A stretch of DNA of 64,000 bases, from the NCBI GenBank assembly GCA_000091205.1, contig AP006488.2; one strand, given 5' to 3'. Positions 1 through 64,000 of the stretch are shown here, in pieces; position 1 is the stretch's first letter; every line of letters begins with the position of its first letter. The notes under the pieces were generated by a model that did no database searches, had not been told where the DNA came from, and worked only from the letters and a program-made list of their open reading frames with translations. Made by a program: the position numbers and the translations under genes. This DNA is from Cyanidioschyzon merolae (taxonomy: Eukaryota).

Positions 1-7
1 CTTGGAA

Positions 8-850
8 AGTACGCTGTCTGCCGCTTGCACGAGCGCAACCTGTTCCATTCGATAAAATTCGTGGAACGCGATGGACTCCAGTGTGAAACAAATGCCAGAA
101 CGTAAAGTCAGATTGGAGAACAAGTCGAGAAATTTTGATCCGTCCTCGTTTGCTTCGTGGAAAGCGATGACGCGCGCTCCACCGGCATCGATCGCTGAAA
201 TGATTGCATGAACAGTCCAGGACTCTTTACCCGGCAAACAGAAGACACGAGAGCGTCTCATCGTATATCCCGTGAGAGGTATCATGCGGCTGTCGAATAC
301 CGTCACGTCGACAGCCACAAACAAATGAGGAGTTGTTTTCGTACAGTATCGATTATCTTGAGAGACGATGCCAGAGTGATTTCAACAAGAGCTTGCGACG
401 CAGTCACCCAGAAACAACGTCGAATGTGGCTCCTCGTCTATCCAGAAGCGCGAATCGCCGCACCCACGAGTTGCCGTGAAACACATAGATCGAAAACTTG
501 AAGTATGCTTGTTTCGAGCATGCCATTCGAAACGGCATGGAGGATCGTCGAGCCTTGATCAAGTGAACTTCACAATCATATCGGGTATGTTACGATCCAG
601 CGTTCACGATCGTCGCAAATGGTCTCGAATCCGGAGACGTAACGAATCCCAGCGACAAAGCGTCGAAGAAGCCAATACGAAAAAGCGACCTAACCTCCAT
701 ACACTACGTATGACGACTGTTGCTCTCACCAATGCACTGAAAAGGTCGAGCCTTTATATACGAAACAAAGTTCGAAAGAAAATCGCAACCCAGGAATCGT
801 CCATCGGTCAGTGCTCCCTTTCCATCGGACACGGGGAATGACTGACCGAA
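8..850 (+). repeat. Dispersed non-coding repeat family, copy A, near full length
   Basis: It aligns by eye with 39885-40700, 30100-30650, 44870-45560, 56900-57470 and 61400-62060. Shared blocks are agta(c/t)gctgtc...gtggaacgcgatg, gagaacaagtcgagaaatt, gagaggtatcatgc(g/t)gctg, gcgcgaatc(g/c)c...gttgcc(g/t)tga, gatatcgg and gcgtcgaagaagc. ORFs 208..501 and 476..841 inside it have no domain content. Confidence 0.6.
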
Positions 851-931
851 ATCCCGGTATCTCGAGCGCAACCGCTAGGATACCCCGGGGGTTTTCGTGG
901 CGGGACCAGTGGCGGCTCTGGATCGAAGCCG

Positions 932-1651
932 GTGGTATCCATGCTGGGAAACTCGGATACGCTGGAACCCGCACTTATCCTAACTTTCGAGCGGTTTGTC
1001 GCAGAAGTTGATCTGCTGGTGAAGAGCGAGGCTACGGTGCGTGTGGTAGCACGTCTGGGCCAAGTGTTGGCTGAACTCGGTCTCTTGGTACTAGAGTACC
1101 GACGGAAGCGGGTGTTGGCATATTTTAAGGGGCAACTTCCAAGCGACGTCTATATCGGGAGCTTGGTAGAGATTACTGGGCGCGTATACACCGTGTCTCG
1201 GAGGCGGCCTGGTGCCGAACACCAGCCGAATGGTGCAACTTTTCGGGGCGCTCGTGTGCCGGTATGGGTTTTCGACGAGCGCTTCGTCGGCCTTGGTGCA
1301 GGTCCTACGGGTACCTGGCTCTCAGACGGTGACGCGACCGACAGAAAGGGAGACGCTCCCACGAGCAAGGTCATTGTGGACGTGCTGACGTTGCGGACAA
1401 TGGCGGAGGGCTTCGATATCATGGCTTGGGAAGAGGTGCTTCGCGAACGCGAGTTCTATTTACGGGAGTATTTTGCGTGTCTGGCTGCTGCCGAAACACT
1501 CACGGATCAGACGGGAAAAGCGCCTCCGGTTCAGCAGCTCTATGAGGGAGCGGTCGCCGTTGAAGCCGCGCTGAGGACGGGTCCAGCAAAAGCCGCAGAC
1601 GGCACAGAGGAGGTCGCATGCAAGAGTCTCTCTCCAACAGCGAAGAACTAG
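932..1651 (+). CDS. Hypothetical protein (orphan ORF, 239 aa)
   Basis: Long ATG-initiated ORF with GC3-biased codons. I recognise no family motif. It abuts repeat copy A. Confidence 0.3.
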   Translation: MVSMLGNSDTLEPALILTFERFVAEVDLLVKSEATVRVVARLGQVLAELGLLVLEYRRKRVLAYFKGQLPSDVYIGSLVEITGRVYTVSRRRPGAEHQPNGATFRGARVPVWVFDERFVGLGAGPTGTWLSDGDATDRKGDAPTSKVIVDVLTLRTMAEGFDIMAWEEVLREREFYLREYFACLAAAETLTDQTGKAPPVQQLYEGAVAVEAALRTGPAKAADGTEEVACKSLSPTAKN

Positions 1652-2212
1652 AATGCACTTGGCAGCGTTGTATGCGGACGTCCATGTGGTGCATGAGGCC
1701 GACTGCGGTTCGCGTTGCTCCACGCGCACCTCGATGTGGAGCGAATGAAGCCTGTCGTTTGCTGCGCCCAATGCTGATCAACACACAGTGCGGGAAGCCA
1801 GCTGCAGTTCGTAGTACTCCACAAATCGCACGGGCATTGCCGTGATCAACTTGAGCATTCACCAGAGAGATGATGGAAACGCATCCATGTGGCATGGATG
1901 ACATGCAGCAGGGCTTGGAAAATTCCCCGCCAAACCGTACGCAGATCGTGGGTACTCGGCTATGTCGCTTGCGCAACCATACACGAAGCCACACATGTGC
2001 ACTCGGCGACATCCAAGATCACTGGTTCGTAAAAATACGAGCTGTGCTGTGCCATACCAGGGCAAGGACATTCCGCATCCTGCGAACGTCAGTCTAGCTT
2101 CCCGAAAAGCGCTGAGGCAGTCCCTGTAGTGCTCGTCAGGCACGAAGCAACCGTTGCGCAGCGCTTTGCGGGCACTAAACTCGCATCCAATCGTCGAAAC
2201 GCCTCCACGCTG

Positions 2213-3286
2213 CTAGGCAGTGCCGCCAACCTGTAAACCGAAACCAAACTTGTACTGCTGTTGCCAGTGGTCAATCTCCCCTGACAAAAGGAAACTCACC
2301 CCCGGACTCAGTTTCTCTTCCAGTAACGCGGCAACTTTTCCTAGCGAGGTCACCTGCCCTATCACAGTTGCAGATCGCAAATCAAACTTGTAGCCGGCCG
2401 TGACGTACGACTCCCGACTGCGAGTGTCCCAGAAGAGCTCCGCGGCTAGAGAGACTCGCGGATTCACTCGATGAACATATGAAGCTACCACGGGCCCGAA
2501 GCTGGCAACGGTTGCCGAGAATATCCCATCCGTTGTGAGGAACCTTGCAGCTGCCGTCAATGCACTGAACTTGTTCCGTAATTGGAAAAAGCCCTCACCA
2601 CCCATGGAAAACGAGGGAACAATACTCTGCATATAAGCTAGTGAGATCACACCACCTGTCCCTAGTTTGAGGTTTGCCGAGTAATCACTTCCCCGATAGT
2701 CCAAGTCGTACATGACAGTGGTGGTGGCACTCGTCGGCGGTGGCGGTTGTATCGCAGCTCCGCCAGTAGCCGCAGCCAACATAGCCGCAGCGGCTGCCGG
2801 ATCCTCCGCTGGTTGCCGACTCACTAAAAGCTTGGATATCAGACGTGGTGTATGGGTGTAGAAGAGACGTCCGTTGAACCGGCCGGTCATGTCCATCCGC
2901 GAAACCGCGATCAACGTATTCGTGATATAGTTCACAGAAAGCGCATAACCCGGCGTTGTTTGCGTGGAGCCCATCTCTATCGAGTGCCCGGTAGAAAGCG
3001 TGGGCGTCAGCGGAAGATTCATGTCAAAGCGGGTACCATCAAACAGGTTCGGCCGCAGCACGGTGTTCGCCTCTTGGTTGATCTCCTCGTAGGCGCCCGG
3101 GTTCGGTAACTCTGTTCGTTCGATTGCCCGCCACCACCAACTCGAAGATGTGTACGGGAGCGCATCCCGTAAACCGCTTGGCAACTCTTCACGCCGGATC
3201 GTCGTATCGCGACCCGGATACGAGTCCCGTGCGTGCGTCTCTTCACCAGCACCGGTGCCGGCGGTTGTTTTAAACGTGGACGCCAT
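2213..3286 (-). CDS. TOM40: Mitochondrial outer-membrane import channel TOM40 (beta-barrel porin superfamily)
   Basis: 357 aa starting at an ATG. The N-terminal NPGAYEEI motif resembles the conserved NPG(T/F)(F/Y)E of Tom40. Alternating hydrophobic beta-strand pattern throughout. The C-terminal GEIDH...YKFGFGLQVG matches the Tom40 C-terminal DH...KFGFGL signature. Confidence 0.75.
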   Translation of the reverse strand: MASTFKTTAGTGAGEETHARDSYPGRDTTIRREELPSGLRDALPYTSSSWWWRAIERTELPNPGAYEEINQEANTVLRPNLFDGTRFDMNLPLTPTLSTGHSIEMGSTQTTPGYALSVNYITNTLIAVSRMDMTGRFNGRLFYTHTPRLISKLLVSRQPAEDPAAAAAMLAAATGGAAIQPPPPTSATTTVMYDLDYRGSDYSANLKLGTGGVISLAYMQSIVPSFSMGGEGFFQLRNKFSALTAAARFLTTDGIFSATVASFGPVVASYVHRVNPRVSLAAELFWDTRSRESYVTAGYKFDLRSATVIGQVTSLGKVAALLEEKLSPGVSFLLSGEIDHWQQQYKFGFGLQVGGTA

Positions 3287-3460
3287 AGAGGAGGCCAGGC
3301 ACTGTGCGAGTTACGTCGGAGACCCCGAGCTTAGGCGGGTTACTACGTGTATAACAATCCCAGCTACGCTGTATCCTTTGCGTCCAGACACGAGTCAGCG
3401 GGTTGAAGGTCTCGAGTGCAGTGCACTGGCGAGAAAAGAGCCCGCTGCTGCTGTCGTCGT

Positions 3461-3462
<2 letters not shown>

Positions 3463-3492
<30 letters not shown>

Positions 3493-3547
3493 AACAAGTA
3501 GAGGCACATTGGAACAGCAGCAGCAGCAGCGGCGGCGGCGGCGGCGC
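3463..3547. repeat. Triplet microsatellites (CTG)n followed by (CAG)5(CGG)6
   Basis: Direct reading gives ctgctgctg... then cagcagcagcagcggcggcggcggcggc, immediately upstream of TOM40. Confidence 0.8.
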
Positions 3548-4709
3548 CCTGACGAATGGCGCGCCTACGCGACTTCTCAGCCTGCACCGGGCGAGGTTGC
3601 GCAGTTGCCTGGTGAATATATGCCTGTATCAAGAGTTGGGACTAGAAGGTGAAAGGTGGCGACACTGCTTCAGAGAAAACCGAGTATCGTATACGGTGTG
3701 CTAACGGGCAGTTTTTCGATGCTGCTGCGGTGTTTGATTGCTCCTGCAGCACCAAAGCATCGTTCAAATGCATCTCGAGTCTGGTGAGGATGCCGGGGGC
3801 ATTTTCATGACAATATGCGTTGGTATGGGATCATGAGCTGCCAGCTAGAAAGCAGATCCGCAGCGTGATACGACCTCCCGCTCGAATCAGAGCGTCCTGC
3901 ATTGGCATGCGAAACTTTGTCCGTCAGGGCGAGGTGTAGAGCGTGCGGCAGCTTTGTTTGCGAACAACGTCTGGCATCGTTACAAGTGAACAGCTTGTGA
4001 CAGGCACACACCGACGGGTATCGCAAGTCGCCTCCAGGGAGCCTACTTGCCGCACAAATATACATGCAGGCATGAACAGAGTCACCGCGAATCCCGATAC
4101 GCACACCAATGTGGGTGACGTGTCAACGCTTCGCGCTGGAGCGATGCACCAGACTTGCGGGAACACCAGAGAAACCGGTTATTTATGGACAAGGACATTA
4201 CACGCTGCACCAAAGACGAGCTCGGGGGCCTGCTCTAACCACCACACGCCAGCGATACTCCCGTGTTCATCGTATGCATGGGTGGAGGAAACGACGACGA
4301 CGACGACGACGCTCTCTCTGCTTGCGATCGAGTCGAGTACCCGTCGATATGATAGCCGTTCCCATTGGGCTTGAGCAAAAGTCGCTGCAGAACATCCTTA
4401 GCGCAGTTCGCTGCCCAAAAAGAACCAGTAAGGACTAGGCTCAATCTCGTGTACCTGAAATGAGGGAGTTTTGAGCATTCCCACGGCATCGTTCGAATCC
4501 AGCACATCCACGGCTGACGTATCCCGCTGTTGAGAGGCCAGGTTCATGGGGCAACGCTTGGCGCTCCATTGGGTACACTTTATAGACACTGGGGTCGCGT
4601 AACGCTTCATCGTGGCAAGAGAGTCGCGAGAGAGGGAGCGCTTCTCAAAAGCGCCGTGAACTGGAACCAGCCCCCGCAAGATAGTCCAGTGTTACCGAAC
4701 TAGTGGACA

Positions 4710-5501
4710 GTGTCTCCAGCGATGCCCGGTTCCGAGGCGCGGAACCTCGCCGGACCCCCACACTCGTCGGGGCCCGAAACCCAGGTGCCCGTTGGTGCAC
4801 CAGCAAACGAGGACTCCCCCGAGCGCCACCAGGAGCCTGTCTTGAACGCCACCCAAGCAGCAGGCATTTCGTTCGGTGTGTTTGCGACGACTACGCTGAC
4901 GAGCGGGTATCTCGTTTACAGACTACGACGGCGGGAGCTGGCGTCGAGCCCAGAGTCGTCTTCGGGGCTCCAGCCGCTACCGAAAACCGTAGACGCTTGG
5001 ACCGAGCGCGGTACGTTGGTTGGCGATACCGCAGCAGTCCAAGCGGCAGCTGTACGGACAGCGTCACTTGCGCTCCTAAGCGGCACTTTGTTATGTGCGT
5101 CTTTCGGCTACATCGGTTGGCGGTTGCTGCTCTGGTACACAGGCACCAACGACCTGGAAAACTTCGCTACAGCGCTGAAGCAACCAAACAGCATGCCAAA
5201 GCGCTTGCGACGCAGCCTTGAAGAGGGGTCTCTCGGGCGTTCGCTGCGGAACTGGTATGCATCGATGACGACGGAGACTTTCGAGGATGCTGGGCGTTCA
5301 GGGATCCGGAGCATCGAACCAGCGGCGACTGGTGCTGTGGATACCGGGACGATGACCTGGCTTCAGAGGGTTGCGAACAGGGCACGTCGCTCAGGCCTCA
5401 TTCTATGGTTCCAGAAGCGAATGCACGGACCGTCGACCGAGGCGAACGGACATTCGCGTCCACCCAGAGAGACGTCTCCTTCGAACCCGACGTCTCCATG
5501 A
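4710..5501 (+). CDS. Hypothetical small membrane protein (263 aa, two predicted TM helices)
   Basis: ORF with two hydrophobic stretches, ISFGVFATTTLTSGYLVY and LALLSGTLLCASFGYIGWRLLLWY. No recognisable family. Confidence 0.3.
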   Translation: MSPAMPGSEARNLAGPPHSSGPETQVPVGAPANEDSPERHQEPVLNATQAAGISFGVFATTTLTSGYLVYRLRRRELASSPESSSGLQPLPKTVDAWTERGTLVGDTAAVQAAAVRTASLALLSGTLLCASFGYIGWRLLLWYTGTNDLENFATALKQPNSMPKRLRRSLEEGSLGRSLRNWYASMTTETFEDAGRSGIRSIEPAATGAVDTGTMTWLQRVANRARRSGLILWFQKRMHGPSTEANGHSRPPRETSPSNPTSP

Positions 5502-6399
5502 CGCCACTTTGATGTGCAAGCATGCGGAAACGGACGCCCCGCGGCCTTTGAGGTACGCTCCGGACGGTGGTATGCACCTCTCGGACGAGTGCAGATCGCC
5601 AATTCGAGCTGTTCATGCAGCGGGTCTCTCGATCCGGGGCTCTCTCATGGATATGCTCCATCTACAGCGTCATGGGCGATGGATATGTAATGGAATGTTC
5701 GTTTCATGCGAATATTCAACCGGCCTGCAATGACGATACCCGGGGGAATCATGTTGGTGTACAGAGCGCGCTGCTTGTGCCAAAGACAAACTGTCGTTAC
5801 GAATAGGCTATGATGTCGTGGCAAGGCAGCGCCTATGAGCGTTATGGACGCTCACCTATCTGCTAGCTCGCGTGCAGCTTGGCCAGCTTCCCCGGGGGGT
5901 ACCTTCGCTCATTTGCATTCGAGAGCGAGGATTTTTGCTTTAGGGCTCGCGTGACTGACATACGATGCCCACCAATCAACGGATATCGGCGTCTGGTAGA
6001 CACCGGCAGATGCAGTCGGCACCAGGTTGCAGATGCTGCAGCGCCGAGGCGCCACGGAGCATCGACCTGCAGCTGCCCTTGGTGTACGCAGTGAGGAGCA
6101 GCGACACCTATGCTGGACGCACCGAAGATGTGTCCGCGACGATACGGCACATGGGTATGCACTCAGAGACGCCTCACAGCCTTTTTTTGACAGGGCGCTT
6201 GCTATCGGTTTCGACTTCTCCTTGTATTCGTCGACCGTGGGAGATTGCTCCACAATGCTAGATCTCGTCAACTCCGGAGGTCTCGTCTTCAGCACCGCAC
6301 ATCGTCTCATATTGATGGCGGCGTGAAAGTCTCGGTTCGCGGAGTCCGTGTGTTTCCTGCCGCCGCTGGTTGAACTCACAAGAGCGAGTCGTCCTCGAA

Positions 6400-8450
6400 C
6401 TTTCGCCCTCGTTTACATTTCCTATTATATCAGAGCTCCGTACTTTTCTGTATCCTCAGGGCTCGGCTGGCACTTTTCCAACTCGACCCTCTGAATTGCA
6501 CATCCCAGCTCATGTTGCATGTGTGACGTTCGAAACGCATCTATCGCTATTGTGACGAAACAGTGTGCGCACTCTTTGTGCGCACTTGTCGACGGAGCAG
6601 GTATGCTTTCTTTTCCGGGTACCCAGCGCCCTGCTCCATACGCTACTACGAGTCTTTGACTCTTGACTTCCTCGAGGGCACTCAACGGAATGATAAAGTT
6701 GGCAAAGGCACGCTGCTTCCCACAGAGCAGATTCACACGCAGACGAGCCCACCGTGGCTTTGTATATTCTTTCCACAGCGCCTCGTCATGACCAACACGA
6801 ACTTGCATGAATTCCAGAAAAGCTTCCAAGTCCGCTCCGCGGCTCGATGCCTGGCTGATCGCTTCCAAATGCTCCTTCACTCCTGTACTCCACTTCTCAA
6901 TTTTCTTCCTTGCATTCATTATCCCTGACTCTCGCTAATATCTCGCTCGTGAGAATCTCAGAATACGTATGTCTTTTTGGCGCAAGTTGCCGTCGATACC
7001 ATCTTCTACATGCTTGGGTGCTGCGATGGTCATGATAATCATGTTCCCGGGGACCGCGCCGACGATAAAGTTGTTCTGCTGCACATCCGGGGTCGCAGGG
7101 CCCGCCTCCTTGTCTTCTTCGTGTTACGTCAAGGGCGAAGCCGAGGACAGAACAGGACGATCCGCCTTCGAGCGCCGATAGTCGACAAATATGGCTTCTC
7201 CATCAGTTTCGATCATCCCAGTGAATATCTTTTGCTTGCTCGCTTTGAGACGCTCGAAATCGAAGGTATTCTTCCAGTGCGTCTCCCGGATTTCACGGGT
7301 GAACTCCTTCTTGCTTACATCGAACTCCGGACAGATCTCCTTCATGACGCCGTAAAGGACTCTGGGATCGATTGTCACGAAGGGTGACTTGATGTTGCAT
7401 AATGGAACAACATTGGAGCACTGTTCCGGTAGGGAACCCTTCCGTTTCAACTACTCTTCATTTGCTTCCGCCAAGCAGCTCCTGTTCGGCCATGCGTTCG
7501 AGTTCTCGGTCCAAAAACACGAAATAGTGCAGGATGAGGGGATACCATCTTTTCCATCTTTTTTTTCGAATCTGATATGTTTTATGCTGGGTTGACAAGC
7601 CCCAGCACCGCAGGGTGCTTTCGAATCGCCGCATGGATCACAGAAGCTTCATTCTTTCTCGCGTGTGATGTCTTCTTGTCGACGAATTCGATCTCCTGTT
7701 CATGCTGGCGATTGTTCGTGATGCCGTCGATGACGGCCCATGTCCTCTTTGCGAGAGAGGCCCGGGTACAGCGCAGAGATAGAGCATATCATGAAGCTTT
7801 TGAGGCTCACGATCCTATGATTCTTCATGTTCGTGAGGCATTTGATTGCCCCGTAAGTATCAATATCAGTGCCACCCTGTATCTAGAACCGTTGAAGCAG
7901 CATTGGGGGTGATTTTCGTGGATGGCGTGCACTCGCTCATTTCTCCTCGGCGTTTCCCCTGTGCCAAGCATCAGGCAAGGAATAAGTGTCTAGTTGAAAA
8001 ATTCCTCCCGAATCTCGACTGTTTCCATGTGCATTATGTCGTTATACATCTCCCTCGCCATATGCATTAGTCCTAGAGAAGCGTGACAAGCACTCTTGGA
8101 GTGGGACGCGACACGGTTTCTGACTGCCTCTCGCAACTTTAGCTCATACGCATCCTTGATATGTCCAAGAAGACGGGCTTTCACCAATATCTCGCGGTAC
8201 TATCGTCTTAATTGCAGCGCTTCATTCAGGGCCTGCCTCTTTTGCTCCTTCGTCTTCTCATGCTCCTCTTTGCTTGGCACTGTTTTCCGTTTTTTTTTCC
8301 GACAGCCGGCGACATCTGCCCACTAGGACCCTCCACTACGTTTTCCGTAACACTCCTTTTTTCGTTTGAAAACGAATCCGCTTTGAACACGTCTGCTATA
8401 AACTGTGAAAAAGCACTTGAAGACCCTAATCTGAGTATGGAACGCCATTG
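6400..8450. other. AT-rich island with degenerate minus-strand ORF fragments; possible mobile-element or foreign-DNA relic
   Basis: Base composition drops sharply (runs such as ttttttttcgaatctgatatgttttatg) in an otherwise GC-rich context. Broken minus-strand ORFs 7990..8187, 7124..7450 and 6425..6919 require frameshifts to join. There is no host-gene motif. Confidence 0.35.
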
Positions 8451-9512
8451 AATTAAAAGACGATGCTACGACTTTAGCAGCGTTACATCTTGTCCGTCAG
8501 AGCAAAACGCTAACGGTCAGGATTGCGTTTCCGGTCAACTTCGAGATACGCGCCGTATCTCATGCTTGCCAGATACGGAGGTGCGCGTATCGAACGCGCT
8601 TTATCGAAAAAATAACAGATAGCAACCACTTACTAGCCAATTGGTAACATTTTCTTTCCCGCTTTACGGTAAACTCTGAACGCGGAAAACGTTTGCAGAA
8701 CTTCGGGTGTTTACCTCCCAGGAGGAAGGTCCCGCAAACCGGACGAGTCTCCCAGGCTGGTTCTTCATGATCCGTAGGGGCGGGTGCAGTCGCGCGACCC
8801 GAGCAACTCGTCCGCGCTGCAGTTTATCCTGGATTAGGAGCGGGTATGCTGCGTTTGGACGTCACCCTGGACGCGGTGGACGCCCAGTGCATCACGTTGC
8901 GCTGCGGCAATCTGTAGGTCTGTCTGCGCAGCCTGCATGCTCCCAGCATGATAATGAATCTCGACCCCGTATCGCGCAAACTACACCTCAAGCTGATGCC
9001 GTCATCGATATGGCAAAGCGATTCTGTCTCCGTGATGCGTCTGCTCAAATGGTTTAGGTGCGCTTGCTGGAGCTCAAAGCAGGTACTCAGAGCTCGATGA
9101 AACGTACAAAATAACCAGTGCATTCGAGAACAAGTCATGGAACTTGAAGGTAAGGTGCAGCAGCATGATGGACGCTTTCCCGGATACCAATATCCATCCA
9201 ACCATTCCATGATCCCGCGATCTGAGATCCAAGGTCTCAGCAAACGGTTTGTCATCGACGCTGGCCGCCAGCGCACCCTTTACGCGGTATGCGTCATCTA
9301 GGCTCATATTGGACTATATTTGTATAAAAAGGAAAATAACGAACTCTATTTCCCGAACTGCAGCGATCGTCGTACAATGCAATGCAGGCAGCGCCTTCGT
9401 CACAGCGTCTGCTCCAACTTCTCCCTCGCTGCCAGAAGTTGTGCACTTGTCCCATCTGCCCAGTCCTGTGCGCCACGTTGCATAGCTCGGGGCTTGAGTT
9501 GCCCTGAACAGC

Positions 9513-10499
9513 ATGAGCACCGGTTTACGACACTGTATCCGGGCTGTCGGGCGACTCGTGCGGACGCTCTGTACGCAGGCGGAAACTGCTGCTCGCAGTT
9601 CGGGGCCACACGTGCCGCCTCTGCGGCTGCGGCTGCCGCCGCCGAACACTGAGCCAGTGGCCGAACTGTATGGACGCTTCGTTCGACGCATCGGTGTCGT
9701 TGCGCGAAAGATCGGCATGCTACCACACTGGGACGCAAACGGTGTCTACCGTTGTGTGACGGTCCTGCACATCGATAACAACCACGTGATCCAGGTTAAA
9801 CAGCTACCGAGCAACGCGTCGAATCTGAAAGGACTCTCCGAATGGAGCGTTCAAATCGGAGCGGGATCTATGCGACCCTACCAGGCCAAAAAGCCGCATC
9901 GTTATCACTGCGCCTACGCCGGGACCGACGTCAAGGAGAAGCTGGTGGAGTTTCGGGTCGCTCCCGCTGCTGCCGCCTGCATCGAGCCGGGGACGCCCAT
10001 CACTGCGCGTCACTTTATCCCTGGCCAGTACCTGGATGTGATCGGTACGAGCATTGGCAAAGGATTTCAAGGTGCGATGAAACGCCACGGATTCGGAGGA
10101 TTACCTGCATCCCATGGCGTTTCGCTTACGCACCGCTCGCTCGGTGCGACAGGGCAACGTCAGGACCCTGGTCGAGTCTTTAAAGGCAAGCGCATGCCTG
10201 GTCGCATGGGCGGGGAGCGAACCACCGTCCAGAGTCTACGACTGGAACGCGTCGACTGCAAACGAAACTTGCTCTTCGTTTCGGGGCCGGTTCCTGGTCA
10301 TACAGGCAACTGGGTGCTGGTTCGTGATGCAGTCAAAAAAAGTGGTCTCAAGTGGTGGGCAGAGCTCCCGCACTTGCCTCCTTTTCCGACTTTTGTTGCC
10401 GATCCACAGCAGCAGGTCGAGCATGAAGCACCCGCTGATTGGTTTGCAGCACCCCGCCGCAATGTCTGGTTACAGGAGGTGCTCTCGGCCCGAGCTTAG
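9513..10499 (+). CDS. MRPL3: Mitochondrial ribosomal protein uL3 (L3)
   Basis: ATG start. Arg/Ser-rich N-terminal presequence (MSTGLRHCIRAVGRLVRTL...). Universal uL3 signature FIPGQYLDVIGTSIGKGFQGAMKRHGFGG. Confidence 0.85.
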   Translation: MSTGLRHCIRAVGRLVRTLCTQAETAARSSGPHVPPLRLRLPPPNTEPVAELYGRFVRRIGVVARKIGMLPHWDANGVYRCVTVLHIDNNHVIQVKQLPSNASNLKGLSEWSVQIGAGSMRPYQAKKPHRYHCAYAGTDVKEKLVEFRVAPAAAACIEPGTPITARHFIPGQYLDVIGTSIGKGFQGAMKRHGFGGLPASHGVSLTHRSLGATGQRQDPGRVFKGKRMPGRMGGERTTVQSLRLERVDCKRNLLFVSGPVPGHTGNWVLVRDAVKKSGLKWWAELPHLPPFPTFVADPQQQVEHEAPADWFAAPRRNVWLQEVLSARA

Positions 10500-10550
10500 T
10501 GAATCTTCTAGATCCATGTGGGAAAAAATGGAACCGGTGGCCTTACTCGG

Positions 10551-10568
10551 GCACACACACACACACAC
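10551..10568. repeat. (CA)n dinucleotide microsatellite
   Basis: cacacacacacacacac read directly, just 3' of the uL3 gene. Confidence 0.8.
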
Positions 10569-11507
10569 TAAAGTTTGCGCCTGCACTCATTGTCTTCATG
10601 AATACCAGCCTTGGCGGGCATTGTCTGCCACTGCATTCTGTTGCGCTCTCGCTCTACATCAGGAACGGAGGGCAATGGAGACATCTGCTTATCAGTTGGA
10701 TGGTGGTAGCGGTTGTTTTTCGAACCGCGTGTTCGAGGGCACCTCGGAATCTCTCACTTCCCGTGACGTAACGAAATCTAGCGACAACGAGCCCAAATAG
10801 CCGCTCCAAAAAGTTGACCCAGAAGCCTCTAACGATAGATGGATGCGTAAGTCTTTATTTCAGCATTTCGAACATGGAGGCTGTACATCGGAGAAACTCA
10901 AAAAAAAAGACGAAAAGCAGAAACAGAGCCACTAGTTCAGCGTTCCATTTTAATCTGAAACAGTTCCAGAACCGGTTCATGACGGGAAATTTCGTGGATA
11001 ACGCCAGCTTCTATGCGAGAGCATAGGCGCGCGAGATGTCTGGCTTGCAAAAGCGGCGCTGTGATTACGGAACACCGCGCCTTGGGTATCGTCCGGCAAC
11101 GAGGCAATGTCAGTGTACGGATGTACCGCAGAGGCTCCCAGCTCAGGACGTTCTCGGGCGAAAAAATAATGTGCTGTGCTGTGCTGTGCAGTGCTGGGGA
11201 CGCATCTTGGGACGTGCATCCAGCTGTCGCCCTCGGTAGGTCGAGACAAGTTGCGCTCTGCTCGGGTGTATCCGCAGCGAAGCCGAACGTTCCAGGCAAT
11301 CTGTTTGATACATCGCCGCTGGCGATGTGCAGCCGCTCGCACGCGACCGCAGCCAGGCATGGTGCGCTATCCCCGCGCACCAGGCGCGTTGTCGTCAGCG
11401 GTCCAGATGCGGTGCCGTTTGGGCCGATGCCTCTACCCGAAGCCAGTGGCCAGCACCGGAAGCGTCACTGGTCTCCAGGCCGCGACCCTAACGCAACAAC
11501 GATCCGC

Positions 11508-13853
11508 TCAGGGAGGTGAGGCGCCCACCTGCATTGACTGAATGGTGCTGATCCGTTCTCCGCCGTCCGTCGCCGCGGCATCTCGTGTAGCGGAAGCGGC
11601 ATCTGGTTCCGTGATGCCTCTCTTGCCAACAGATGCTGTCTCTGCTGCTCGGCGTCGTTCGCGCTCCAGCCATACCAGAAGGATGAGGATATCGGCGGGC
11701 TTGACGCCACCTACCTGCGTCGCCTGACCCAGCGTTGCCGGGCGAATCTTGCTCAATCGATCCATGCTTTCGCGGCTGAGCTGCGTGATCGAGTAGTAAT
11801 CAATATCATCAGGGATCTTTCGTCCATATTCCGCCTTGATTCGGCGAACAGTCTCTTGCTGCTGGTCAATATATCCTTGGTATTTGATGCGAGTCTCCAG
11901 TGTCTCCCAGTCGAAGACCGTCATGTTGGGTTCGGAATCCGCAAGCACACCAACTTGCTTCAGCACACTGAGACTCAACCGTGGCCGACGAAGCAGATCT
12001 GCCAGCGAAACATTCGCTGCGATCTTTCCGACATCACATTGTTGCTGAATGAGAAGTGCCTCTTCGCTGTCGCCGCGAAGCATTGTCGTTTCCAGCCGCA
12101 TCCGTTGGCGCTCAATGCGTTTCAGCTTCTCTTGGAAGATATTCCAGCGACGATCGTCAATGAGGCCGATACTTCGACCCAGCGGCGTCATTCGTTCGTC
12201 GGCATTATCTGCGCGCAGGAGCAGCCGATATTCAGATCGAGAGGTAAGCACGCGATACGGTTCATCGAGCTCTTTTGTGCAGAGATCATCGATCATCACC
12301 CCAAGAAACGAGTCTTCGCGATCCAGCATGACGAGGTCAGCGTCACTGCCCCGCTTGGCAAACTGCGCGGCGTTCACGCCAGCAATGATCCCCTGCGCCG
12401 CAGCCTCCTCGTAGCCGGTCGTCCCGAGCACCTGCCCAGCGAGGAAGAGCCCCTCGATCTTCTTGCTGTGCAGTGTGTGATACACCTGCCATCCCGGAAG
12501 GTAGTCGTAATCAACGGAGTACGCGGGTCGGACCATTCGGCATCGCTCAAGGCCAGGTATGGACTGAAGCATCGCAAGCTGAATCGATTCCGGCATGCCG
12601 GTGGAGAAGCCCTGCACGTAGACTTCGGGAATGGTGCGACCCTCTGGCTCGATGAAAATCTGATGGCTTTCTTTCTCTGCGAAGCGAACGATCTTATCCT
12701 CGATGCTTGGACAGTACCTCGGCCCTGTTGAGCACATGAAGCCACCATACTTGGGAGTTAAATGGAGGTTCTCACGAATAATACGGTGGGTCTCCGCCGT
12801 CGTTCGCGTCAAATAGCACGGCATCGTGTCGCTCCGGGGGTTCCATTCGGCGGGGTCGAAGCTGAACCAATGATCCTCAGGATCGGATGGTTGCGGTTCC
12901 ATAACCGTATAGTCGATGGTTCGGCCGTCGACACGCGGCGGCGTTCCCGTCTTCAAGCGACCTGTCTCAAATCCCATTCGCTGCAAAGTCTCTGTGAGCC
13001 CGAACGATGCCGGCTCGCCTGCGCGACCCGCAGGCATGGACTTGTTGCCTACCCAGATCGTGCCGCCAAGAAACGTCCCCGTTGTTAAGACCACCGCACG
13101 TGCCCGGAATGCGCCCCCAAAATACGTCTCCACGCCCACGACTTCACCATTTGGACCCAGAGCCAAATCGTAGACCATTCCTTCACGAATCTCGAGGTTT
13201 TCAGCTTCCTCCAGAACTCGACGCATCTCCGCTGAATACTCTCGCTTGTCCGTTTGTGCACGCAGCGCCCATACCGCTGGACCCTTGCCACGGTTCAGGA
13301 CACGCCGCTGCAGATACGTTCGATCGGCGATCTTGCCGATCCATCCACCAAGAGCGTCGACTTCATGAACGAGCGTCGATTTTGCTGGTCCGCCAACCGC
13401 TGGATTACAAGGTTGCCAGGCGATACGGTCCAGATTCAGGGTCAAGAGGAGCGTGCGCGCTCCTAAACGAGCAGAGGCAAGTGCCGCTTCGCAGCCGGAG
13501 TGCCCAGCACCGATGACTATGACATCGTACTCGCCTTCGGGGTAGAGCGGTCCACCCCGCGAAGAACGCATACTTTGTGCCTGATTCGAAAAGTGCTCCG
13601 CAGGTAAGCTCGGTGCCGGTAACGGTGACGGCGCCTGCGAGGGCCGCGACGACGAGCCTTCCTCGACACCTTGCTGCGATGCACGTAGGCCAGTGCGATG
13701 TTGCCGGAACAAATGACGCCCTGAACTGGGACACAACCACCCGTTGGTGCTCCTCGTCGTCTGCAGCTCAAGTTGGCGTGAACTGCGCGACTCGCACCAC
13801 TTGGTTGCCCCGGAATGAAACACTCTTGAGAAACTAAGTTCGGCTAGGAACAT
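11508..13853 (-). CDS. MTO1: tRNA uridine 5-carboxymethylaminomethyl modification enzyme MnmG/GidA, mitochondrial (MTO1 homolog)
   Basis: FAD-binding N-terminus YDVIVIGAGHSGCEAALASARLGARTLLLT. MnmG core runs through ...KIEGLFLAGQVLGTTGYEEAAAQGIIAGVNAA and the C-terminal GidA domain. The first in-frame ATG at 13853 adds an Arg/Ser-rich presequence-like extension. An alternative ATG at 13571 starts directly at the GidA domain. Confidence 0.88.
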   Translation of the reverse strand: MFLAELSFSRVFHSGATKWCESRSSRQLELQTTRSTNGWLCPSSGRHLFRQHRTGLRASQQGVEEGSSSRPSQAPSPLPAPSLPAEHFSNQAQSMRSSRGGPLYPEGEYDVIVIGAGHSGCEAALASARLGARTLLLTLNLDRIAWQPCNPAVGGPAKSTLVHEVDALGGWIGKIADRTYLQRRVLNRGKGPAVWALRAQTDKREYSAEMRRVLEEAENLEIREGMVYDLALGPNGEVVGVETYFGGAFRARAVVLTTGTFLGGTIWVGNKSMPAGRAGEPASFGLTETLQRMGFETGRLKTGTPPRVDGRTIDYTVMEPQPSDPEDHWFSFDPAEWNPRSDTMPCYLTRTTAETHRIIRENLHLTPKYGGFMCSTGPRYCPSIEDKIVRFAEKESHQIFIEPEGRTIPEVYVQGFSTGMPESIQLAMLQSIPGLERCRMVRPAYSVDYDYLPGWQVYHTLHSKKIEGLFLAGQVLGTTGYEEAAAQGIIAGVNAAQFAKRGSDADLVMLDREDSFLGVMIDDLCTKELDEPYRVLTSRSEYRLLLRADNADERMTPLGRSIGLIDDRRWNIFQEKLKRIERQRMRLETTMLRGDSEEALLIQQQCDVGKIAANVSLADLLRRPRLSLSVLKQVGVLADSEPNMTVFDWETLETRIKYQGYIDQQQETVRRIKAEYGRKIPDDIDYYSITQLSRESMDRLSKIRPATLGQATQVGGVKPADILILLVWLERERRRAAETASVGKRGITEPDAASATRDAAATDGGERISTIQSMQVGASPP

Positions 13854-14130
13854 GATGGAAAAGATCGCACCGTACAGCGCCTTGCGTTCCGCGGGACGCT
13901 CCGGTGGCGTCACGTTGCACGTAAACGTCCCAACCTGTCACGCACAACTAGAGCACGTTACCCAAAAAAGTAGGCCAAGTAGATACGTCAAACAAACAAC
14001 TCCAAAAGCCTTCGAACCGGGAACTTTTCCTGTTCCCTGTGTCCAGAAGCGCTCAGAAGGCACTTACACCACGAAAAGCAACACGTTGTCTAGTGCACGG
14101 TGACACGCATTCCTCGAAGCACGCATGCCT

Positions 14131-14251
14131 GCCGTCGCTGCTGCTGCTGCGATCTAATGGACAGGTCCATTCGGGGCGTCGCTGCTGCTGCCGTCGCTGC
14201 TGCTGCCGTCGCTGCTGCTGCTGCGATCTGATGGACAGGTCGATTCGGGGC

Positions 14252-14298
<47 letters not shown>
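14131..14298. repeat. Tandem duplication of an approximately 50-bp unit plus a (GCT)14 triplet run
   Basis: The unit gccgtcgctgctgctgctgcgatct(a/g)atggacaggtc(c/g)attcggggcgtc occurs twice and is followed by gctgctgct... x14. It lies in the divergent MTO1-OGDH intergenic region. Confidence 0.8.
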
Positions 14299-15378
14299 AT
14301 ATCTTGCGATGCGGGAGGCAGGGCGCTGGACCGCTCCTGTTCGGGGTCGGATCGCTGGATGGAGCATCCAACGCCACTTTTAGTGTTCGATGAATAGCGG
14401 GTGGCTATCCGGAAAGAGGCCACCGTTCGTCTGCGGACGCGTTCGCACGCAGCCAACTTCAGACTAGTTTTTCCGTCGGGAATAGAGGCTCGGTGGATAC
14501 AGGTACCGTGTGGGTACCGATTCTGTCGCAGACGTTTGCTGCGACGCAGGATGGATACTGCAGGGAAACAGGATATCGCTGCAAGCGTCGGCCCGAAGAG
14601 GCGCTGCATAGACGCGCAGAGGATTTTCAGCGGTGCGTCGGTTTCTCGTGATGCGTGGCGAGCGCAGCGTGATACGGAAGGCGGATGTACCTCAGCGGAA
14701 GATGACGCACTGGGATCTGTTTGCTCGCTGAGCATCGCCGATAGAAAACGCTCGCTCAGCGAAACACGCGGCTGTTGGAGGCGCAGTCCACGGGATTCGG
14801 CATCGACCTGCTTCTGTATGCGACTTGCGCCGCCGCGCATCCATAGCGACGACAAATGTTCCCAGGCAGCTTGGTACCCGCAAGCCCGCTGGATCTAGCT
14901 TCTATTCCGGACGAAAGGACCAGTCTGGAGTTTTAGAAAATGCGAAAGCGTCTGTGAAGGATCACTCGTCGTCGCCTCTTCCCTGGCTGGTGGCGCCGAT
15001 CGCACATCCAGAGATGCATTCGGTTCGATGCACCGACTCGGCATCATCAAACTGGGTATGATCATCACGGATCCCGATATCCATCACGCAATCGGGCATC
15101 TCTGATTCTTGCAAACCATCCCACAACTCAGAAAACGTAAAACAAGTAAGACGCGTGTTATCATCTTTCACTTTATGATGTAGCTCTTTCTAGCGCTGCC
15201 TGCGGCGCTTTTCGAGACAGCGGCCGCGAATCCAGCCGCTGAACGCGATCGAGCACCATCATCGGGAGGCGTCACGCTGGTGCCTGGCGCTGTGACGGAG
15301 CGCATGACTCTATCGCTTCGCGTTGCCCACTAGTACCCGTTTCGTGAACTCGCTGGAGGAACACCTGGGAGAAGGCGC

Positions 15379-18300
15379 CATGCTTCGTGTCGTTCGGGCC
15401 CTGAACCCGATTCTGTTCCGTTCATTGTCTCCAACAGGTGTTAGCAAGCGACTGCTGGGGCTAACTGGCTGTAACGTGTTGGGTGCTCGTTTGTTGAGCA
15501 CTGCTAGCGCCAGCAGTAGCAGTGATGCAGCGACAGGCGCAGCAGCAGCAGCAGCAGCGGCAACAGCTGCGCAGACGACGCACCGTCAACCTACGTTAGC
15601 TGAATCTGGCCTTTCTAGTGCTGAGGACTTTCTTAATGGAACCAATGCAAACGTGCTGGAAGAGATGTACGAGTTGTGGCTCCGAGAGCCCTCCAAAGTC
15701 CACGGCAGCTGGCAGGCGTTCTTCCGTAATATCGAGACGGGTGCCCCGTTAGGCCAAGCGACAAGCTTGCTCAGCCGGCCTCAGCGGGAGCGCATCTCCC
15801 GTGCGGCACCTTCGGTAACCGCAGGTCGGGACGTTCTGGAGGTTGCGCGGGACACAGTGCGAGTTATGTCGATGATTCGCGCCTTTCGCCACCGCGGTCA
15901 CCTGGTCGCCAACCTGGATCCACTGAACCTGTCTCAGGCAAGCGGTCACGTTGTAGCCGGTGCGCACGAGGAGTCTGCATTGAGTCCAGCGAGAGTGCGC
16001 TACGATTTGGATCCCGTCTCCTACGGTTTCACTGAAGCGGACATGGATCGAATTTTCTACGTAGGCGGTGACTTGCCGGGGCGTCCGCTGCGAACCTTGC
16101 GTGAGATTCACAGCATGCTGAAGAATGCATATTGTGGAACCATCGGCTTCGAATACCGCCACATGCTCAGCAAAGAGGAAAAAGACTGGATCGCATCACG
16201 GGTGGAGGTGTTCGGCCCGATGTTTCGTTTCACACCGGAAGAGAAGCGACAAATTTGGAACTTCACAGCGGAAGCGGAGCTATTTGAAAAATTCCTTTCC
16301 TACAAGTATGCAACTGCAAAACGTTTTGGTCTCGAGGGTGGAGAAAGCATCATTCCCGGCATTCAAGCGATGCTCTTGCGCGGCAGCGAGCTCGGTATCG
16401 AAAACGTCATCATTGGCATGCCTCATCGTGGACGCCTGAACGTGCTGGCCCAGGTAGTGAAGAAACCGCTGGAGCAGATCTTCCATGAATTTAATCCAGA
16501 CGAGAGCCGTACTCGGGTCTATCTCGCTGGTGGATCCGGTGACGTGAAATACCACCTGGGCACCAGCTCAGATCGAACCTTAGCCAACGGAAAACAGATG
16601 CATCTTTCTTTGGTCGCCAACCCGAGTCATTTGGAGGCGGTAGATCCCGTTGTAGTCGGGAAAACCCGGGCCAAGCAGTTCTTCACATACGATGTAGATC
16701 GCCGCCGCACGATGGCGCTCCTGCTGCACGGCGACGCGGCGTTCGCTGGCCAAGGCGTGGTGGCGGAAACCCTAGAACTAAGTGATCTGCATGACTATAC
16801 CATCGGTGGTACGGTACACGTGATTATTAACAATCAGATTGGCTTCACCACGGACCCAAAGCATGCACGCTCATCACCCTACCCGACGGATGTGGCGAAA
16901 TGTGTCGGCATTCCGATATTCCACGTGAACGGCGATGATGTGGAGGCAGTCGTTCACGTTTTCCGCTTAGCCATCGAGTACCGTCAACGCTTCCGCAAGG
17001 ATGTAGTGGTGGATGTCTTCTGTTACCGCCGCCATGGCCATAATGAATTGGATGAACCGTCTTTCACCCAGCCGCTGATGTACAAGAAAATAGCGGCACA
17101 TCCCACGATCTTGCAACTGTACACGCATCGTTTGGTGAATGAGCAGATTGTTCAGCCGAGCGAGGTCCAGCAGATGCGCGACCAGCACATGCGTCGGTAC
17201 GAAATCAGCTTCCGCAATGCCCCGAACTGGAAACCCCGCGATAGCGACTGGCTCGCCTCGCACTGGAAGGGATTCAAATCGGAGTTTCAGTTGAGTCCGA
17301 TTCGTCAGACTGGCGTCGATCGCGATGTGCTGATGCGCGTTGGCCGGGCGCTTTGTCGTATTCCGGAAAGTCTGCATATCCATCCGCATTTGAAGCGCCT
17401 CCTGGAGCATCGCAAGCAGATGCTCGAAGGCGAGATCGGTATCGACTGGGCACTCGCTGAACAGCTCGCGTTTGGAGCACTCATGTGTGAGGGCACGCAC
17501 GTGCGTCTCAGCGGCCAAGACAGCGAACGCGGGACGTTCTCCCAACGTCATGCCGCCCTGATCGACCAGGATACCGAGGAGCGTTACGTGCCGCTGGATC
17601 ATATTGAGGGCGATCCTCCGGGACAGTTCCGCGTGTGCAACTCCTCACTCAGCGAATACGCTGTGCTCGGCTTCGAAGTGGGGTACTCTTTGGAATCCCC
17701 GCGGGCACTGGTGATGCACGAAGCTCAGTTTGGCGACTTTATGAATGGCGCCCAAGTGATCATTGATGAATTTATCGCGTCTGGTGAGAAGAAATGGCGT
17801 CGTCAGTGCGGTATCACCATGCTCTTACCGCACAGCTTCGGGGGCCAGGGTCCCGACCATTCCTCCGCACGACTGGAACGCTTCCTCCAACTCGCCGACG
17901 ATGACCCGGACGAGATCCCGGCTGAACTCGGCATGGACAACCGTATGCAGATTCAGCGCGCGAACCTTCAAGTTGTGAACGCGACCACCCCGGCAAACTA
18001 CTTCCACGTGCTTCGACGCCAGATTCACCGCGACTTTCGAAAGCCCCTCATCCTGCTGACGCCGAAAGAGCTATTGCGCTTGCCGGAATGCCGCTCGCCG
18101 CTCGCCGACTTTCTCACCGGCACTCGTTTCCATCGGCTGATCCCGGAAACGGACCCCGAGATCGCTACCGGTGAGAAAACGCGTCGCTTGATTTTCTGCC
18201 AGGGAAAGGTTTACTACGAGCTCGTTGCCGAGCGAAAGAAACGCCAGATCCGGGATGTCTCCATTGTGCGCCTGGAGCAGATCTCACCGTTCCCGTACGA

Positions 18301-18580
18301 TCGAGTTGCGGAAACGCTCAGCGCTTATCCGAAAGCGGAACTGGTCTGGTGTCAGGAGGAACCCAAGAACGCCGGTGCTTGGTTCTATGTGCAGCCGCGC
18401 ATCCGCACGACCCTGCGAGGTCTCATCGACGAGGCACACGGCAAGCACCGGGTAGTGGCGTACGCTGGGCGCAAACCAGCAGCGGCACCGGCTACCGGTA
18501 TCTACACGATCCACGTTGCCGAGCAGAAGGAGCTGATCGATCAGGCGCTAAGCGATGAACCGTTGCCCGTCACCGTCTGA
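15379..18580 (+). CDS. OGDH: 2-oxoglutarate dehydrogenase E1 component, mitochondrial
   Basis: About 1066 aa. Mitochondrial presequence MLRVVRALNPILFRSLS... Canonical OGDH E1 motifs are AYCGTIGFEYRHM, GMPHRGRLNVL, the ThDP-binding HGDAAFAGQGVV, HVIINNQIGFTT and FCYRRHGHNE, with the transketolase-like C-terminal half. A poly-Ala/(GCA)n tract sits in the N-terminal region. Confidence 0.92.
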
Positions 18581-19812
18581 AACGACGATGCACTGGACGA
18601 TGTACCGCTGGCGATGCGCATATCGTCGAGCAGCGGGCGACACGACTCGAGGATCAGTGCCCGCTCGTTTGCCAGATGGAGTAACGCAATGAAGATGTAG
18701 GAGAGCGACACCTCGGAGCGGAGATCCTGACCCAGACGCGGCCAGATTTCGGGTAGTAGAGCGCGCAGCCTGGTTTCGTTGCCAGGTCGGATACCCGGAT
18801 TCTCGCAGGACGCTTCGGTTTCCGCACAGTGCGTAGCAAGGTGGCGCTGAATCACTTCCCAGAGCACATTCTTCAAGAGATGCATATCAACGCGTTTGGC
18901 ACGAGTTGCATGGGCCAAATCGATTCGTTCGACGGCGGCAGGTGCGTCTACGAGCGGTACCAAGTGCCGCGCATCGATGCACCCGAGCGCATCCACATCA
19001 GAGACCAGATCGAGGGCGTGGAAGGCAGTTTCCAGTTCTGTGTCGCTGGATTCGGCGTCGGCAGTGCTCAGCTGTGACGATGAGCGCTCCAGCGGTGCGC
19101 AAAAGTTCTCATCTTCAAAGGCTCGCCAGTCGAGCTCAGTCTGGAGCGCCTGCAGGTTGGTGTCGGTGTAGGGTGCAGAAGCAGAAGCACCAGCACCAGC
19201 GCCTGCACCAGAACGAGCATTGTCTCGAGAAGCATGCGGACGGGCTGCGGCTACCATGATCGAACACGAAGGCTGCGTAAACAGACGCATCAACGCGTCG
19301 ATCGTATACTGGTGGTCCGGAGGCAACGTTGTGCGCTGTTCGCTGTGCCGTTCGAGAACAGCTGCCGAGAGCTGCGTGACGCCTCTCCGTCGGCATACCT
19401 GAAACTTGTTGTCAAAAGCGGGATCTGAGACGGGTTTTCTCCAGTCCAGCTGCTGCTGCTGCTGCTGCCCGGCTTTGGGACGCGGTCGCTTCGCACTCGA
19501 TGGATGCGGCTGACCTGCCAGGAGTCCAGCAGCGTGTGGTGGTCTCCAGTGCTCGGGGCCGGCCCAGCTACTGAACAACTCCCTGGGAATGGCACGAAGG
19601 AGACTGCCAGCAGCCTGTCCATTTCGGAACAAGTTCAGATAAAGTTGAAAAGCATCGGCGCAACCTGGCGCCATCGCTGCACTCCCGAACAAGGACGTGT
19701 GCAGCGCGTCGTCGGAGCCGCCTCCACCGCTGCTGCTCGCATGGCTTTCGGCGAGACGCAGTGCGGCGTGATCGTCATGATCATCCTCGTGATCGTCGTC
19801 ATCATCATGTGT

Positions 19813-19861
<49 letters not shown>

Positions 19862-21252
19862 GCACTGGCGCTTTCCGTATCGGATACAGCATCGGAAGCG
19901 TCTGCGCTTCCGCTCAGCGCGGGTACGGCCTCGTATGCGGTTGCCACGGAGCTGGGAAAGAGCTCCATGTGCTCAAAGCCATCTCCATAATCTCGCGGTG
20001 GACCGAACATGTCATCCTCGGGGAAGAGATGCCCTTCTTTCGCTGAGGTTCCGGGTACGAGTCCATGCAGGCCGACTTCGCCGGAGGCTATGTTTGTGCC
20101 GGCAGTTCGCCAGGCCTCGGCTGCGTCGTTCTCGAGTTGATGGAAGAGTCGCTGAAAATTTGGACACAAAGCTTTCTGACCGCGTTGTGTCCAAGCCAGC
20201 ATCGCGTTGGGAAACAGCTCGGCTGCTATCTCTATGTATGGATCCGCCGCCGTCTCATCCTGGTCATCAGGGTGTGATGCGTCCCCGACAGCTTCGGCAT
20301 GCTCTTCTGCATCCAGCGCCATCGTTCCGTCTGCGAGCAAATCCAGAACGCGCACAAGTAGCTCCTGTGATCCGCTCTGGTCAAACAGTTCGCTGAGTTT
20401 CATAAATAGTGGATCGATGGAGCATCCCTCCTCCAGACTCTGCAACGTGAGATGCTCGGGGTTGGACTCCAGCGTGGCTTCGCCCCAGCCGCACTTGACA
20501 AGTTTCGAACGCTGTCGCGAACGACTCGAGGGTGTGGCTTCGGCAGGCTCCTCATCACCAGCGACGGTTGCGCTGTCGGTGGCGGTCTCTTCGGGTGACT
20601 CGTCCTCGTCGGCAGCATGCTGTGCTAGCCCGTTGAGCACGCGATACGCGTTATTGTGCACAGAATCCACTCGGTACGCATATATTTTCACGCCTGCGTC
20701 GATGGTGGAGCCCGCAAGCGCAAAGTTCGTATCGAGCGCTTCACGTGTGAGGTCGTCCTGAACCGAATGACGGGGCGCCCGCCCTCGCTGAGCGTCATGC
20801 GAACCCTCTGAGCGAAACGCGACCGCAGCAATATGGTCGATGAGATTCAGTTGCCAGGAGTTCACCGCGTTGACGCGGTTCTCAGCACACAGACGGATCG
20901 TAGTCGCGTACAACTGCAAAAGCTCCGGATCCGAAAGCTTCTTGACGCTAGCGTCCGGCTCGGCAGCCGCCAAGAAACTCTCGTCTAGACCGCGGCGCGC
21001 CTGCGGTGAGCGTAAGCTCAACCCTGTTCTGAGCGTATTCTTCGATTGACGCGCGACTCGTGCTTGCTGCCTTTCTCGCGCGTCATCGTTCCAGCACAGG
21101 GAGTCCTCAAGTGCCAGAAACGAGCTCGAAGCCCGCTCAGTCGGTTGTGCTTCTCCGCTTGAAAGCGACGTTGGTGCACGGTGCTGGTGCTCCGGTTCCG
21201 ATGCTTCGGAACGTTGACTTTTATCTTGATGTTCTGCACGCCTGCCTCTCAT
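18541..21252 (-). CDS. NCAPH: Condensin complex subunit 2 (kleisin CAP-H/Barren/Brn1) with long low-complexity insertions
   Basis: The N-terminal kleisin motif is RLCAENRVNAVNSWQLNLIDHI...NFALAGSTIDAGVKIYAYRVDSVHNNAYRVLNGL, matching the Barren consensus N.INAKNAW.L.LID / NFQKAS.TLDASVKIYS.RVDSVH. The CDS is trimmed to the first ATG. The ORF overlaps the OGDH 3' end by 40 bp. Confidence 0.75.
19814..19854. repeat. (GCA)n triplet repeat inside the CAP-H coding region
   Basis: agcagcagc... x about 14. It translates on the minus strand to a poly-Ala run followed by an Asp/His-rich block (AAAAAAAAAAAAAAATHDDDDDHEDDHDDH). Confidence 0.8.
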
Positions 21253-21417
21253 GTTGAATGAAGAAGCTACCCCACCACCGGATGGATTCCCTGAAAACAA
21301 ACGCGTGTCCTTGAGGTTGCTGGTGCACCAAGCAGGCTCCCAGTCTGTGTCACCCGCCGTTACAGCGCAGCGCGCACGATGAGCGTAGCCTGCGCAGTTG
21401 CCGGGTATCGGCCTTGC

Positions 21418-21444
21418 AGCAGCAGCAGCAGCAGCAGCAGCAGC
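21418..21444. repeat. (AGC)n triplet microsatellite
   Basis: agcagcagcagcagcagcagcagc read directly, about 170 bp beyond the CAP-H start. Confidence 0.7.
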
Positions 21445-23467
21445 GGGCGATCTCGTTGTGCAGCATCCGCAGCATCCGCAGCGGCGGCAGCGGCGGCGCT
21501 CACGCTGCCGGGAATTTGAATGTGATGCGCATACCGTCGCCTGCAGCGGTGCGCGCGCGCGCGCGTGCTTTTCGCAACGCTTGCTGGCGGGCGCTGGTGC
21601 GCAACGCGCCTTGCGCGGTCGATGCTCAGCGGGCGTACGGGTTGCAGGTGCTGGTGCCTCTCCCAGGGTGCACGGTATGGAGTCATGGATGGGAACGGTG
21701 GATCAGTGATTGTTTCGGGGGCAAGTCTCTCGGTTTGTAAGTGTGGTATGCTTGTTTTGATGGACTGCTGAACGGTACAAGAGCAGTAGATTGTTCCGAG
21801 TGGGGATAGCATACACGCTCTCTACAGGTTGCCGTATGACACGCATGGGAACTCTTCAGCGTTCCAGCACGATGTTTGTTAAGTGGCGTGCGGAGCGCTG
21901 ATCTAGAAATCTTGTTTGACGTAAATCCGATAGATGCTGTAGAAGATCAAACGATTGCCGGGGATGAATTGAGGCGTTCAAGTGTGGGTGCATAGAGAGT
22001 GCTTGCGTACGGGTTTGCTGGTGCAGTCACAACGTGGCGAGCTGCGGATCTTCGATTGTCTCGGCATTCGATGATGATCGCTCAGCTTAACGTACACCAT
22101 CGATTACCTTCGCTTCTGATTTTACGCTTTTCTCTCTGTGAGTTTCTGCGTGCACACGCGTGCTCGTGATGCGTGGGTGTCGCCGCTCGCGCGCATCGAC
22201 GAGCATCGACCAAAGTCGATGCCTGTGCTCCTTGGAAGCGCTCGTTTAGAGAGCGCCGCAGTGCAGCTTTTGCACGCTACTGCACGTCCAGCATCATAGA
22301 TGACCATCATCGTACCACGCGGACTGTGGGAGATTGCCAGTTCCAACCCATTGGACATGTTGCTGCATGCACAATGCCTGGCTTTTTATAAACGAAATCG
22401 CTGGCGAAACCAGCGCGATCTCCTGTACTGATGCCCAAAGCTCGTTCAACTGAGCTATTCGGGCGCTCAGGTCCTCGCCGAATAAAGCGTGCAGAGCATT
22501 CTCCCATGTGCTGGATGAGGCGCTCAGAGCGTCTCAGTGGATCCTGAACGCGCCCTAGCTCTTGTTCGTTTGCATCCTGACGAGCGTCATGCCTGCCTAT
22601 CGATACTGGCGAGCTCTGGAAAATTTGAACTGCTTCAACTGCTTTCCATTCAGGTCTTTCCGTTTGATCTCTTGAGTTCGAGGAACGGCTGGTGCCTGGA
22701 CGCCCCTCAACACCGGAACCAAGAGCACAACATATTCTTTCCCTGCATCTATCTTGACGTGTTGGAATTGAGCCGCATTCAACGACTCTGGCCCAGATTT
22801 CACGACGCGCATGCGGACCGATGTTCCATGGGTCTCTTTCGTACTTGAAAAATTCTTTCCTCTGTTGAAACGACAATTTTTGAGCGAGCTCGGCGAGTGG
22901 TCTTTCCGATTCAAGGCGGTTGCTTCAAAGCTGCTCGCAGCCGCAAGACGCAGGACTCTGAGAAAGCCATACAGGACACAACTGTTTACGGTGACGTCAT
23001 GGGCATTGGGGTGACCTATGCAGACCAGAAAAAATCGACTCATGAAGGGGCGAAGGCGCTTAGATTCAGGAAAAGGTCTGCTTTTCTCTGGAGCGCTCTG
23101 TTCAGCAAAACATGGCAGCGCACGCTTGCAGCACGTCAGGTATCAGGCGGGACACCATGCGTCCAGACTGCATCCGAATCTCCGCGGATACGGCCTGCGT
23201 TCTCAACGAAGTATGCGGTAATGTCAGGTTTTTAGTATTTCTCGGAAATTTCAAATTTTCAGACACGCGAACACGCTTCCAACGCCGCGCTGACCCATGA
23301 GAAGCGCGAAAATCGAACAATCCGTGGCACCTCTCATTCGCGTCATGCCCAGTGCACGATCTTTGCCTTCATATACAGCGTTTGGGTGCATCGCCCAGTG
23401 TCCAGCGGAATGCACCTTGCAACTTGTCCGTACAATCGAGGCGACCAGAGTCCAGACTCGGCACGCA

Positions 23468-26350
23468 TTAACTCTTAAGCACCGTACCAGTCTCGTCAAT
23501 AACGATGACTCCACGAAAATCCTCTTCCATGAGCAGGACCAGTAGCGAAGTCCAGCCCGTAAACGCATGCCCGCCGCCACCCTTGCCCGTCTCTGGGTCG
23601 TAATGCTCCCAGAAAAAGCCTGTGCGCTGGTGTTCCCGCAAAATCGTTTGTATCATCGCATTGCGCGTACGTTCGTAGAGCTGTTGCGCAAGCTTCTGGT
23701 ACGGACCTGGCATGCGCGCATACTTCTCCCTAAGCGCTGCGAGTATCAGATAGTTCATCGGGACCCAGATAGGACCTGTCCAGTACCGATCACCTCGCAT
23801 ATAGAAAGGGTCCGCGGCACTCAGCGAGCGCAACCCAAAGTCGCTGTACATTTGTCGCGGATCCGCGACAGCCTTCAAGAGTGCCCCTGTCGATGTTGCA
23901 TTGACCGGCAACAGGCCCAAGGAAAGTGGCAGAAGCGTTGGATATCCTAGATGGCAGTGGTGACGCCAAGTGTCCACGATACTCGTGGAGGAGTTGCCGC
24001 GAGGTCCAGCGTCACAAAACATGCCAGCGTCAGCATTCCAGTGCACCTCGTAGAGGCGCTGTTGCAGGACGGCCTCAAGGGCACCGAGTTCAGGAGGCGA
24101 CACGGCAGAGGCCTCAGCAAGATCGCCTGCGGTACGTCGCCAAACCAGGAGTCTGCGAACACCGTCCAGTATCCACGACAAGAGATCCACATGGGCGTCG
24201 TATGGGCTTGGATCTGTCGATCGCGGAAAGTCGTCAAAGCCGGACGCAAGCGTCAACGGATAACCTCCGTCTTGAGCAAGCAAGGTCGTCAAGTGGCGTC
24301 CAAACCAGCCGTGATTCTTTTGCGTCGCATTCAGCCAACGTATGTATTGTTTCATCTTGCGGAATCCCAAATGCGAGACGAGTCGCGCGGTGTTCGTCGT
24401 CTGTGCTACCGCCTTGCAGTCGCCCACAGACTGATTCAGCACCATCGCCGCATAGTCCGACAAGGAGCCATCACCACCCTGGGAACACAAGCTAGAAAAG
24501 GTTTCCAGTTCCAAGACGGGGAAAGTGTCCTGCAGCAACTGCCAGTGCCGATACAACGGCAGCATTAGCGTCGGTGGATTCGCAACCTTCTCCGATTGAA
24601 CAAGCAGCGATGCCAGTTCGCGCGGGAAACGATTGCGGGCCTCAATACCTAGGGCCAGCTCGCGCGGTATCCATCCAGAAGGCTGCATGAAGCCCAGCCA
24701 GGAATCGAGACAGATGAGCGAGAGTTCCGGGTCCCAGCGCTGGATCAGTAGCTGATGAAAGCCCTCGTCCCAGAGAAAGCCGCGCGGGAACTTGTTCTCC
24801 GACGGCACCGCACTGACTAGTGCCCTAGGCGGCGAGACTCGGAGTTGATCTGATCCTCGGTCCTGCGTATTCTCTCCAGCAATGAAACTCCCATAGAAAT
24901 AGGAGACACCGCCGAGTAGACCGGCAAGCGCCGCCCTCGCTTGAGCAATCTGAGCGCTGCCAAAGTCACCACGGTGCATCCGGGGAAACAACTGCTGAAA
25001 TCTTTCGCGAAAGCGACTGTCCGCCTGTTCAAGCAACACGGACAGCGCCGATGCATCCATTCGTGCACTCGACGTGATCATGATATCAAAAGGCGTCTGC
25101 ACTGTAATCTGAACGACAAGAAGGTTGCTGGGGAGTCCGTCATCTATCCCGCTGTGGTGCTGGGCATCGGGTTCCAGCTCTGCGTCAGCGTTCACTTCTC
25201 GACGCGCCCGTGCATCAACATCCTCGATACGCGTAATGATCGGGAAGGGCGCTGCAGTGGGCGTCTCCCTTGCATGGGCAGCGTCCTTGAAAACATCGGC
25301 GCCCCTGAAAGCCGTATCTGGAAGCTGCTCGTGCTTTTCGTAGAACTCGCGCAGCCGTGTCCGCTGGTGGTCGTAGCTCTCGCGTAACCACGACTCTACC
25401 ATGGACTTCACCTCAGTTGTCGCGCCAACATTCACTCGGCCTTTTCGGTAGTAGATCCTGCCAGGGTCCGGTAATTCTCGGAGGATCTCGGCGCTCACGG
25501 GGCGACTAGCGCTTGCCCGTTGACGTCGGCGGCGGTGTCGTCGCTGCCTCCACTGGGAACGCTCTGGAAGGCCCTGTACGGCCACAATGCGCCATCGATG
25601 GTCGTGGTCGGGTCCACACTCCAGGTGGACTTCATTACTGGACGCTACGGTGATCGATGGCGATGAACAGTGCTGCAGGGTCGGCGGCTCCATGCCCCTA
25701 GCCGCGGACTCCTGCAAGCGCTCTGGGTCGATCTCATCATGTTGCGCTGTCCAGTAGACGATGAAGGAAACGGTACGACGCTCTTGACCAGTTCCTTGGA
25801 TACGAACAGAGAATTCTGGAGAACGCAGTGGCTGTTGTTCAGAGCTGAGCTGCGCGTCTGGCTGGAGCAAGTTCAGGTTCTCCGTGTGCGCCACGTGGGT
25901 GATGTTCAAGTGCCAGCCTCGCTCTTCGATGTGGCGTACGCCATAGTTGCGGCCGTTATGCTGCAGCCAACCGTAGCGAAGTGGCCCAGCTGCGTCGAGC
26001 TCTGTCCCGCACTCTAGTCGGAGTCGAACGGACTCGAACGGCTCATCAGCGGGGTACCACATAATCCCCAGGACGGGGCTATGCGGCACTGGCCGACGGT
26101 AGCCCGCAAACACGCCCGGCACCAAAGAGCTCATTGTGTGCGGATCGAGAGTAGGTTTCGTTTGCACGGGTTCGCGCTCACTAGACGTGCGCAAACTGGT
26201 CCCATTGCGGTGTGCAGTCGCACGTGCAACAGCAGTCTCGATCTGTTGGAAAGCTCCGAACACCAGGACAAGGGCCAGCGCTACCAGGTAAGCAGCATAG
26301 CGTCGGGCGCAACACCGACTCTGCCTCCTTGACAGTAACCGCTTACGCAT
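23468..26350 (-). CDS. MOGS: Mannosyl-oligosaccharide glucosidase (ER glucosidase I, GH63), type II membrane topology
   Basis: About 960 aa. N-terminal signal-anchor YAAYLVALALVLVFGAF after the first ATG. GH63 motifs GFLWDEGFHQLLIQRWD and the C-terminal catalytic block FFWEHYDPETGKGGGGHAFTGWTSLLVLLMEE. Confidence 0.88.
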   Translation of the reverse strand: MRKRLLSRRQSRCCARRYAAYLVALALVLVFGAFQQIETAVARATAHRNGTSLRTSSEREPVQTKPTLDPHTMSSLVPGVFAGYRRPVPHSPVLGIMWYPADEPFESVRLRLECGTELDAAGPLRYGWLQHNGRNYGVRHIEERGWHLNITHVAHTENLNLLQPDAQLSSEQQPLRSPEFSVRIQGTGQERRTVSFIVYWTAQHDEIDPERLQESAARGMEPPTLQHCSSPSITVASSNEVHLECGPDHDHRWRIVAVQGLPERSQWRQRRHRRRRQRASASRPVSAEILRELPDPGRIYYRKGRVNVGATTEVKSMVESWLRESYDHQRTRLREFYEKHEQLPDTAFRGADVFKDAAHARETPTAAPFPIITRIEDVDARARREVNADAELEPDAQHHSGIDDGLPSNLLVVQITVQTPFDIMITSSARMDASALSVLLEQADSRFRERFQQLFPRMHRGDFGSAQIAQARAALAGLLGGVSYFYGSFIAGENTQDRGSDQLRVSPPRALVSAVPSENKFPRGFLWDEGFHQLLIQRWDPELSLICLDSWLGFMQPSGWIPRELALGIEARNRFPRELASLLVQSEKVANPPTLMLPLYRHWQLLQDTFPVLELETFSSLCSQGGDGSLSDYAAMVLNQSVGDCKAVAQTTNTARLVSHLGFRKMKQYIRWLNATQKNHGWFGRHLTTLLAQDGGYPLTLASGFDDFPRSTDPSPYDAHVDLLSWILDGVRRLLVWRRTAGDLAEASAVSPPELGALEAVLQQRLYEVHWNADAGMFCDAGPRGNSSTSIVDTWRHHCHLGYPTLLPLSLGLLPVNATSTGALLKAVADPRQMYSDFGLRSLSAADPFYMRGDRYWTGPIWVPMNYLILAALREKYARMPGPYQKLAQQLYERTRNAMIQTILREHQRTGFFWEHYDPETGKGGGGHAFTGWTSLLVLLMEEDFRGVIVIDETGTVLKS

Positions 26351-26670
26351 GGGAGCAGCTTCTCGGCCCAGACGCTTGCGATCGGGACGAGTTGCTCTGA
26401 CTGGCCAGTACAGCAACGCAGCGGCAGCTCAGTGCAAAGTTGGCGGAACACGGCCGGAGCATACGGTTCGTACAAGCAGAATAAATATAGATCTTTTGGA
26501 ACCAAGTATCCCTCATGGATTTGGCATCGCTTTGCACTGCATCCAAATCCGAACGCAGCTGTCAGATTTTCCGATTCGATGGTAGAGGTTCTGGCGACTT
26601 GTGCTCGCAGCAAGGCGCTCGACGAGCAACGGTCAGAATCCAGTGTTTCCTGCGAGGCCTGCACACTTCC

Positions 26671-26702
26671 TGGTTGGTTGGTTGGTTGGTTGGTTGGTTG
26701 GT
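26671..26702. repeat. (TGGT)8 tetranucleotide microsatellite
   Basis: tggttggttggttggttggttggttggttggt read directly, about 320 bp from the MOGS start. Confidence 0.8.
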
Positions 26703-27544
26703 GTTGTTTGGAACAGCCTCTTGCTCGACGGTGTGGGTGCTTAGGCCCTGGCAAGCCGCTTACCTTGACCGCGCGCATCGCTGAGAGGCGTCGCCCGGTC
26801 GCACGGGCACTTGAGCAAAATCTTTGAAGATATGAATCGATGATTCGACGAGATAATGACATGTCGACTGGTCTGATGGAGAGAGTTCCCCTACAGGCGG
26901 CTACTTACTGTGCCTGGAGGATTCGTCACGATGTTCATAGGCACTGGAGTGACGCTGCCACACACTGGTGCATAGCGAGGGGCGTGAAACGCCTCAGCGT
27001 GCGTGATAGGCACGGCGCATGGCCAGCATGCTTTCAGAAATGCTGCGCGAGCACTGTCGCTGCGAGCGAGAACTCTACTTGCCTTCACGCCTAGACTCGC
27101 CGTAGGCTGCGTCTTGGCGTGCTGTGTGTTTCACCTGGTCCAGGATATCGACGAACGCATGCGTGTTTATGCTGCCTATGCGCAATGATACCGGGACGCT
27201 TCCACAGAAGCACAACAGACTGCAGTTCGATGGTGGCTTTTCTATCTGCATGCACCAGCGCTGCGCAAAGCGGCGAACCTTTGTAGCTTCTAGAAAACAC
27301 GGCATGAGCGGGTGTGCGTTTACTGTGCTGCTCCATCAGCGGTTTCGAGCGTCTGCGCCAGCGACGGTCCGTTCGCTTTCCCAAGTTCTGGCGATCCAAC
27401 TGCCTCGCATGGGCCTTTCTGTCAAGTTTGGGCTCTTCCGCATTGCCTTTTCGCAATGGAAGCCGAACCTTGACGTGCCCGATATCTGTGCAACCGCAGT
27501 GCCGCTTTAGCACTGCGGTTGCACAGGCTCCCCCACGATGCCGT

Positions 27545-28540
27545 TCAGCATACAGCACCGCTGCGTTTCTTGTGCCGTTGGTGGCGGTCCACAGGCGAGC
27601 GACGCGGTTCCGCATCCTTGGTGCCCTCTTTCGCATGAATGGTTCCCCAATTTTGCATATGAATGAGGTGGCGGGCTCCCGGTAAATCGTGCGTTCGCCG
27701 CAGCTCTTCCGCGTGTTCCTGTAGCGACTTGTTGCCGTGCAGCATCTTACCGAGGGCGGTGGCGGTATGCTCGCTTTCCGGTTTCTTTGTCGACGCCGTA
27801 TCGTCCACAGCCAGGCCCTGTCCAAATAGGTTCAACAGTCCAGCCATGGCGACTAAATGATCATATGCGGCCCGAATATCCTGGACCAGCATATCTGCCC
27901 GATCGCGGGTAAAACCGACCCGCACCACCACCCGCAGCAGTTTCTGGTGCTGCAGGTTCGGTGCCAGCGTATACGCGGGAACGATCCATCCACGTTTGCG
28001 TAACTCTCCCGCTATGGCAAACTCATCAAAACCCAGTTTCGTGCGCTGGTCATCTGGGATCGCAAACGCAACCAAGGGCAGGCTTTCGTTGTCACTAAGC
28101 AGGCGGAAACGCCCATCCTCCGTGATACGTGTTGCAAAGTACGAAGCCAATTCTTTCAGGGTGTGCATTAGATTCTGGTATCCCCGACGGCCTAAGCGCA
28201 ACAGCAAATAGTATGACGCCACAATCTGAGCGGAACCGCGTGAAAAGTTCAAGGTGAATGAGGCTTGGTCCGCGCCCAGGTAATTGACGTGAAAGACGAG
28301 CTCCTCCGGCAGATACGCAGCGCTGCGAAAAATGAGCCATCCGATGCCACAGGGCGCGAGACCGTACTTGTGCCCCGAAACATTGATAGAACGCACGTTC
28401 TTCAAACGAAAGTCCCACCTGAGATTGGGGTAACAAAACGGGGCTATGAAGCCTCCTGATGCTGCGTCTACATGGATACCGATATCAAAACCCTTCTGCT
28501 CGTTCATCTGCGTCACGAGAGCGTCCAAAGTGGCAATGTC
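27545..28540 (-). CDS. GAD: Glutamate decarboxylase, exon 2 (PLP-dependent, group II decarboxylase)
   Basis: DIATLDALVTQMNEQKGFDIGIHVDAASGGFIAPF, the PLP-lysine motif SINVSGHKYGLAPCGIGWLIFR, and YLGADQASFTLNFSRG are collinear with plant and fungal GAD. Confidence 0.88.
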   Translation of the reverse strand, partial: DIATLDALVTQMNEQKGFDIGIHVDAASGGFIAPFCYPNLRWDFRLKNVRSINVSGHKYGLAPCGIGWLIFRSAAYLPEELVFHVNYLGADQASFTLNFSRGSAQIVASYYLLLRLGRRGYQNLMHTLKELASYFATRITEDGRFRLLSDNESLPLVAFAIPDDQRTKLGFDEFAIAGELRKRGWIVPAYTLAPNLQHQKLLRVVVRVGFTRDRADMLVQDIRAAYDHLVAMAGLLNLFGQGLAVDDTASTKKPESEHTATALGKMLHGNKSLQEHAEELRRTHDLPGARHLIHMQNWGTIHAKEGTKDAEPRRSPVDRHQRHKKRSGAVC

Positions 28541-28625
28541 CTAGACTCGAATCGATTGTTTCGCAATGGTTAGTTTCATGTTCGGTTATTTCTGAGGAAA
28601 AGCCCCAGAAGTTTCGTCAACTTGC
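28541..28625 (-). other. Spliceosomal intron (85 nt) with GC-AG boundaries in the GAD gene
   Basis: Minus-strand donor GAA|GCAAGT, the canonical GC-AG donor context. The acceptor is tctag|GAC. Splicing joins ...TYTGQFE to DIATLDALV..., restoring collinearity with GAD homologs (plant EFEDVKLLNDLL). There is an in-frame stop in the unspliced read-through. Confidence 0.7.
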
Positions 28626-29315
28626 TTCAAATTGTCCGGTGTAGGTGGTACCTAGAATGCCGCAAATTCCGATGGTGTTCTCATCACAAAGCTCTATAGC
28701 TTTTTCCGGATTCATGACGTATACATCGTCGTGCAATGGTACGTAGCGTGGTTCCACATCAAAGTAAGCAGTCGCTTTCTCCCAGCAGACCTGCACTTCT
28801 GAACCCATCACCATGTTCGGGCGTGCGTAGTCCTTGCCGGCTGCCTTGCGAGCTGCTCGCCAACGCCACTTCATCGCGAGCACCGCCAGCATGATCGCCT
28901 CAGAGGAGCCTACAGTGCTGGTGCCAACAGCCTGCTGACCCTCCTCGAGAGGAGCATGAAAAAGGTTCGCTATGATATTGACGCAGCGGTTGTGGATCTC
29001 CACGGTTTGCGGATACTCGTCAAAGTCGATCCAGTTCACCGGAAGCATGCGATCACAGAGCTTGTGCGTCGTTTCATCAAAGCGCGTCGTCACAAAGGAT
29101 GCCAGGTTTAGTGCAGGGTTACCGTCTAGCTCCAGCTCCTGCGTAATGATACCTTCGGCAACAGCCGACGGCATCGGCTCGGCTCGCAACTGGTACTTGG
29201 GGAACTCCTCGAGCGCGAAGCTTGCAAAGCCGGTCTCGAAAGCCAGCGAGCTTGTGTCGATATGCTGAAAACGCTTCGCACCGCCTTTTTCAACGTTCGT
29301 CTTGTGTAGAGGCAT
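28626..29315 (-). CDS. GAD: Glutamate decarboxylase, exon 1
   Basis: ATG start. GNPALNLASFVTT, EYPQTVEIHNRCVNIIANLFHAP, VGTSTVGSSEAIMLA, VQVCWEKATAYFDVE and VMNPEKAIELCDENTIGICGILGTTYTGQFE match the GAD N-terminal half. Confidence 0.88.
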
Positions 29316-30099
29316 CAGCTAGCGCTTGATCAGGTCGTAGGCGAGTCACGCGTTCACGAGAACGCACCGATGTGAGCGTTTGCTGCAGCGGCTGGCAACG
29401 CTGGCCGTTCACAGCCGCTCGTTCTGGCGGAGCATCGTGGCTCCAGGGACTCTGGTGAGCATCTGCAGCGGGCGGCGTCACTGCACAGCATCCAGAGGTG
29501 TCCGATTTTTGCATGACACGGATGCTGCCCTGTGTAGACGAATGCCTGCGAGGAATGGAGGCGGCAGTCTCATTCGGGCGTACACACGCAAGATGGGGTC
29601 TGTTTGCACTGTGCTTAACACTGGCTTCTGTGGGCTCTTTCTGCAACTGCCTGCTTTTCCTCTGGCTTGTTCCATTTTTTAAATACACGGGTCTCTAAAG
29701 TCGTCCCGGGTCCGTTGCCAGGATTCAAAGGATGCTCGTGGTTACGTGAAATACCTGATTTCGCTGCTCGCCATCGTTGGCGATACATTTCCCGGTCAAA
29801 AGGTAGCTGCAATATGTGATTCACTTGCCGCTTTCGTATTATTTTTTTAAAGTCTCGGTGCGGCCCTCGCAGCGTTGACATCTGGCACTGGTCAGCGCTT
29901 GCCATGTGTGAGCGACACTGCTCGCTCCGAGCGCTGCTCCGCGGCGCCTCAAGGCTTGCATCATATTTCGGTACATGCCTTTGGCAGGTATGGAAGTCTC
30001 TACTCGCTGGCATCCTCCGGGTCCGCGCCCGATGATGTACGCGATAATCAGGAGCTTGTTCTAGACGATCGTCACGTCGAGAATTCTGTTCGCTGCATG

Positions 30100-30650
30100 T
30101 GAAAGCGCACGCTGTCCGATTCGACACGGGATGGTGCGGAACACGATGTTGTCCAAGATGGATCGAATACCGGGAGCGAAATCGAGCCCGAAAGACAAGC
30201 TGGGAAATCTCGATTCGTCTACGCTGCCTTCGTGCCAAGCAGTGATGCACTCCTCAGCGGAAGCGATCATTGTGAGCATTCAAGCCCGAGTCCATGGCAC
30301 TGTTCAATGGGGAAAGAGGTCACAGGAGCCTCTGGGAGCCTATCGCTTCTGCGGCATCACGCTGCTGTGAAATGCCTTTTCGTCGAATGCCAAAAAGAGA
30401 GGAGAACTTGCTTTTCGAAGATAATAGATACTTTCGCGCGAGGTGTTCAGAGAACTTTGCGGATGAGCTCATGAAGCAGCCGTCCACGGACGACGTCGAT
30501 GAGCGTTCCTCATCCATCCAGCGACGCGCATTGCCGTGCCCCCGAATCGGTTTGAAACAGAACGATCGAAGACGTAAAACAAGCGTAATTTAGGCATGTT
30601 ACATGTAAGAAAACCAGCAGCATGGAGTCTTGTTCCTAGGAATTGTTTCA
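30100..30650 (+). repeat. Dispersed repeat family, copy F (partial, diverged)
   Basis: Blocks gaaagcgcacgctgtccg, gccttcgtgccaagc, gcggcatcacgctgctgtgaaatgcc and ctcatccatccagcgacgcgcattgccgtgcccccgaatcggtttgaaacagaacgatcgaag are homologous to copy A positions about 10-560. Confidence 0.5.
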
Positions 30651-30917
30651 TAATAACGCGTATATTGCGAGCCCCAACTCCATGGTTCCGCGAATCGTCT
30701 TTATTCCGGTGACGTTACGAATTCCAGCGGCACAACGCACAAGGACACAGGCAAAAAAAAACACGACCAACACCCCCTAAAACTACGAACGCATCCTTAA
30801 GCCAGCATTAATGATGTTGGGATCTCGAACCTGCACATCTACAAGAAAAAATATCGAGTTGCAGGAACAGCAATCTCTGAATCAACGTAGGCATCTGAGC
30901 ACTGCTCCATGAGCGCG

Positions 30918-31220
30918 ATGACGGTGATGCTGATAGTGATGCTAATGGTGATGGTGATAGTGGTGTTGATGCTTATGCTGATAGTGATAGTGAGTGTGAT
31001 GGTGATAGTGATAGTGATGGTGATGGTGATGCTGATAGTGATGCTTATGCTGATAGTGACAGTGATGGTGATAGTGAGTGTGATGGTGATAGTGATAGTG
31101 ATAGTGATGGTGATGGTGATGGTGATGGTGATAGTGATGCTAATGGTGATGGTGATGGTGATGCTGATAGTGATAGTGATGGTGATGGTGATGGTGATGG
31201 TGATGGTGATGGTGGTGATG
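30918..31220. repeat. Minisatellite of (GTGATG/GTGATA/GTGATGCT) hexamer-class units, about 300 bp
   Basis: Direct reading shows gatggtgatagtgatagtgatgctgat... It generates the artefactual ITITIT, MVMV and SPSPSP ORFs on both strands (30839..31237, 30909..31244, 31045..31308). Confidence 0.85.
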
Positions 31221-31458
31221 CGGCGCGCCCGGCGCACGCTCTAATCAACATCCGCACCTGTGGCGAATGCGCGTCGCTGCACGCAGGGGCACGCCTCGGG
31301 TCACGCATAAGACACGTGTCGACGATCGGTACTGGGCTTGTCCGCTGAACAATGCACGCTCCTTGCGTCCGGTCCAGGTTTGGCAGAGGAGTGCCTTGAA
31401 CCTATTGGCTGGCGACTGGAAAAGTTTCTCATCGTCGTCTACGCACGAACGGCACCAT

Positions 31459-33609
31459 ATGAGCTCAGAAGAGAGTGGTGAGAGCGTCACGCATAAGGAT
31501 GGCGCCGAAGAGGATCCCCAAGAGCTGGACGACCCTGGTACCGTTGAGGCCTGTCATTCAAGGACCACCAAGATCCAGTACCGAAAGACTTTGCTCGATT
31601 CTCGACGTCGCAGCACGAGTCGATCCGGAGCACTCTCAAGGGAGATTTCGCGAGAAAATGTTCTAGAGGAAGCGCTTCCGTCACCGTCCGTCGACGCTTA
31701 CCGCTATGAACCCGAGCGCTTACAGGGCTGGCACCTATTCCTTCGCACTCTGCAGGCCGTAGGGCTCATCTACGGTGACCTAGGAACGTCACCACTGTAC
31801 ACCATCTCCAGCCTCTATGACGGCAACGTCGCGCCAAGCGAGTTCACCATCCTAGCCGGCGCTAGCATGATCTTTTGGCTCCTGCTCCTCATTCCTTCTA
31901 TCAAATACGCCTTCCTCGTGGCGATGGCGGATCACAACGGCGAAGGCGGTGCGCTCGCCATGATTGGACTGATGCGCCAGCGACGACTCTCTGGCCGCTG
32001 GGCTCGCCTCGCTGTCATTATAGCTGTGATTGGTGCAGGTGCCCTGGTAGCAGATGGAATCCTGACGCCTGCAATCACGGTGGTCAGTGCCTTTCAGGGT
32101 ATTCAGGTTGGGTCGCCTTCATTTCCTACCGGCGCCGTTGTCGGCTTGAGTATCGGTGTGCTTTTTCTCGTCTTTCTGGGCCAGTTTCTGGGCTCATCGC
32201 GCCTGGGAATCACCTACGGCCCCGTTCTGGTGGTTTTCTTCGTCGCGCAAGCCATGCTTGGCATGTACGGGATCACAAAGTATCCCGCGATTTTCAAAGC
32301 GCTGAATCCGTACTATGCTTTGAAAGGCATCGGCGTATACTGGAATGATGGCAAGGTGGGCTTCCTCAAGATTGCGGACGCGCTGCTCTGTGTGACTGGT
32401 TCAGAAGCGATGTATGCAGACATGGGGCATTTTGGGCGCCTGCCCATGCGCCTGGGCTGGTTCACGATCGTGCTGCCGTCGGTTCTGCTGTCGTATTTGG
32501 GCCAACTGGCATTACTTGCGTCCAATCCATCACTAGCTGAGACAGCGGGAAACGCTTTGTACTTTTACCAGGCGCCGCGCAGTGTCCTGTGGCCCCTGAT
32601 TGTGCTCACGACGTTGGCAGCAATCGTGGCCTCGCAGGCGATCATCAGCGGTGCGTTTTCGATCGTGAGCCAGGCGATTTCCTTGGACCTGCTACCACGG
32701 ATGCATATCAAACGCACTGACTGGCGCATTTATGGCCAAGTCTTTATTCCGGAGATGGATCTGGTCATGGGGATTCTAACAGTGGCTGTGACTGCGGGGT
32801 TTCAGACGAGTAACGCGCTGACCTCAGCGTACGGTGTGGCTGTCACGACGAGCTTCATCACAACAACATGTTTGTTCGTCATTGTGCTCGTGTTCGTTTG
32901 GAAACAGCGCTTCTACGTTTGGCTCAGCTACTTGGCGGTGTTTGGTTTGGTCGACCTCCTGCTCTGGTCGAGTGCCATTACAAAGTTTCCCACCGGCGGC
33001 TATATTCCAGTCATCATCTCTACCGTTTTCATTTTGGCCATGCTTCTCTGGGACTGGGGCACGAAACGAGAACACGAATACTACGAGCGAAAATTACGTG
33101 TTTGGAAAGCACAACAGAGCGAAGGAATTAGACAAGATTCATCGCCGGTGCTCAAGGGTACTTTTGTCTTTCTGGCTGGCTTGCAGCACGGCGTACCGTA
33201 CTCTTTCCAGGTTTTCGTGAGCAAAATTGGTGTGATTCCCCAAACCACCATCTTCGTAACGGTGCGAAACGTTCCAGTGCCGTTCGTCGATGATCATCGG
33301 CGGTTTGTGATTGTGGAGGAGGCACCGGGCCGCTTCCGCGCCCGTATCTACGTCGGGTATGCCCAGTCGATCAGGAGTCTTATGGAGTCTCTACGCGAGG
33401 TACCCGCTGCTTTCTTTCACGAAAGCTTTGGGGAGAAAGTGGTGTTCGTGAAGGGTTACACGGATATTCTCGTGGACTCGCAGCGTCACTGGCTGCACCG
33501 TTTGTTGGTCTACTGCTACCACTACCTGAAGACTATAGCTGCCTCGGTGGACTCGGAACTCGGCATCCCACGAGACCGAGTGGAAATCGGCATGCCGATC
33601 CTTCTTTGA
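31459..33609 (+). CDS. Potassium uptake transporter, KUP/HAK/KT family
   Basis: About 716 aa from the first ATG. Hallmark GDLGTSPLYTISSLY, multiple TM segments, GEGGALAMIGL, VTGSEAMYADMGHF. The C-terminal cytosolic domain is typical of HAK/KUP. Confidence 0.88.
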   Translation: MSSEESGESVTHKDGAEEDPQELDDPGTVEACHSRTTKIQYRKTLLDSRRRSTSRSGALSREISRENVLEEALPSPSVDAYRYEPERLQGWHLFLRTLQAVGLIYGDLGTSPLYTISSLYDGNVAPSEFTILAGASMIFWLLLLIPSIKYAFLVAMADHNGEGGALAMIGLMRQRRLSGRWARLAVIIAVIGAGALVADGILTPAITVVSAFQGIQVGSPSFPTGAVVGLSIGVLFLVFLGQFLGSSRLGITYGPVLVVFFVAQAMLGMYGITKYPAIFKALNPYYALKGIGVYWNDGKVGFLKIADALLCVTGSEAMYADMGHFGRLPMRLGWFTIVLPSVLLSYLGQLALLASNPSLAETAGNALYFYQAPRSVLWPLIVLTTLAAIVASQAIISGAFSIVSQAISLDLLPRMHIKRTDWRIYGQVFIPEMDLVMGILTVAVTAGFQTSNALTSAYGVAVTTSFITTTCLFVIVLVFVWKQRFYVWLSYLAVFGLVDLLLWSSAITKFPTGGYIPVIISTVFILAMLLWDWGTKREHEYYERKLRVWKAQQSEGIRQDSSPVLKGTFVFLAGLQHGVPYSFQVFVSKIGVIPQTTIFVTVRNVPVPFVDDHRRFVIVEEAPGRFRARIYVGYAQSIRSLMESLREVPAAFFHESFGEKVVFVKGYTDILVDSQRHWLHRLLVYCYHYLKTIAASVDSELGIPRDRVEIGMPILL

Positions 33610-35490
33610 GCAGGCCTATAATGGAGCTGCTCGTCGAATGCGGGATTCCATTGTAAAGAGACTTGTTGCGTCTGTCGTTCGCCCAAAGGCGGAAAGCAGT
33701 GCTTTCGTGGAATTGCTCATCGAATGCGGTCTTCGAGCATGCCATGACTTGTTGTATTCTGACGTTCGCCAAACGACAGAGCGCAGTGCCATGGTGGATC
33801 TGCTCACTGAATGCGACGCGAGACTGCGGGGTCGCTTGATGGGTTTGCCTTCCTCTAAAACGCGCAAACTCCGTTGTCCGCAGCGAATTCTGAGTACATC
33901 GTCATTTAAGCCGAGATCGCAGAGCACTTTGCGCACCGTCTGTGTCCCGGCGCGACAGGTCCCCGATCCAGTGCAATTTCGGATGTCCATGGACGCTGCT
34001 TGTGCTGCTCCATACGAAATTGATTATCGCAAAGCACAGATCCAGATGCTCAGCATGCTCCTGTGATGTCGCGTTTTTGTGCCCTGCATCTCTTTTTTCT
34101 CAAAAGTGTGATCATTCCATCGGACATATCATCTGTTCGGAGAATCCGCGAATCAGACGTTCATGCAGACCAGTCGACGCCGCGGAGCATCTCTGGAGGG
34201 TAGGTCGTCCGCGCAGTCATGCATGAATGCGCTCAAGCTTGGATGTATCGTTATCAATGACCTGAAATCACAAGTCCACATGTCTTCCTATCCTGCGCTA
34301 GGGAGGAGCGTCGCGCCCGCGGCCGCCAAGTAACCAAAACATTCACAAGTATTCCGGAAATCGGCGTGCACATTAGCTGAAGAAGAGCTACCACATGCAG
34401 TGCCGCGGAGCGCGCCTGCTGCATGCACTTCGCTCTCGCCTGGCCATTCATCGATGCCTAACGCATTCAACGCATCTTGGGAATCTTTTCCTTTCAAAAC
34501 TGCTTCACAAAGGACTGAGCTTTGGCGCTCGCTCCAGACGGAAGCATCCACTGAGAATGTTCTCGTGACGTTCATTGCACAACGTGGGCTAGACGGATCC
34601 ACCCTCACCCAGTGAAAGCTTCGATACGGTCACCAGTACGATAAAGCCATACCAATACCGGGCTTTTCGCAACGATACACTCCCACTGCTTCCACCACAA
34701 AACGGAGCGAGCCGTGCAGTCGCCGTGTGTGCGCGCTGCGGCACAGACGCGAACGCCAGTCCAGCGCCCTGCCCAGGTCTGCGTACGCTGCGTTGCGATA
34801 CCACCGCTCTGGATGTCTATGTTGCGCGTTCTGAAGGCAGAATTGCAATTTGCTTGCTCATTCAAACCACAGCATGCTCTAAAAGCAGCGTGGCAACCAA
34901 CAAACAACACCGCACGCAGCAATCGTCACCTGCACCGTGGTGTATACACACACGCGCGCGTGAACTGCTACCTGCAGCATAAACTTTGCCGCACCCAACT
35001 ACCAAAGATTAAAAGCTACGCACACGCTCACGCAACCATACCTGTTCTAGTCCATTTCGATACTTGGGGAAGACGAGGCACTGCTTCCCCGTCATCCAAA
35101 TGCCGCGATGCCGGCACGCATGCATGCACATGCAAATGCGCGAAACGCTTTCCCGCCACATCACGCGATTCGCCTGCGATCGCGCTGATGTGGTACTGAG
35201 GCGCGCGCGCGTCCGGCGCTCCCAGCGCAGCGACGACTCCAGAGCGCACCCTGCCCTGCCGAGCCCGGCCCCAGAGGATAGCATCAGCGCCGCTTCCAGT
35301 CGTCAGTGCACCATGCGATGATCGCGCGCAGGCGTCTGTGGATCGCTTGTCAAGCGGCATCGCTTCATGGCAGGTGAGTGTCCAGTTTTGCTTGTCAAGC
35401 GGCGGTACCTTGTTCAGGAGCTGGTTGCGTGAAGCACGCTGCGTGTGTGAGCGGTTACCAGAAACAGGGCTCGCGGGTGGTGAAGGCCTG

Positions 35491-36579
35491 ATGACCCTCC
35501 GCGGTCGCTTTCCGAGTGACGTGTGGCCCGGGCGGAACCGCTTCTACTGTCGAGGCAGGTGCATCAGTGGACCGGACCCCTGGGGTGCCCTGCTAACGTT
35601 TGCTCTGATCGCTGTTGCCACGGGACTTTTTCTCGCGATACCCGTTCCGTTTCTACTGGAAAACTATGTTCGAACGGGAGTTGCTGTGCTAGCGACGACG
35701 CTGCCGCTTCTTGTGGTGACGCTAACGTCGTTCTTCCTGACGGTTTTCGACGACCCTGGTATCCTGCCTCGCCAGAGCGTTGATCTCTTTGCACGGAGAA
35801 TTCGGCGTAACGCGCCGCTTCTTCGGAAGAAGGAGGTGTATTATGACGGTCAACGCTTTGTCTTGAAATACTGCGAGACCTGTCAGCTATACCGACCACC
35901 GCGCTGCTCTCACTGCTCTTCGTGCAATAACTGCGTCGAGCGCTTCGATCATCACTGCCCGTGGGTGAGCAACTGCGTGGGTTTGCGTAACTACCGCACG
36001 TTCTTCATCTTCATATCATCTTGTTTGGTGCTGTCGGGGCTCGTAGTGGCGTACACCATTCTCTACCTGGTGGACGTGTCGAACCAGAAGGTAAGCATCG
36101 GAGCATCGTCGACTGGGTTTGCGGGCTTTGCCCGCTCGCTTTCGAACGGCCCTACCGCTGCGAGCCTGGTCTCCTTAATCATTGCCTTATTTGGTGTGGT
36201 GTTTACGGGCGCGCTTACTGTTTTCCATACGGTGCTTATATTCACGAACAAGACCACTGCTGAGTCCTTTAAGTACACGTTTCGGGGCCATGCTAGTCCT
36301 TTTCAGCCGAAGGGTCTGAAAAATCTGGCCAAGGTGTTGTGTTCGAGGAAGCCCCCGAGCAAAGTTAAGGTGAACGCCCATATTGACCCGAAGTTTCTTG
36401 AGATGATCCTCATTGATCCAAGAGATCTCGAAGCGGCTGCCCAGAATATGGAACTCGATTTGTCTTGGTATCATCCGCTGGATTTGCAAAGAGCACCAGC
36501 GAGTTACAAGTATGATCGAGTGATCTTGCCGGTACCGAATTCTGCGCGGACGTCAGCCGTTCAACAACAAGGCGAATAA
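35491..36579 (+). CDS. DHHC-type protein S-acyltransferase (palmitoyltransferase)
   Basis: Two N-terminal TM helices, then [45 protein letters not shown] (the DHHC cysteine-rich domain), then two further TM helices. Confidence 0.85.
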
Positions 36580-38260
36580 GTTATTTCGCGCGTATACCGA
36601 CCGAAGATGATGGCAGCTTCGCCAGGTCGCCCTATTGACCAGGGATATGCTCGTTGTGTGTATCGGTTGCGGCTCCGGGAAAACGCTCACATCGTGTGGC
36701 TCTCGCGTGGAATGCGGGCGCTGGCGACTCGAAGCACGATGGTAACCGCCACGTCGAGTAGAGTGCTTTCGAGATGCGATGTTGACGCGACGACGGCGTT
36801 GTTTTAGTTCGAGCGGTACCTGGGATAGGCAGGTTGCCTCTGAACCGCTCGTTCATTCAGCAAAGATGCTGTCGACGCTCACACCGATCTGGTATGACTC
36901 GTTCCGGATGGAGTGGCGGGCATCAACGCTTATGCCGCAGGTGTTTGTCCATAGTCGCGCATACTGTGCAAGTGGACCCTCGTATCGCAAGGAGTCGCCT
37001 CGCCTAGAGGGAGAAGGCGCCTTCCAGTGGCCATTGCGGATACGGCCTTGTTTTGGATTCTCTTGCGCTGTGAGGCTGTGTTCAGGTTTTATTCGAACGC
37101 TTGTGTTCGCGTGTTTCTACTTGAAGCGGTGCTAGCGTGGCGCATCACAACCATCCTTCGATCGCCTAGTCAGAGATCTCTGACCTTTCAGTTTCGTGGT
37201 CGCGCACCAGAAACCTCTCAGCAATTACTTTTACAGGCTCCGAGTGTCAAGTGTTTTGACAGCGATTTGAGCAGGAAATTGGCTCTAACCCGTGTCGCAA
37301 GCGCACAGCATGCGTCTTTGAAAGGGCTACGTTTTCAACAAAAATGGAAATCAAGAGACTGGCAGCGCTGTGCCAGCACGCTTGCCTCGGAACCATGGTG
37401 GAGAATTTCGGTCATTTGCATCGACCAGTCGTGTATAGCGGAGATGCTGGTCACCGCAGTGTCCCTCACTCGGGCTGTACGACCCCTGGGCCGTATGTCA
37501 TGTGAGCACTCGACGAAGAAATCACCTGCGGGACGCTGTAGTACGTTTATAAGCCTGGTTCATGGAAGCACTTGTGTTCCCCGACCGCAACTCAATATCT
37601 GTTTACTGCCAGGGAGCGCAGGTAACCCACGGCAGCGGCCAAACGCATCCACGGCTTCAGCGAGCCGGCTTACGCAGAGGTCCCGCATGTCTTTCGTAAA
37701 CGGGGAAGCCCTCTATGTCGTCTGGAGCCTACCAGAGTACCCAGTTCGATGGGCAGTGCATCAGATCCCCTGAGTGCATGCCATAAACATGGGACGCTTT
37801 GTTTCGATTTCGATGGTTCACAAACAGACGAGCATGCGTATGGACGCATCCACGAGGACAGGGATCCAGTGAGGGTTCAACCTATGTCCCGTTACAGCGG
37901 GGTCGTCTGTGAACGCTGGACGCGCGCTTGCTTCCCACCTGGACAGACTTCACAGGCGTCGACGTGCCACGACCGCACCGGCGCTATAGGCGGTACCACC
38001 GACGATCAGGGCAAGCACTCGATGCACGGTAGAATGTATGAAGCGACTCGTATATCCGAGAAGAGGTATGGGCTATGGGACTCGGTGAATCGAGCGGTGC
38101 TTCACCGCGCGCTGATATCAAGCGCAGAGACAAGGAATGCTAGCCTGTGTGTCTATGATTGTCTAATTAAAGATGGAAATGGAAAGCGACGGATGCTGGT
38201 GCTGGCACACCTGCGTCGCCTCCTACGCCATGTATTTGTAGTGTTCAGTACGACGTTTCG

Positions 38261-39046
38261 ATGTGTGTTCGATCAAATAGCGCGATAGCGGGTAGACGGG
38301 TCTCGCGATGGGTGCTGCTCATAACGACGCTGCTCTTTTTGGTAGTGTCGCAGCCGCCAGACTGGCTTGGGCGGCAGACGCAGCAGCTGCCGGTGTCACG
38401 GGAGCCTGACTGGTCCAGTAGCCTCCGGAGCACGGCAGCGTTGTTACGGGTGTCGTCTTGGCTTCCACGGGTGGCGCTCGCTGAGGCCGCACAGTCGTAC
38501 TACACAGTGCTGGGGGTTTCGCGAGACGCTACCGAGCGAGAAATCAAGCGGGCATACCTCAAACTCGCGAAACGGTACCATCCGGACAAGAATCGCGGTG
38601 ACAAAAAAGCCGAGCGAAAGTTCCGACTCATTGCTCGAGCCTACGAGGTTTTGAGCGATACAGAGAAACGGAGAGTATACGACCAGCTGGGCGAGGAGGG
38701 CCTGCGTCAGCAGGAGCAGGGTGGCAGCCAAACCGGACCCTACCAGGGCCAGTCTGGTCAATTCCAGCAGTTCTTTTTCCCTGGAGGCGGACCTTTTGGA
38801 CACCAACATGGGTCGAACTTTCGCTTCAGCTTTCAAGATAACGGAGGAAGGGCCGGAGGCGCCTTCGATACAGGTTTCCCTTTTGAGGACCTCTTCAACG
38901 AGTTTATGGGTAGTAACCCGGGCGGTTCTCGCCAGCGTCGCACCTTCCAACAGAGACGCCGCCCTGGTGGTTACCAGCGTTGTGAAGAGACAAAAATATG
39001 CTCAAATGGGCGCTGTCAGACGCGAATCACCTGTAGCACGATTTAG
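38261..39046 (+). CDS. Signal-peptide-bearing J-domain protein with Gly/Phe-rich region (ER DnaJ, ERdj4/DNAJB9-like)
   Basis: J domain [62 protein letters not shown] with the HPD motif. It is preceded by the hydrophobic [13 protein letters not shown] and followed by a G/F-rich tract ([14 protein letters not shown]). There is no C-terminal client-binding domain. Confidence 0.8.
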
Positions 39047-39884
39047 GCGTGCCGCTGTACAGAGACGCTGCGCAAGAGCATACAAGTTACTCGTTCGTTC
39101 GCATTGTAGCAAGCTTTGGAGGATCCATGGTACTTGCATGGCTTTGTAAGCGCTTCTGTGACACGTTCTTGTTGACGCGACCCCGCACTGCCCATCGAGC
39201 CGGACGCTTTCCGGAAGCCGTGCTGATTGCAAGAGGCCAGCATATGGTACCGCCCGAGCGCTTCAATCCTTAGAGCAAGTGTTTACTCGGCCGTTATCAT
39301 TAGTCATTGCAGGAAAGGTAATCGTCGCAGTAGTCGTTTACATCGATGTCAGAATAAAGCGCAATTGGTTCCCTAGCTCGGACGTACACTCCGTAGTTTG
39401 GGTCGCTTCCCACTGGTATCAACACCTGAGTTGCAGGCTTTTTCTGCGACTGCGTCCTCCCGCTCTCTCGTATCTGCGGCTTCAAATAAGACCGTCTCCC
39501 CTGTACCTCGAGCTCCGTTGTCACTAGTCGGACGGTATTGATGGTAGCGTTCATGGTCCGATTTCGCTGTGTCCGGCTGCTGTCGACGCATTCCACGCGC
39601 AGACGGGTGTTGTTGCGATCCAGACTGCGGCTTGCCATTTTCATCCGCTCTGGACATAGATTCCGTGCTCCATTTTCACAGTAGTGAAACTGGGCTACGG
39701 TCAGGCGCTCCCGCATTTCTTAGACGCATTCTCCTCCGAGGACCATGCTGTGACGTATGAGCTTTTCATTCATCGCTGGGCACATGTCCGTATCGGATAC
39801 AGCAGACTCCACTTGACTCACTCCTCTATTTCCGCGCCTGAGTGCCATAACCCAGGATCACACGCTTGTTCCTTGCGATCACTA

Positions 39885-40700
39885 TGACGAGTATGCTGTC
39901 CGTTGCACGCGCACACTGTTTCAGTCTACAGCGTATTTGTGGAACGCGATGCCGTCCATAACGAGACATGTGCCAGAAGGTGAACCCTGCCTGGAGAACA
40001 AGTCGAGAAATTTCGATCGGTCCAGGATCCTTTCGTGCAAAGTGATGAAGCACGCTCCGACAGCAGCAAATCGCTGAGGTGACTGAAAACCGAGTCCGTG
40101 ATCGTCTTCCATAGAAACGCGAGAGACGGGAGCTCCCGCGGGCATACCCCGGCGAGAGGTATCATGCTGCTGTGAAATTCCATTTCGAGCATGGCCACGT
40201 AGAGAAGAGAGTTTGTCTTTCGAACGGAGTCGATTATTTGAAGTGCCAAGTTCGGAAAAATTTCGTCATGAAATTATGAACGCCTACTCAAGGAATGACA
40301 TCGAGTTTTTTCTTCGTCGTCCATCCAGAGGTGCGAATACCTGCGCCCACAAGTTGCCTTGAGACAGAGAGATTGAAAACTTGATGAATGTGCGATTGGA
40401 ACGTGCTACACACGTTACGAAAGAACAAGAATGGACGCTTATACGCATGGACTTGATAGTGATATCGGTTATTTTAGGAACCTTTGTTCGCGGGCGTCGC
40501 GAATCGTCTTCATTCTGGTCGCGTCATGGATTTCAGCGGAAAAGCGTCGAAGAAGCGACGTCGAAAACACGCCCGAGCAACTTGGAAAAACTACGTATGG
40601 ATCCGCAATTTCTCTTTGATGCAATTCGGATATTGAAACTGCAAATGTGAAAAACAATTCGCAAAACAATCGACACGCAGCAACAGAGCAACCACTTCAG
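39885..40700 (+). repeat. Dispersed repeat family, copy B, near full length
   Basis: Collinear with copy A over most of its length. It shares gtggaacgcgatg, gagaacaagtcgagaaatttcgatc, gagaggtatcatgctgctgtgaaattcc, gaggtgcgaatacctgcgcccacaagttgccttgag, gatatcggttattttaggaacc, and gcgtcgaagaagcgacgtcgaaaacacgcccgagcaacttgg. ORF 40381..40650 shares DNA-level similarity only. Confidence 0.6.
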
Positions 40701-41389
40701 TGTTCCACATTGGTCTTAAACATGAGTGTACTGCCAGAGAGCCCGGCGAGACTCCGAGAACCCGAATTCATAGCCACTCGCGAACAACGTACGGCATCCT
40801 TGTAGCAGAGGTACTGCTTACGGGTCGCGTATCAAAGGTCGCAAACAGAGGCTTTCCTTCACCTCGTCGCCGCCGCGTCCCAGCGAAATTCCACCTGCAT
40901 CGCTCGCGATATTCTAGTTAGAGAGCACCACGCGACCACCAATAATCTTGCTCTTGATTCGAAAAGATTAATGAATGCTATGTGAAATAGATTCCGCGGC
41001 AGTGGCTTCAACAGCGAACGCTTACCAGCTCGTACCTCACTTGCTCAGAGCGCAGTAGCCTTCATGCAACTCAGCGCGCAGCCGGACAAGTTTACCTCTT
41101 TCTTTACTTTCAAGGACAGAAACTGCGTACCTCGCACTTTTCACGTCATCAACAAGCCAATCTCAGCTTGAACTTGAACTTCCAACAGCAGTCATCTGCA
41201 GTCCACAAGACCTCTTTCAACACACACAGCGCCCTTCTGAAGATACCAGCGCTCGATGCGCTGGAGGCATCGGGCACCCGCGCCATCGCGACGATCCTGG
41301 CGTGCTGCTCATCCGTTGGCGCTGCCAGCCCCGAGAGCGTAACCATACGGTTCAGCAGTCCGTTCTGCGCGCCATATCAAGAAGAACGA

Positions 41390-42637
41390 ATGGGCTCTAC
41401 GACTGCTGTACTGCCCGTTGGCAACGCCGATGGGTCGCTAACGCTGACAAAGCACACAGCGACTGAAAAAGAGAGTCGGACGCTGGCGCTGGAAGACGCG
41501 TTCCTGCGGCTGAAACGCTTGCAACGTCACTACGAACTGCTCTGTATCCAAGAGGAGTACGTGAAAGACGAGCTTCGCCATCTTCAACGAGAGTTCGTGC
41601 ACGCCCAGGAGGAGGTTAGACGAATTCAGTCGGTTCCACTTGTTCTGGGAAGTTTTCTGGAAGCTATCGATGAGCACTACGTCATAGTGAGCAGTACAAC
41701 TGGAGCAAACTCGTACGTGCGGTGTCTGTCCACCGTTAATCGTGAACTCCTCAAACCGAACGCTACGGTTGCTTTACATCGCCACTCTAATGCACTGGTA
41801 GATACACTGCCGCCCGAGTCGGACTCGAGCATTGCAATACTAGAGCAGAGCGAAAAGCCCGATGTCACCTATGCTGATATTGGCGGCCTCGATACCCAGA
41901 AACAAGAGATTCGTGAGGCAGTTGAGCTCCCTCTAACAAACCCGGAGCTCTTTCTATCCATCGGCATTGATCCGCCGCGCGGTGTCTTGCTCTACGGACC
42001 ACCGGGTACCGGCAAGACGCTACTGGCGAAAGCAGTTGCGCATCATACAACCGCCGCCTTCATTCGTGTGCAAGCCTCGCAACTTGTGCAGAAATACCTC
42101 GGCGAGGGCCCACGCATGGTTCGTGACATATTTCGTCTTGCCCGCGAAAACCAGCCGGCTATTGTGTTTATCGATGAGATCGACGCGGTAGCAACCAAGC
42201 GCTTTGATGCGCAAACCGGGGCCGATCGTGAAGTGCAGCGCATTCTCATGGAGCTTCTTCAGTGCATGGACGGATTCGATCAACAAGATAATGTGAAAGT
42301 GATCATGGCTACGAATCGGGCCGATACGCTAGATCCAGCGTTGTTGCGCCCAGGGCGCTTGGATCGCAAGATTGAATTTCCGGTGCCAGACCGCCGCCAG
42401 AAGCGCCAAATATTTCAGGTCATCACGGGGAAAATGAACCTCGCCGAAGACGTCGACCTTGAGGAGTTCGTGTCGCGACCAGATCATCTATCCGGTGCTG
42501 CTATTGCTGCGATCTGTCAACAGGCGGGCATGTTGGCTGTGCGCAACAATCGATATGTGGTGCTCCACAAGGATTTCGATATCGCCTACAAGGAGAATGT
42601 CGGTAAGGACGAAACCGAGTTCGCATTTTATCGCTGA
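41390..42637 (+). CDS. PSMC4: 26S proteasome regulatory ATPase subunit Rpt3 (PSMC4 / S6b)
   Basis: Near-collinear with human PSMC4: [78 protein letters not shown]. Walker [44 protein letters not shown]-terminal EFAFYR. The ORF-track start at 41168 is TTG. The first ATG is at 41390. Confidence 0.92.
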
Positions 42638-43148
42638 ATAACGACACGCGCACAAGCGCCGCAGTGGCTGCTGTGGCGACGCTGGCGCCGTGCTCCACAC
42701 AGATCCACGTTTCAGGAGGTTGAAACCATAAACACATGGGGACCGCTTGACATGAAGCACTCGGACGCCCCTGTCTCCGTCTTGTTCATGTCTGTGATGG
42801 CGATGTTTTCCAGAGCATGTCGAAAGCAGTGGCGTTGCCAGAGGCGCTGTGCAGGGCGCCTTGCCCGGGTTCGAGCGCTCTATTCGCTTAGACGAAAGCA
42901 GGTGCTGGTCGTCTCACAGGGAGCGCTGAGCGCCAGACGCTGTGTCGAAATGTATGCCTGACCCATGAGAAAGACGCAGCGGATAGCGAACCAGTGCTTC
43001 CCTGCTTCAATGCAGGTCTGCTGCGGATCCAAGGCGCACAGCCTCCGTTCTAGCGTGTATACCACGGGGCAGCGCTCGACATCGCTTCGCATCGCTACTC
43101 GAGGGGGTCGCTCGACGCAGAGAGACTATGGAGTCTTTGGCTGAAAAT

Positions 43149-44072
43149 TCAGCGCTTCTTGTAGAGACAAGGTTTCAGGGAAGGCATCTCGATGATGTGA
43201 ATCCTGCGCGCTGCTGATTCGGTCGCCTCGAATACGAAAAGCGTAAAGTAATCATGAAGCTGGCGATGTTCTTGTAGCCGCAGTCCGAGCGATTCGAGTG
43301 CGACGACAAAGTCTGCCTCGACCGAGCTCGACATCGTGGATGCCGTCGTCGATGCACCCCGTTGCAGCTGGACCCGAGCGCCGGGCGTGTCCCGGGTTTC
43401 CGCTCGGCTCTGAAAACGGCTTGTTATTTCGATAATGAGCAGCAAACCGGATCGAGTCGGGTCGCAACGCAAAAGGCGGAGGCCTTCCTTGACCATCGCG
43501 CCGTAATTGGGACCCATGAGTGAAAGACAGAAAACGACTGCATCTGCGCAGTCGTTGGGTAGACCAGTGCCCCGTGCCAGATCACAGGCCGTCACGAGTT
43601 CGTTTGCCGCAACCAAGTCGTATGAATGCACCTCGACAGTGAAACCGTTTCGGGCCGACCAAGAGTTGGCGAGTCTGCTATCCAGCGAGGCAGCGATGGT
43701 TGCCTCACCACAACCCATGTCGACGATCGAAAAGGCTTGAGCATTGAAAGTGGTGTTCAGCGGATGCGCTTTGGTGCCCCGCATGCGATGAAACTGGTGT
43801 ATCCGCCGCTTCAGCAGCTCCAGGCACACTTGCGTTGGGTTCAGGGGCCACTTTGCGACCTGTTCCTGATAACCCTTATGATAGAGGGCAAAGAGTTCAG
43901 GCTGTTTCAGAAACAGCTGAAATACCTCGTGCGAGTCTAGCGAGTAAAGTTGCTCGTTCAAGTACCGAAAGTGCGCTGCACGTAGACGAGCCTCTAGTTG
44001 GCTTTGCAACCGCGTTAACGCAGACGGTTTGTGACCCTGGTCTTTTCGACGGACCTTGTGCCGTGTTGGCAT
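43149..44072 (-). CDS. RRP8: Ribosomal RNA-processing protein 8 (SAM-dependent rRNA methyltransferase, Rrp8 family), short form
   Basis: RAAHFRYLNEQLYS, LYHKGYQEQVAKWPLNP, the SAM motif VDMGCGEA, VHSYDLVA, DAVVFCLSLMGPNYG, and a C-terminal ...LKPCLYKKR resembling the RRP8 family C-terminus. The long basic N-terminal domain of animal and fungal RRP8 is absent from this ORF. Confidence 0.88.
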   Translation of the reverse strand: MPTRHKVRRKDQGHKPSALTRLQSQLEARLRAAHFRYLNEQLYSLDSHEVFQLFLKQPELFALYHKGYQEQVAKWPLNPTQVCLELLKRRIHQFHRMRGTKAHPLNTTFNAQAFSIVDMGCGEATIAASLDSRLANSWSARNGFTVEVHSYDLVAANELVTACDLARGTGLPNDCADAVVFCLSLMGPNYGAMVKEGLRLLRCDPTRSGLLLIIEITSRFQSRAETRDTPGARVQLQRGASTTASTMSSSVEADFVVALESLGLRLQEHRQLHDYFTLFVFEATESAARRIHIIEMPSLKPCLYKKR

Positions 44073-44869
44073 CGCTTGACGCTCCGGGTCCCTGGCACTT
44101 ACGGCCTGGGTTCACTCGGAAACCACGAGTTTTTGAAGGCGCAGTCCTGCGCGCTACCGCCTACGTTGAAGCTGGAGGAGCGTTGCGCGTATGGATGTTT
44201 GGTGTCGCCAGACTGGTATCTATCCATACTGGCACACAGTTCGACAGGTGCTCTTCATCGGGTACACAAGCTAAAGTTTGGGTTTCTTCCAATTGTCGCA
44301 AACGCAGGCTATTACGAGCTTATTCTGCAACTGCATCCGTTCGCTTTCTCTTCTTGCTGGATTTACATTCGCCGGTCTCTCCTTCCGTCAAGATGCGATG
44401 TCGGCGGTCGAGGGTTATTGACGGCAACGTACAAGTGCTGATTACGTCGCTCATCGCCGTGGTCAAAGCATCTCATGCACAGACGAAAAGTCGCGATCAA
44501 CGCCTCGCTTGCCATTTCCATTGTCTTGTTCGTGCCCAGCGTTGGTGCGCTCTTCACTGCCGCGACACATGGCGGTGTGTTCAGATGCTGTAGCATATCG
44601 TGCATACCGCTTCAACGAATGGCCGTCCCGTGGCGCCTGAACGCTTGCTTCATCGTTCGGTACATGCTGGTGAAGATTGCTGAAGGCGCTCTACGATACG
44701 CACTTCCGTTTCCGTAACTGGTGGTGTACCCTACACGCACACGGGCTTGATGTGGGCGATGCCCTCGGCGAGTACGGCGTCCGCTGCAAGCGCACGCTCG
44801 TCTATTCGATCGAGGAGTTCTGAAACGCAATATTCTCCATGATAAAACACGCACCGGGAGCAAGTTCCG

Positions 44870-45560
44870 GACTCGAGAAGACGCCATAAGGCCTCAACCC
44901 GTGTTGGCAGCCTTCGTGCCAAGCGGTAACGCGCTGTCCACTGTAAGCGATCGCAGCGTTGCCTGAGGTCTGAGTTCAAGATTCTTTTCCATGCAAGTGG
45001 AACAAAAGGAAGCCTCTTGGTGAACAGCCCGTACGAGATATCATGCTGCTGCTGTTGAATGCAGTTTCATCGATGTCCGCGAAGCGGTTAGATTCTCTCT
45101 TTCGAATGGACTCCATTATTTGACATGAAAAGCCCGGTAAAATTTTGGCAGGTACTTGTGAACAAGCCGACAAGAGACGAGGTCGATTTTCTGTTCCATT
45201 TCAATCCAGTTGGATGCGTTGCTGCGCCAACGAGATGACTTGAAACACAATGTTCTAAAACTTCAAGCACGGGTGATTTGAGCATGCTACGAGTAAGGAC
45301 GGGAAACGAATGGAGGCTTCTGCGAAGGCGATGGATAATGATATCGGTTATTTTATGAACCCTTGTTGGAGGGTGTCGCGAACCATCTTGGTGACGATGG
45401 CGAAACGAATTTCAGCGTGGAGAGTCGACGGATCCACTCCAAAAACATAACCGAGAATACTAAAATTACACACGAATCCGCAAGCACTTGTTCCAGCACC
45501 TCGAGCGTCGAGGATGGACATGTGAAAAAATTCGAAAAAAATCGAAACGTTTCAGCCTTA
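44870..45560 (+). repeat. Dispersed repeat family, copy C (diverged)
   Basis: Shares gccttcgtgccaagcggtaacgcgctgtcc, gagatatcatgctgctgctgttgaatgcagtttcatcgatg, ttgagcatgctacgag, and gatatcggttattttatgaaccc...ggcgaaacgaatttcagcg with copies A, B and E. Confidence 0.5.
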
Positions 45561-48500
45561 TCAACCAGAAGGTGCAGTTGCCAATGATCAGCGGACGATT
45601 GCGCTCCGGACAGTGGCACAATCGACACCTGCACCACGTGGCCAAGTATCCGCATGTCGAAGGTGCGATTCCCAATACGTCTGCCTATGGACACTTCACC
45701 CATACTGGTCTGTGCGAACTCGAGCCCTGAGAGACCCGCACTCTGCCTATCTACATGGTCGCAACAATCGCCAAGAATAGGCTAGCGCCGCTCGTTCCAC
45801 TCAGAGCAGTGAATCCCGGAACATCTGTACCAGCAGGCGGTTTTTTGTCTAACAAAGAGAGTCTCTATGAAGGTTGGAGAATGGTCGCGGAAAGACTTTG
45901 TGTGCGCACTGCTAGCTTTGGAGAAATGGCCTCACTTGTGCAAATCAGCTATTCGTCGGTCAGCTAGTGAGTGATCCATCCCTCTGCTCGTTCATATCCC
46001 GAATGCAGTACACCAAAAACTGAACTTGCCAAACTCTAGGCCAACGACTCTTCCCTCGACAATCTATTCCAGTCCAAATGCTCGCACCGTAATGCCACCA
46101 AAGATGCAATTCCATGTAAACTTTCGGTAACGTTTCCTCGAGCGGAGCTGAAGAGACGCGGATGGATCAAGAAACAGGCACGCCTCAACAGGAGACCGCA
46201 CCATTTCGAACAATACACAACAGATTCTGTATAGAAATGCGAATACTTTTCGTGGAAGCGACGGGCGTTCATCTCGCATGATGACAAATTCATCGATGAC
46301 CAATGCGAGACTTGTATAGACGTTGCCGTAGAGGGGCAAGCCGCTGTTTGTGAAGAAGAGTCAAGCGAGCATTCCGACAACGTCAGTTCTCGCGACGATT
46401 CAATACTGTGGTCGCCCATGAATCGCAACACAGAAAGCAGCGCTCAGCACCTGATCCTCCGTTGAAACACGCCTCGAGTTCCATCTTTTCGTGTCCTTCT
46501 CCTGGGCAATATCTCTCAGTCCATCACTGATGTCGGTCGGGGGGCGGGGGCGCGGTTTGTAGCTGCTCTTCGTGCTAGCACACGCTCGCGGGTTCCATCC
46601 GCTTAAAGACGTCGTATAGGATTTCAAACGCCATTTTGATCTACCGGAAGAACAGACGAGTCGTACGTAACCGTGTTACAGAAGTTCTTCGACAAATCAC
46701 TCTTTGTGTTCACCAGAACCGAATCCATGCATTGATTCTCCGCTCATTGGCAGCTGAGAAGGGAAAGGTGCGCTCCGGTCTGGGAGCGGGCATGCGATGG
46801 CTAAGGCGACGAAAAAGCACTTGAGAAACAGTGCGTACATTCAAAGAGAAGACGAGTTTCAGGCACGTCGAGCGATCAGTGCGTCTGAGTGCCAAGAAAG
46901 AAAACGTATACAGCGTATCATGAAAAAATCCACGCTACCTAGCCGAGTAAGCGAAAAGGCAAAGATGTCGAAGCCGAAAGAGATGCAACCACACGTCAAA
47001 GCAGAGAAATAGCTTCCCTAAAAGATGACGAGTTCCGACGGGAACGGAGCACCTTCCGATCGGAAAGATCATTGTTGGACCGCTGTCAACGCCTCACCAA
47101 TAAATCATATCCATTGGGAGAATCCTTGAAGGCGTCAGGCACACGACGCCATTAGAGATCGCGTAGCTTCTTACGCGCACAAGTCTTGCCTATTTCGTCT
47201 TGTCTTGGTGCACCGCGCCACGCGACGCTTCGGTGGAGTTCCAGACACGGGCGGCAAGCTCTCGGCATTTCTCTGGATTTTTTTCGGATCAGACCTTCGT
47301 GCGAGAACACCACTTATGCTCCGGATAGAAGGCGCAACACGGCCTGTTCATAGGATTCCGGATGTACTCGCACGCTTCCCAGAATACCTTGACACATTAC
47401 CGCGCCACCTCGGCGATCTGAGGATCGACAACGCAGATGCCAGAAAGTACGGAACTACATTCAACATACCAAATTAGGTTCAGTGTCGAGCGCTTCACGA
47501 AACACCTCCCATGCGCATTGTATCCTCACGTCACATACGCGATAAAATACGGATGGATGGACGGGATGCTTAGCGGGTCGATGGAGGAAAATGACGAGCG
47601 ATTGGCGGCAAGAGATCGAGGTGGTAGCGAGTTCGGAACTGATGTGCCAGCGATAGGGAGTATCGCTTCAGGTAATCCAAGCTCGTCGTGTTGCCGTCAG
47701 CCTCGGGTCGGCGGATTTCGTACCGAAAAGGATCGTTGAGACGCAACGCCTACCTTGCTTGCATCTACGGTTCCATGTTTCGCTGAGCAGATCTTCCCAG
47801 AGCAGACCAGAGCAGATTCCATCAGACCGTCGCCTCGAATCCAAGCGCCGTAGCCTCCGAAATCGCCAAGTGGATGTGCTCCCAGCACCTCAGATGGAAG
47901 CCCAGTCGATCACCCGAGACGCTTCTGCTCTGTACTGTATCGCATCTTCAGTGAGCTACAGCTGGTCTGTCTGCGCGCAGCTATTCCGCATTCCACTATA
48001 GAGGCTAAGAGCATTGCAGAGCTCGTTCAAGGCTCCTCGTGTACGGAGAAGGAATGGAACGAATTCTACAGTGCCGATGGAGCTCGCTGGAATACAAATC
48101 CGCATGTACTTGTGAGATCGAGGCCCAAGTCAAGCGATGCGACTCGGTCTCAGCCAAAGAAGACATATCAAGAGAGAAACATCATGGTGGGCCCGGATCC
48201 CCAGGTCTGAGAATATCATGACGGTTGTCGTACCTCTGAATCGAGAGAACGTATCGAGGGATATGCAGGGAATGCAAACGAAGCTACTCAGCTTTTCCCG
48301 GGCTCGATTTCACCCAGGAATGGGCATGATGAATGCGAGAAGGCACACGAAAACTGGAAAGACGGCGTCAGGGACCAGACCCCGGTGCTCTGAGCACACT
48401 GTCCTGCAGACGAGGATGCTTTGTGTGCTGCATTCAGAGAGAACACGAGCGTCCAAATGGCGTATGTCGACGATCTCTGGCAGAAATACCTGCGGACGCA

Positions 48501-50076
48501 CGGGAATGGCCAACGATTTTCGGCGTACAGGGGCAGGACGCGAGTATTCAGCGACTTGTTTCATGAACAGGAAAAGAAATACGACGGATCGTTCGTCTCG
48601 TTGGGTGACGGTACCCTATGGCGCAAGACGTGCTGTGGCGCTCGTGGGCTGCACGCCTGCTCCTCTGACGAGAACGTAGAACGAGTGCAGGAAACGATTC
48701 TGTACGACGCCTGTCGATGAGTTACGGCCAACAGAGAAACGTCACGAGCACGAGTGCCCGTTGAAACAGCCAGAAACGAAGCGCTTGAAACAGAGCACGA
48801 TGGACGAGATGGGGTACGGCATGCCGAGCGGACGTCTGCTTACGAGGCAGTCAGATGCATGAGGCTCGCAATGTTGCGATACAGTCGCCAACAAGGTATG
48901 CAAGCGCTTTCTGTGCCAAGACTTGGACGCCTCAATCAACACCCGAAAAAGTCGAGTGCTTTCGGAGCGTCCTGCGGCTCTGTGTCAAGCGAAAATTCCT
49001 GGTAATCGTTTCGTATTCTTTGTCGGCATTGCGCTGAAATGCTGAAGACTCCGGATTGAAAAAACTCAGTGGCCAGGAGAGATGGCATTAGATTCTCGCC
49101 CGGAGCGAGGCACTGTTGTGGTCGAGCGCATCCATCGAGCGAGGTAGCAGCGTCGTATGTGTATACTGCGAACGTTTTACCTCGGCAGTGATGTCATGAT
49201 CATGGTGTTCCATTATTCGGCGTTACCAAGCATATGCGTCTCTTTACAGAGTCGTGAAATCCAATCCCTTGATCCTACTCCCAGCGGGACTTGCATGCCT
49301 AGTGGTCGGTTCGAAAACAGTCTCCCATGTCTCTTTGCGATCATGTCACAAGGATGAACCAATCTATGTGCAGGCGTTCATTCCGAAAGCAACAGTGTCG
49401 GTCCTTAGACGAATTTTCGAATCCGGTCGCCTCGTCCGATACAGCGCTGCGTATGCGCGACGATATTGATATCAGTGTTTGCATAAGAAAATCATATCAT
49501 TTCCACCACTTCCGGTTCAGGTATAAAACGTCGGTATGAGGAATCTGGTGCCCATCATCGCAAATGGTCGCGTAACGAGTTCCCGCCGACGACCTGAGGC
49601 ACAGTGCACGGGCCATGCTCCATCGGTGTCGCGTATTGCACCAGTTACGAGCACGAGAAAGCACTATCCTTCCATGACATGGTGGCAGTGCGCATGTGCC
49701 CGGGTCTGTTCTGACGCTTTCAGGGTCGCAACAGGAACGCAAGGCCCCGTCCCGTAATCCACCGACCGCAAAGCTGCCTTTGTTCCATAGTGGGAGCCTT
49801 ACAGGATCCAGTGCGTCCTGTCCGTGCCTCGGGGATATCTTGGAGCCGGACGGATCGGCCGTACCCGCAAGCGTCACAAAGCCAGCACGGAAACTGTACG
49901 AGGAATCCCATAGATTCTGCACCAGACCCGACACACTGGCATGAATCCGCTGACAGCATCAGTGTTCCCGAACAGCACAACAACGATCCGTTGGGTATTG
50001 TGTACCTCGACTGCACGGTTCACCTTGCAGCGAGCTCGCGCGTTTGTACCGAGTGTCTATCCGCTCGTCCCGCATC

Positions 50077-51864
50077 TCAATTGTTTGCCGAGTTCTCCGA
50101 AACTGCGTGCACCTCGGGGCGTACAAAGGGATACGCAAAATCGGGAAAGAACCATCCACGGCGTGCGTCCTCCTTGAACGGCCTTATAGGCACTGGCAGA
50201 CTTTGAACCGCCTCGCGCATCTCCCGCAACAGTTCGGAGACATCAGGACCTTCAAAGATGATTTCCGCGACCCAGTCCGGCATCCCATCCTCGGGGCCGG
50301 TGACCTTGGCACCGGCCTTCGCAAGGTAACGTTTCAAACGGCAGTGCGCGTACTTGTCAAGACCCTCGAGCCAATCGCTACGCTCCACAATACCTGAATA
50401 CGGAGCGTTAACGGCTGCCTGTGCGAAGCAGACGAGGGGCTCTGGCGGCATCCGCGGACGGATGGGAATTCCGAGCGCAGTCATGATGTGTTCTTCGACG
50501 AGATCAACGCCCCAGGTGCGCAAGTTTGCGTCACGAACGCACATACCTCCCATGCGGGCGTTGACTTCTATCAAACGCGGTCCTCTGGAGGTGTACTTCA
50601 CTTCAACGTGGAAGGCCCCATCTGTGAACCCCAGCGCTCGGAGTGTCTGCGATGCGAACGCTTTCAGCTCCGCCTGTTTTTCCTCCGGGTACAGCGAGGG
50701 AATGTTCATGCCAGTCTCCTGGAACCAAGGCTCCCAGCACGCCCAATTATCGGACAGGGAGGCGTAGACAACCTCACCCTTCGACATGAGCGCATCGACA
50801 TCGAATTCATCGCCATCGTAGAACTCTTCGAGCAGCAGATCCGTGCCCTGAGTCCAGATTGTATCAAGATGAACATCCATTGTCGCACGGATCGCCCGAA
50901 ATGTGTCGACCAGCTCATCTTGACTCGACACTTTATGCACGCCCATGGAGGCTGCGCCAAACGCAGGTTTCAGGATTGCCGGGAAGCCCACATGCTGACC
51001 CGCAGGCTCCAGATCCACCACATCGGTGATGCGGTAGCATTTGGGCGTCGCCAAACCATGTTGTCGCATGATTTCCCTGGTGACATACTTGTTCCGAGCT
51101 GCTTGGCAGGCGGCGCTCGGGTTTCCAGGCAAGTTCAGAGCTTCTGCCAAACGGGCAACCACGGCAACTGCGTCCTCATAAAATGTGGCCACAGCGTCAA
51201 ACGTTATTCCGGAATCAAGAATAGCATCGACTGCACGCTCAAAAAGGGTGTTGTAGTCTGTAAAATCCAATTCAATGTAGGACTCGATGACGTCCTCGTC
51301 GACGAGGCATTTCGCCCAGCTGTCAGGGCCATCCAGAATGCTAACTTTGACCCCAAGTTCCTTCAAATGTTCAAAGATAAATCGCTTACCACTGTATCCG
51401 GCCTGGAAAATGAGAACCTGTGCACCTCTGAGCAGCTTCCGCCGAATAGCCTGAGCTTCGGGTGTATCTCGCTCTAGGAGCTGCGGTTTGACGTGCGGAA
51501 AGTTACTGAATACTGGCGAGAAGTCCATCGGACTCGCCCCACTTCTGCCGAACTTCAGTCGACTGAGAAGAGAGGGAGAAAATGACTCGCCACTGCCCCG
51601 TGCGAGCACTGCTTTTGGCACCAGAAAGTTTGCCGATTGGAGTGAGCGTGCGAGCTCCTGGCCCTGGTCCTGCTGGCGGCCGCTGCGCGCACTCCCTGGT
51701 GCGTCCAAGCTGCCGCTGATCATAACCTCTAGCTCTGCGACGCCAGGTACCCGCTCGATCGCTGTCGACGGCAGCTTCCGCTTATTGAGCAAAAAGTCGA
51801 CACTGTCACCGGCACTGCCTACCGGCTCGCGATACTGCGCGAGAGACTCGGTGAAGGAGCTCAT
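50077..51864 (-). CDS. ATP-grasp domain amino-acid ligase (carnosine-synthase/CARNS1-like architecture)
   Basis: 595 aa from the first ATG (the track start is GTG). ATP-grasp blocks are FPAILKPAFGAASMGVHKVSS, LLLEEFYDGDEFDVDALMSKGEVVY and FHVEVKYTSRGPRLIEVNARMGGMCV. A pre-ATP-grasp N-domain of about 200 aa precedes them. The CARNS1 resemblance is from memory of the fold and order, not a database hit. Confidence 0.7.
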   Translation of the reverse strand: MSSFTESLAQYREPVGSAGDSVDFLLNKRKLPSTAIERVPGVAELEVMISGSLDAPGSARSGRQQDQGQELARSLQSANFLVPKAVLARGSGESFSPSLLSRLKFGRSGASPMDFSPVFSNFPHVKPQLLERDTPEAQAIRRKLLRGAQVLIFQAGYSGKRFIFEHLKELGVKVSILDGPDSWAKCLVDEDVIESYIELDFTDYNTLFERAVDAILDSGITFDAVATFYEDAVAVVARLAEALNLPGNPSAACQAARNKYVTREIMRQHGLATPKCYRITDVVDLEPAGQHVGFPAILKPAFGAASMGVHKVSSQDELVDTFRAIRATMDVHLDTIWTQGTDLLLEEFYDGDEFDVDALMSKGEVVYASLSDNWACWEPWFQETGMNIPSLYPEEKQAELKAFASQTLRALGFTDGAFHVEVKYTSRGPRLIEVNARMGGMCVRDANLRTWGVDLVEEHIMTALGIPIRPRMPPEPLVCFAQAAVNAPYSGIVERSDWLEGLDKYAHCRLKRYLAKAGAKVTGPEDGMPDWVAEIIFEGPDVSELLREMREAVQSLPVPIRPFKEDARRGWFFPDFAYPFVRPEVHAVSENSANN

Positions 51865-54377
51865 GAGCACGACTGTCACAATGTACTACTTTGAAGTGCT
51901 CCCCAATCCAGCCACTTTAGCCGTGCTATGTGCACTCCCAGGATCCGGGATCGTCTAAAGTGGACCGAATGCCCCTTGACGAAATATCCTGCACCCAAAA
52001 CTCTGCTCTGCGGTGCTGCGCAAATGTCAGCCGCAGAGGCTACGAGCAGGAAACTCGCTCCATCATCGCCGCCGCTGGTACGCAGGATCGACTCAGATTC
52101 GTCGATCAGTTCAACGGTTGCTTTCTGATCGCGGCGGCGGCGGGCGCACGAGCGGTCTACGTGCAACGCTGCGATCAGCGAGATGTGACGATGCGGTGCT
52201 GCAGCGCGTCACATCTGCTGCAGCATGCGCATCACCGGAGGACGCTGGCCTACGGAAACGTTTTGTCCATGAAAAAGATCTGCTGCTGCATCGGATTGCA
52301 GCAGCTATTGTCTTTCACCAGGATTCTGTTCCACATCCAGTAGCGTGGCATCAAATGCTTTTCCGCGGTTCATAGCAGATATGTTCGAAGTGTGTTTATT
52401 TGGAGAAACAAAAGATCCATGGCACAGGAATAGACGTGGATGTCGGGCATCCTGGAGCGCTGTCATCGATGATCGCCAGAATGAAACGGAAAAACCCTCT
52501 TTTCGCCGACTATGGAGCGAAGGAGAGGAAGAGCAACAAGGGGAGATGCACGAGAAGCGGTGCTTGCACAGCGGGACGGTGACTAAACTGTAGAGGCACA
52601 GAGCGCACGAGTTCAAGGAATCCTTGCATTGGTGCGTTCAACAGTGGCAAAAGACGCATGGAGTTCATCAACCGAGACTGTAACGCCGCTGTGAATATCA
52701 TACAATGAGTGGCGTTGTAGACGAGACCCGAGGAGCTAGCGAAATCTAATTTTATTCGGCAAACTCTCAGGCTCGAGAGGTGCCTTGATAAACTGAAACC
52801 GAAAGCAGGCGGTCGGTCGAAAAAGTTGGGAGACGCCTGCGTATGGGTATTCATTTACCCACCATGGTTGTGGGATATTTTTCGTTCTATCAACGATGTC
52901 TTTCTCGTCGATGGACCATGGGCAAGCGTGTTTAGCTCATCTGGAGGTTCGCGGTTGCACAGGCCCGACCGGAGCCCGAGTTAGGGGGCCTCTTCTCGCT
53001 GGCGGACACGTCTACATAGCACCCGACGAGCAACGTCTAGCGGATGAGAGTCGTTGCCTTTTGGTAGCGCACAGCGAGCGATAAGCAGAGGAAGGTGCCA
53101 GTTTTACGCATGGACCTGAAACGGTGCTCGCGCAATGCTCGGAAAAGCCTCACAGAATATCGGCAAGTGTTCGTTCGTTCATTCAGCGTTTGGAATTGAT
53201 GAGGCTCTGGATACCTGTGTCTCCCAGTGGTTTCCAGAGAGTCGGGGCATGTGTTGTGTTCTTTCCCAGCCGTGTCTTCATCCTCGCGGATTCTGCCGAG
53301 GGGCGCGCTTCACGTCGGAGCGCGGTAGCTTCCGCGCCATCCCGGGCAACACGGAATTCGTTCTGCTGCTGTGGTGCATTCGCCGCTGGAGTGTCGACCT
53401 GTTCGGCACTGTGTTTCTTTCGTGCCGCTCTGTCTCGAAACGCTGTGTCCTGTGCGAGTCGGCAGCCTCCATCGACGGAATGTTGAGGTCGACTCTCGAG
53501 CGACGCTTCACGCACGGTCGTGCACTTGAAAAAACACTTCATTAACGTTCGGCGAAGCATCATGCTCGCATGCAACTCGTGAATAACATTTTGCCAACGA
53601 GAAATATCTCAGCGGTTTGCCGAAAGTATTTCTCATTTCGAAACGCGGTGGAATTGAGTGCTGCAGCCAGCCATATTGAAGCGCTGTAATGGGAACGCGC
53701 TTTCAGAGGCACGTGCACGGGCAAGAGAGCCTCTTCGGTGCTCTACTTCTGGTCGAGCACCAAGAGCACGACACTTGAGCGATGTGACGGCGGACGGATG
53801 ACACCCGTTGCATCCGGCCACGGTAACGCTACTGGATAAAAGTAGTGGCATGATGTAGACAGAATATGGAATTACAGCATACCCACCGCCATAGTGAGAT
53901 GCGGGACGCTTAGTACGGAAAAGTTACGCATGTACTACTTCCTGTGCCACAAGCAGACTTTCTGTCAAGGTACGAAACGCTGCGTACCTACATCTTTCTC
54001 CTGGACGCGGCGAACGAGGTATCTGCAGATGCGAGCGCACGCACTTCCATTGCAGCCAGCACATTATCGTCCATATTTGCGCGATCTATCCAAAATGAAG
54101 GCAATCTTCGCTGTCGCGTGTCTGTACTGAGAGGCAAAGAGCAAAGCCCAATTCCTAGGCGAGCACGCTTCTGGTATTTATGACGGCGACGGCAATCGTT
54201 TTGCAGAGATACCGACTTACGCGGGGGTATATCCGACGCCGCGGGGAATGGTTTAGACGAAATCGCGTGTACAGCAGAAACGTATCGATATCCTGGACCA
54301 CAGGCATTTGGGTGTGACAGCTGCTGCTGCTGCCGAGTCCAAAACGCCGCTATGTTGCAGTGAGGCTCCCAGCCACC

Positions 54378-55793
54378 TCATGAGGTCACAGGCGGCAACC
54401 TGTTTTTCCCGTGGATGAAAAAGCAGTATGGATGACGATACCGATACTCATGCCAGCGATACGGTTCGTTTCCGAGATTGTGAATAAACTCGATCTGGGC
54501 AAAATACTGCAGTCGAAATGATCGATCCCAGAACTCCTCTGTGCTGGCAAAAAGCTGCCGATCAATCGCAACATCAAACGCCGCAGAGCGGTGACGATTC
54601 CAGACTCGCCACAGCCATCGACAGAAATCCAAGTCACCTACTCGATAGAGCGCATTTCCGTTCATCTGCGTTCGATGCGCATCTTGGTGGTACTGCAGTC
54701 GCCAGGAGATGCGTGCATCCAGGTTGGTGCTTCGCAGCGGAGAGCCCAGCATCCACAGACGACGAGCATCCGCGAGCGCTACGATCCGACGAAGCGCATC
54801 ATTGTACTGCGCTTGCACCGCATTGCAGTCTGGTTCGCACCAAAACAAGTATCGTACTCGGGGTAGACTCGTGGACTCATGTGGACCACTAAAGATGCTT
54901 CGCTGCGATGACTGTCGCCCCAGGGACAATCGATGGAAGCGCAGCGCCCTGTGTTCCGTGTTCATCCAGGGCTCTGCGGAGCGTTCAGCCGGCTTGCCGC
55001 CAGCGGCGGCCAGGCTCAGAGCAAACACCAAAGGATAGAACATACTGCCGGTGCCTGCAGAGTCACGTTCGGAAAGCCATGAGCTAGGCCTGTAACGATC
55101 AGCAGTGCTGTCCAGACGCGCCTCGATGAGGTACACACCATGATCCAAACAGGAAGGCCATGTTGGAGCTGTCGCTTTTCGGAGCGCGTCGACGACACGA
55201 AGGTAGAGGTCGCTATCCCAGATTGTGTTGATATAAAACGCCAACACTGTTTGACTCGAAGTGCGCTCTGCAGTCTCTACCGGGCAAGCTAGTGGAAGAT
55301 TCCAGTGAATCCACCGCTCAACTGCCTCGAATTGATGTTTTGCAAACGGCACAACAATCACTTGCCCACGGGCATGCGTCTGCCGCATCGACGACGACCT
55401 ATCCATCGAAGATCGCTTCATGGAATCAGGAATATCCTCGCTTACTCTCCGATGCAGAATGTGTTGAGGCGTTAGAAGAGTCCATGGAAAGCTCTCGTTG
55501 AACCAGGCGTTACCAGGTGCTACCATGAACGCGTTTCGGGGCGTTGCGGCGTTCCATGGACTGCTCCCGTTATACCATGCAGTCGCAGTCGCCGGTCCCT
55601 CGCTGCCGCTAGACTGCAGAACGGCATATGGTGATAGGAGACGCACCATACCCCACTGCTTATCGCGCTGGTCAAGGTTTCGGTTCTCTATACCCGCCAA
55701 GTCGTGCGTGAACAACCCCGCGCGGTGAAAGAAAAGGATTCGCGTCAGCAATATCTTACACAGTTGTAAGAAAACACGCCAGCAGCGCTTCAT
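54378..55793 (-). CDS. Hypothetical protein (471 aa), possibly a secretory-pathway or glycosyltransferase-like protein
   Basis: Uninterrupted ATG-initiated ORF with an N-terminal hydrophobic segment and an internal hydrophobic stretch MFYPLVFALSLAAAGG. It has a Trp/Arg-rich C-terminal region (WMLGSPL...FCRWLWRVWNRH...YRWHEYRYRHPYCFFIHGKN). I recognise no family. Confidence 0.35.
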   Translation of the reverse strand: MKRCWRVFLQLCKILLTRILFFHRAGLFTHDLAGIENRNLDQRDKQWGMVRLLSPYAVLQSSGSEGPATATAWYNGSSPWNAATPRNAFMVAPGNAWFNESFPWTLLTPQHILHRRVSEDIPDSMKRSSMDRSSSMRQTHARGQVIVVPFAKHQFEAVERWIHWNLPLACPVETAERTSSQTVLAFYINTIWDSDLYLRVVDALRKATAPTWPSCLDHGVYLIEARLDSTADRYRPSSWLSERDSAGTGSMFYPLVFALSLAAAGGKPAERSAEPWMNTEHRALRFHRLSLGRQSSQRSIFSGPHESTSLPRVRYLFWCEPDCNAVQAQYNDALRRIVALADARRLWMLGSPLRSTNLDARISWRLQYHQDAHRTQMNGNALYRVGDLDFCRWLWRVWNRHRSAAFDVAIDRQLFASTEEFWDRSFRLQYFAQIEFIHNLGNEPYRWHEYRYRHPYCFFIHGKNRLPPVTS

Positions 55794-56219
55794 CTTTCCG
55801 CGTTAGTGCTGCTGAGTGCGTTTAAGACGGTACAACAGACGAGCTCAAGTCGCTGCCGAACGGCTGGACGTTTCTGACGGGTCACTTATCCATCGCTTCA
55901 AACGTGCTGGAAGACACACTTTATTCAGTTGTCTTTGTCGCGGAGCAACTATTCAGTACCAACGTCAAATTTGTAACTTGTCCTGGAAGCGTTGCCGTTC
56001 AGAGCTTAGAGCGTGCCAGCAACGCGTTTAGTGGAAGAAAGACCCGCGACTGCCGGAAAAGGATGCGAACACCGTGCAGGGCAAGCACCCGTTCCACGAG
56101 GAATCAGCAGATACGCCACCACTTCAACTCAGTTCAACTAGAAACGAGTGAACCTCGAGCCCTTGACACAGTATCCATCATATCGACGAAGCGCTCTTGA
56201 TGGCTCGATGCAATTACAT

Positions 56220-57160
56220 CAGCATAGAACGGAAAAGGTTTTCCGATTCGTACGCACCTACCAAAGTTTAGGTTGTACCCGCGCTCATCAACACCAGAAT
56301 TTGCGGGCTTTTTCTGCGACAGCTTCCTTTGCCGCTCGCTTTTCTCCAGTTTAAAGCAAGGTAGTCGTATCTGCAGCCTAAGGCTCCAGTGTCAGCAGTC
56401 GGAGGATATACCGATGGCGCCAATAACGCCTAGCTTTCGTTGCTTCCCGCAGTTGTGAACGCGTTGCATGTGTAGAAGGTAGCTGCGATCTAGACACTTT
56501 GCTCGCCGCTATCCTATTCGCCTTTCGGTGAAACCTCGGTGCGTTCCGCAAAGCGATTACACGTGCCTGTGGTCGGTGTTGCTCACAAGTCCACAGCATG
56601 TTCTCCATCGAGCGCCGTACCATGGTGCATCGACGCTTGCTTCATTACTCGGTCCGTGCGCTTGACTGGCGAAGAAGGCTCTCTGCGGTGCTTGCCTCCT
56701 TGACAGCGTCCAGCGCGGTACCCGGACGGTCGTGGACTTGTTCTTGGCGATACCTCCCGCGCGTATGCGTTCCAGTGCATGGAAAAGGATACGCGTTTCC
56801 GTCCAATGGATAGCCTGTTGAACGCAATATGAACCCTGCTGAAACCATTACCCAAAGACAAGTCCAGGTAATAGAACGAATCGGGGGAAATTGTCGCGTG
56901 TACGCTCCTGTAGTGCGAAGCGGTTGCGTATTGCCCGCTGTAAGCGAATCGCTGTGGTGACGGAGGCTCAAGACCCTTTACCACACAAATCATTGAACGT
57001 GGAGTCTCTGGGAGCATATCCCATGAGAGGTAGCATGCTGCTGACGAATGCAGTTTCGTTGATAACCGCATATAGAAGAGGAGGAGTCGTTCAAACGGAA
57101 TCGAATCTTCGTGGTGACCATTTCATTCCAATTTTGACATGAAGATATCGAAAAGTCGTC
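56220..57160 (+). repeat. Left copy of a 941-bp near-identical direct repeat flanking the GRP170 gene
   Basis: A base-by-base comparison with 60705..61645 shows about 97-98% identity (scattered substitutions, for example gtacccgcg/gtatccgcg). The embedded ORFs are duplicated with 1-4 aa differences (56273..56458 vs 60758..60943; 56583..57071 vs 61068..61556). The 3' part (56900 onward) belongs to the dispersed repeat family (copy D, to about 57470). Confidence 0.85.
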
Positions 57161-57756
57161 AAGAAGTGACGCCGAGCATTCGTCCTCAAAACAGAGGCGC
57201 GAATCCCTTCGTCCATGAGTTGCCTTGAAATAGAAGGATCGCAAATTAGGTGAATGCGTGTTCTGAGCACACTACTCATAAAGAAAGGAATATAGTGGAT
57301 GCTTGTGCACATGAACAATTCCATCGTGTCTACGTTTTACCAACTGTTGTCTGAGTGCGTCGGGAGCCATTCTGATATCGGTGACGGAACCTATTCCAGA
57401 GACAACGCGTCAAAGAAGCCACTCCGACCACACGATCGAGAGTCCTAAGAACACATTCGAAGCCATAAACCCTTTTGTTGCACCTCAGACGTCCAGGCTG
57501 AACGTCAACCAAAACGAAATCGGGAACAAATACCGAAACACCTGAACACAGGGATCCAATCAACCTTCCTGTTTTGCTCTAACAATGAGAGCGCGTCGAC
57601 TGCGAGCTTCGCAGGCAGCGTCTCCTCGAATGGCGAGGCGTTCATCGCGCCTCTGAACGCAAGCTCTATGCCAGGCGTCCGGGAAGAGCCTCCTTCATAG
57701 GCGTTCTGCCGGACACGCTCCGAAGGTACTCACAGGCAGCACATCATAGGTTTCTG

Positions 57757-64000: not shown

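Follow-up and report, generated by a model that had tools for sequence, protein, structure and literature searches.

Cyanidioschyzon merolae is frequently described as having hardly any transposons. Its genome contains a transcribed repeat of 253 copies with a mean length of 3.2 kb, amounting to about 5% of the genome (Nozaki 2007, BMC Biol 5:28). The CMe-1A family of the same alga has a consensus of about 3 kb without TIRs to which its copies, some of them still intact, are about 80% identical, and a TSD was not determined there (Bao & Jurka 2013, Mob DNA 4:12, PMC3627910). Positions 1-635 of the CMe-1A consensus were equated with a separate repeat, TE-N2_CMe, in the same study. Judging from the shared size, species and link to WSSV, CMe-1A is probably the 'novel interspersed repetitive element' of 2007, and the published figures place its genome-wide count at about 150-253 (Bao & Jurka 2013; Nozaki 2007).

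CMe-1A encodes a Fanzor1 protein, the eukaryotic relative of bacterial TnpB, as evidenced by its motifs and fold. Fanzor1 proteins are omega-RNA-guided endonucleases, an activity shown experimentally for other members of the group (PMC10432273, PMC10530073). The locus described here, in which a Fanzor1 gene has decayed beyond function, is compared below with the CMe-1A consensus, with the structurally solved Fanzor1 proteins and with the TnpB and Cas12f systems.

Extent and state of the relic

The window analysed is a stretch of 64,000 nucleotides from chromosome 6 of C. merolae 10D, ten of its ORFs matching 10D proteins exactly. An initial annotation had singled out positions 6400-8450 as an AT-rich island with broken ORFs, left either by a decayed mobile element or by viral or horizontally acquired DNA. 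With a probability of about 95%, this region forms the inner part of a CMe-1A copy that is both fixed and dead, CMe-1A being a DNA repeat that is dispersed in C. merolae. The relic is real but ordinary; its kind and its family had been described before, in 2007 and 2013. By blastn it aligns to positions 1-3082 of the published 3169-bp consensus (PMC3627910, Additional file 2) with 79.8% identity over 3111 columns, and nhmmer extends the alignment to consensus position 3118 with a bit score of 2109; consensus positions 1-905 on their own are 75.5% identical to the relic. The suspected decayed mobile element is accordingly a near full-length and heavily mutated copy of a known repeat, and the compositional anomaly is explained by a repeat copy that had already been catalogued.

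The feature is wider than first delimited and covers about 3.1 kb, from ~6104-6127 (possibly ~6050) to 9257 (Table 1). Its 5' end is sharp and coincides with consensus position 1, whereas the 3' end is uncertain: the blastn alignment ends at 6167 (consensus 3082) and that of nhmmer at 6127 (consensus 3118; envelope 6104), no confident match exists for the terminal hairpin and the rest of the final ~50 bp of the consensus, and a degenerate form of the terminal ...GGCG may be present at ~6050. A repeat search between 5500 and 9600 found no TIRs, LTRs or TSDs at the relic, in keeping with what has been published for CMe-1A (PMC3627910), and the only inverted pairs in this interval are two short ones (14-nt), neither of which lies at the element ends. 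A second TE-N2 copy downstream, considered on account of a direct pair at 5914/9119, was rejected as its Smith-Waterman scores are at the level of shuffled sequence. The relic carries no annotation in the NCBI record, in which CMF063C (4722..5501) is the sole annotated gene between Tom40 and mt-L3.

Table 1. Coordinates of the CMe-1A relic and its parts within the window
Feature	Position	Strand	Basis
Whole decayed CMe-1A copy	6104..9257	-	blastn and nhmmer against the consensus
5' module, consensus 1-635	8611..9257	-	Coordinate map from pairwise alignment; lies within the unbroken alignment to the consensus
Conserved non-coding leader of the core element, consensus ~636-905	8349..8610	-	31 distinct 5' ends aligned; coordinate map
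Fanzor1 pseudogene, consensus 906-3110 (734-aa ORF)	6140..8348	-	Codon-by-codon alignment, tblastn, HMM matches
Single ~25-aa acidic repeat unit just before RuvC-I, consensus 2117-2196	7054..7133	-	Coordinate map
RuvC-I motif, GADPGN to GAVPGN, catalytic Asp to Val	7043..7060	-	Codon alignment
Glu-bearing motif, VDEFRTS to IDAFRTS, Glu to Ala	6524..6544	-	Codon alignment
RuvC-III motif, NRDFNAA to NRDFHAA, Asp kept	6317..6337	-	Codon alignment

Like CMe-1A, the relic comprises a TE-N2_CMe-like 5' part of 635 bp, a leader and the 734-aa ORF, lacks TIRs, and diverges from the consensus to a degree that is typical of family copies (~80% identity). It differs in being non-coding and in having a degenerate sequence at the very 3' end. 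The relic ORF is collinear with that of the consensus, with 484 of 725 codons identical (67% amino-acid identity), and a homology search returns an E value of 4e-167. The start codon has been lost (ATG to ACG) and the frame is disrupted by nine in-frame stops (8202, 7992, 7584, 7453, 7126, 6937, 6427, 6424 and 6415) and eight indel events (8300, 8090, 8087, 7878, 7747, 7554, 7471 and 6190). In addition, two of the three catalytic residues have been replaced, both at positions that are invariant across a 25-sequence family alignment. The relic is a dead member of the Fanzor1 family, a pseudogene.

The three minus-strand ORFs reported previously (7990..8187, 7124..7450 and 6425..6919) were recovered with identical coordinates and peptides, but two of them contradict the claim that frameshifts alone could join the three. 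The ORFs 7124..7450, 6935..7084, 6425..6919 and 5909..6379 share one reading frame and are split just by in-frame TAA or TAG codons, and real frameshifts are confined to 6190 and to the part further upstream (7471-8300). Run on each ORF fragment of the relic by itself, Pfam and NCBIfam scans produced noise only. The dN/dS ratio between relic and consensus is 0.42 over an indel-free stretch; therefore part of the 20% divergence predates the death of this copy, and the divergence is not a clean estimate of its age.

Six contigs from environmental strains, at least 99.3% identical over the region, contain this relic too, broken into the same ORF fragments, and the between-strain divergence within it (0.3-0.7%) is like that of intergenic DNA and unlike that of coding sequence. 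It is absent from the syntenic locus of Cyanidiococcus, where CMe-1A has no match and the interval is ~2.8 kb shorter; the Cyanidiococcus genome is too diverged for an empty site to be aligned at the nucleotide level, and only coding segments align. In all probability the insertion into the interval that separates CMF063C from the mitochondrial L3 gene postdates the divergence from Cyanidiococcus, and the element has since decayed at about the intergenic rate.

The CMe-1 protein family and its mobile unit

The Fanzor1 assignment of CMe-1A is founded on intact members of the family. These contain the motif D-X(125,275)-[TS][TS]-...-RD, in the consensus represented by Asp 431 (GADPGN), the TS pair 606-607 (DEFRTS) and Asp 672 (NRDFNAA). 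The alignment of 25 sequences, which are 28-77% identical to the reference, retains D...DEFRT[ST]...RD-NAA-NI, with invariant Asp, Glu and Arg-Asp followed by invariant Asn and Ala. The C4 zinc-finger cysteines that form part of the published Fanzor motif are not kept by the CMe-1 clade; the stretch between the TS motif and RD reads TSYTHHELGC...KC...VRGLLALVSTT and has no CxxC pairs, whereas CHAC...CCSTGC is present in P0384 and P0385, which the profile shows to be remote relatives. The family profile reaches proteins of PF07282 (Cas12f1-like TNB domain) that possess a CxxC...CxxxC zinc ribbon. Relatives at profile E values of 1e-70 to 1e-99 have a precomputed PF07282 assignment and those at the 50%-cluster level match it below threshold (E 0.002-0.07). 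A Pfam scan of six full CMe-1-like homologues gave no match at E<=0.1, including PF07282 and PF01385, and CMe-1-like proteins bear only a weak precomputed DUF8286 tag.

Searched against PDB sequences, the family profile gave one chance match (Angiogenin, E 0.15) and no TnpB or Cas12f. Wild populations possess intact genes of 752 aa (P0381, whose cluster comprises 22 sequences), and in a Foldseek search of the PDB with an AF2 model of the metagenomic homologue P0381 the top seven matches are all Fanzor1 proteins (SpuFz, PpFz and GtFz; E 1.6e-10 to 1.1e-6, probability 1.00), with Cas12o, CasPhi and Fanzor2 ranking next. Confidence in the model is mediocre (mean pLDDT 59.5, pTM 0.39) and the TM-scores are low (~0.3), yet the matches are specific; for a deep alignment of the family there are 1479 representatives. 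The best structural matches are SpuFz1 (8GKH, 9CEU-9CEZ), PpFz (9CF0/1) and GtFz (9CER), to which the sequence identity is just 11-14%. Like these solved Fanzor1 proteins, CMe-1 has a single RuvC domain with an Asp/Glu/Asp triad (D431, E603 and D672 of the consensus), the Glu being located within DE[FY]xT[ST]. At what, judged from the motifs, is taken to be the canonical RuvC-II site CMe-1 has a Gly (VVAYGAGRW), which would fit the 'rearranged' Fanzor site (Jiang 2023). Unlike the solved Fanzor1 proteins, the CMe-1 clade is without the cysteines of the zinc ribbon, which it has lost, and has an additional, variable acidic repeat before RuvC-I, a unit of ~25 aa that is present in one to five tandem copies in elements other than the relic. 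TnpB (IS200/IS605, IS607) and Cas12f share a distant RuvC/TNB core with CMe-1, but the CMe-1 protein exceeds them greatly in length and its N-terminal half is large and helical, its host is eukaryotic and CMe-1A has no TnpA partner. CMe-1A encodes no transposase, in which it resembles the Spu-1 elements.

The 5' ends of the elements are modular. All copies examined have the sequence from approximately consensus position 645 onward in common (31 distinct 5' ends aligned), and the module at consensus 1-635 is missing from most metagenomic copies, which have other 5' modules instead. What moves may be a ~2.5-kb core (consensus ~645-3169) combined with alternative 5' modules, of which TE-N2_CMe is just one. 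A hairpin of at least 6 bp, which occurs in two sequence variants, stands at the very 3' end in 31 of the 35 distinct copies. RNAalifold yielded no consensus structure for 36 right ends, in which the hairpin stands in two registers and the alignment contains indels, and folding of the right ends one by one is weak overall (mean z-score -0.5). The right end, a conserved hairpin followed by TT, could be the putative end of an omega-RNA scaffold together with a target preference.

An intact element measures ~3.2 kb without TIRs and consists of a non-coding 5' part (~900 bp in the CMe-1A subfamily), one intron-less ORF for the 734-aa Fanzor1 and, after the stop, a non-coding tail of 59 bp with a hairpin at its end. 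In TnpB systems the guide RNA comes from the right end of the element. The guide RNA of intact CMe-1 copies may likewise be transcribed from their 3' (right) end, and by homology with characterised Fanzor1 proteins the intact protein would be an omega-RNA-guided DNA endonuclease with a single RuvC domain. Such a nuclease would help the element to persist or to spread and would not be its transposase, the mode of mobility being conjectural.

Composition and competing readings of the locus

It is conceivable that the locus is still in use in spite of its dead protein gene, either as a 'ghost' that supplies an omega RNA or as a regulatory or other non-coding RNA transcribed near the mt-L3 promoter. 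C. merolae repeats are transcribed (Nozaki 2007), omega RNA is kept without the protein at ghost loci elsewhere (Saito 2023, PMC10432273) and the 5' end of the element (9257) lies just 255 bp from the L3 start codon (9513). A GCTGC...GCAGC hairpin that resembles the subterminal hairpin of the family can also be read by eye at ~6072-6102. However, the terminal hairpin of the other copies is not recognisable in the relic, its between-strain divergence is at the intergenic level, and Rfam and tRNA scans of the window returned no matches, all of which makes a surviving function very unlikely.

The reported fall in GC at 6400-8450 is real (49.8% against 55.0% for the window and 57.1% for its 13 large host ORFs) but modest, amounting to ~5 points or ~2 SD. 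Only 1.2% of 2051-bp windows are as GC-poor, and the minimum (49.2%, 2051-bp windows) begins at 6651. The surroundings are not uniformly GC-rich as had been assumed, with a similar dip at 44.8-47.2 kb and weaker ones at ~39-42 and ~60-63 kb. Of the five T runs of at least 7 bases in the window, three are in the element (6182, 7559 and 8290). The GC content is 52.3% in the CMe-1A consensus and 50.8% in the relic, and from the former to the latter 246 substitutions are GC-to-AT and 204 AT-to-GC, a net loss of ~1.5 points. Because the consensus itself has only 52.3% GC, the relic inherited about three quarters of the amount by which it falls short of the window mean. The low GC is mainly the family's own composition, to which a small net GC-to-AT drift has been added. 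Directed mutation of repeats, whether RIP-like or by methyl-CpG deamination, might be suspected from the 175 G-to-A and C-to-T changes against 143 A-to-G and T-to-C and from the nine stops, all of which are TAA or TAG. This is again improbable, and slightly more so, as most of the deficit was already in the consensus and only one stop (CAG to TAG) is a simple C-to-T change, whereas the other eight need transversions (GAA/GAG/AAG to TAA or TAG, TCG to TAG, TAC to TAG).

An origin as a viral fragment (giant-virus-like or WSSV-like) that was acquired horizontally or became integrated, in place of a resident transposon copy, has only a remote likelihood. It would be in line with the GC content below that of host genes, with the weak similarity of the repeat ORF to wsv486 of WSSV (Nozaki 2007) and with the occurrence of Fanzor1 genes in large dsDNA viruses, by which they have been suggested to spread (Bao & Jurka, PMC3627910). 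Against this, the relic aligns end to end with the consensus of a dispersed host repeat, and it is flanked by CMF063C and mt-L3 with no viral genes in either flank. By nhmmer, four more CMe-1A-related relics are present in the same window. Copies of the family are furthermore embedded among host genes at 71 loci in environmental Cyanidioschyzon contigs. As one of many dispersed copies the relic has no need of a viral or horizontal origin; an ancient viral origin of the CMe-1 family as a whole is possible, but does not apply to this copy.

The chance that the locus is an ordinary host gene with AT-rich introns, or one recoded by stop-codon readthrough or programmed frameshifts, is negligible: although 7450-5909 keeps one frame despite its stop codons, the stops and indels stand where intact relatives have sense codons and not introns, the start codon has disappeared along with two invariant catalytic residues, the repaired translation has homologues in the repeat family only, and reassignment of stop codons was rejected since the neighbouring host ORFs are uninterrupted in the standard code.

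Implications for C. merolae and the Fanzor1 family

The dead CMe-1A copy demonstrates that, where the compact C. merolae genome lacks annotation over several kb, the gap can contain a relic of CMe-1A, as is the case here and in the gap at 44-50 kb. A dispersed repeat reported to make up ~5% of this genome belongs to the Fanzor1 family of RNA-guided nucleases, a fact that has been known since 2013 and little exploited. The CMe-1 lineage is characterised by the loss of the zinc-ribbon cysteines and by its thermoacidophilic host. A tentative and rather doubtful extension is that the CMe-1 family is a distinct Fanzor1 lineage which is still active, even though the relic itself is inert. If true, this would be a Fanzor adapted to a hot-spring host, its heat tolerance being a guess, and what Fanzors do for their elements could be studied in C. 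merolae, which is a tractable host and has a complete genome. The verdict on the locus is unchanged by this, but work on a Fanzor from a thermoacidophilic host could draw on four side observations: the exchangeable 5' modules, the terminal hairpin with TT after it, the loss of the zinc ribbon and the existence of intact genes in wild populations.

Identity and base composition of the flagged region

The published CMe-1A consensus, taken for all alignments from the supplementary file of Bao and Jurka (2013, PMC3627910), aligns to the window in a single match: minus-strand 9257..6167 pairs with consensus positions 1-3082, and 79.8% of the 3111 alignment columns are identical. The nhmmer match reaches consensus position 3118 (window 6127), with an envelope to 6104. 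The AT-rich 2 kb at 6400-8450 singled out by the initial annotation thus lies inside a CMe-1A copy that is nearly full-length, and the suggestion that it represents a decayed mobile element was correct. The conceptually repaired translation of 7450-6150, used as query, matches 156 metagenomic proteins (best E 4e-167, 55-65% identity); a local Pfam scan of these proteins finds no curated family, and apart from a weak DUF8286 hit they carry no precomputed tag.

CMe-1A is a Fanzor1 family of C. merolae whose roughly 150 copies each show about 80% identity to a consensus of about 3 kb. It lacks TIRs, its TSDs are undetermined and its 5' 635 bp are those of another repeat, TE-N2_CMe; the supplementary table lists a 3169-bp element and a 734-aa protein (Bao and Jurka 2013, PMC3627910). 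A transcribed repeat averaging 3.2 kb and making up about 5% of the genome, with a truncated ORF weakly similar to wsv486 of WSSV, was reported in 253 copies by Nozaki et al. (2007), and we infer that it and CMe-1A are one repeat. The relic is a routine dead copy of an already known family, whose description dates from 2007 and whose assignment to Fanzor1 dates from 2013.

The GC content of 6400-8450 is 49.8%, compared with 55.0% for the whole window, 57.1% for 13 large host ORFs and 53.7% outside those ORFs. Windows of 2051 bp average 55.0% (SD 2.4); 1.2% of them are as low as the flagged region, and the lowest (49.2%) starts at 6651. The marked fall in GC is thus real and the deepest in the window, but it amounts to about 5 points, and the supposedly uniform GC-rich surroundings contain a comparable dip at 44.8-47.2 kb and shallower dips near 39-42 and 60-63 kb. 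Homopolymer T runs are indeed a feature of the element, which holds three of the window's five runs of 7 or more bases (6182, 7559, 8290). The low GC is mostly inherited composition (52% versus 57% in host coding DNA) with mild drift, because the consensus itself has 52.3% GC (the window copy 50.8%) and the substitutions, 246 GC-to-AT versus 204 AT-to-GC, add up to a net loss of only about 1.5 points. A RIP-like process finds no support, as the excess of transitions is small (175 versus 143) and eight of the nine stop codons need transversions.

Decay, locus and age of the relic

Alignment with the consensus ORF gives 484 identical codons out of 725 (67%), and the lost start codon, stops, indels and altered motifs listed in the table make the relic a thoroughly dead pseudogene that is unable to make the protein. 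The three ORFs of the initial annotation and their quoted peptides are present at the positions given; the claim that frameshifts are the only way to join them holds for the upstream part, whereas the rest is one frame with stops, as 7124..7450, 6935..7084, 6425..6919 and 5909..6379 share a frame and are separated by in-frame TAA or TAG. In the indel-free stretch dN/dS against the consensus is 0.42, and therefore part of the 20% divergence arose while the lineage was still coding. The final ~50 bp of the consensus have no confident counterpart at the 3' end of the relic, but a reading against other copies shows a subterminal hairpin in degenerate form (GCTGC...GCAGC) and, near 6050, what may be a ...GGCG terminus, so that the 3' end is placed, with uncertainty, between 6050 and 6127. 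A repeat search found no TIRs, LTRs or TSDs flanking the element.

Features of the relic, its gene neighbours and the further CMe-1A-related relics (window positions)
Feature	Position	Strand	Remarks
Tom40 (BAM79444)	2213..3286	-	annotated
CMF063C, hypothetical protein (BAM79445)	4722..5501	+	sole annotated gene between Tom40 and L3
NRDFNAA motif	6337-6317	-	kept, reads NRDFHAA
Glu motif	6544-6524	-	VDEFRTS in consensus, IDAFRTS in relic
RuvC-I motif	7060-7043	-	GADPGN in consensus, GAVPGN in relic
In-frame stops (9)	8202, 7992, 7584, 7453, 7126, 6937, 6427, 6424, 6415	-	against consensus ORF
Indel events (8)	7 between 8300 and 7471, 1 at 6190	-	against consensus ORF
Expected ORF start	8348	-	ATG to ACG
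Non-coding leader	ends 8349	-	follows TE-N2_CMe-like module
TE-N2_CMe-like 5' module	9257-8611	-	consensus 1-635
Mitochondrial ribosomal protein L3 (BAM79446)	9513..10499	+	annotated
Weak ORF-derived relic	21945-23033	-	consensus 1865-2936, E 8e-10; protein HMM E 1e-9
TE-N2_CMe-like fragment	37938-38156	-	consensus 36-215, E 2e-13
Near full-length relic	47043-49038	+	nhmmer consensus 1071-3016, E 4e-26; protein HMM E 8.5e-26
Internally deleted CMe-1A derivative	52266-52863	+	nhmmer E 5e-15 and 4e-23

Annotated C. merolae 10D proteins from one 536,163-bp contig, chromosome 6 with its CMF locus tags, match ten large window ORFs exactly. The 4 kb at 5502-9512 that contain the relic are without annotation in the reference record, and ORF fragments there are called only by automatic metagenome gene callers. 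Elsewhere in the window, the 90% cluster of an ORP150-like Hsp70 (BAM79461, 57757-60540, plus strand) includes IMG entries named 'transposase-like protein', which looks like an artefact of the source annotation rather than a property of the sequence.

The same locus and relic, with the same 164-aa and 156-aa ORF fragments, recur in six environmental contigs (JGI and ENA metagenomes), whose identity to the window across the relic is 99.3% or higher. Their divergence is 0.3-0.7% in the relic, 0.3-1.7% in intergenic DNA and 0.05-0.5% in coding sequence, so that the relic resembles intergenic DNA more closely than coding sequence. Since these are conspecific strains, the comparison chiefly points to a fixed copy that evolves at about the intergenic rate. 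Cyanidiococcus yangmingshanensis (VWRR01000001.1, 2199-6694) keeps the order Tom40, CMF063C homologue and L3, within a synteny that runs on through GidA and OGDH to Cnd2; the CMF063C homologue is called there as only 164 aa versus 259 aa in C. merolae. The 23-kb Cyanidiococcus locus has no match to CMe-1 sequence and its syntenic interval is about 2.8 kb shorter, and the insertion is therefore later than the Cyanidiococcus split, with no precise empty site alignable.

Four further CMe-1A-related relics lie inside the window. The one at 47043-49038 has 25-30% amino-acid identity to CMe-1-like proteins and is older and much more diverged than the 6104-9257 copy; it sits in the 6-kb un-annotated gap between BAM79458 and BAM79459 and adjoins the low-GC patch at 44.8-47.2 kb. 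The internally deleted derivative joins consensus 777-1019 almost directly to 2834-3087, leaving a remnant of about 0.6 kb that has kept leader and tail and lost the gene. The weak ORF-derived relic accounts for the length of the Cnd2-GH63 interval, which at 2.2 kb exceeds its Cyanidiococcus counterpart (0.7 kb) by about 1.5 kb.

Architecture of CMe-1A copies in metagenomes

In 71 metagenomic loci the similarity common to all copies begins near consensus position 645, and further upstream the copies differ, each having one of at least four 5' modules that are unrelated to one another, among them TE-N2_CMe. TE-N2_CMe is sometimes inverted and sometimes lies some 56 bp beyond the 3' end of a copy (environmental loci L026 and L039). 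Because the shared part starts near 645 and the 5' modules vary, the published CMe-1A looks like one combination of a ~2.5-kb core with a separable module. Inside the ORF, the stretch just ahead of the RuvC-I Asp consists of one to five tandem copies of a 75-80-bp unit (consensus 2117-2196) that encodes some 25 acidic residues (KHEEKKEADPATQEVQENDFVVGA-like), for example at 4198-4499 of locus L017; the window copy has a single unit at 7054-7133.

In 31 of 35 distinct copies (loci L009-L078) the right end (consensus 3140-3169) finishes with a terminal hairpin whose stem has 6 bp or more, in two sequence variants and registers, CGUUUUUC/GAAAGGCG with G-U pairs versus CGUCGUUCGA/UCGAACGGCG. The first two flanking bases after it are TT in 31-32 of the 35, followed by a G/T-rich, A-poor stretch. 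RNAalifold gives no consensus structure for the right ends, and overall z-scores are weak.

Fanzor1 affinity and inferred function

The assignment to Fanzor1, a eukaryotic relative of bacterial TnpB, was checked independently of Bao and Jurka (2013). A profile of 16 homologues, run against a library of 1.84 billion sequences, recovers 1479 protein representatives with E<=1e-3, many of them 600-740 aa long. Among 25 aligned family sequences that share 28-77% identity with the reference, there is no variation at the DPG Asp, at the DEFRT[ST] Glu or at the Arg-Asp, Asn and Ala in the RD-NAA-NI motif. The profile also reaches proteins of 778-812 aa (E ~1e-99 to 1e-70) that have a precomputed PF07282 (Cas12f1-like TNB domain) and a classic zinc ribbon, DEFRTSQMCHAC...CCSTGC...DRDHNAALNI; closer relatives give only sub-threshold matches to PF07282. 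An AlphaFold2 model of the intact 752-aa metagenomic homologue P0381 (mean pLDDT 59.5, better in the RuvC half) finds Fanzor1 structures as all seven best matches in the PDB, led by SpuFz (9CEZ, 9CEY, 9CEU and 8GKH; E 1.6e-10 to 5.8e-10) with PpFz (9CF1, 9CF0) and GtFz (9CER) as the rest, and ranks Cas12o, CasPhi and Fanzor2 after them.

The catalytic site of Fanzor has been described as 'rearranged' (Jiang et al. 2023, PMC10530073). In CMe-1 a Gly (VVAYGAGRW) occupies the presumed position of the canonical RuvC-II Glu, with the conserved Glu some 35 residues further downstream, in DEFRTS, so that the motifs, with positions assigned by motif reading, fit the rearranged site. The zinc-finger cysteines that belong to the Fanzor motif of 2013 have been lost from the CMe-1 clade: in P0013, P0381 and others, TSYTHHELGC...VRGLLALVSTT replaces the zinc-ribbon cysteines of the TnpB/Fanzor TNB domain, whereas the distant relatives P0384 and P0385, recovered by that profile, retain CxxC...CxxxC and score for PF07282.

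Fanzor1 proteins are omega-RNA-guided DNA endonucleases whose omega RNA is transcribed from the right end of the transposon, and they may favour the retention or spread of transposase-less elements (PMC10432273, PMC10530073). As a lead only, the terminal hairpin of CMe-1A may be the end of an omega-RNA scaffold and the flanking TT a target preference. By homology, intact CMe-1A copies would have the same RNA-guided role as Fanzor1.

Follow-up and report, generated by a model that had tools for sequence, protein, structure and literature searches.

A putative algal subfamily of L-amino-acid-ligase-type ATP-grasp enzymes, represented by a conserved hypothetical protein of Cyanidioschyzon merolae

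Several ATP-grasp enzymes that join amino acids into dipeptides have been described. BL00235 from Bacillus licheniformis forms Met-Gly and Met-Met. BacD (YwfE) and RizA are members of bacterial antibiotic biosynthesis clusters, and RizA makes arginyl dipeptides. In BacD, Trp332 lines the substrate pocket and restricts the size of the N-terminal substrate. To our knowledge, vertebrate carnosine synthase (CARNS1/ATPGD1, EC 6.3.2.11) is the sole characterised eukaryotic member of this superfamily. Here we describe a protein of the red alga Cyanidioschyzon merolae that, judged from its sequence and structure model, is a stand-alone ATP-grasp enzyme of the L-amino-acid-ligase (BL00235/CARNS1) superfamily. 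Its gene lies in a stretch of 64,000 nucleotides of contig AP006488.2, referred to below as the window. An earlier sequence-only reading had likened the protein to carnosine synthase and had proposed that it shares a dipeptide route with a glutamate decarboxylase encoded in the same window. We favour, with a probability of about 0.75, the reading that the protein is a catalytically competent small-molecule amide ligase in a distinct algal subfamily, and that its proximity to the decarboxylase is coincidental and does not reflect a gene cluster.

The ligase gene, its domains and its place in the superfamily

The uninterrupted open reading frame runs from 50077 to 51879 on the minus strand, which makes 600 codons if counted from a GTG. 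Translation from the ATG at 51864 yields 595 aa, and we take this ATG as the start codon because the resulting N-terminus, MSSFTES, is conserved across four Cyanidiales orthologues. The product is identical to C. merolae 10D XP_005535745.1 / BAM79459.1 (UniProt M1V741), for which the existing annotation is "hypothetical protein, conserved". The C. merolae genome is a compact, almost intron-free red-algal genome with a GC content of about 55%. Scans of the window for Rfam families and tRNAs found nothing. The features of the ligase gene are as follows.

50077..51864, minus strand: ATP-grasp ligase, complete CDS (595 aa plus stop codon at 50077-50079)
51442..51864, minus strand: N-terminal extension, aa 1-141 (alignment, structure model)
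51115..51441, minus strand: pre-ATP-grasp (Rossmann-like) N-domain, aa 142-250 (PF18130 ATPgrasp_N match)
50455..51114, minus strand: ATP-grasp central and C-terminal catalytic domains, aa 251-470 (Pfam, alignment)
50179..50454, minus strand: LAL_C2-like C-terminal domain, aa 471-562 (weak Pfam match, structural match to BL00235)
50080..50178, minus strand: C-terminal tail, aa 563-595 (alignment)

In Pfam, ATP-grasp_4 (PF13535) matches residues 293-444 (E 7.5e-25, 88 bits against a cut-off of 27) and ATPgrasp_N (PF18130) matches residues 165-247 (E 1.2e-10, 42 bits against a cut-off of 27). The LAL_C2 match at residues 487-556 is weak (E 0.075, 13.7 bits) and becomes clear in close relatives of the protein. 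The order of PF18130, ATP-grasp fold and LAL C-terminal domain is that of the BL00235/CARNS1 type. A pre-ATP-grasp domain had been expected from the sequence over about 200 aa; it is present, but it occupies only aa 142-250, and aa 1-141 are a lineage-specific extension. The top NCBIfam matches are all ATP-grasp amino-acid ligases, namely the ATP-grasp half of PRK02186, DdaF and BacD, with scores far under the family cut-offs.

Among PDB entries, BL00235 (3vot) is the best match by sequence, aligning with query residues 161-521 at E 4e-33. BacD ranks next (E 2e-17), and much weaker matches are given by Ddl, PurK/PurT, biotin carboxylase and cyanophycin synthetase. When the structure model is compared with the PDB by Foldseek, 3vot is again the top match (E 1e-29, TM 0.83 on the target, 435 columns), and the next ranks are taken by a PurD-annotated protein and then by YwfE/BacD and RizA. 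The best PDB matches by sequence and by Foldseek are L-amino-acid ligases, and the protein is accordingly assigned to that class. The sequence-only reading is therefore upheld in describing a 595-aa protein of the ATP-grasp amino-acid-ligase type: the frame is intact, both PF18130 and PF13535 are present, and the closest characterised relatives are BL00235 and CARNS1, which share the PF18130 domain, rather than Ddl, RimK or glutathione synthetase.

In an alignment of 90 homologues, K259, R263, K299-P300 (within ILKP), E346/E347, E383, H419, E421, E433-x-N435, R437 and G439-G440 (the RxGG motif) are invariant or nearly so. Among them, the ATP-, Mg2+- and acyl-phosphate-binding residues K299, E346/E347, H419, E421, E433, N435, R437 and G439/G440 align with those of BL00235 and BacD. 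The AlphaFold2 model built on the same alignment has a mean pLDDT of 86 and a pTM of 0.88, with pLDDT above 90 for residues ~130-580 and low to moderate confidence for residues 1-125. The C. merolae annotation, which says just hypothetical protein, would leave room for an inactive relic or a pseudo-enzyme with a non-catalytic role, and we found nothing specific in favour of it. Given the near invariance of the ATP-grasp catalytic residues and the high confidence of the predicted fold, we regard such a relic as very improbable.

Most of aa 1-141 is of low confidence or disordered in the model. Nevertheless, this extension contains the motifs DFxLNxRxxPxxxVERxP, SLRxANF and SPVFxxxPxxKP, which are conserved in red algae and partly in green algae, and the tail (aa 563-595) carries a red-alga-specific motif, (W/F)FFPxxxxPF. 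A transit peptide was considered for the N-terminus, but the conservation of its outermost residues and of several motifs led us to reject it. The N-terminal extension probably serves in regulation or interaction and may be controlled by phosphorylation, and the protein is probably cytosolic.

Relation to vertebrate carnosine synthase

One alternative is that the protein is a true synthase of the carnosine or homocarnosine type, which would join beta-alanine or GABA to histidine or another basic amino acid, with the nearby glutamate decarboxylase as the source of the GABA. CARNS1 is marginally the top-scoring characterised relative (143-183 bits in blastp, versus 134 for BL00235), it has the PF18130 N-domain in common with the algal protein, and several algal orthologues have already been named 'carnosine synthase 1' by automatic annotation pipelines. 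To evaluate the relationship, the database was probed with a CARNS1 sequence, and only the retrieved proteins named as such by their source, 120 vertebrate carnosine synthases, were used as evidence.

Several observations speak against a specific kinship. First, the similarity is low and is confined to the core: for ten vertebrate species, CARNS1 aligns with residues 142-476 at 29-32% identity (E about 8e-39 to 5e-52), which barely exceeds the 29% identity to BL00235, and no alignment is detectable past residue ~476. Second, CARNS1 bears an extra N-terminal region of 375-510 aa that has no counterpart in the algal protein. A profile made from 18 of these regions gave only negative scores (E >1) against 19 algal and bacterial homologues, and a profile of the red-algal N-terminal extension did not match CARNS1; the two N-terminal segments are unrelated. 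Third, when 1.84 billion representatives of clusters at 50% identity were searched exhaustively, 373 of them were found at E 1e-30 or better, and the 150th-ranked representative scored 178 bits, above the highest phmmer score of any CARNS1 (172 bits). At least 150 clusters are therefore nearer to the algal protein than any carnosine synthase.

The residue equivalent to BacD Trp332 also differs: C. merolae has Met at this position, and the other red algae have either Val or Met. Green algae and bacteria have Gly, CARNS1 has Phe and BL00235 has Ser. This variation suggests that substrate specificities may differ even between members of the family. The PDB contains no CARNS1 structure on which the pocket could be mapped. 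CARNS1 itself is reported to accept Lys, Orn and Arg (PMC6920838).

In a bootstrapped neighbor-joining tree of 108 core sequences, the Cyanidiales (100%) and the red algae as a whole (98%) are monophyletic, and BL00235 falls outside the entire algal/CARNS1 radiation (72%). Within the radiation, CARNS1 forms a long branch in another place and the algal clade is not its sister, although the deep nodes have a support of 6-39%, so that the tree is weak negative evidence. Orthology to CARNS1 is not supported by these comparisons. Because CARNS1 matches the core alone, its own N-terminal region is absent and at least 150 clusters score higher, the algal protein appears to represent a separate subfamily of the same superfamily. 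Of the likeness to carnosine synthase proposed earlier, the common core and PF18130 domain stand, and the specific kinship does not.

The glutamate decarboxylase and its distance from the ligase

The second gene of the proposed route is located as follows.

27545..29315, minus strand: PLP decarboxylase (glutamate decarboxylase), two ORFs joined over an intron

Its two open reading frames lie on the minus strand at 28617..29315 (232 aa) and 27545..28528 (327 aa), and the protein is full-length only once an 85-nt intron (28625..28541) is spliced out to join them. This intron is of the GC-AG type, with a GCAAGT donor, an ACTAAC branch site and a TAG acceptor, and it separates exons at 29315..28626 and 28540..27545. 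The joined protein of 561 aa scores 593 bits on the TIGR01788 glutamate decarboxylase model (cut-off 380), and its nearest solved relative is Arabidopsis GAD1. Its score on the PanP aspartate-decarboxylase model is far under the cut-off of that model. By these scores it is a genuine GABA-forming glutamate decarboxylase, and the earlier statement that such an enzyme is encoded about 21 kb from the ligase is correct, the distance being 21.5 kb.

The presence of a genuine glutamate decarboxylase at this distance is a further point in favour of the carnosine alternative. However, the two genes are not adjacent. They are separated by five unrelated, mostly housekeeping-type genes, encoding a K+ transporter, a DHHC palmitoyltransferase, a DnaJ protein, a proteasomal AAA ATPase and a Methyltransf_8 protein. 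Moreover, the 10-kb flanks of the orthologue contain no PLP decarboxylase in Cyanidium caldarium, Galdieria partita and Porphyridium purpureum. Such flanks would not reach a decarboxylase about 20 kb away, and conserved linkage is thus not seen within this range. In Cyanidium caldarium, the ligase-methyltransferase-AAA-DnaJ block is retained and is then followed by other genes, so that the gene order on the decarboxylase side differs. Judged from gene order, the proximity of ligase and decarboxylase in C. merolae appears to be coincidental, and the ligase would therefore not belong to a gene cluster for GABA or beta-alanine. The route shared by the two enzymes in the sequence-only reading, which itself presented the linkage as an inference, is not borne out, and we see no support for a link of the ligase to GABA metabolism. 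A literature search found no relevant connection between carnosine and Cyanidioschyzon. Taken together with the sequence comparisons above, this makes a true carnosine-type synthase unlikely.

Distribution, gene context and probable function of the subfamily

Ligase orthologues are present in all sampled red-algal classes. Homologues with 45-83% identity were found in Cyanidium and Galdieria, in Porphyridium, Erythrolobus, Timspurckia, Rhodosorus, Purpureofilum, Compsopogon and Hildenbrandia, and in Chondrus, Gracilariopsis, Agarophyton and Pyropia/Porphyra. At 39-45% identity they extend to the green algae Chlamydomonas, Pleodorina, Monoraphidium, Ulva, Botryococcus, Trebouxia, Myrmecia and Picochlorum, and in the same range to bacteria, for example an Anaerolineales MAG. 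Ligases of this type had been thought unusual in protist genomes; on the contrary, the family occurs throughout the red algae and in many green algae. The subfamily has probably been retained from an early stage in the evolution of both groups. A recent horizontal origin, for which a phylogenetic test had been proposed, is unlikely because the sequences are monophyletic across all sampled red-algal classes, and we reject it.

Many of the homologues are derived from transcriptomes (MMETSP). In addition, Cre13.g582800, the homologue in Chlamydomonas, is a phosphoprotein, and one of its sites drops by a factor of five or more when TOR is inhibited (bioRxiv 10.1101/310102). Since homologues occur in transcriptomes and one of them is a phosphoprotein, the ligase family is expressed, judging from other algae. 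It is possibly also nutrient-regulated.

A literature search for a characterised algal homologue, by gene and accession names, found no characterised algal or bacterial member of the subfamily. The ATP-grasp protein in PMC7826186 was considered and set aside as MysC-like and unrelated to the ligase.

The gene context of the bacterial relatives may provide some clues regarding the substrate. In three independent contigs of the closest bacterial relatives, the ligase gene is followed by a gene for an MFS transporter with a cyclic-nucleotide-binding domain, and in two of the three, STAS or anti-sigma partner-switch genes come before it. The partners can also be fused, as MFS-cNMP-ligase in P0273 and as STAS-ligase in P0100. 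The MFS-cNMP context fits a small, transported substrate or product. No MFS-cNMP transporter or STAS/anti-sigma neighbour of the ligase was found in the C. merolae window. Domain fusions in large relatives (MFS, cNMP-binding, Trp-dioxygenase-like and tandem ligase duplications) were also considered as a clue to the substrate and were too heterogeneous to name one.

This context bears on another possibility, that the protein modifies proteins or peptides or forms a polymer, either as a RimK/TTL-like enzyme or by oligomerising its substrate like plu1440 or cyanophycin synthetase. Such activities do exist among ATP-grasp enzymes, the ligase has weak matches to the RimK and cyanophycin-synthetase families, and the conserved linear motifs at its N- and C-termini could serve as docking sites. 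However, the RimK match (E 0.011) is below the cut-off, the cyanophycin-synthetase match reaches 27-30 bits against a cut-off of ~850, and both are far worse than those to L-amino-acid ligases. A C-terminal domain of the LAL_C2 type is characteristic of L-amino-acid ligases that act on small molecules, and the MFS transporter beside the bacterial relatives fits a small-molecule substrate or product. We therefore consider a modifying or polymer-forming activity to be quite improbable.

By analogy with the characterised relatives, the most likely function of the small-molecule ligase is the ATP-dependent, ADP-forming synthesis of a dipeptide-like amide, with amino acids as the probable substrates; the dipeptide chemistry is an extrapolation from relatives at about 30% identity. 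Mg-ATP would be bound between the central and C-terminal domains, and the carboxylate of a first small substrate would be phosphorylated to an acyl-phosphate. Attack on this intermediate by the amine of a second substrate would then yield an amide (a dipeptide or pseudo-dipeptide), ADP and phosphate.

More speculatively, the algal subfamily could be the synthetase of a nitrogen-rich or signalling dipeptide. L-Citrullinyl-L-arginine is a red-algal nitrogen-storage dipeptide and may be named as a candidate; CARNS1 takes basic amino acids and RizA makes arginyl products. TOR-dependent phosphorylation of the N-terminal extension is hinted at by the Chlamydomonas homologue, and transport of the product by the bacterial operons of ligase and MFS/cNMP transporter. 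As a whole, a citrullinylarginine-type synthetase with possible TOR-dependent control through the N-terminal extension is a long shot.

If the ligase is characterised, a protein conserved across red and many green algae will gain a role, and the L-amino-acid-ligase/CARNS1 superfamily a second eukaryotic branch, possibly together with an algal dipeptide metabolite that serves in storage, buffering or signalling. The genetic tractability of C. merolae makes the function of the ligase open to direct tests.

In comparison with the known systems, the ligase is an ordinary, uncharacterised enzyme gene and a new member of a known enzyme type. With BL00235 it shares the layout of a three-domain ATP-grasp fold and a C-terminal LAL domain, as well as the catalytic motifs, but the identity is just 25-29%, and BL00235 has neither the N-terminal extension of 141 aa nor the C-terminal tail of the red-algal proteins. 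In the pocket, Pro85 of BL00235 corresponds to Asp231 of the algal protein, and the loop after the RxGG motif also differs. BacD/YwfE and RizA have the same fold and mechanism class (Foldseek E 6e-26 to 2e-25) at 18-27% identity. Much nearer than any characterised enzyme are the Anaerolineales-type ligases (P0105, P0086 and P0089) from the STAS / ligase / MFS-cNMP transporter operons, with 43-45% identity across the entire core and its LAL_C2-like domain. Finally, CARNS1 is a member of the same superfamily with an N-terminal region of its own, and it can reasonably be viewed as a functional analogue of the algal ligase.

Gene neighbourhoods and fusions among ligase relatives

Three bacterial loci carry the bacterial proteins most closely related to the 595-aa ATP-grasp ligase:
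L001, 4359-8830
L002, 1-3504
L003, 1185-6972
Around these relatives there is a recurring module, in which the ligase is followed by an MFS transporter that includes a cNMP-binding domain (3 of 3 loci). STAS/anti-sigma partner-switch genes lie upstream of the ligase in L001 and L003, and other regulator genes are found near the module, of the cyclase/AAA/TPR kind in L001 and the GAF/TPR kind in L002. Parts of the module also occur as single fused proteins, namely MFS-cNMP-ligase (P0273) and STAS-ligase (P0100). We found no published description of a STAS/anti-sigma, ligase and MFS/cNMP module. In two metagenomic relatives, P0005 (999 aa) and P0046 (802 aa), the whole ligase is present in two tandem copies within a single polypeptide; in the tree, both are positioned closest to the green-algal group.

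The glutamate decarboxylase intron and repeats in the window

27545-29315, minus strand, glutamate decarboxylase gene with one intron (28541-28625)
14129-14298, trinucleotide arrays (GCT/AGC) together with a tandem repeat of 74 bp
19813-19864, AGC trinucleotide array inside a long ORF
30919-31214, hexanucleotide microsatellite TGATGG, about 49 copies with 81% matches

C. merolae has few introns. The 85-nt intron of the glutamate decarboxylase gene has a donor of the non-canonical GC type (GCAAGT), the branch site ACTAAC and the acceptor TAG, and the full-length enzyme is obtained only from the spliced product (TIGR01788, 593 bits). The TGATGG microsatellite is located just upstream of a K+ transporter gene (31267-33609).

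Flanks of the ligase gene compared with Cyanidium caldarium

44600-50076, ORF-poor stretch (about 5.4 kb) immediately 3' of the ligase gene
54378-55793, minus strand, 471-aa ORF neighbouring the ligase

Within the ORF-poor stretch, which is unusually long compared with typical C. merolae intergenic spacing, all ORFs are 180 aa or shorter, and Rfam and tRNA scans gave no match. The equivalent gap in an 83%-identical relative is also ORF-poor, but shorter (about 2.7 kb). In the red alga Cyanidium caldarium, the corresponding position is occupied by a 382-aa gene, of which tblastn detected no trace in the window. The 471-aa ORF has no match in a Pfam search. Its counterpart is kept in Cyanidium caldarium (35% identity), where it lies beside an HSP70-like gene; therefore, the 471-aa ORF is a conserved Cyanidiales gene.
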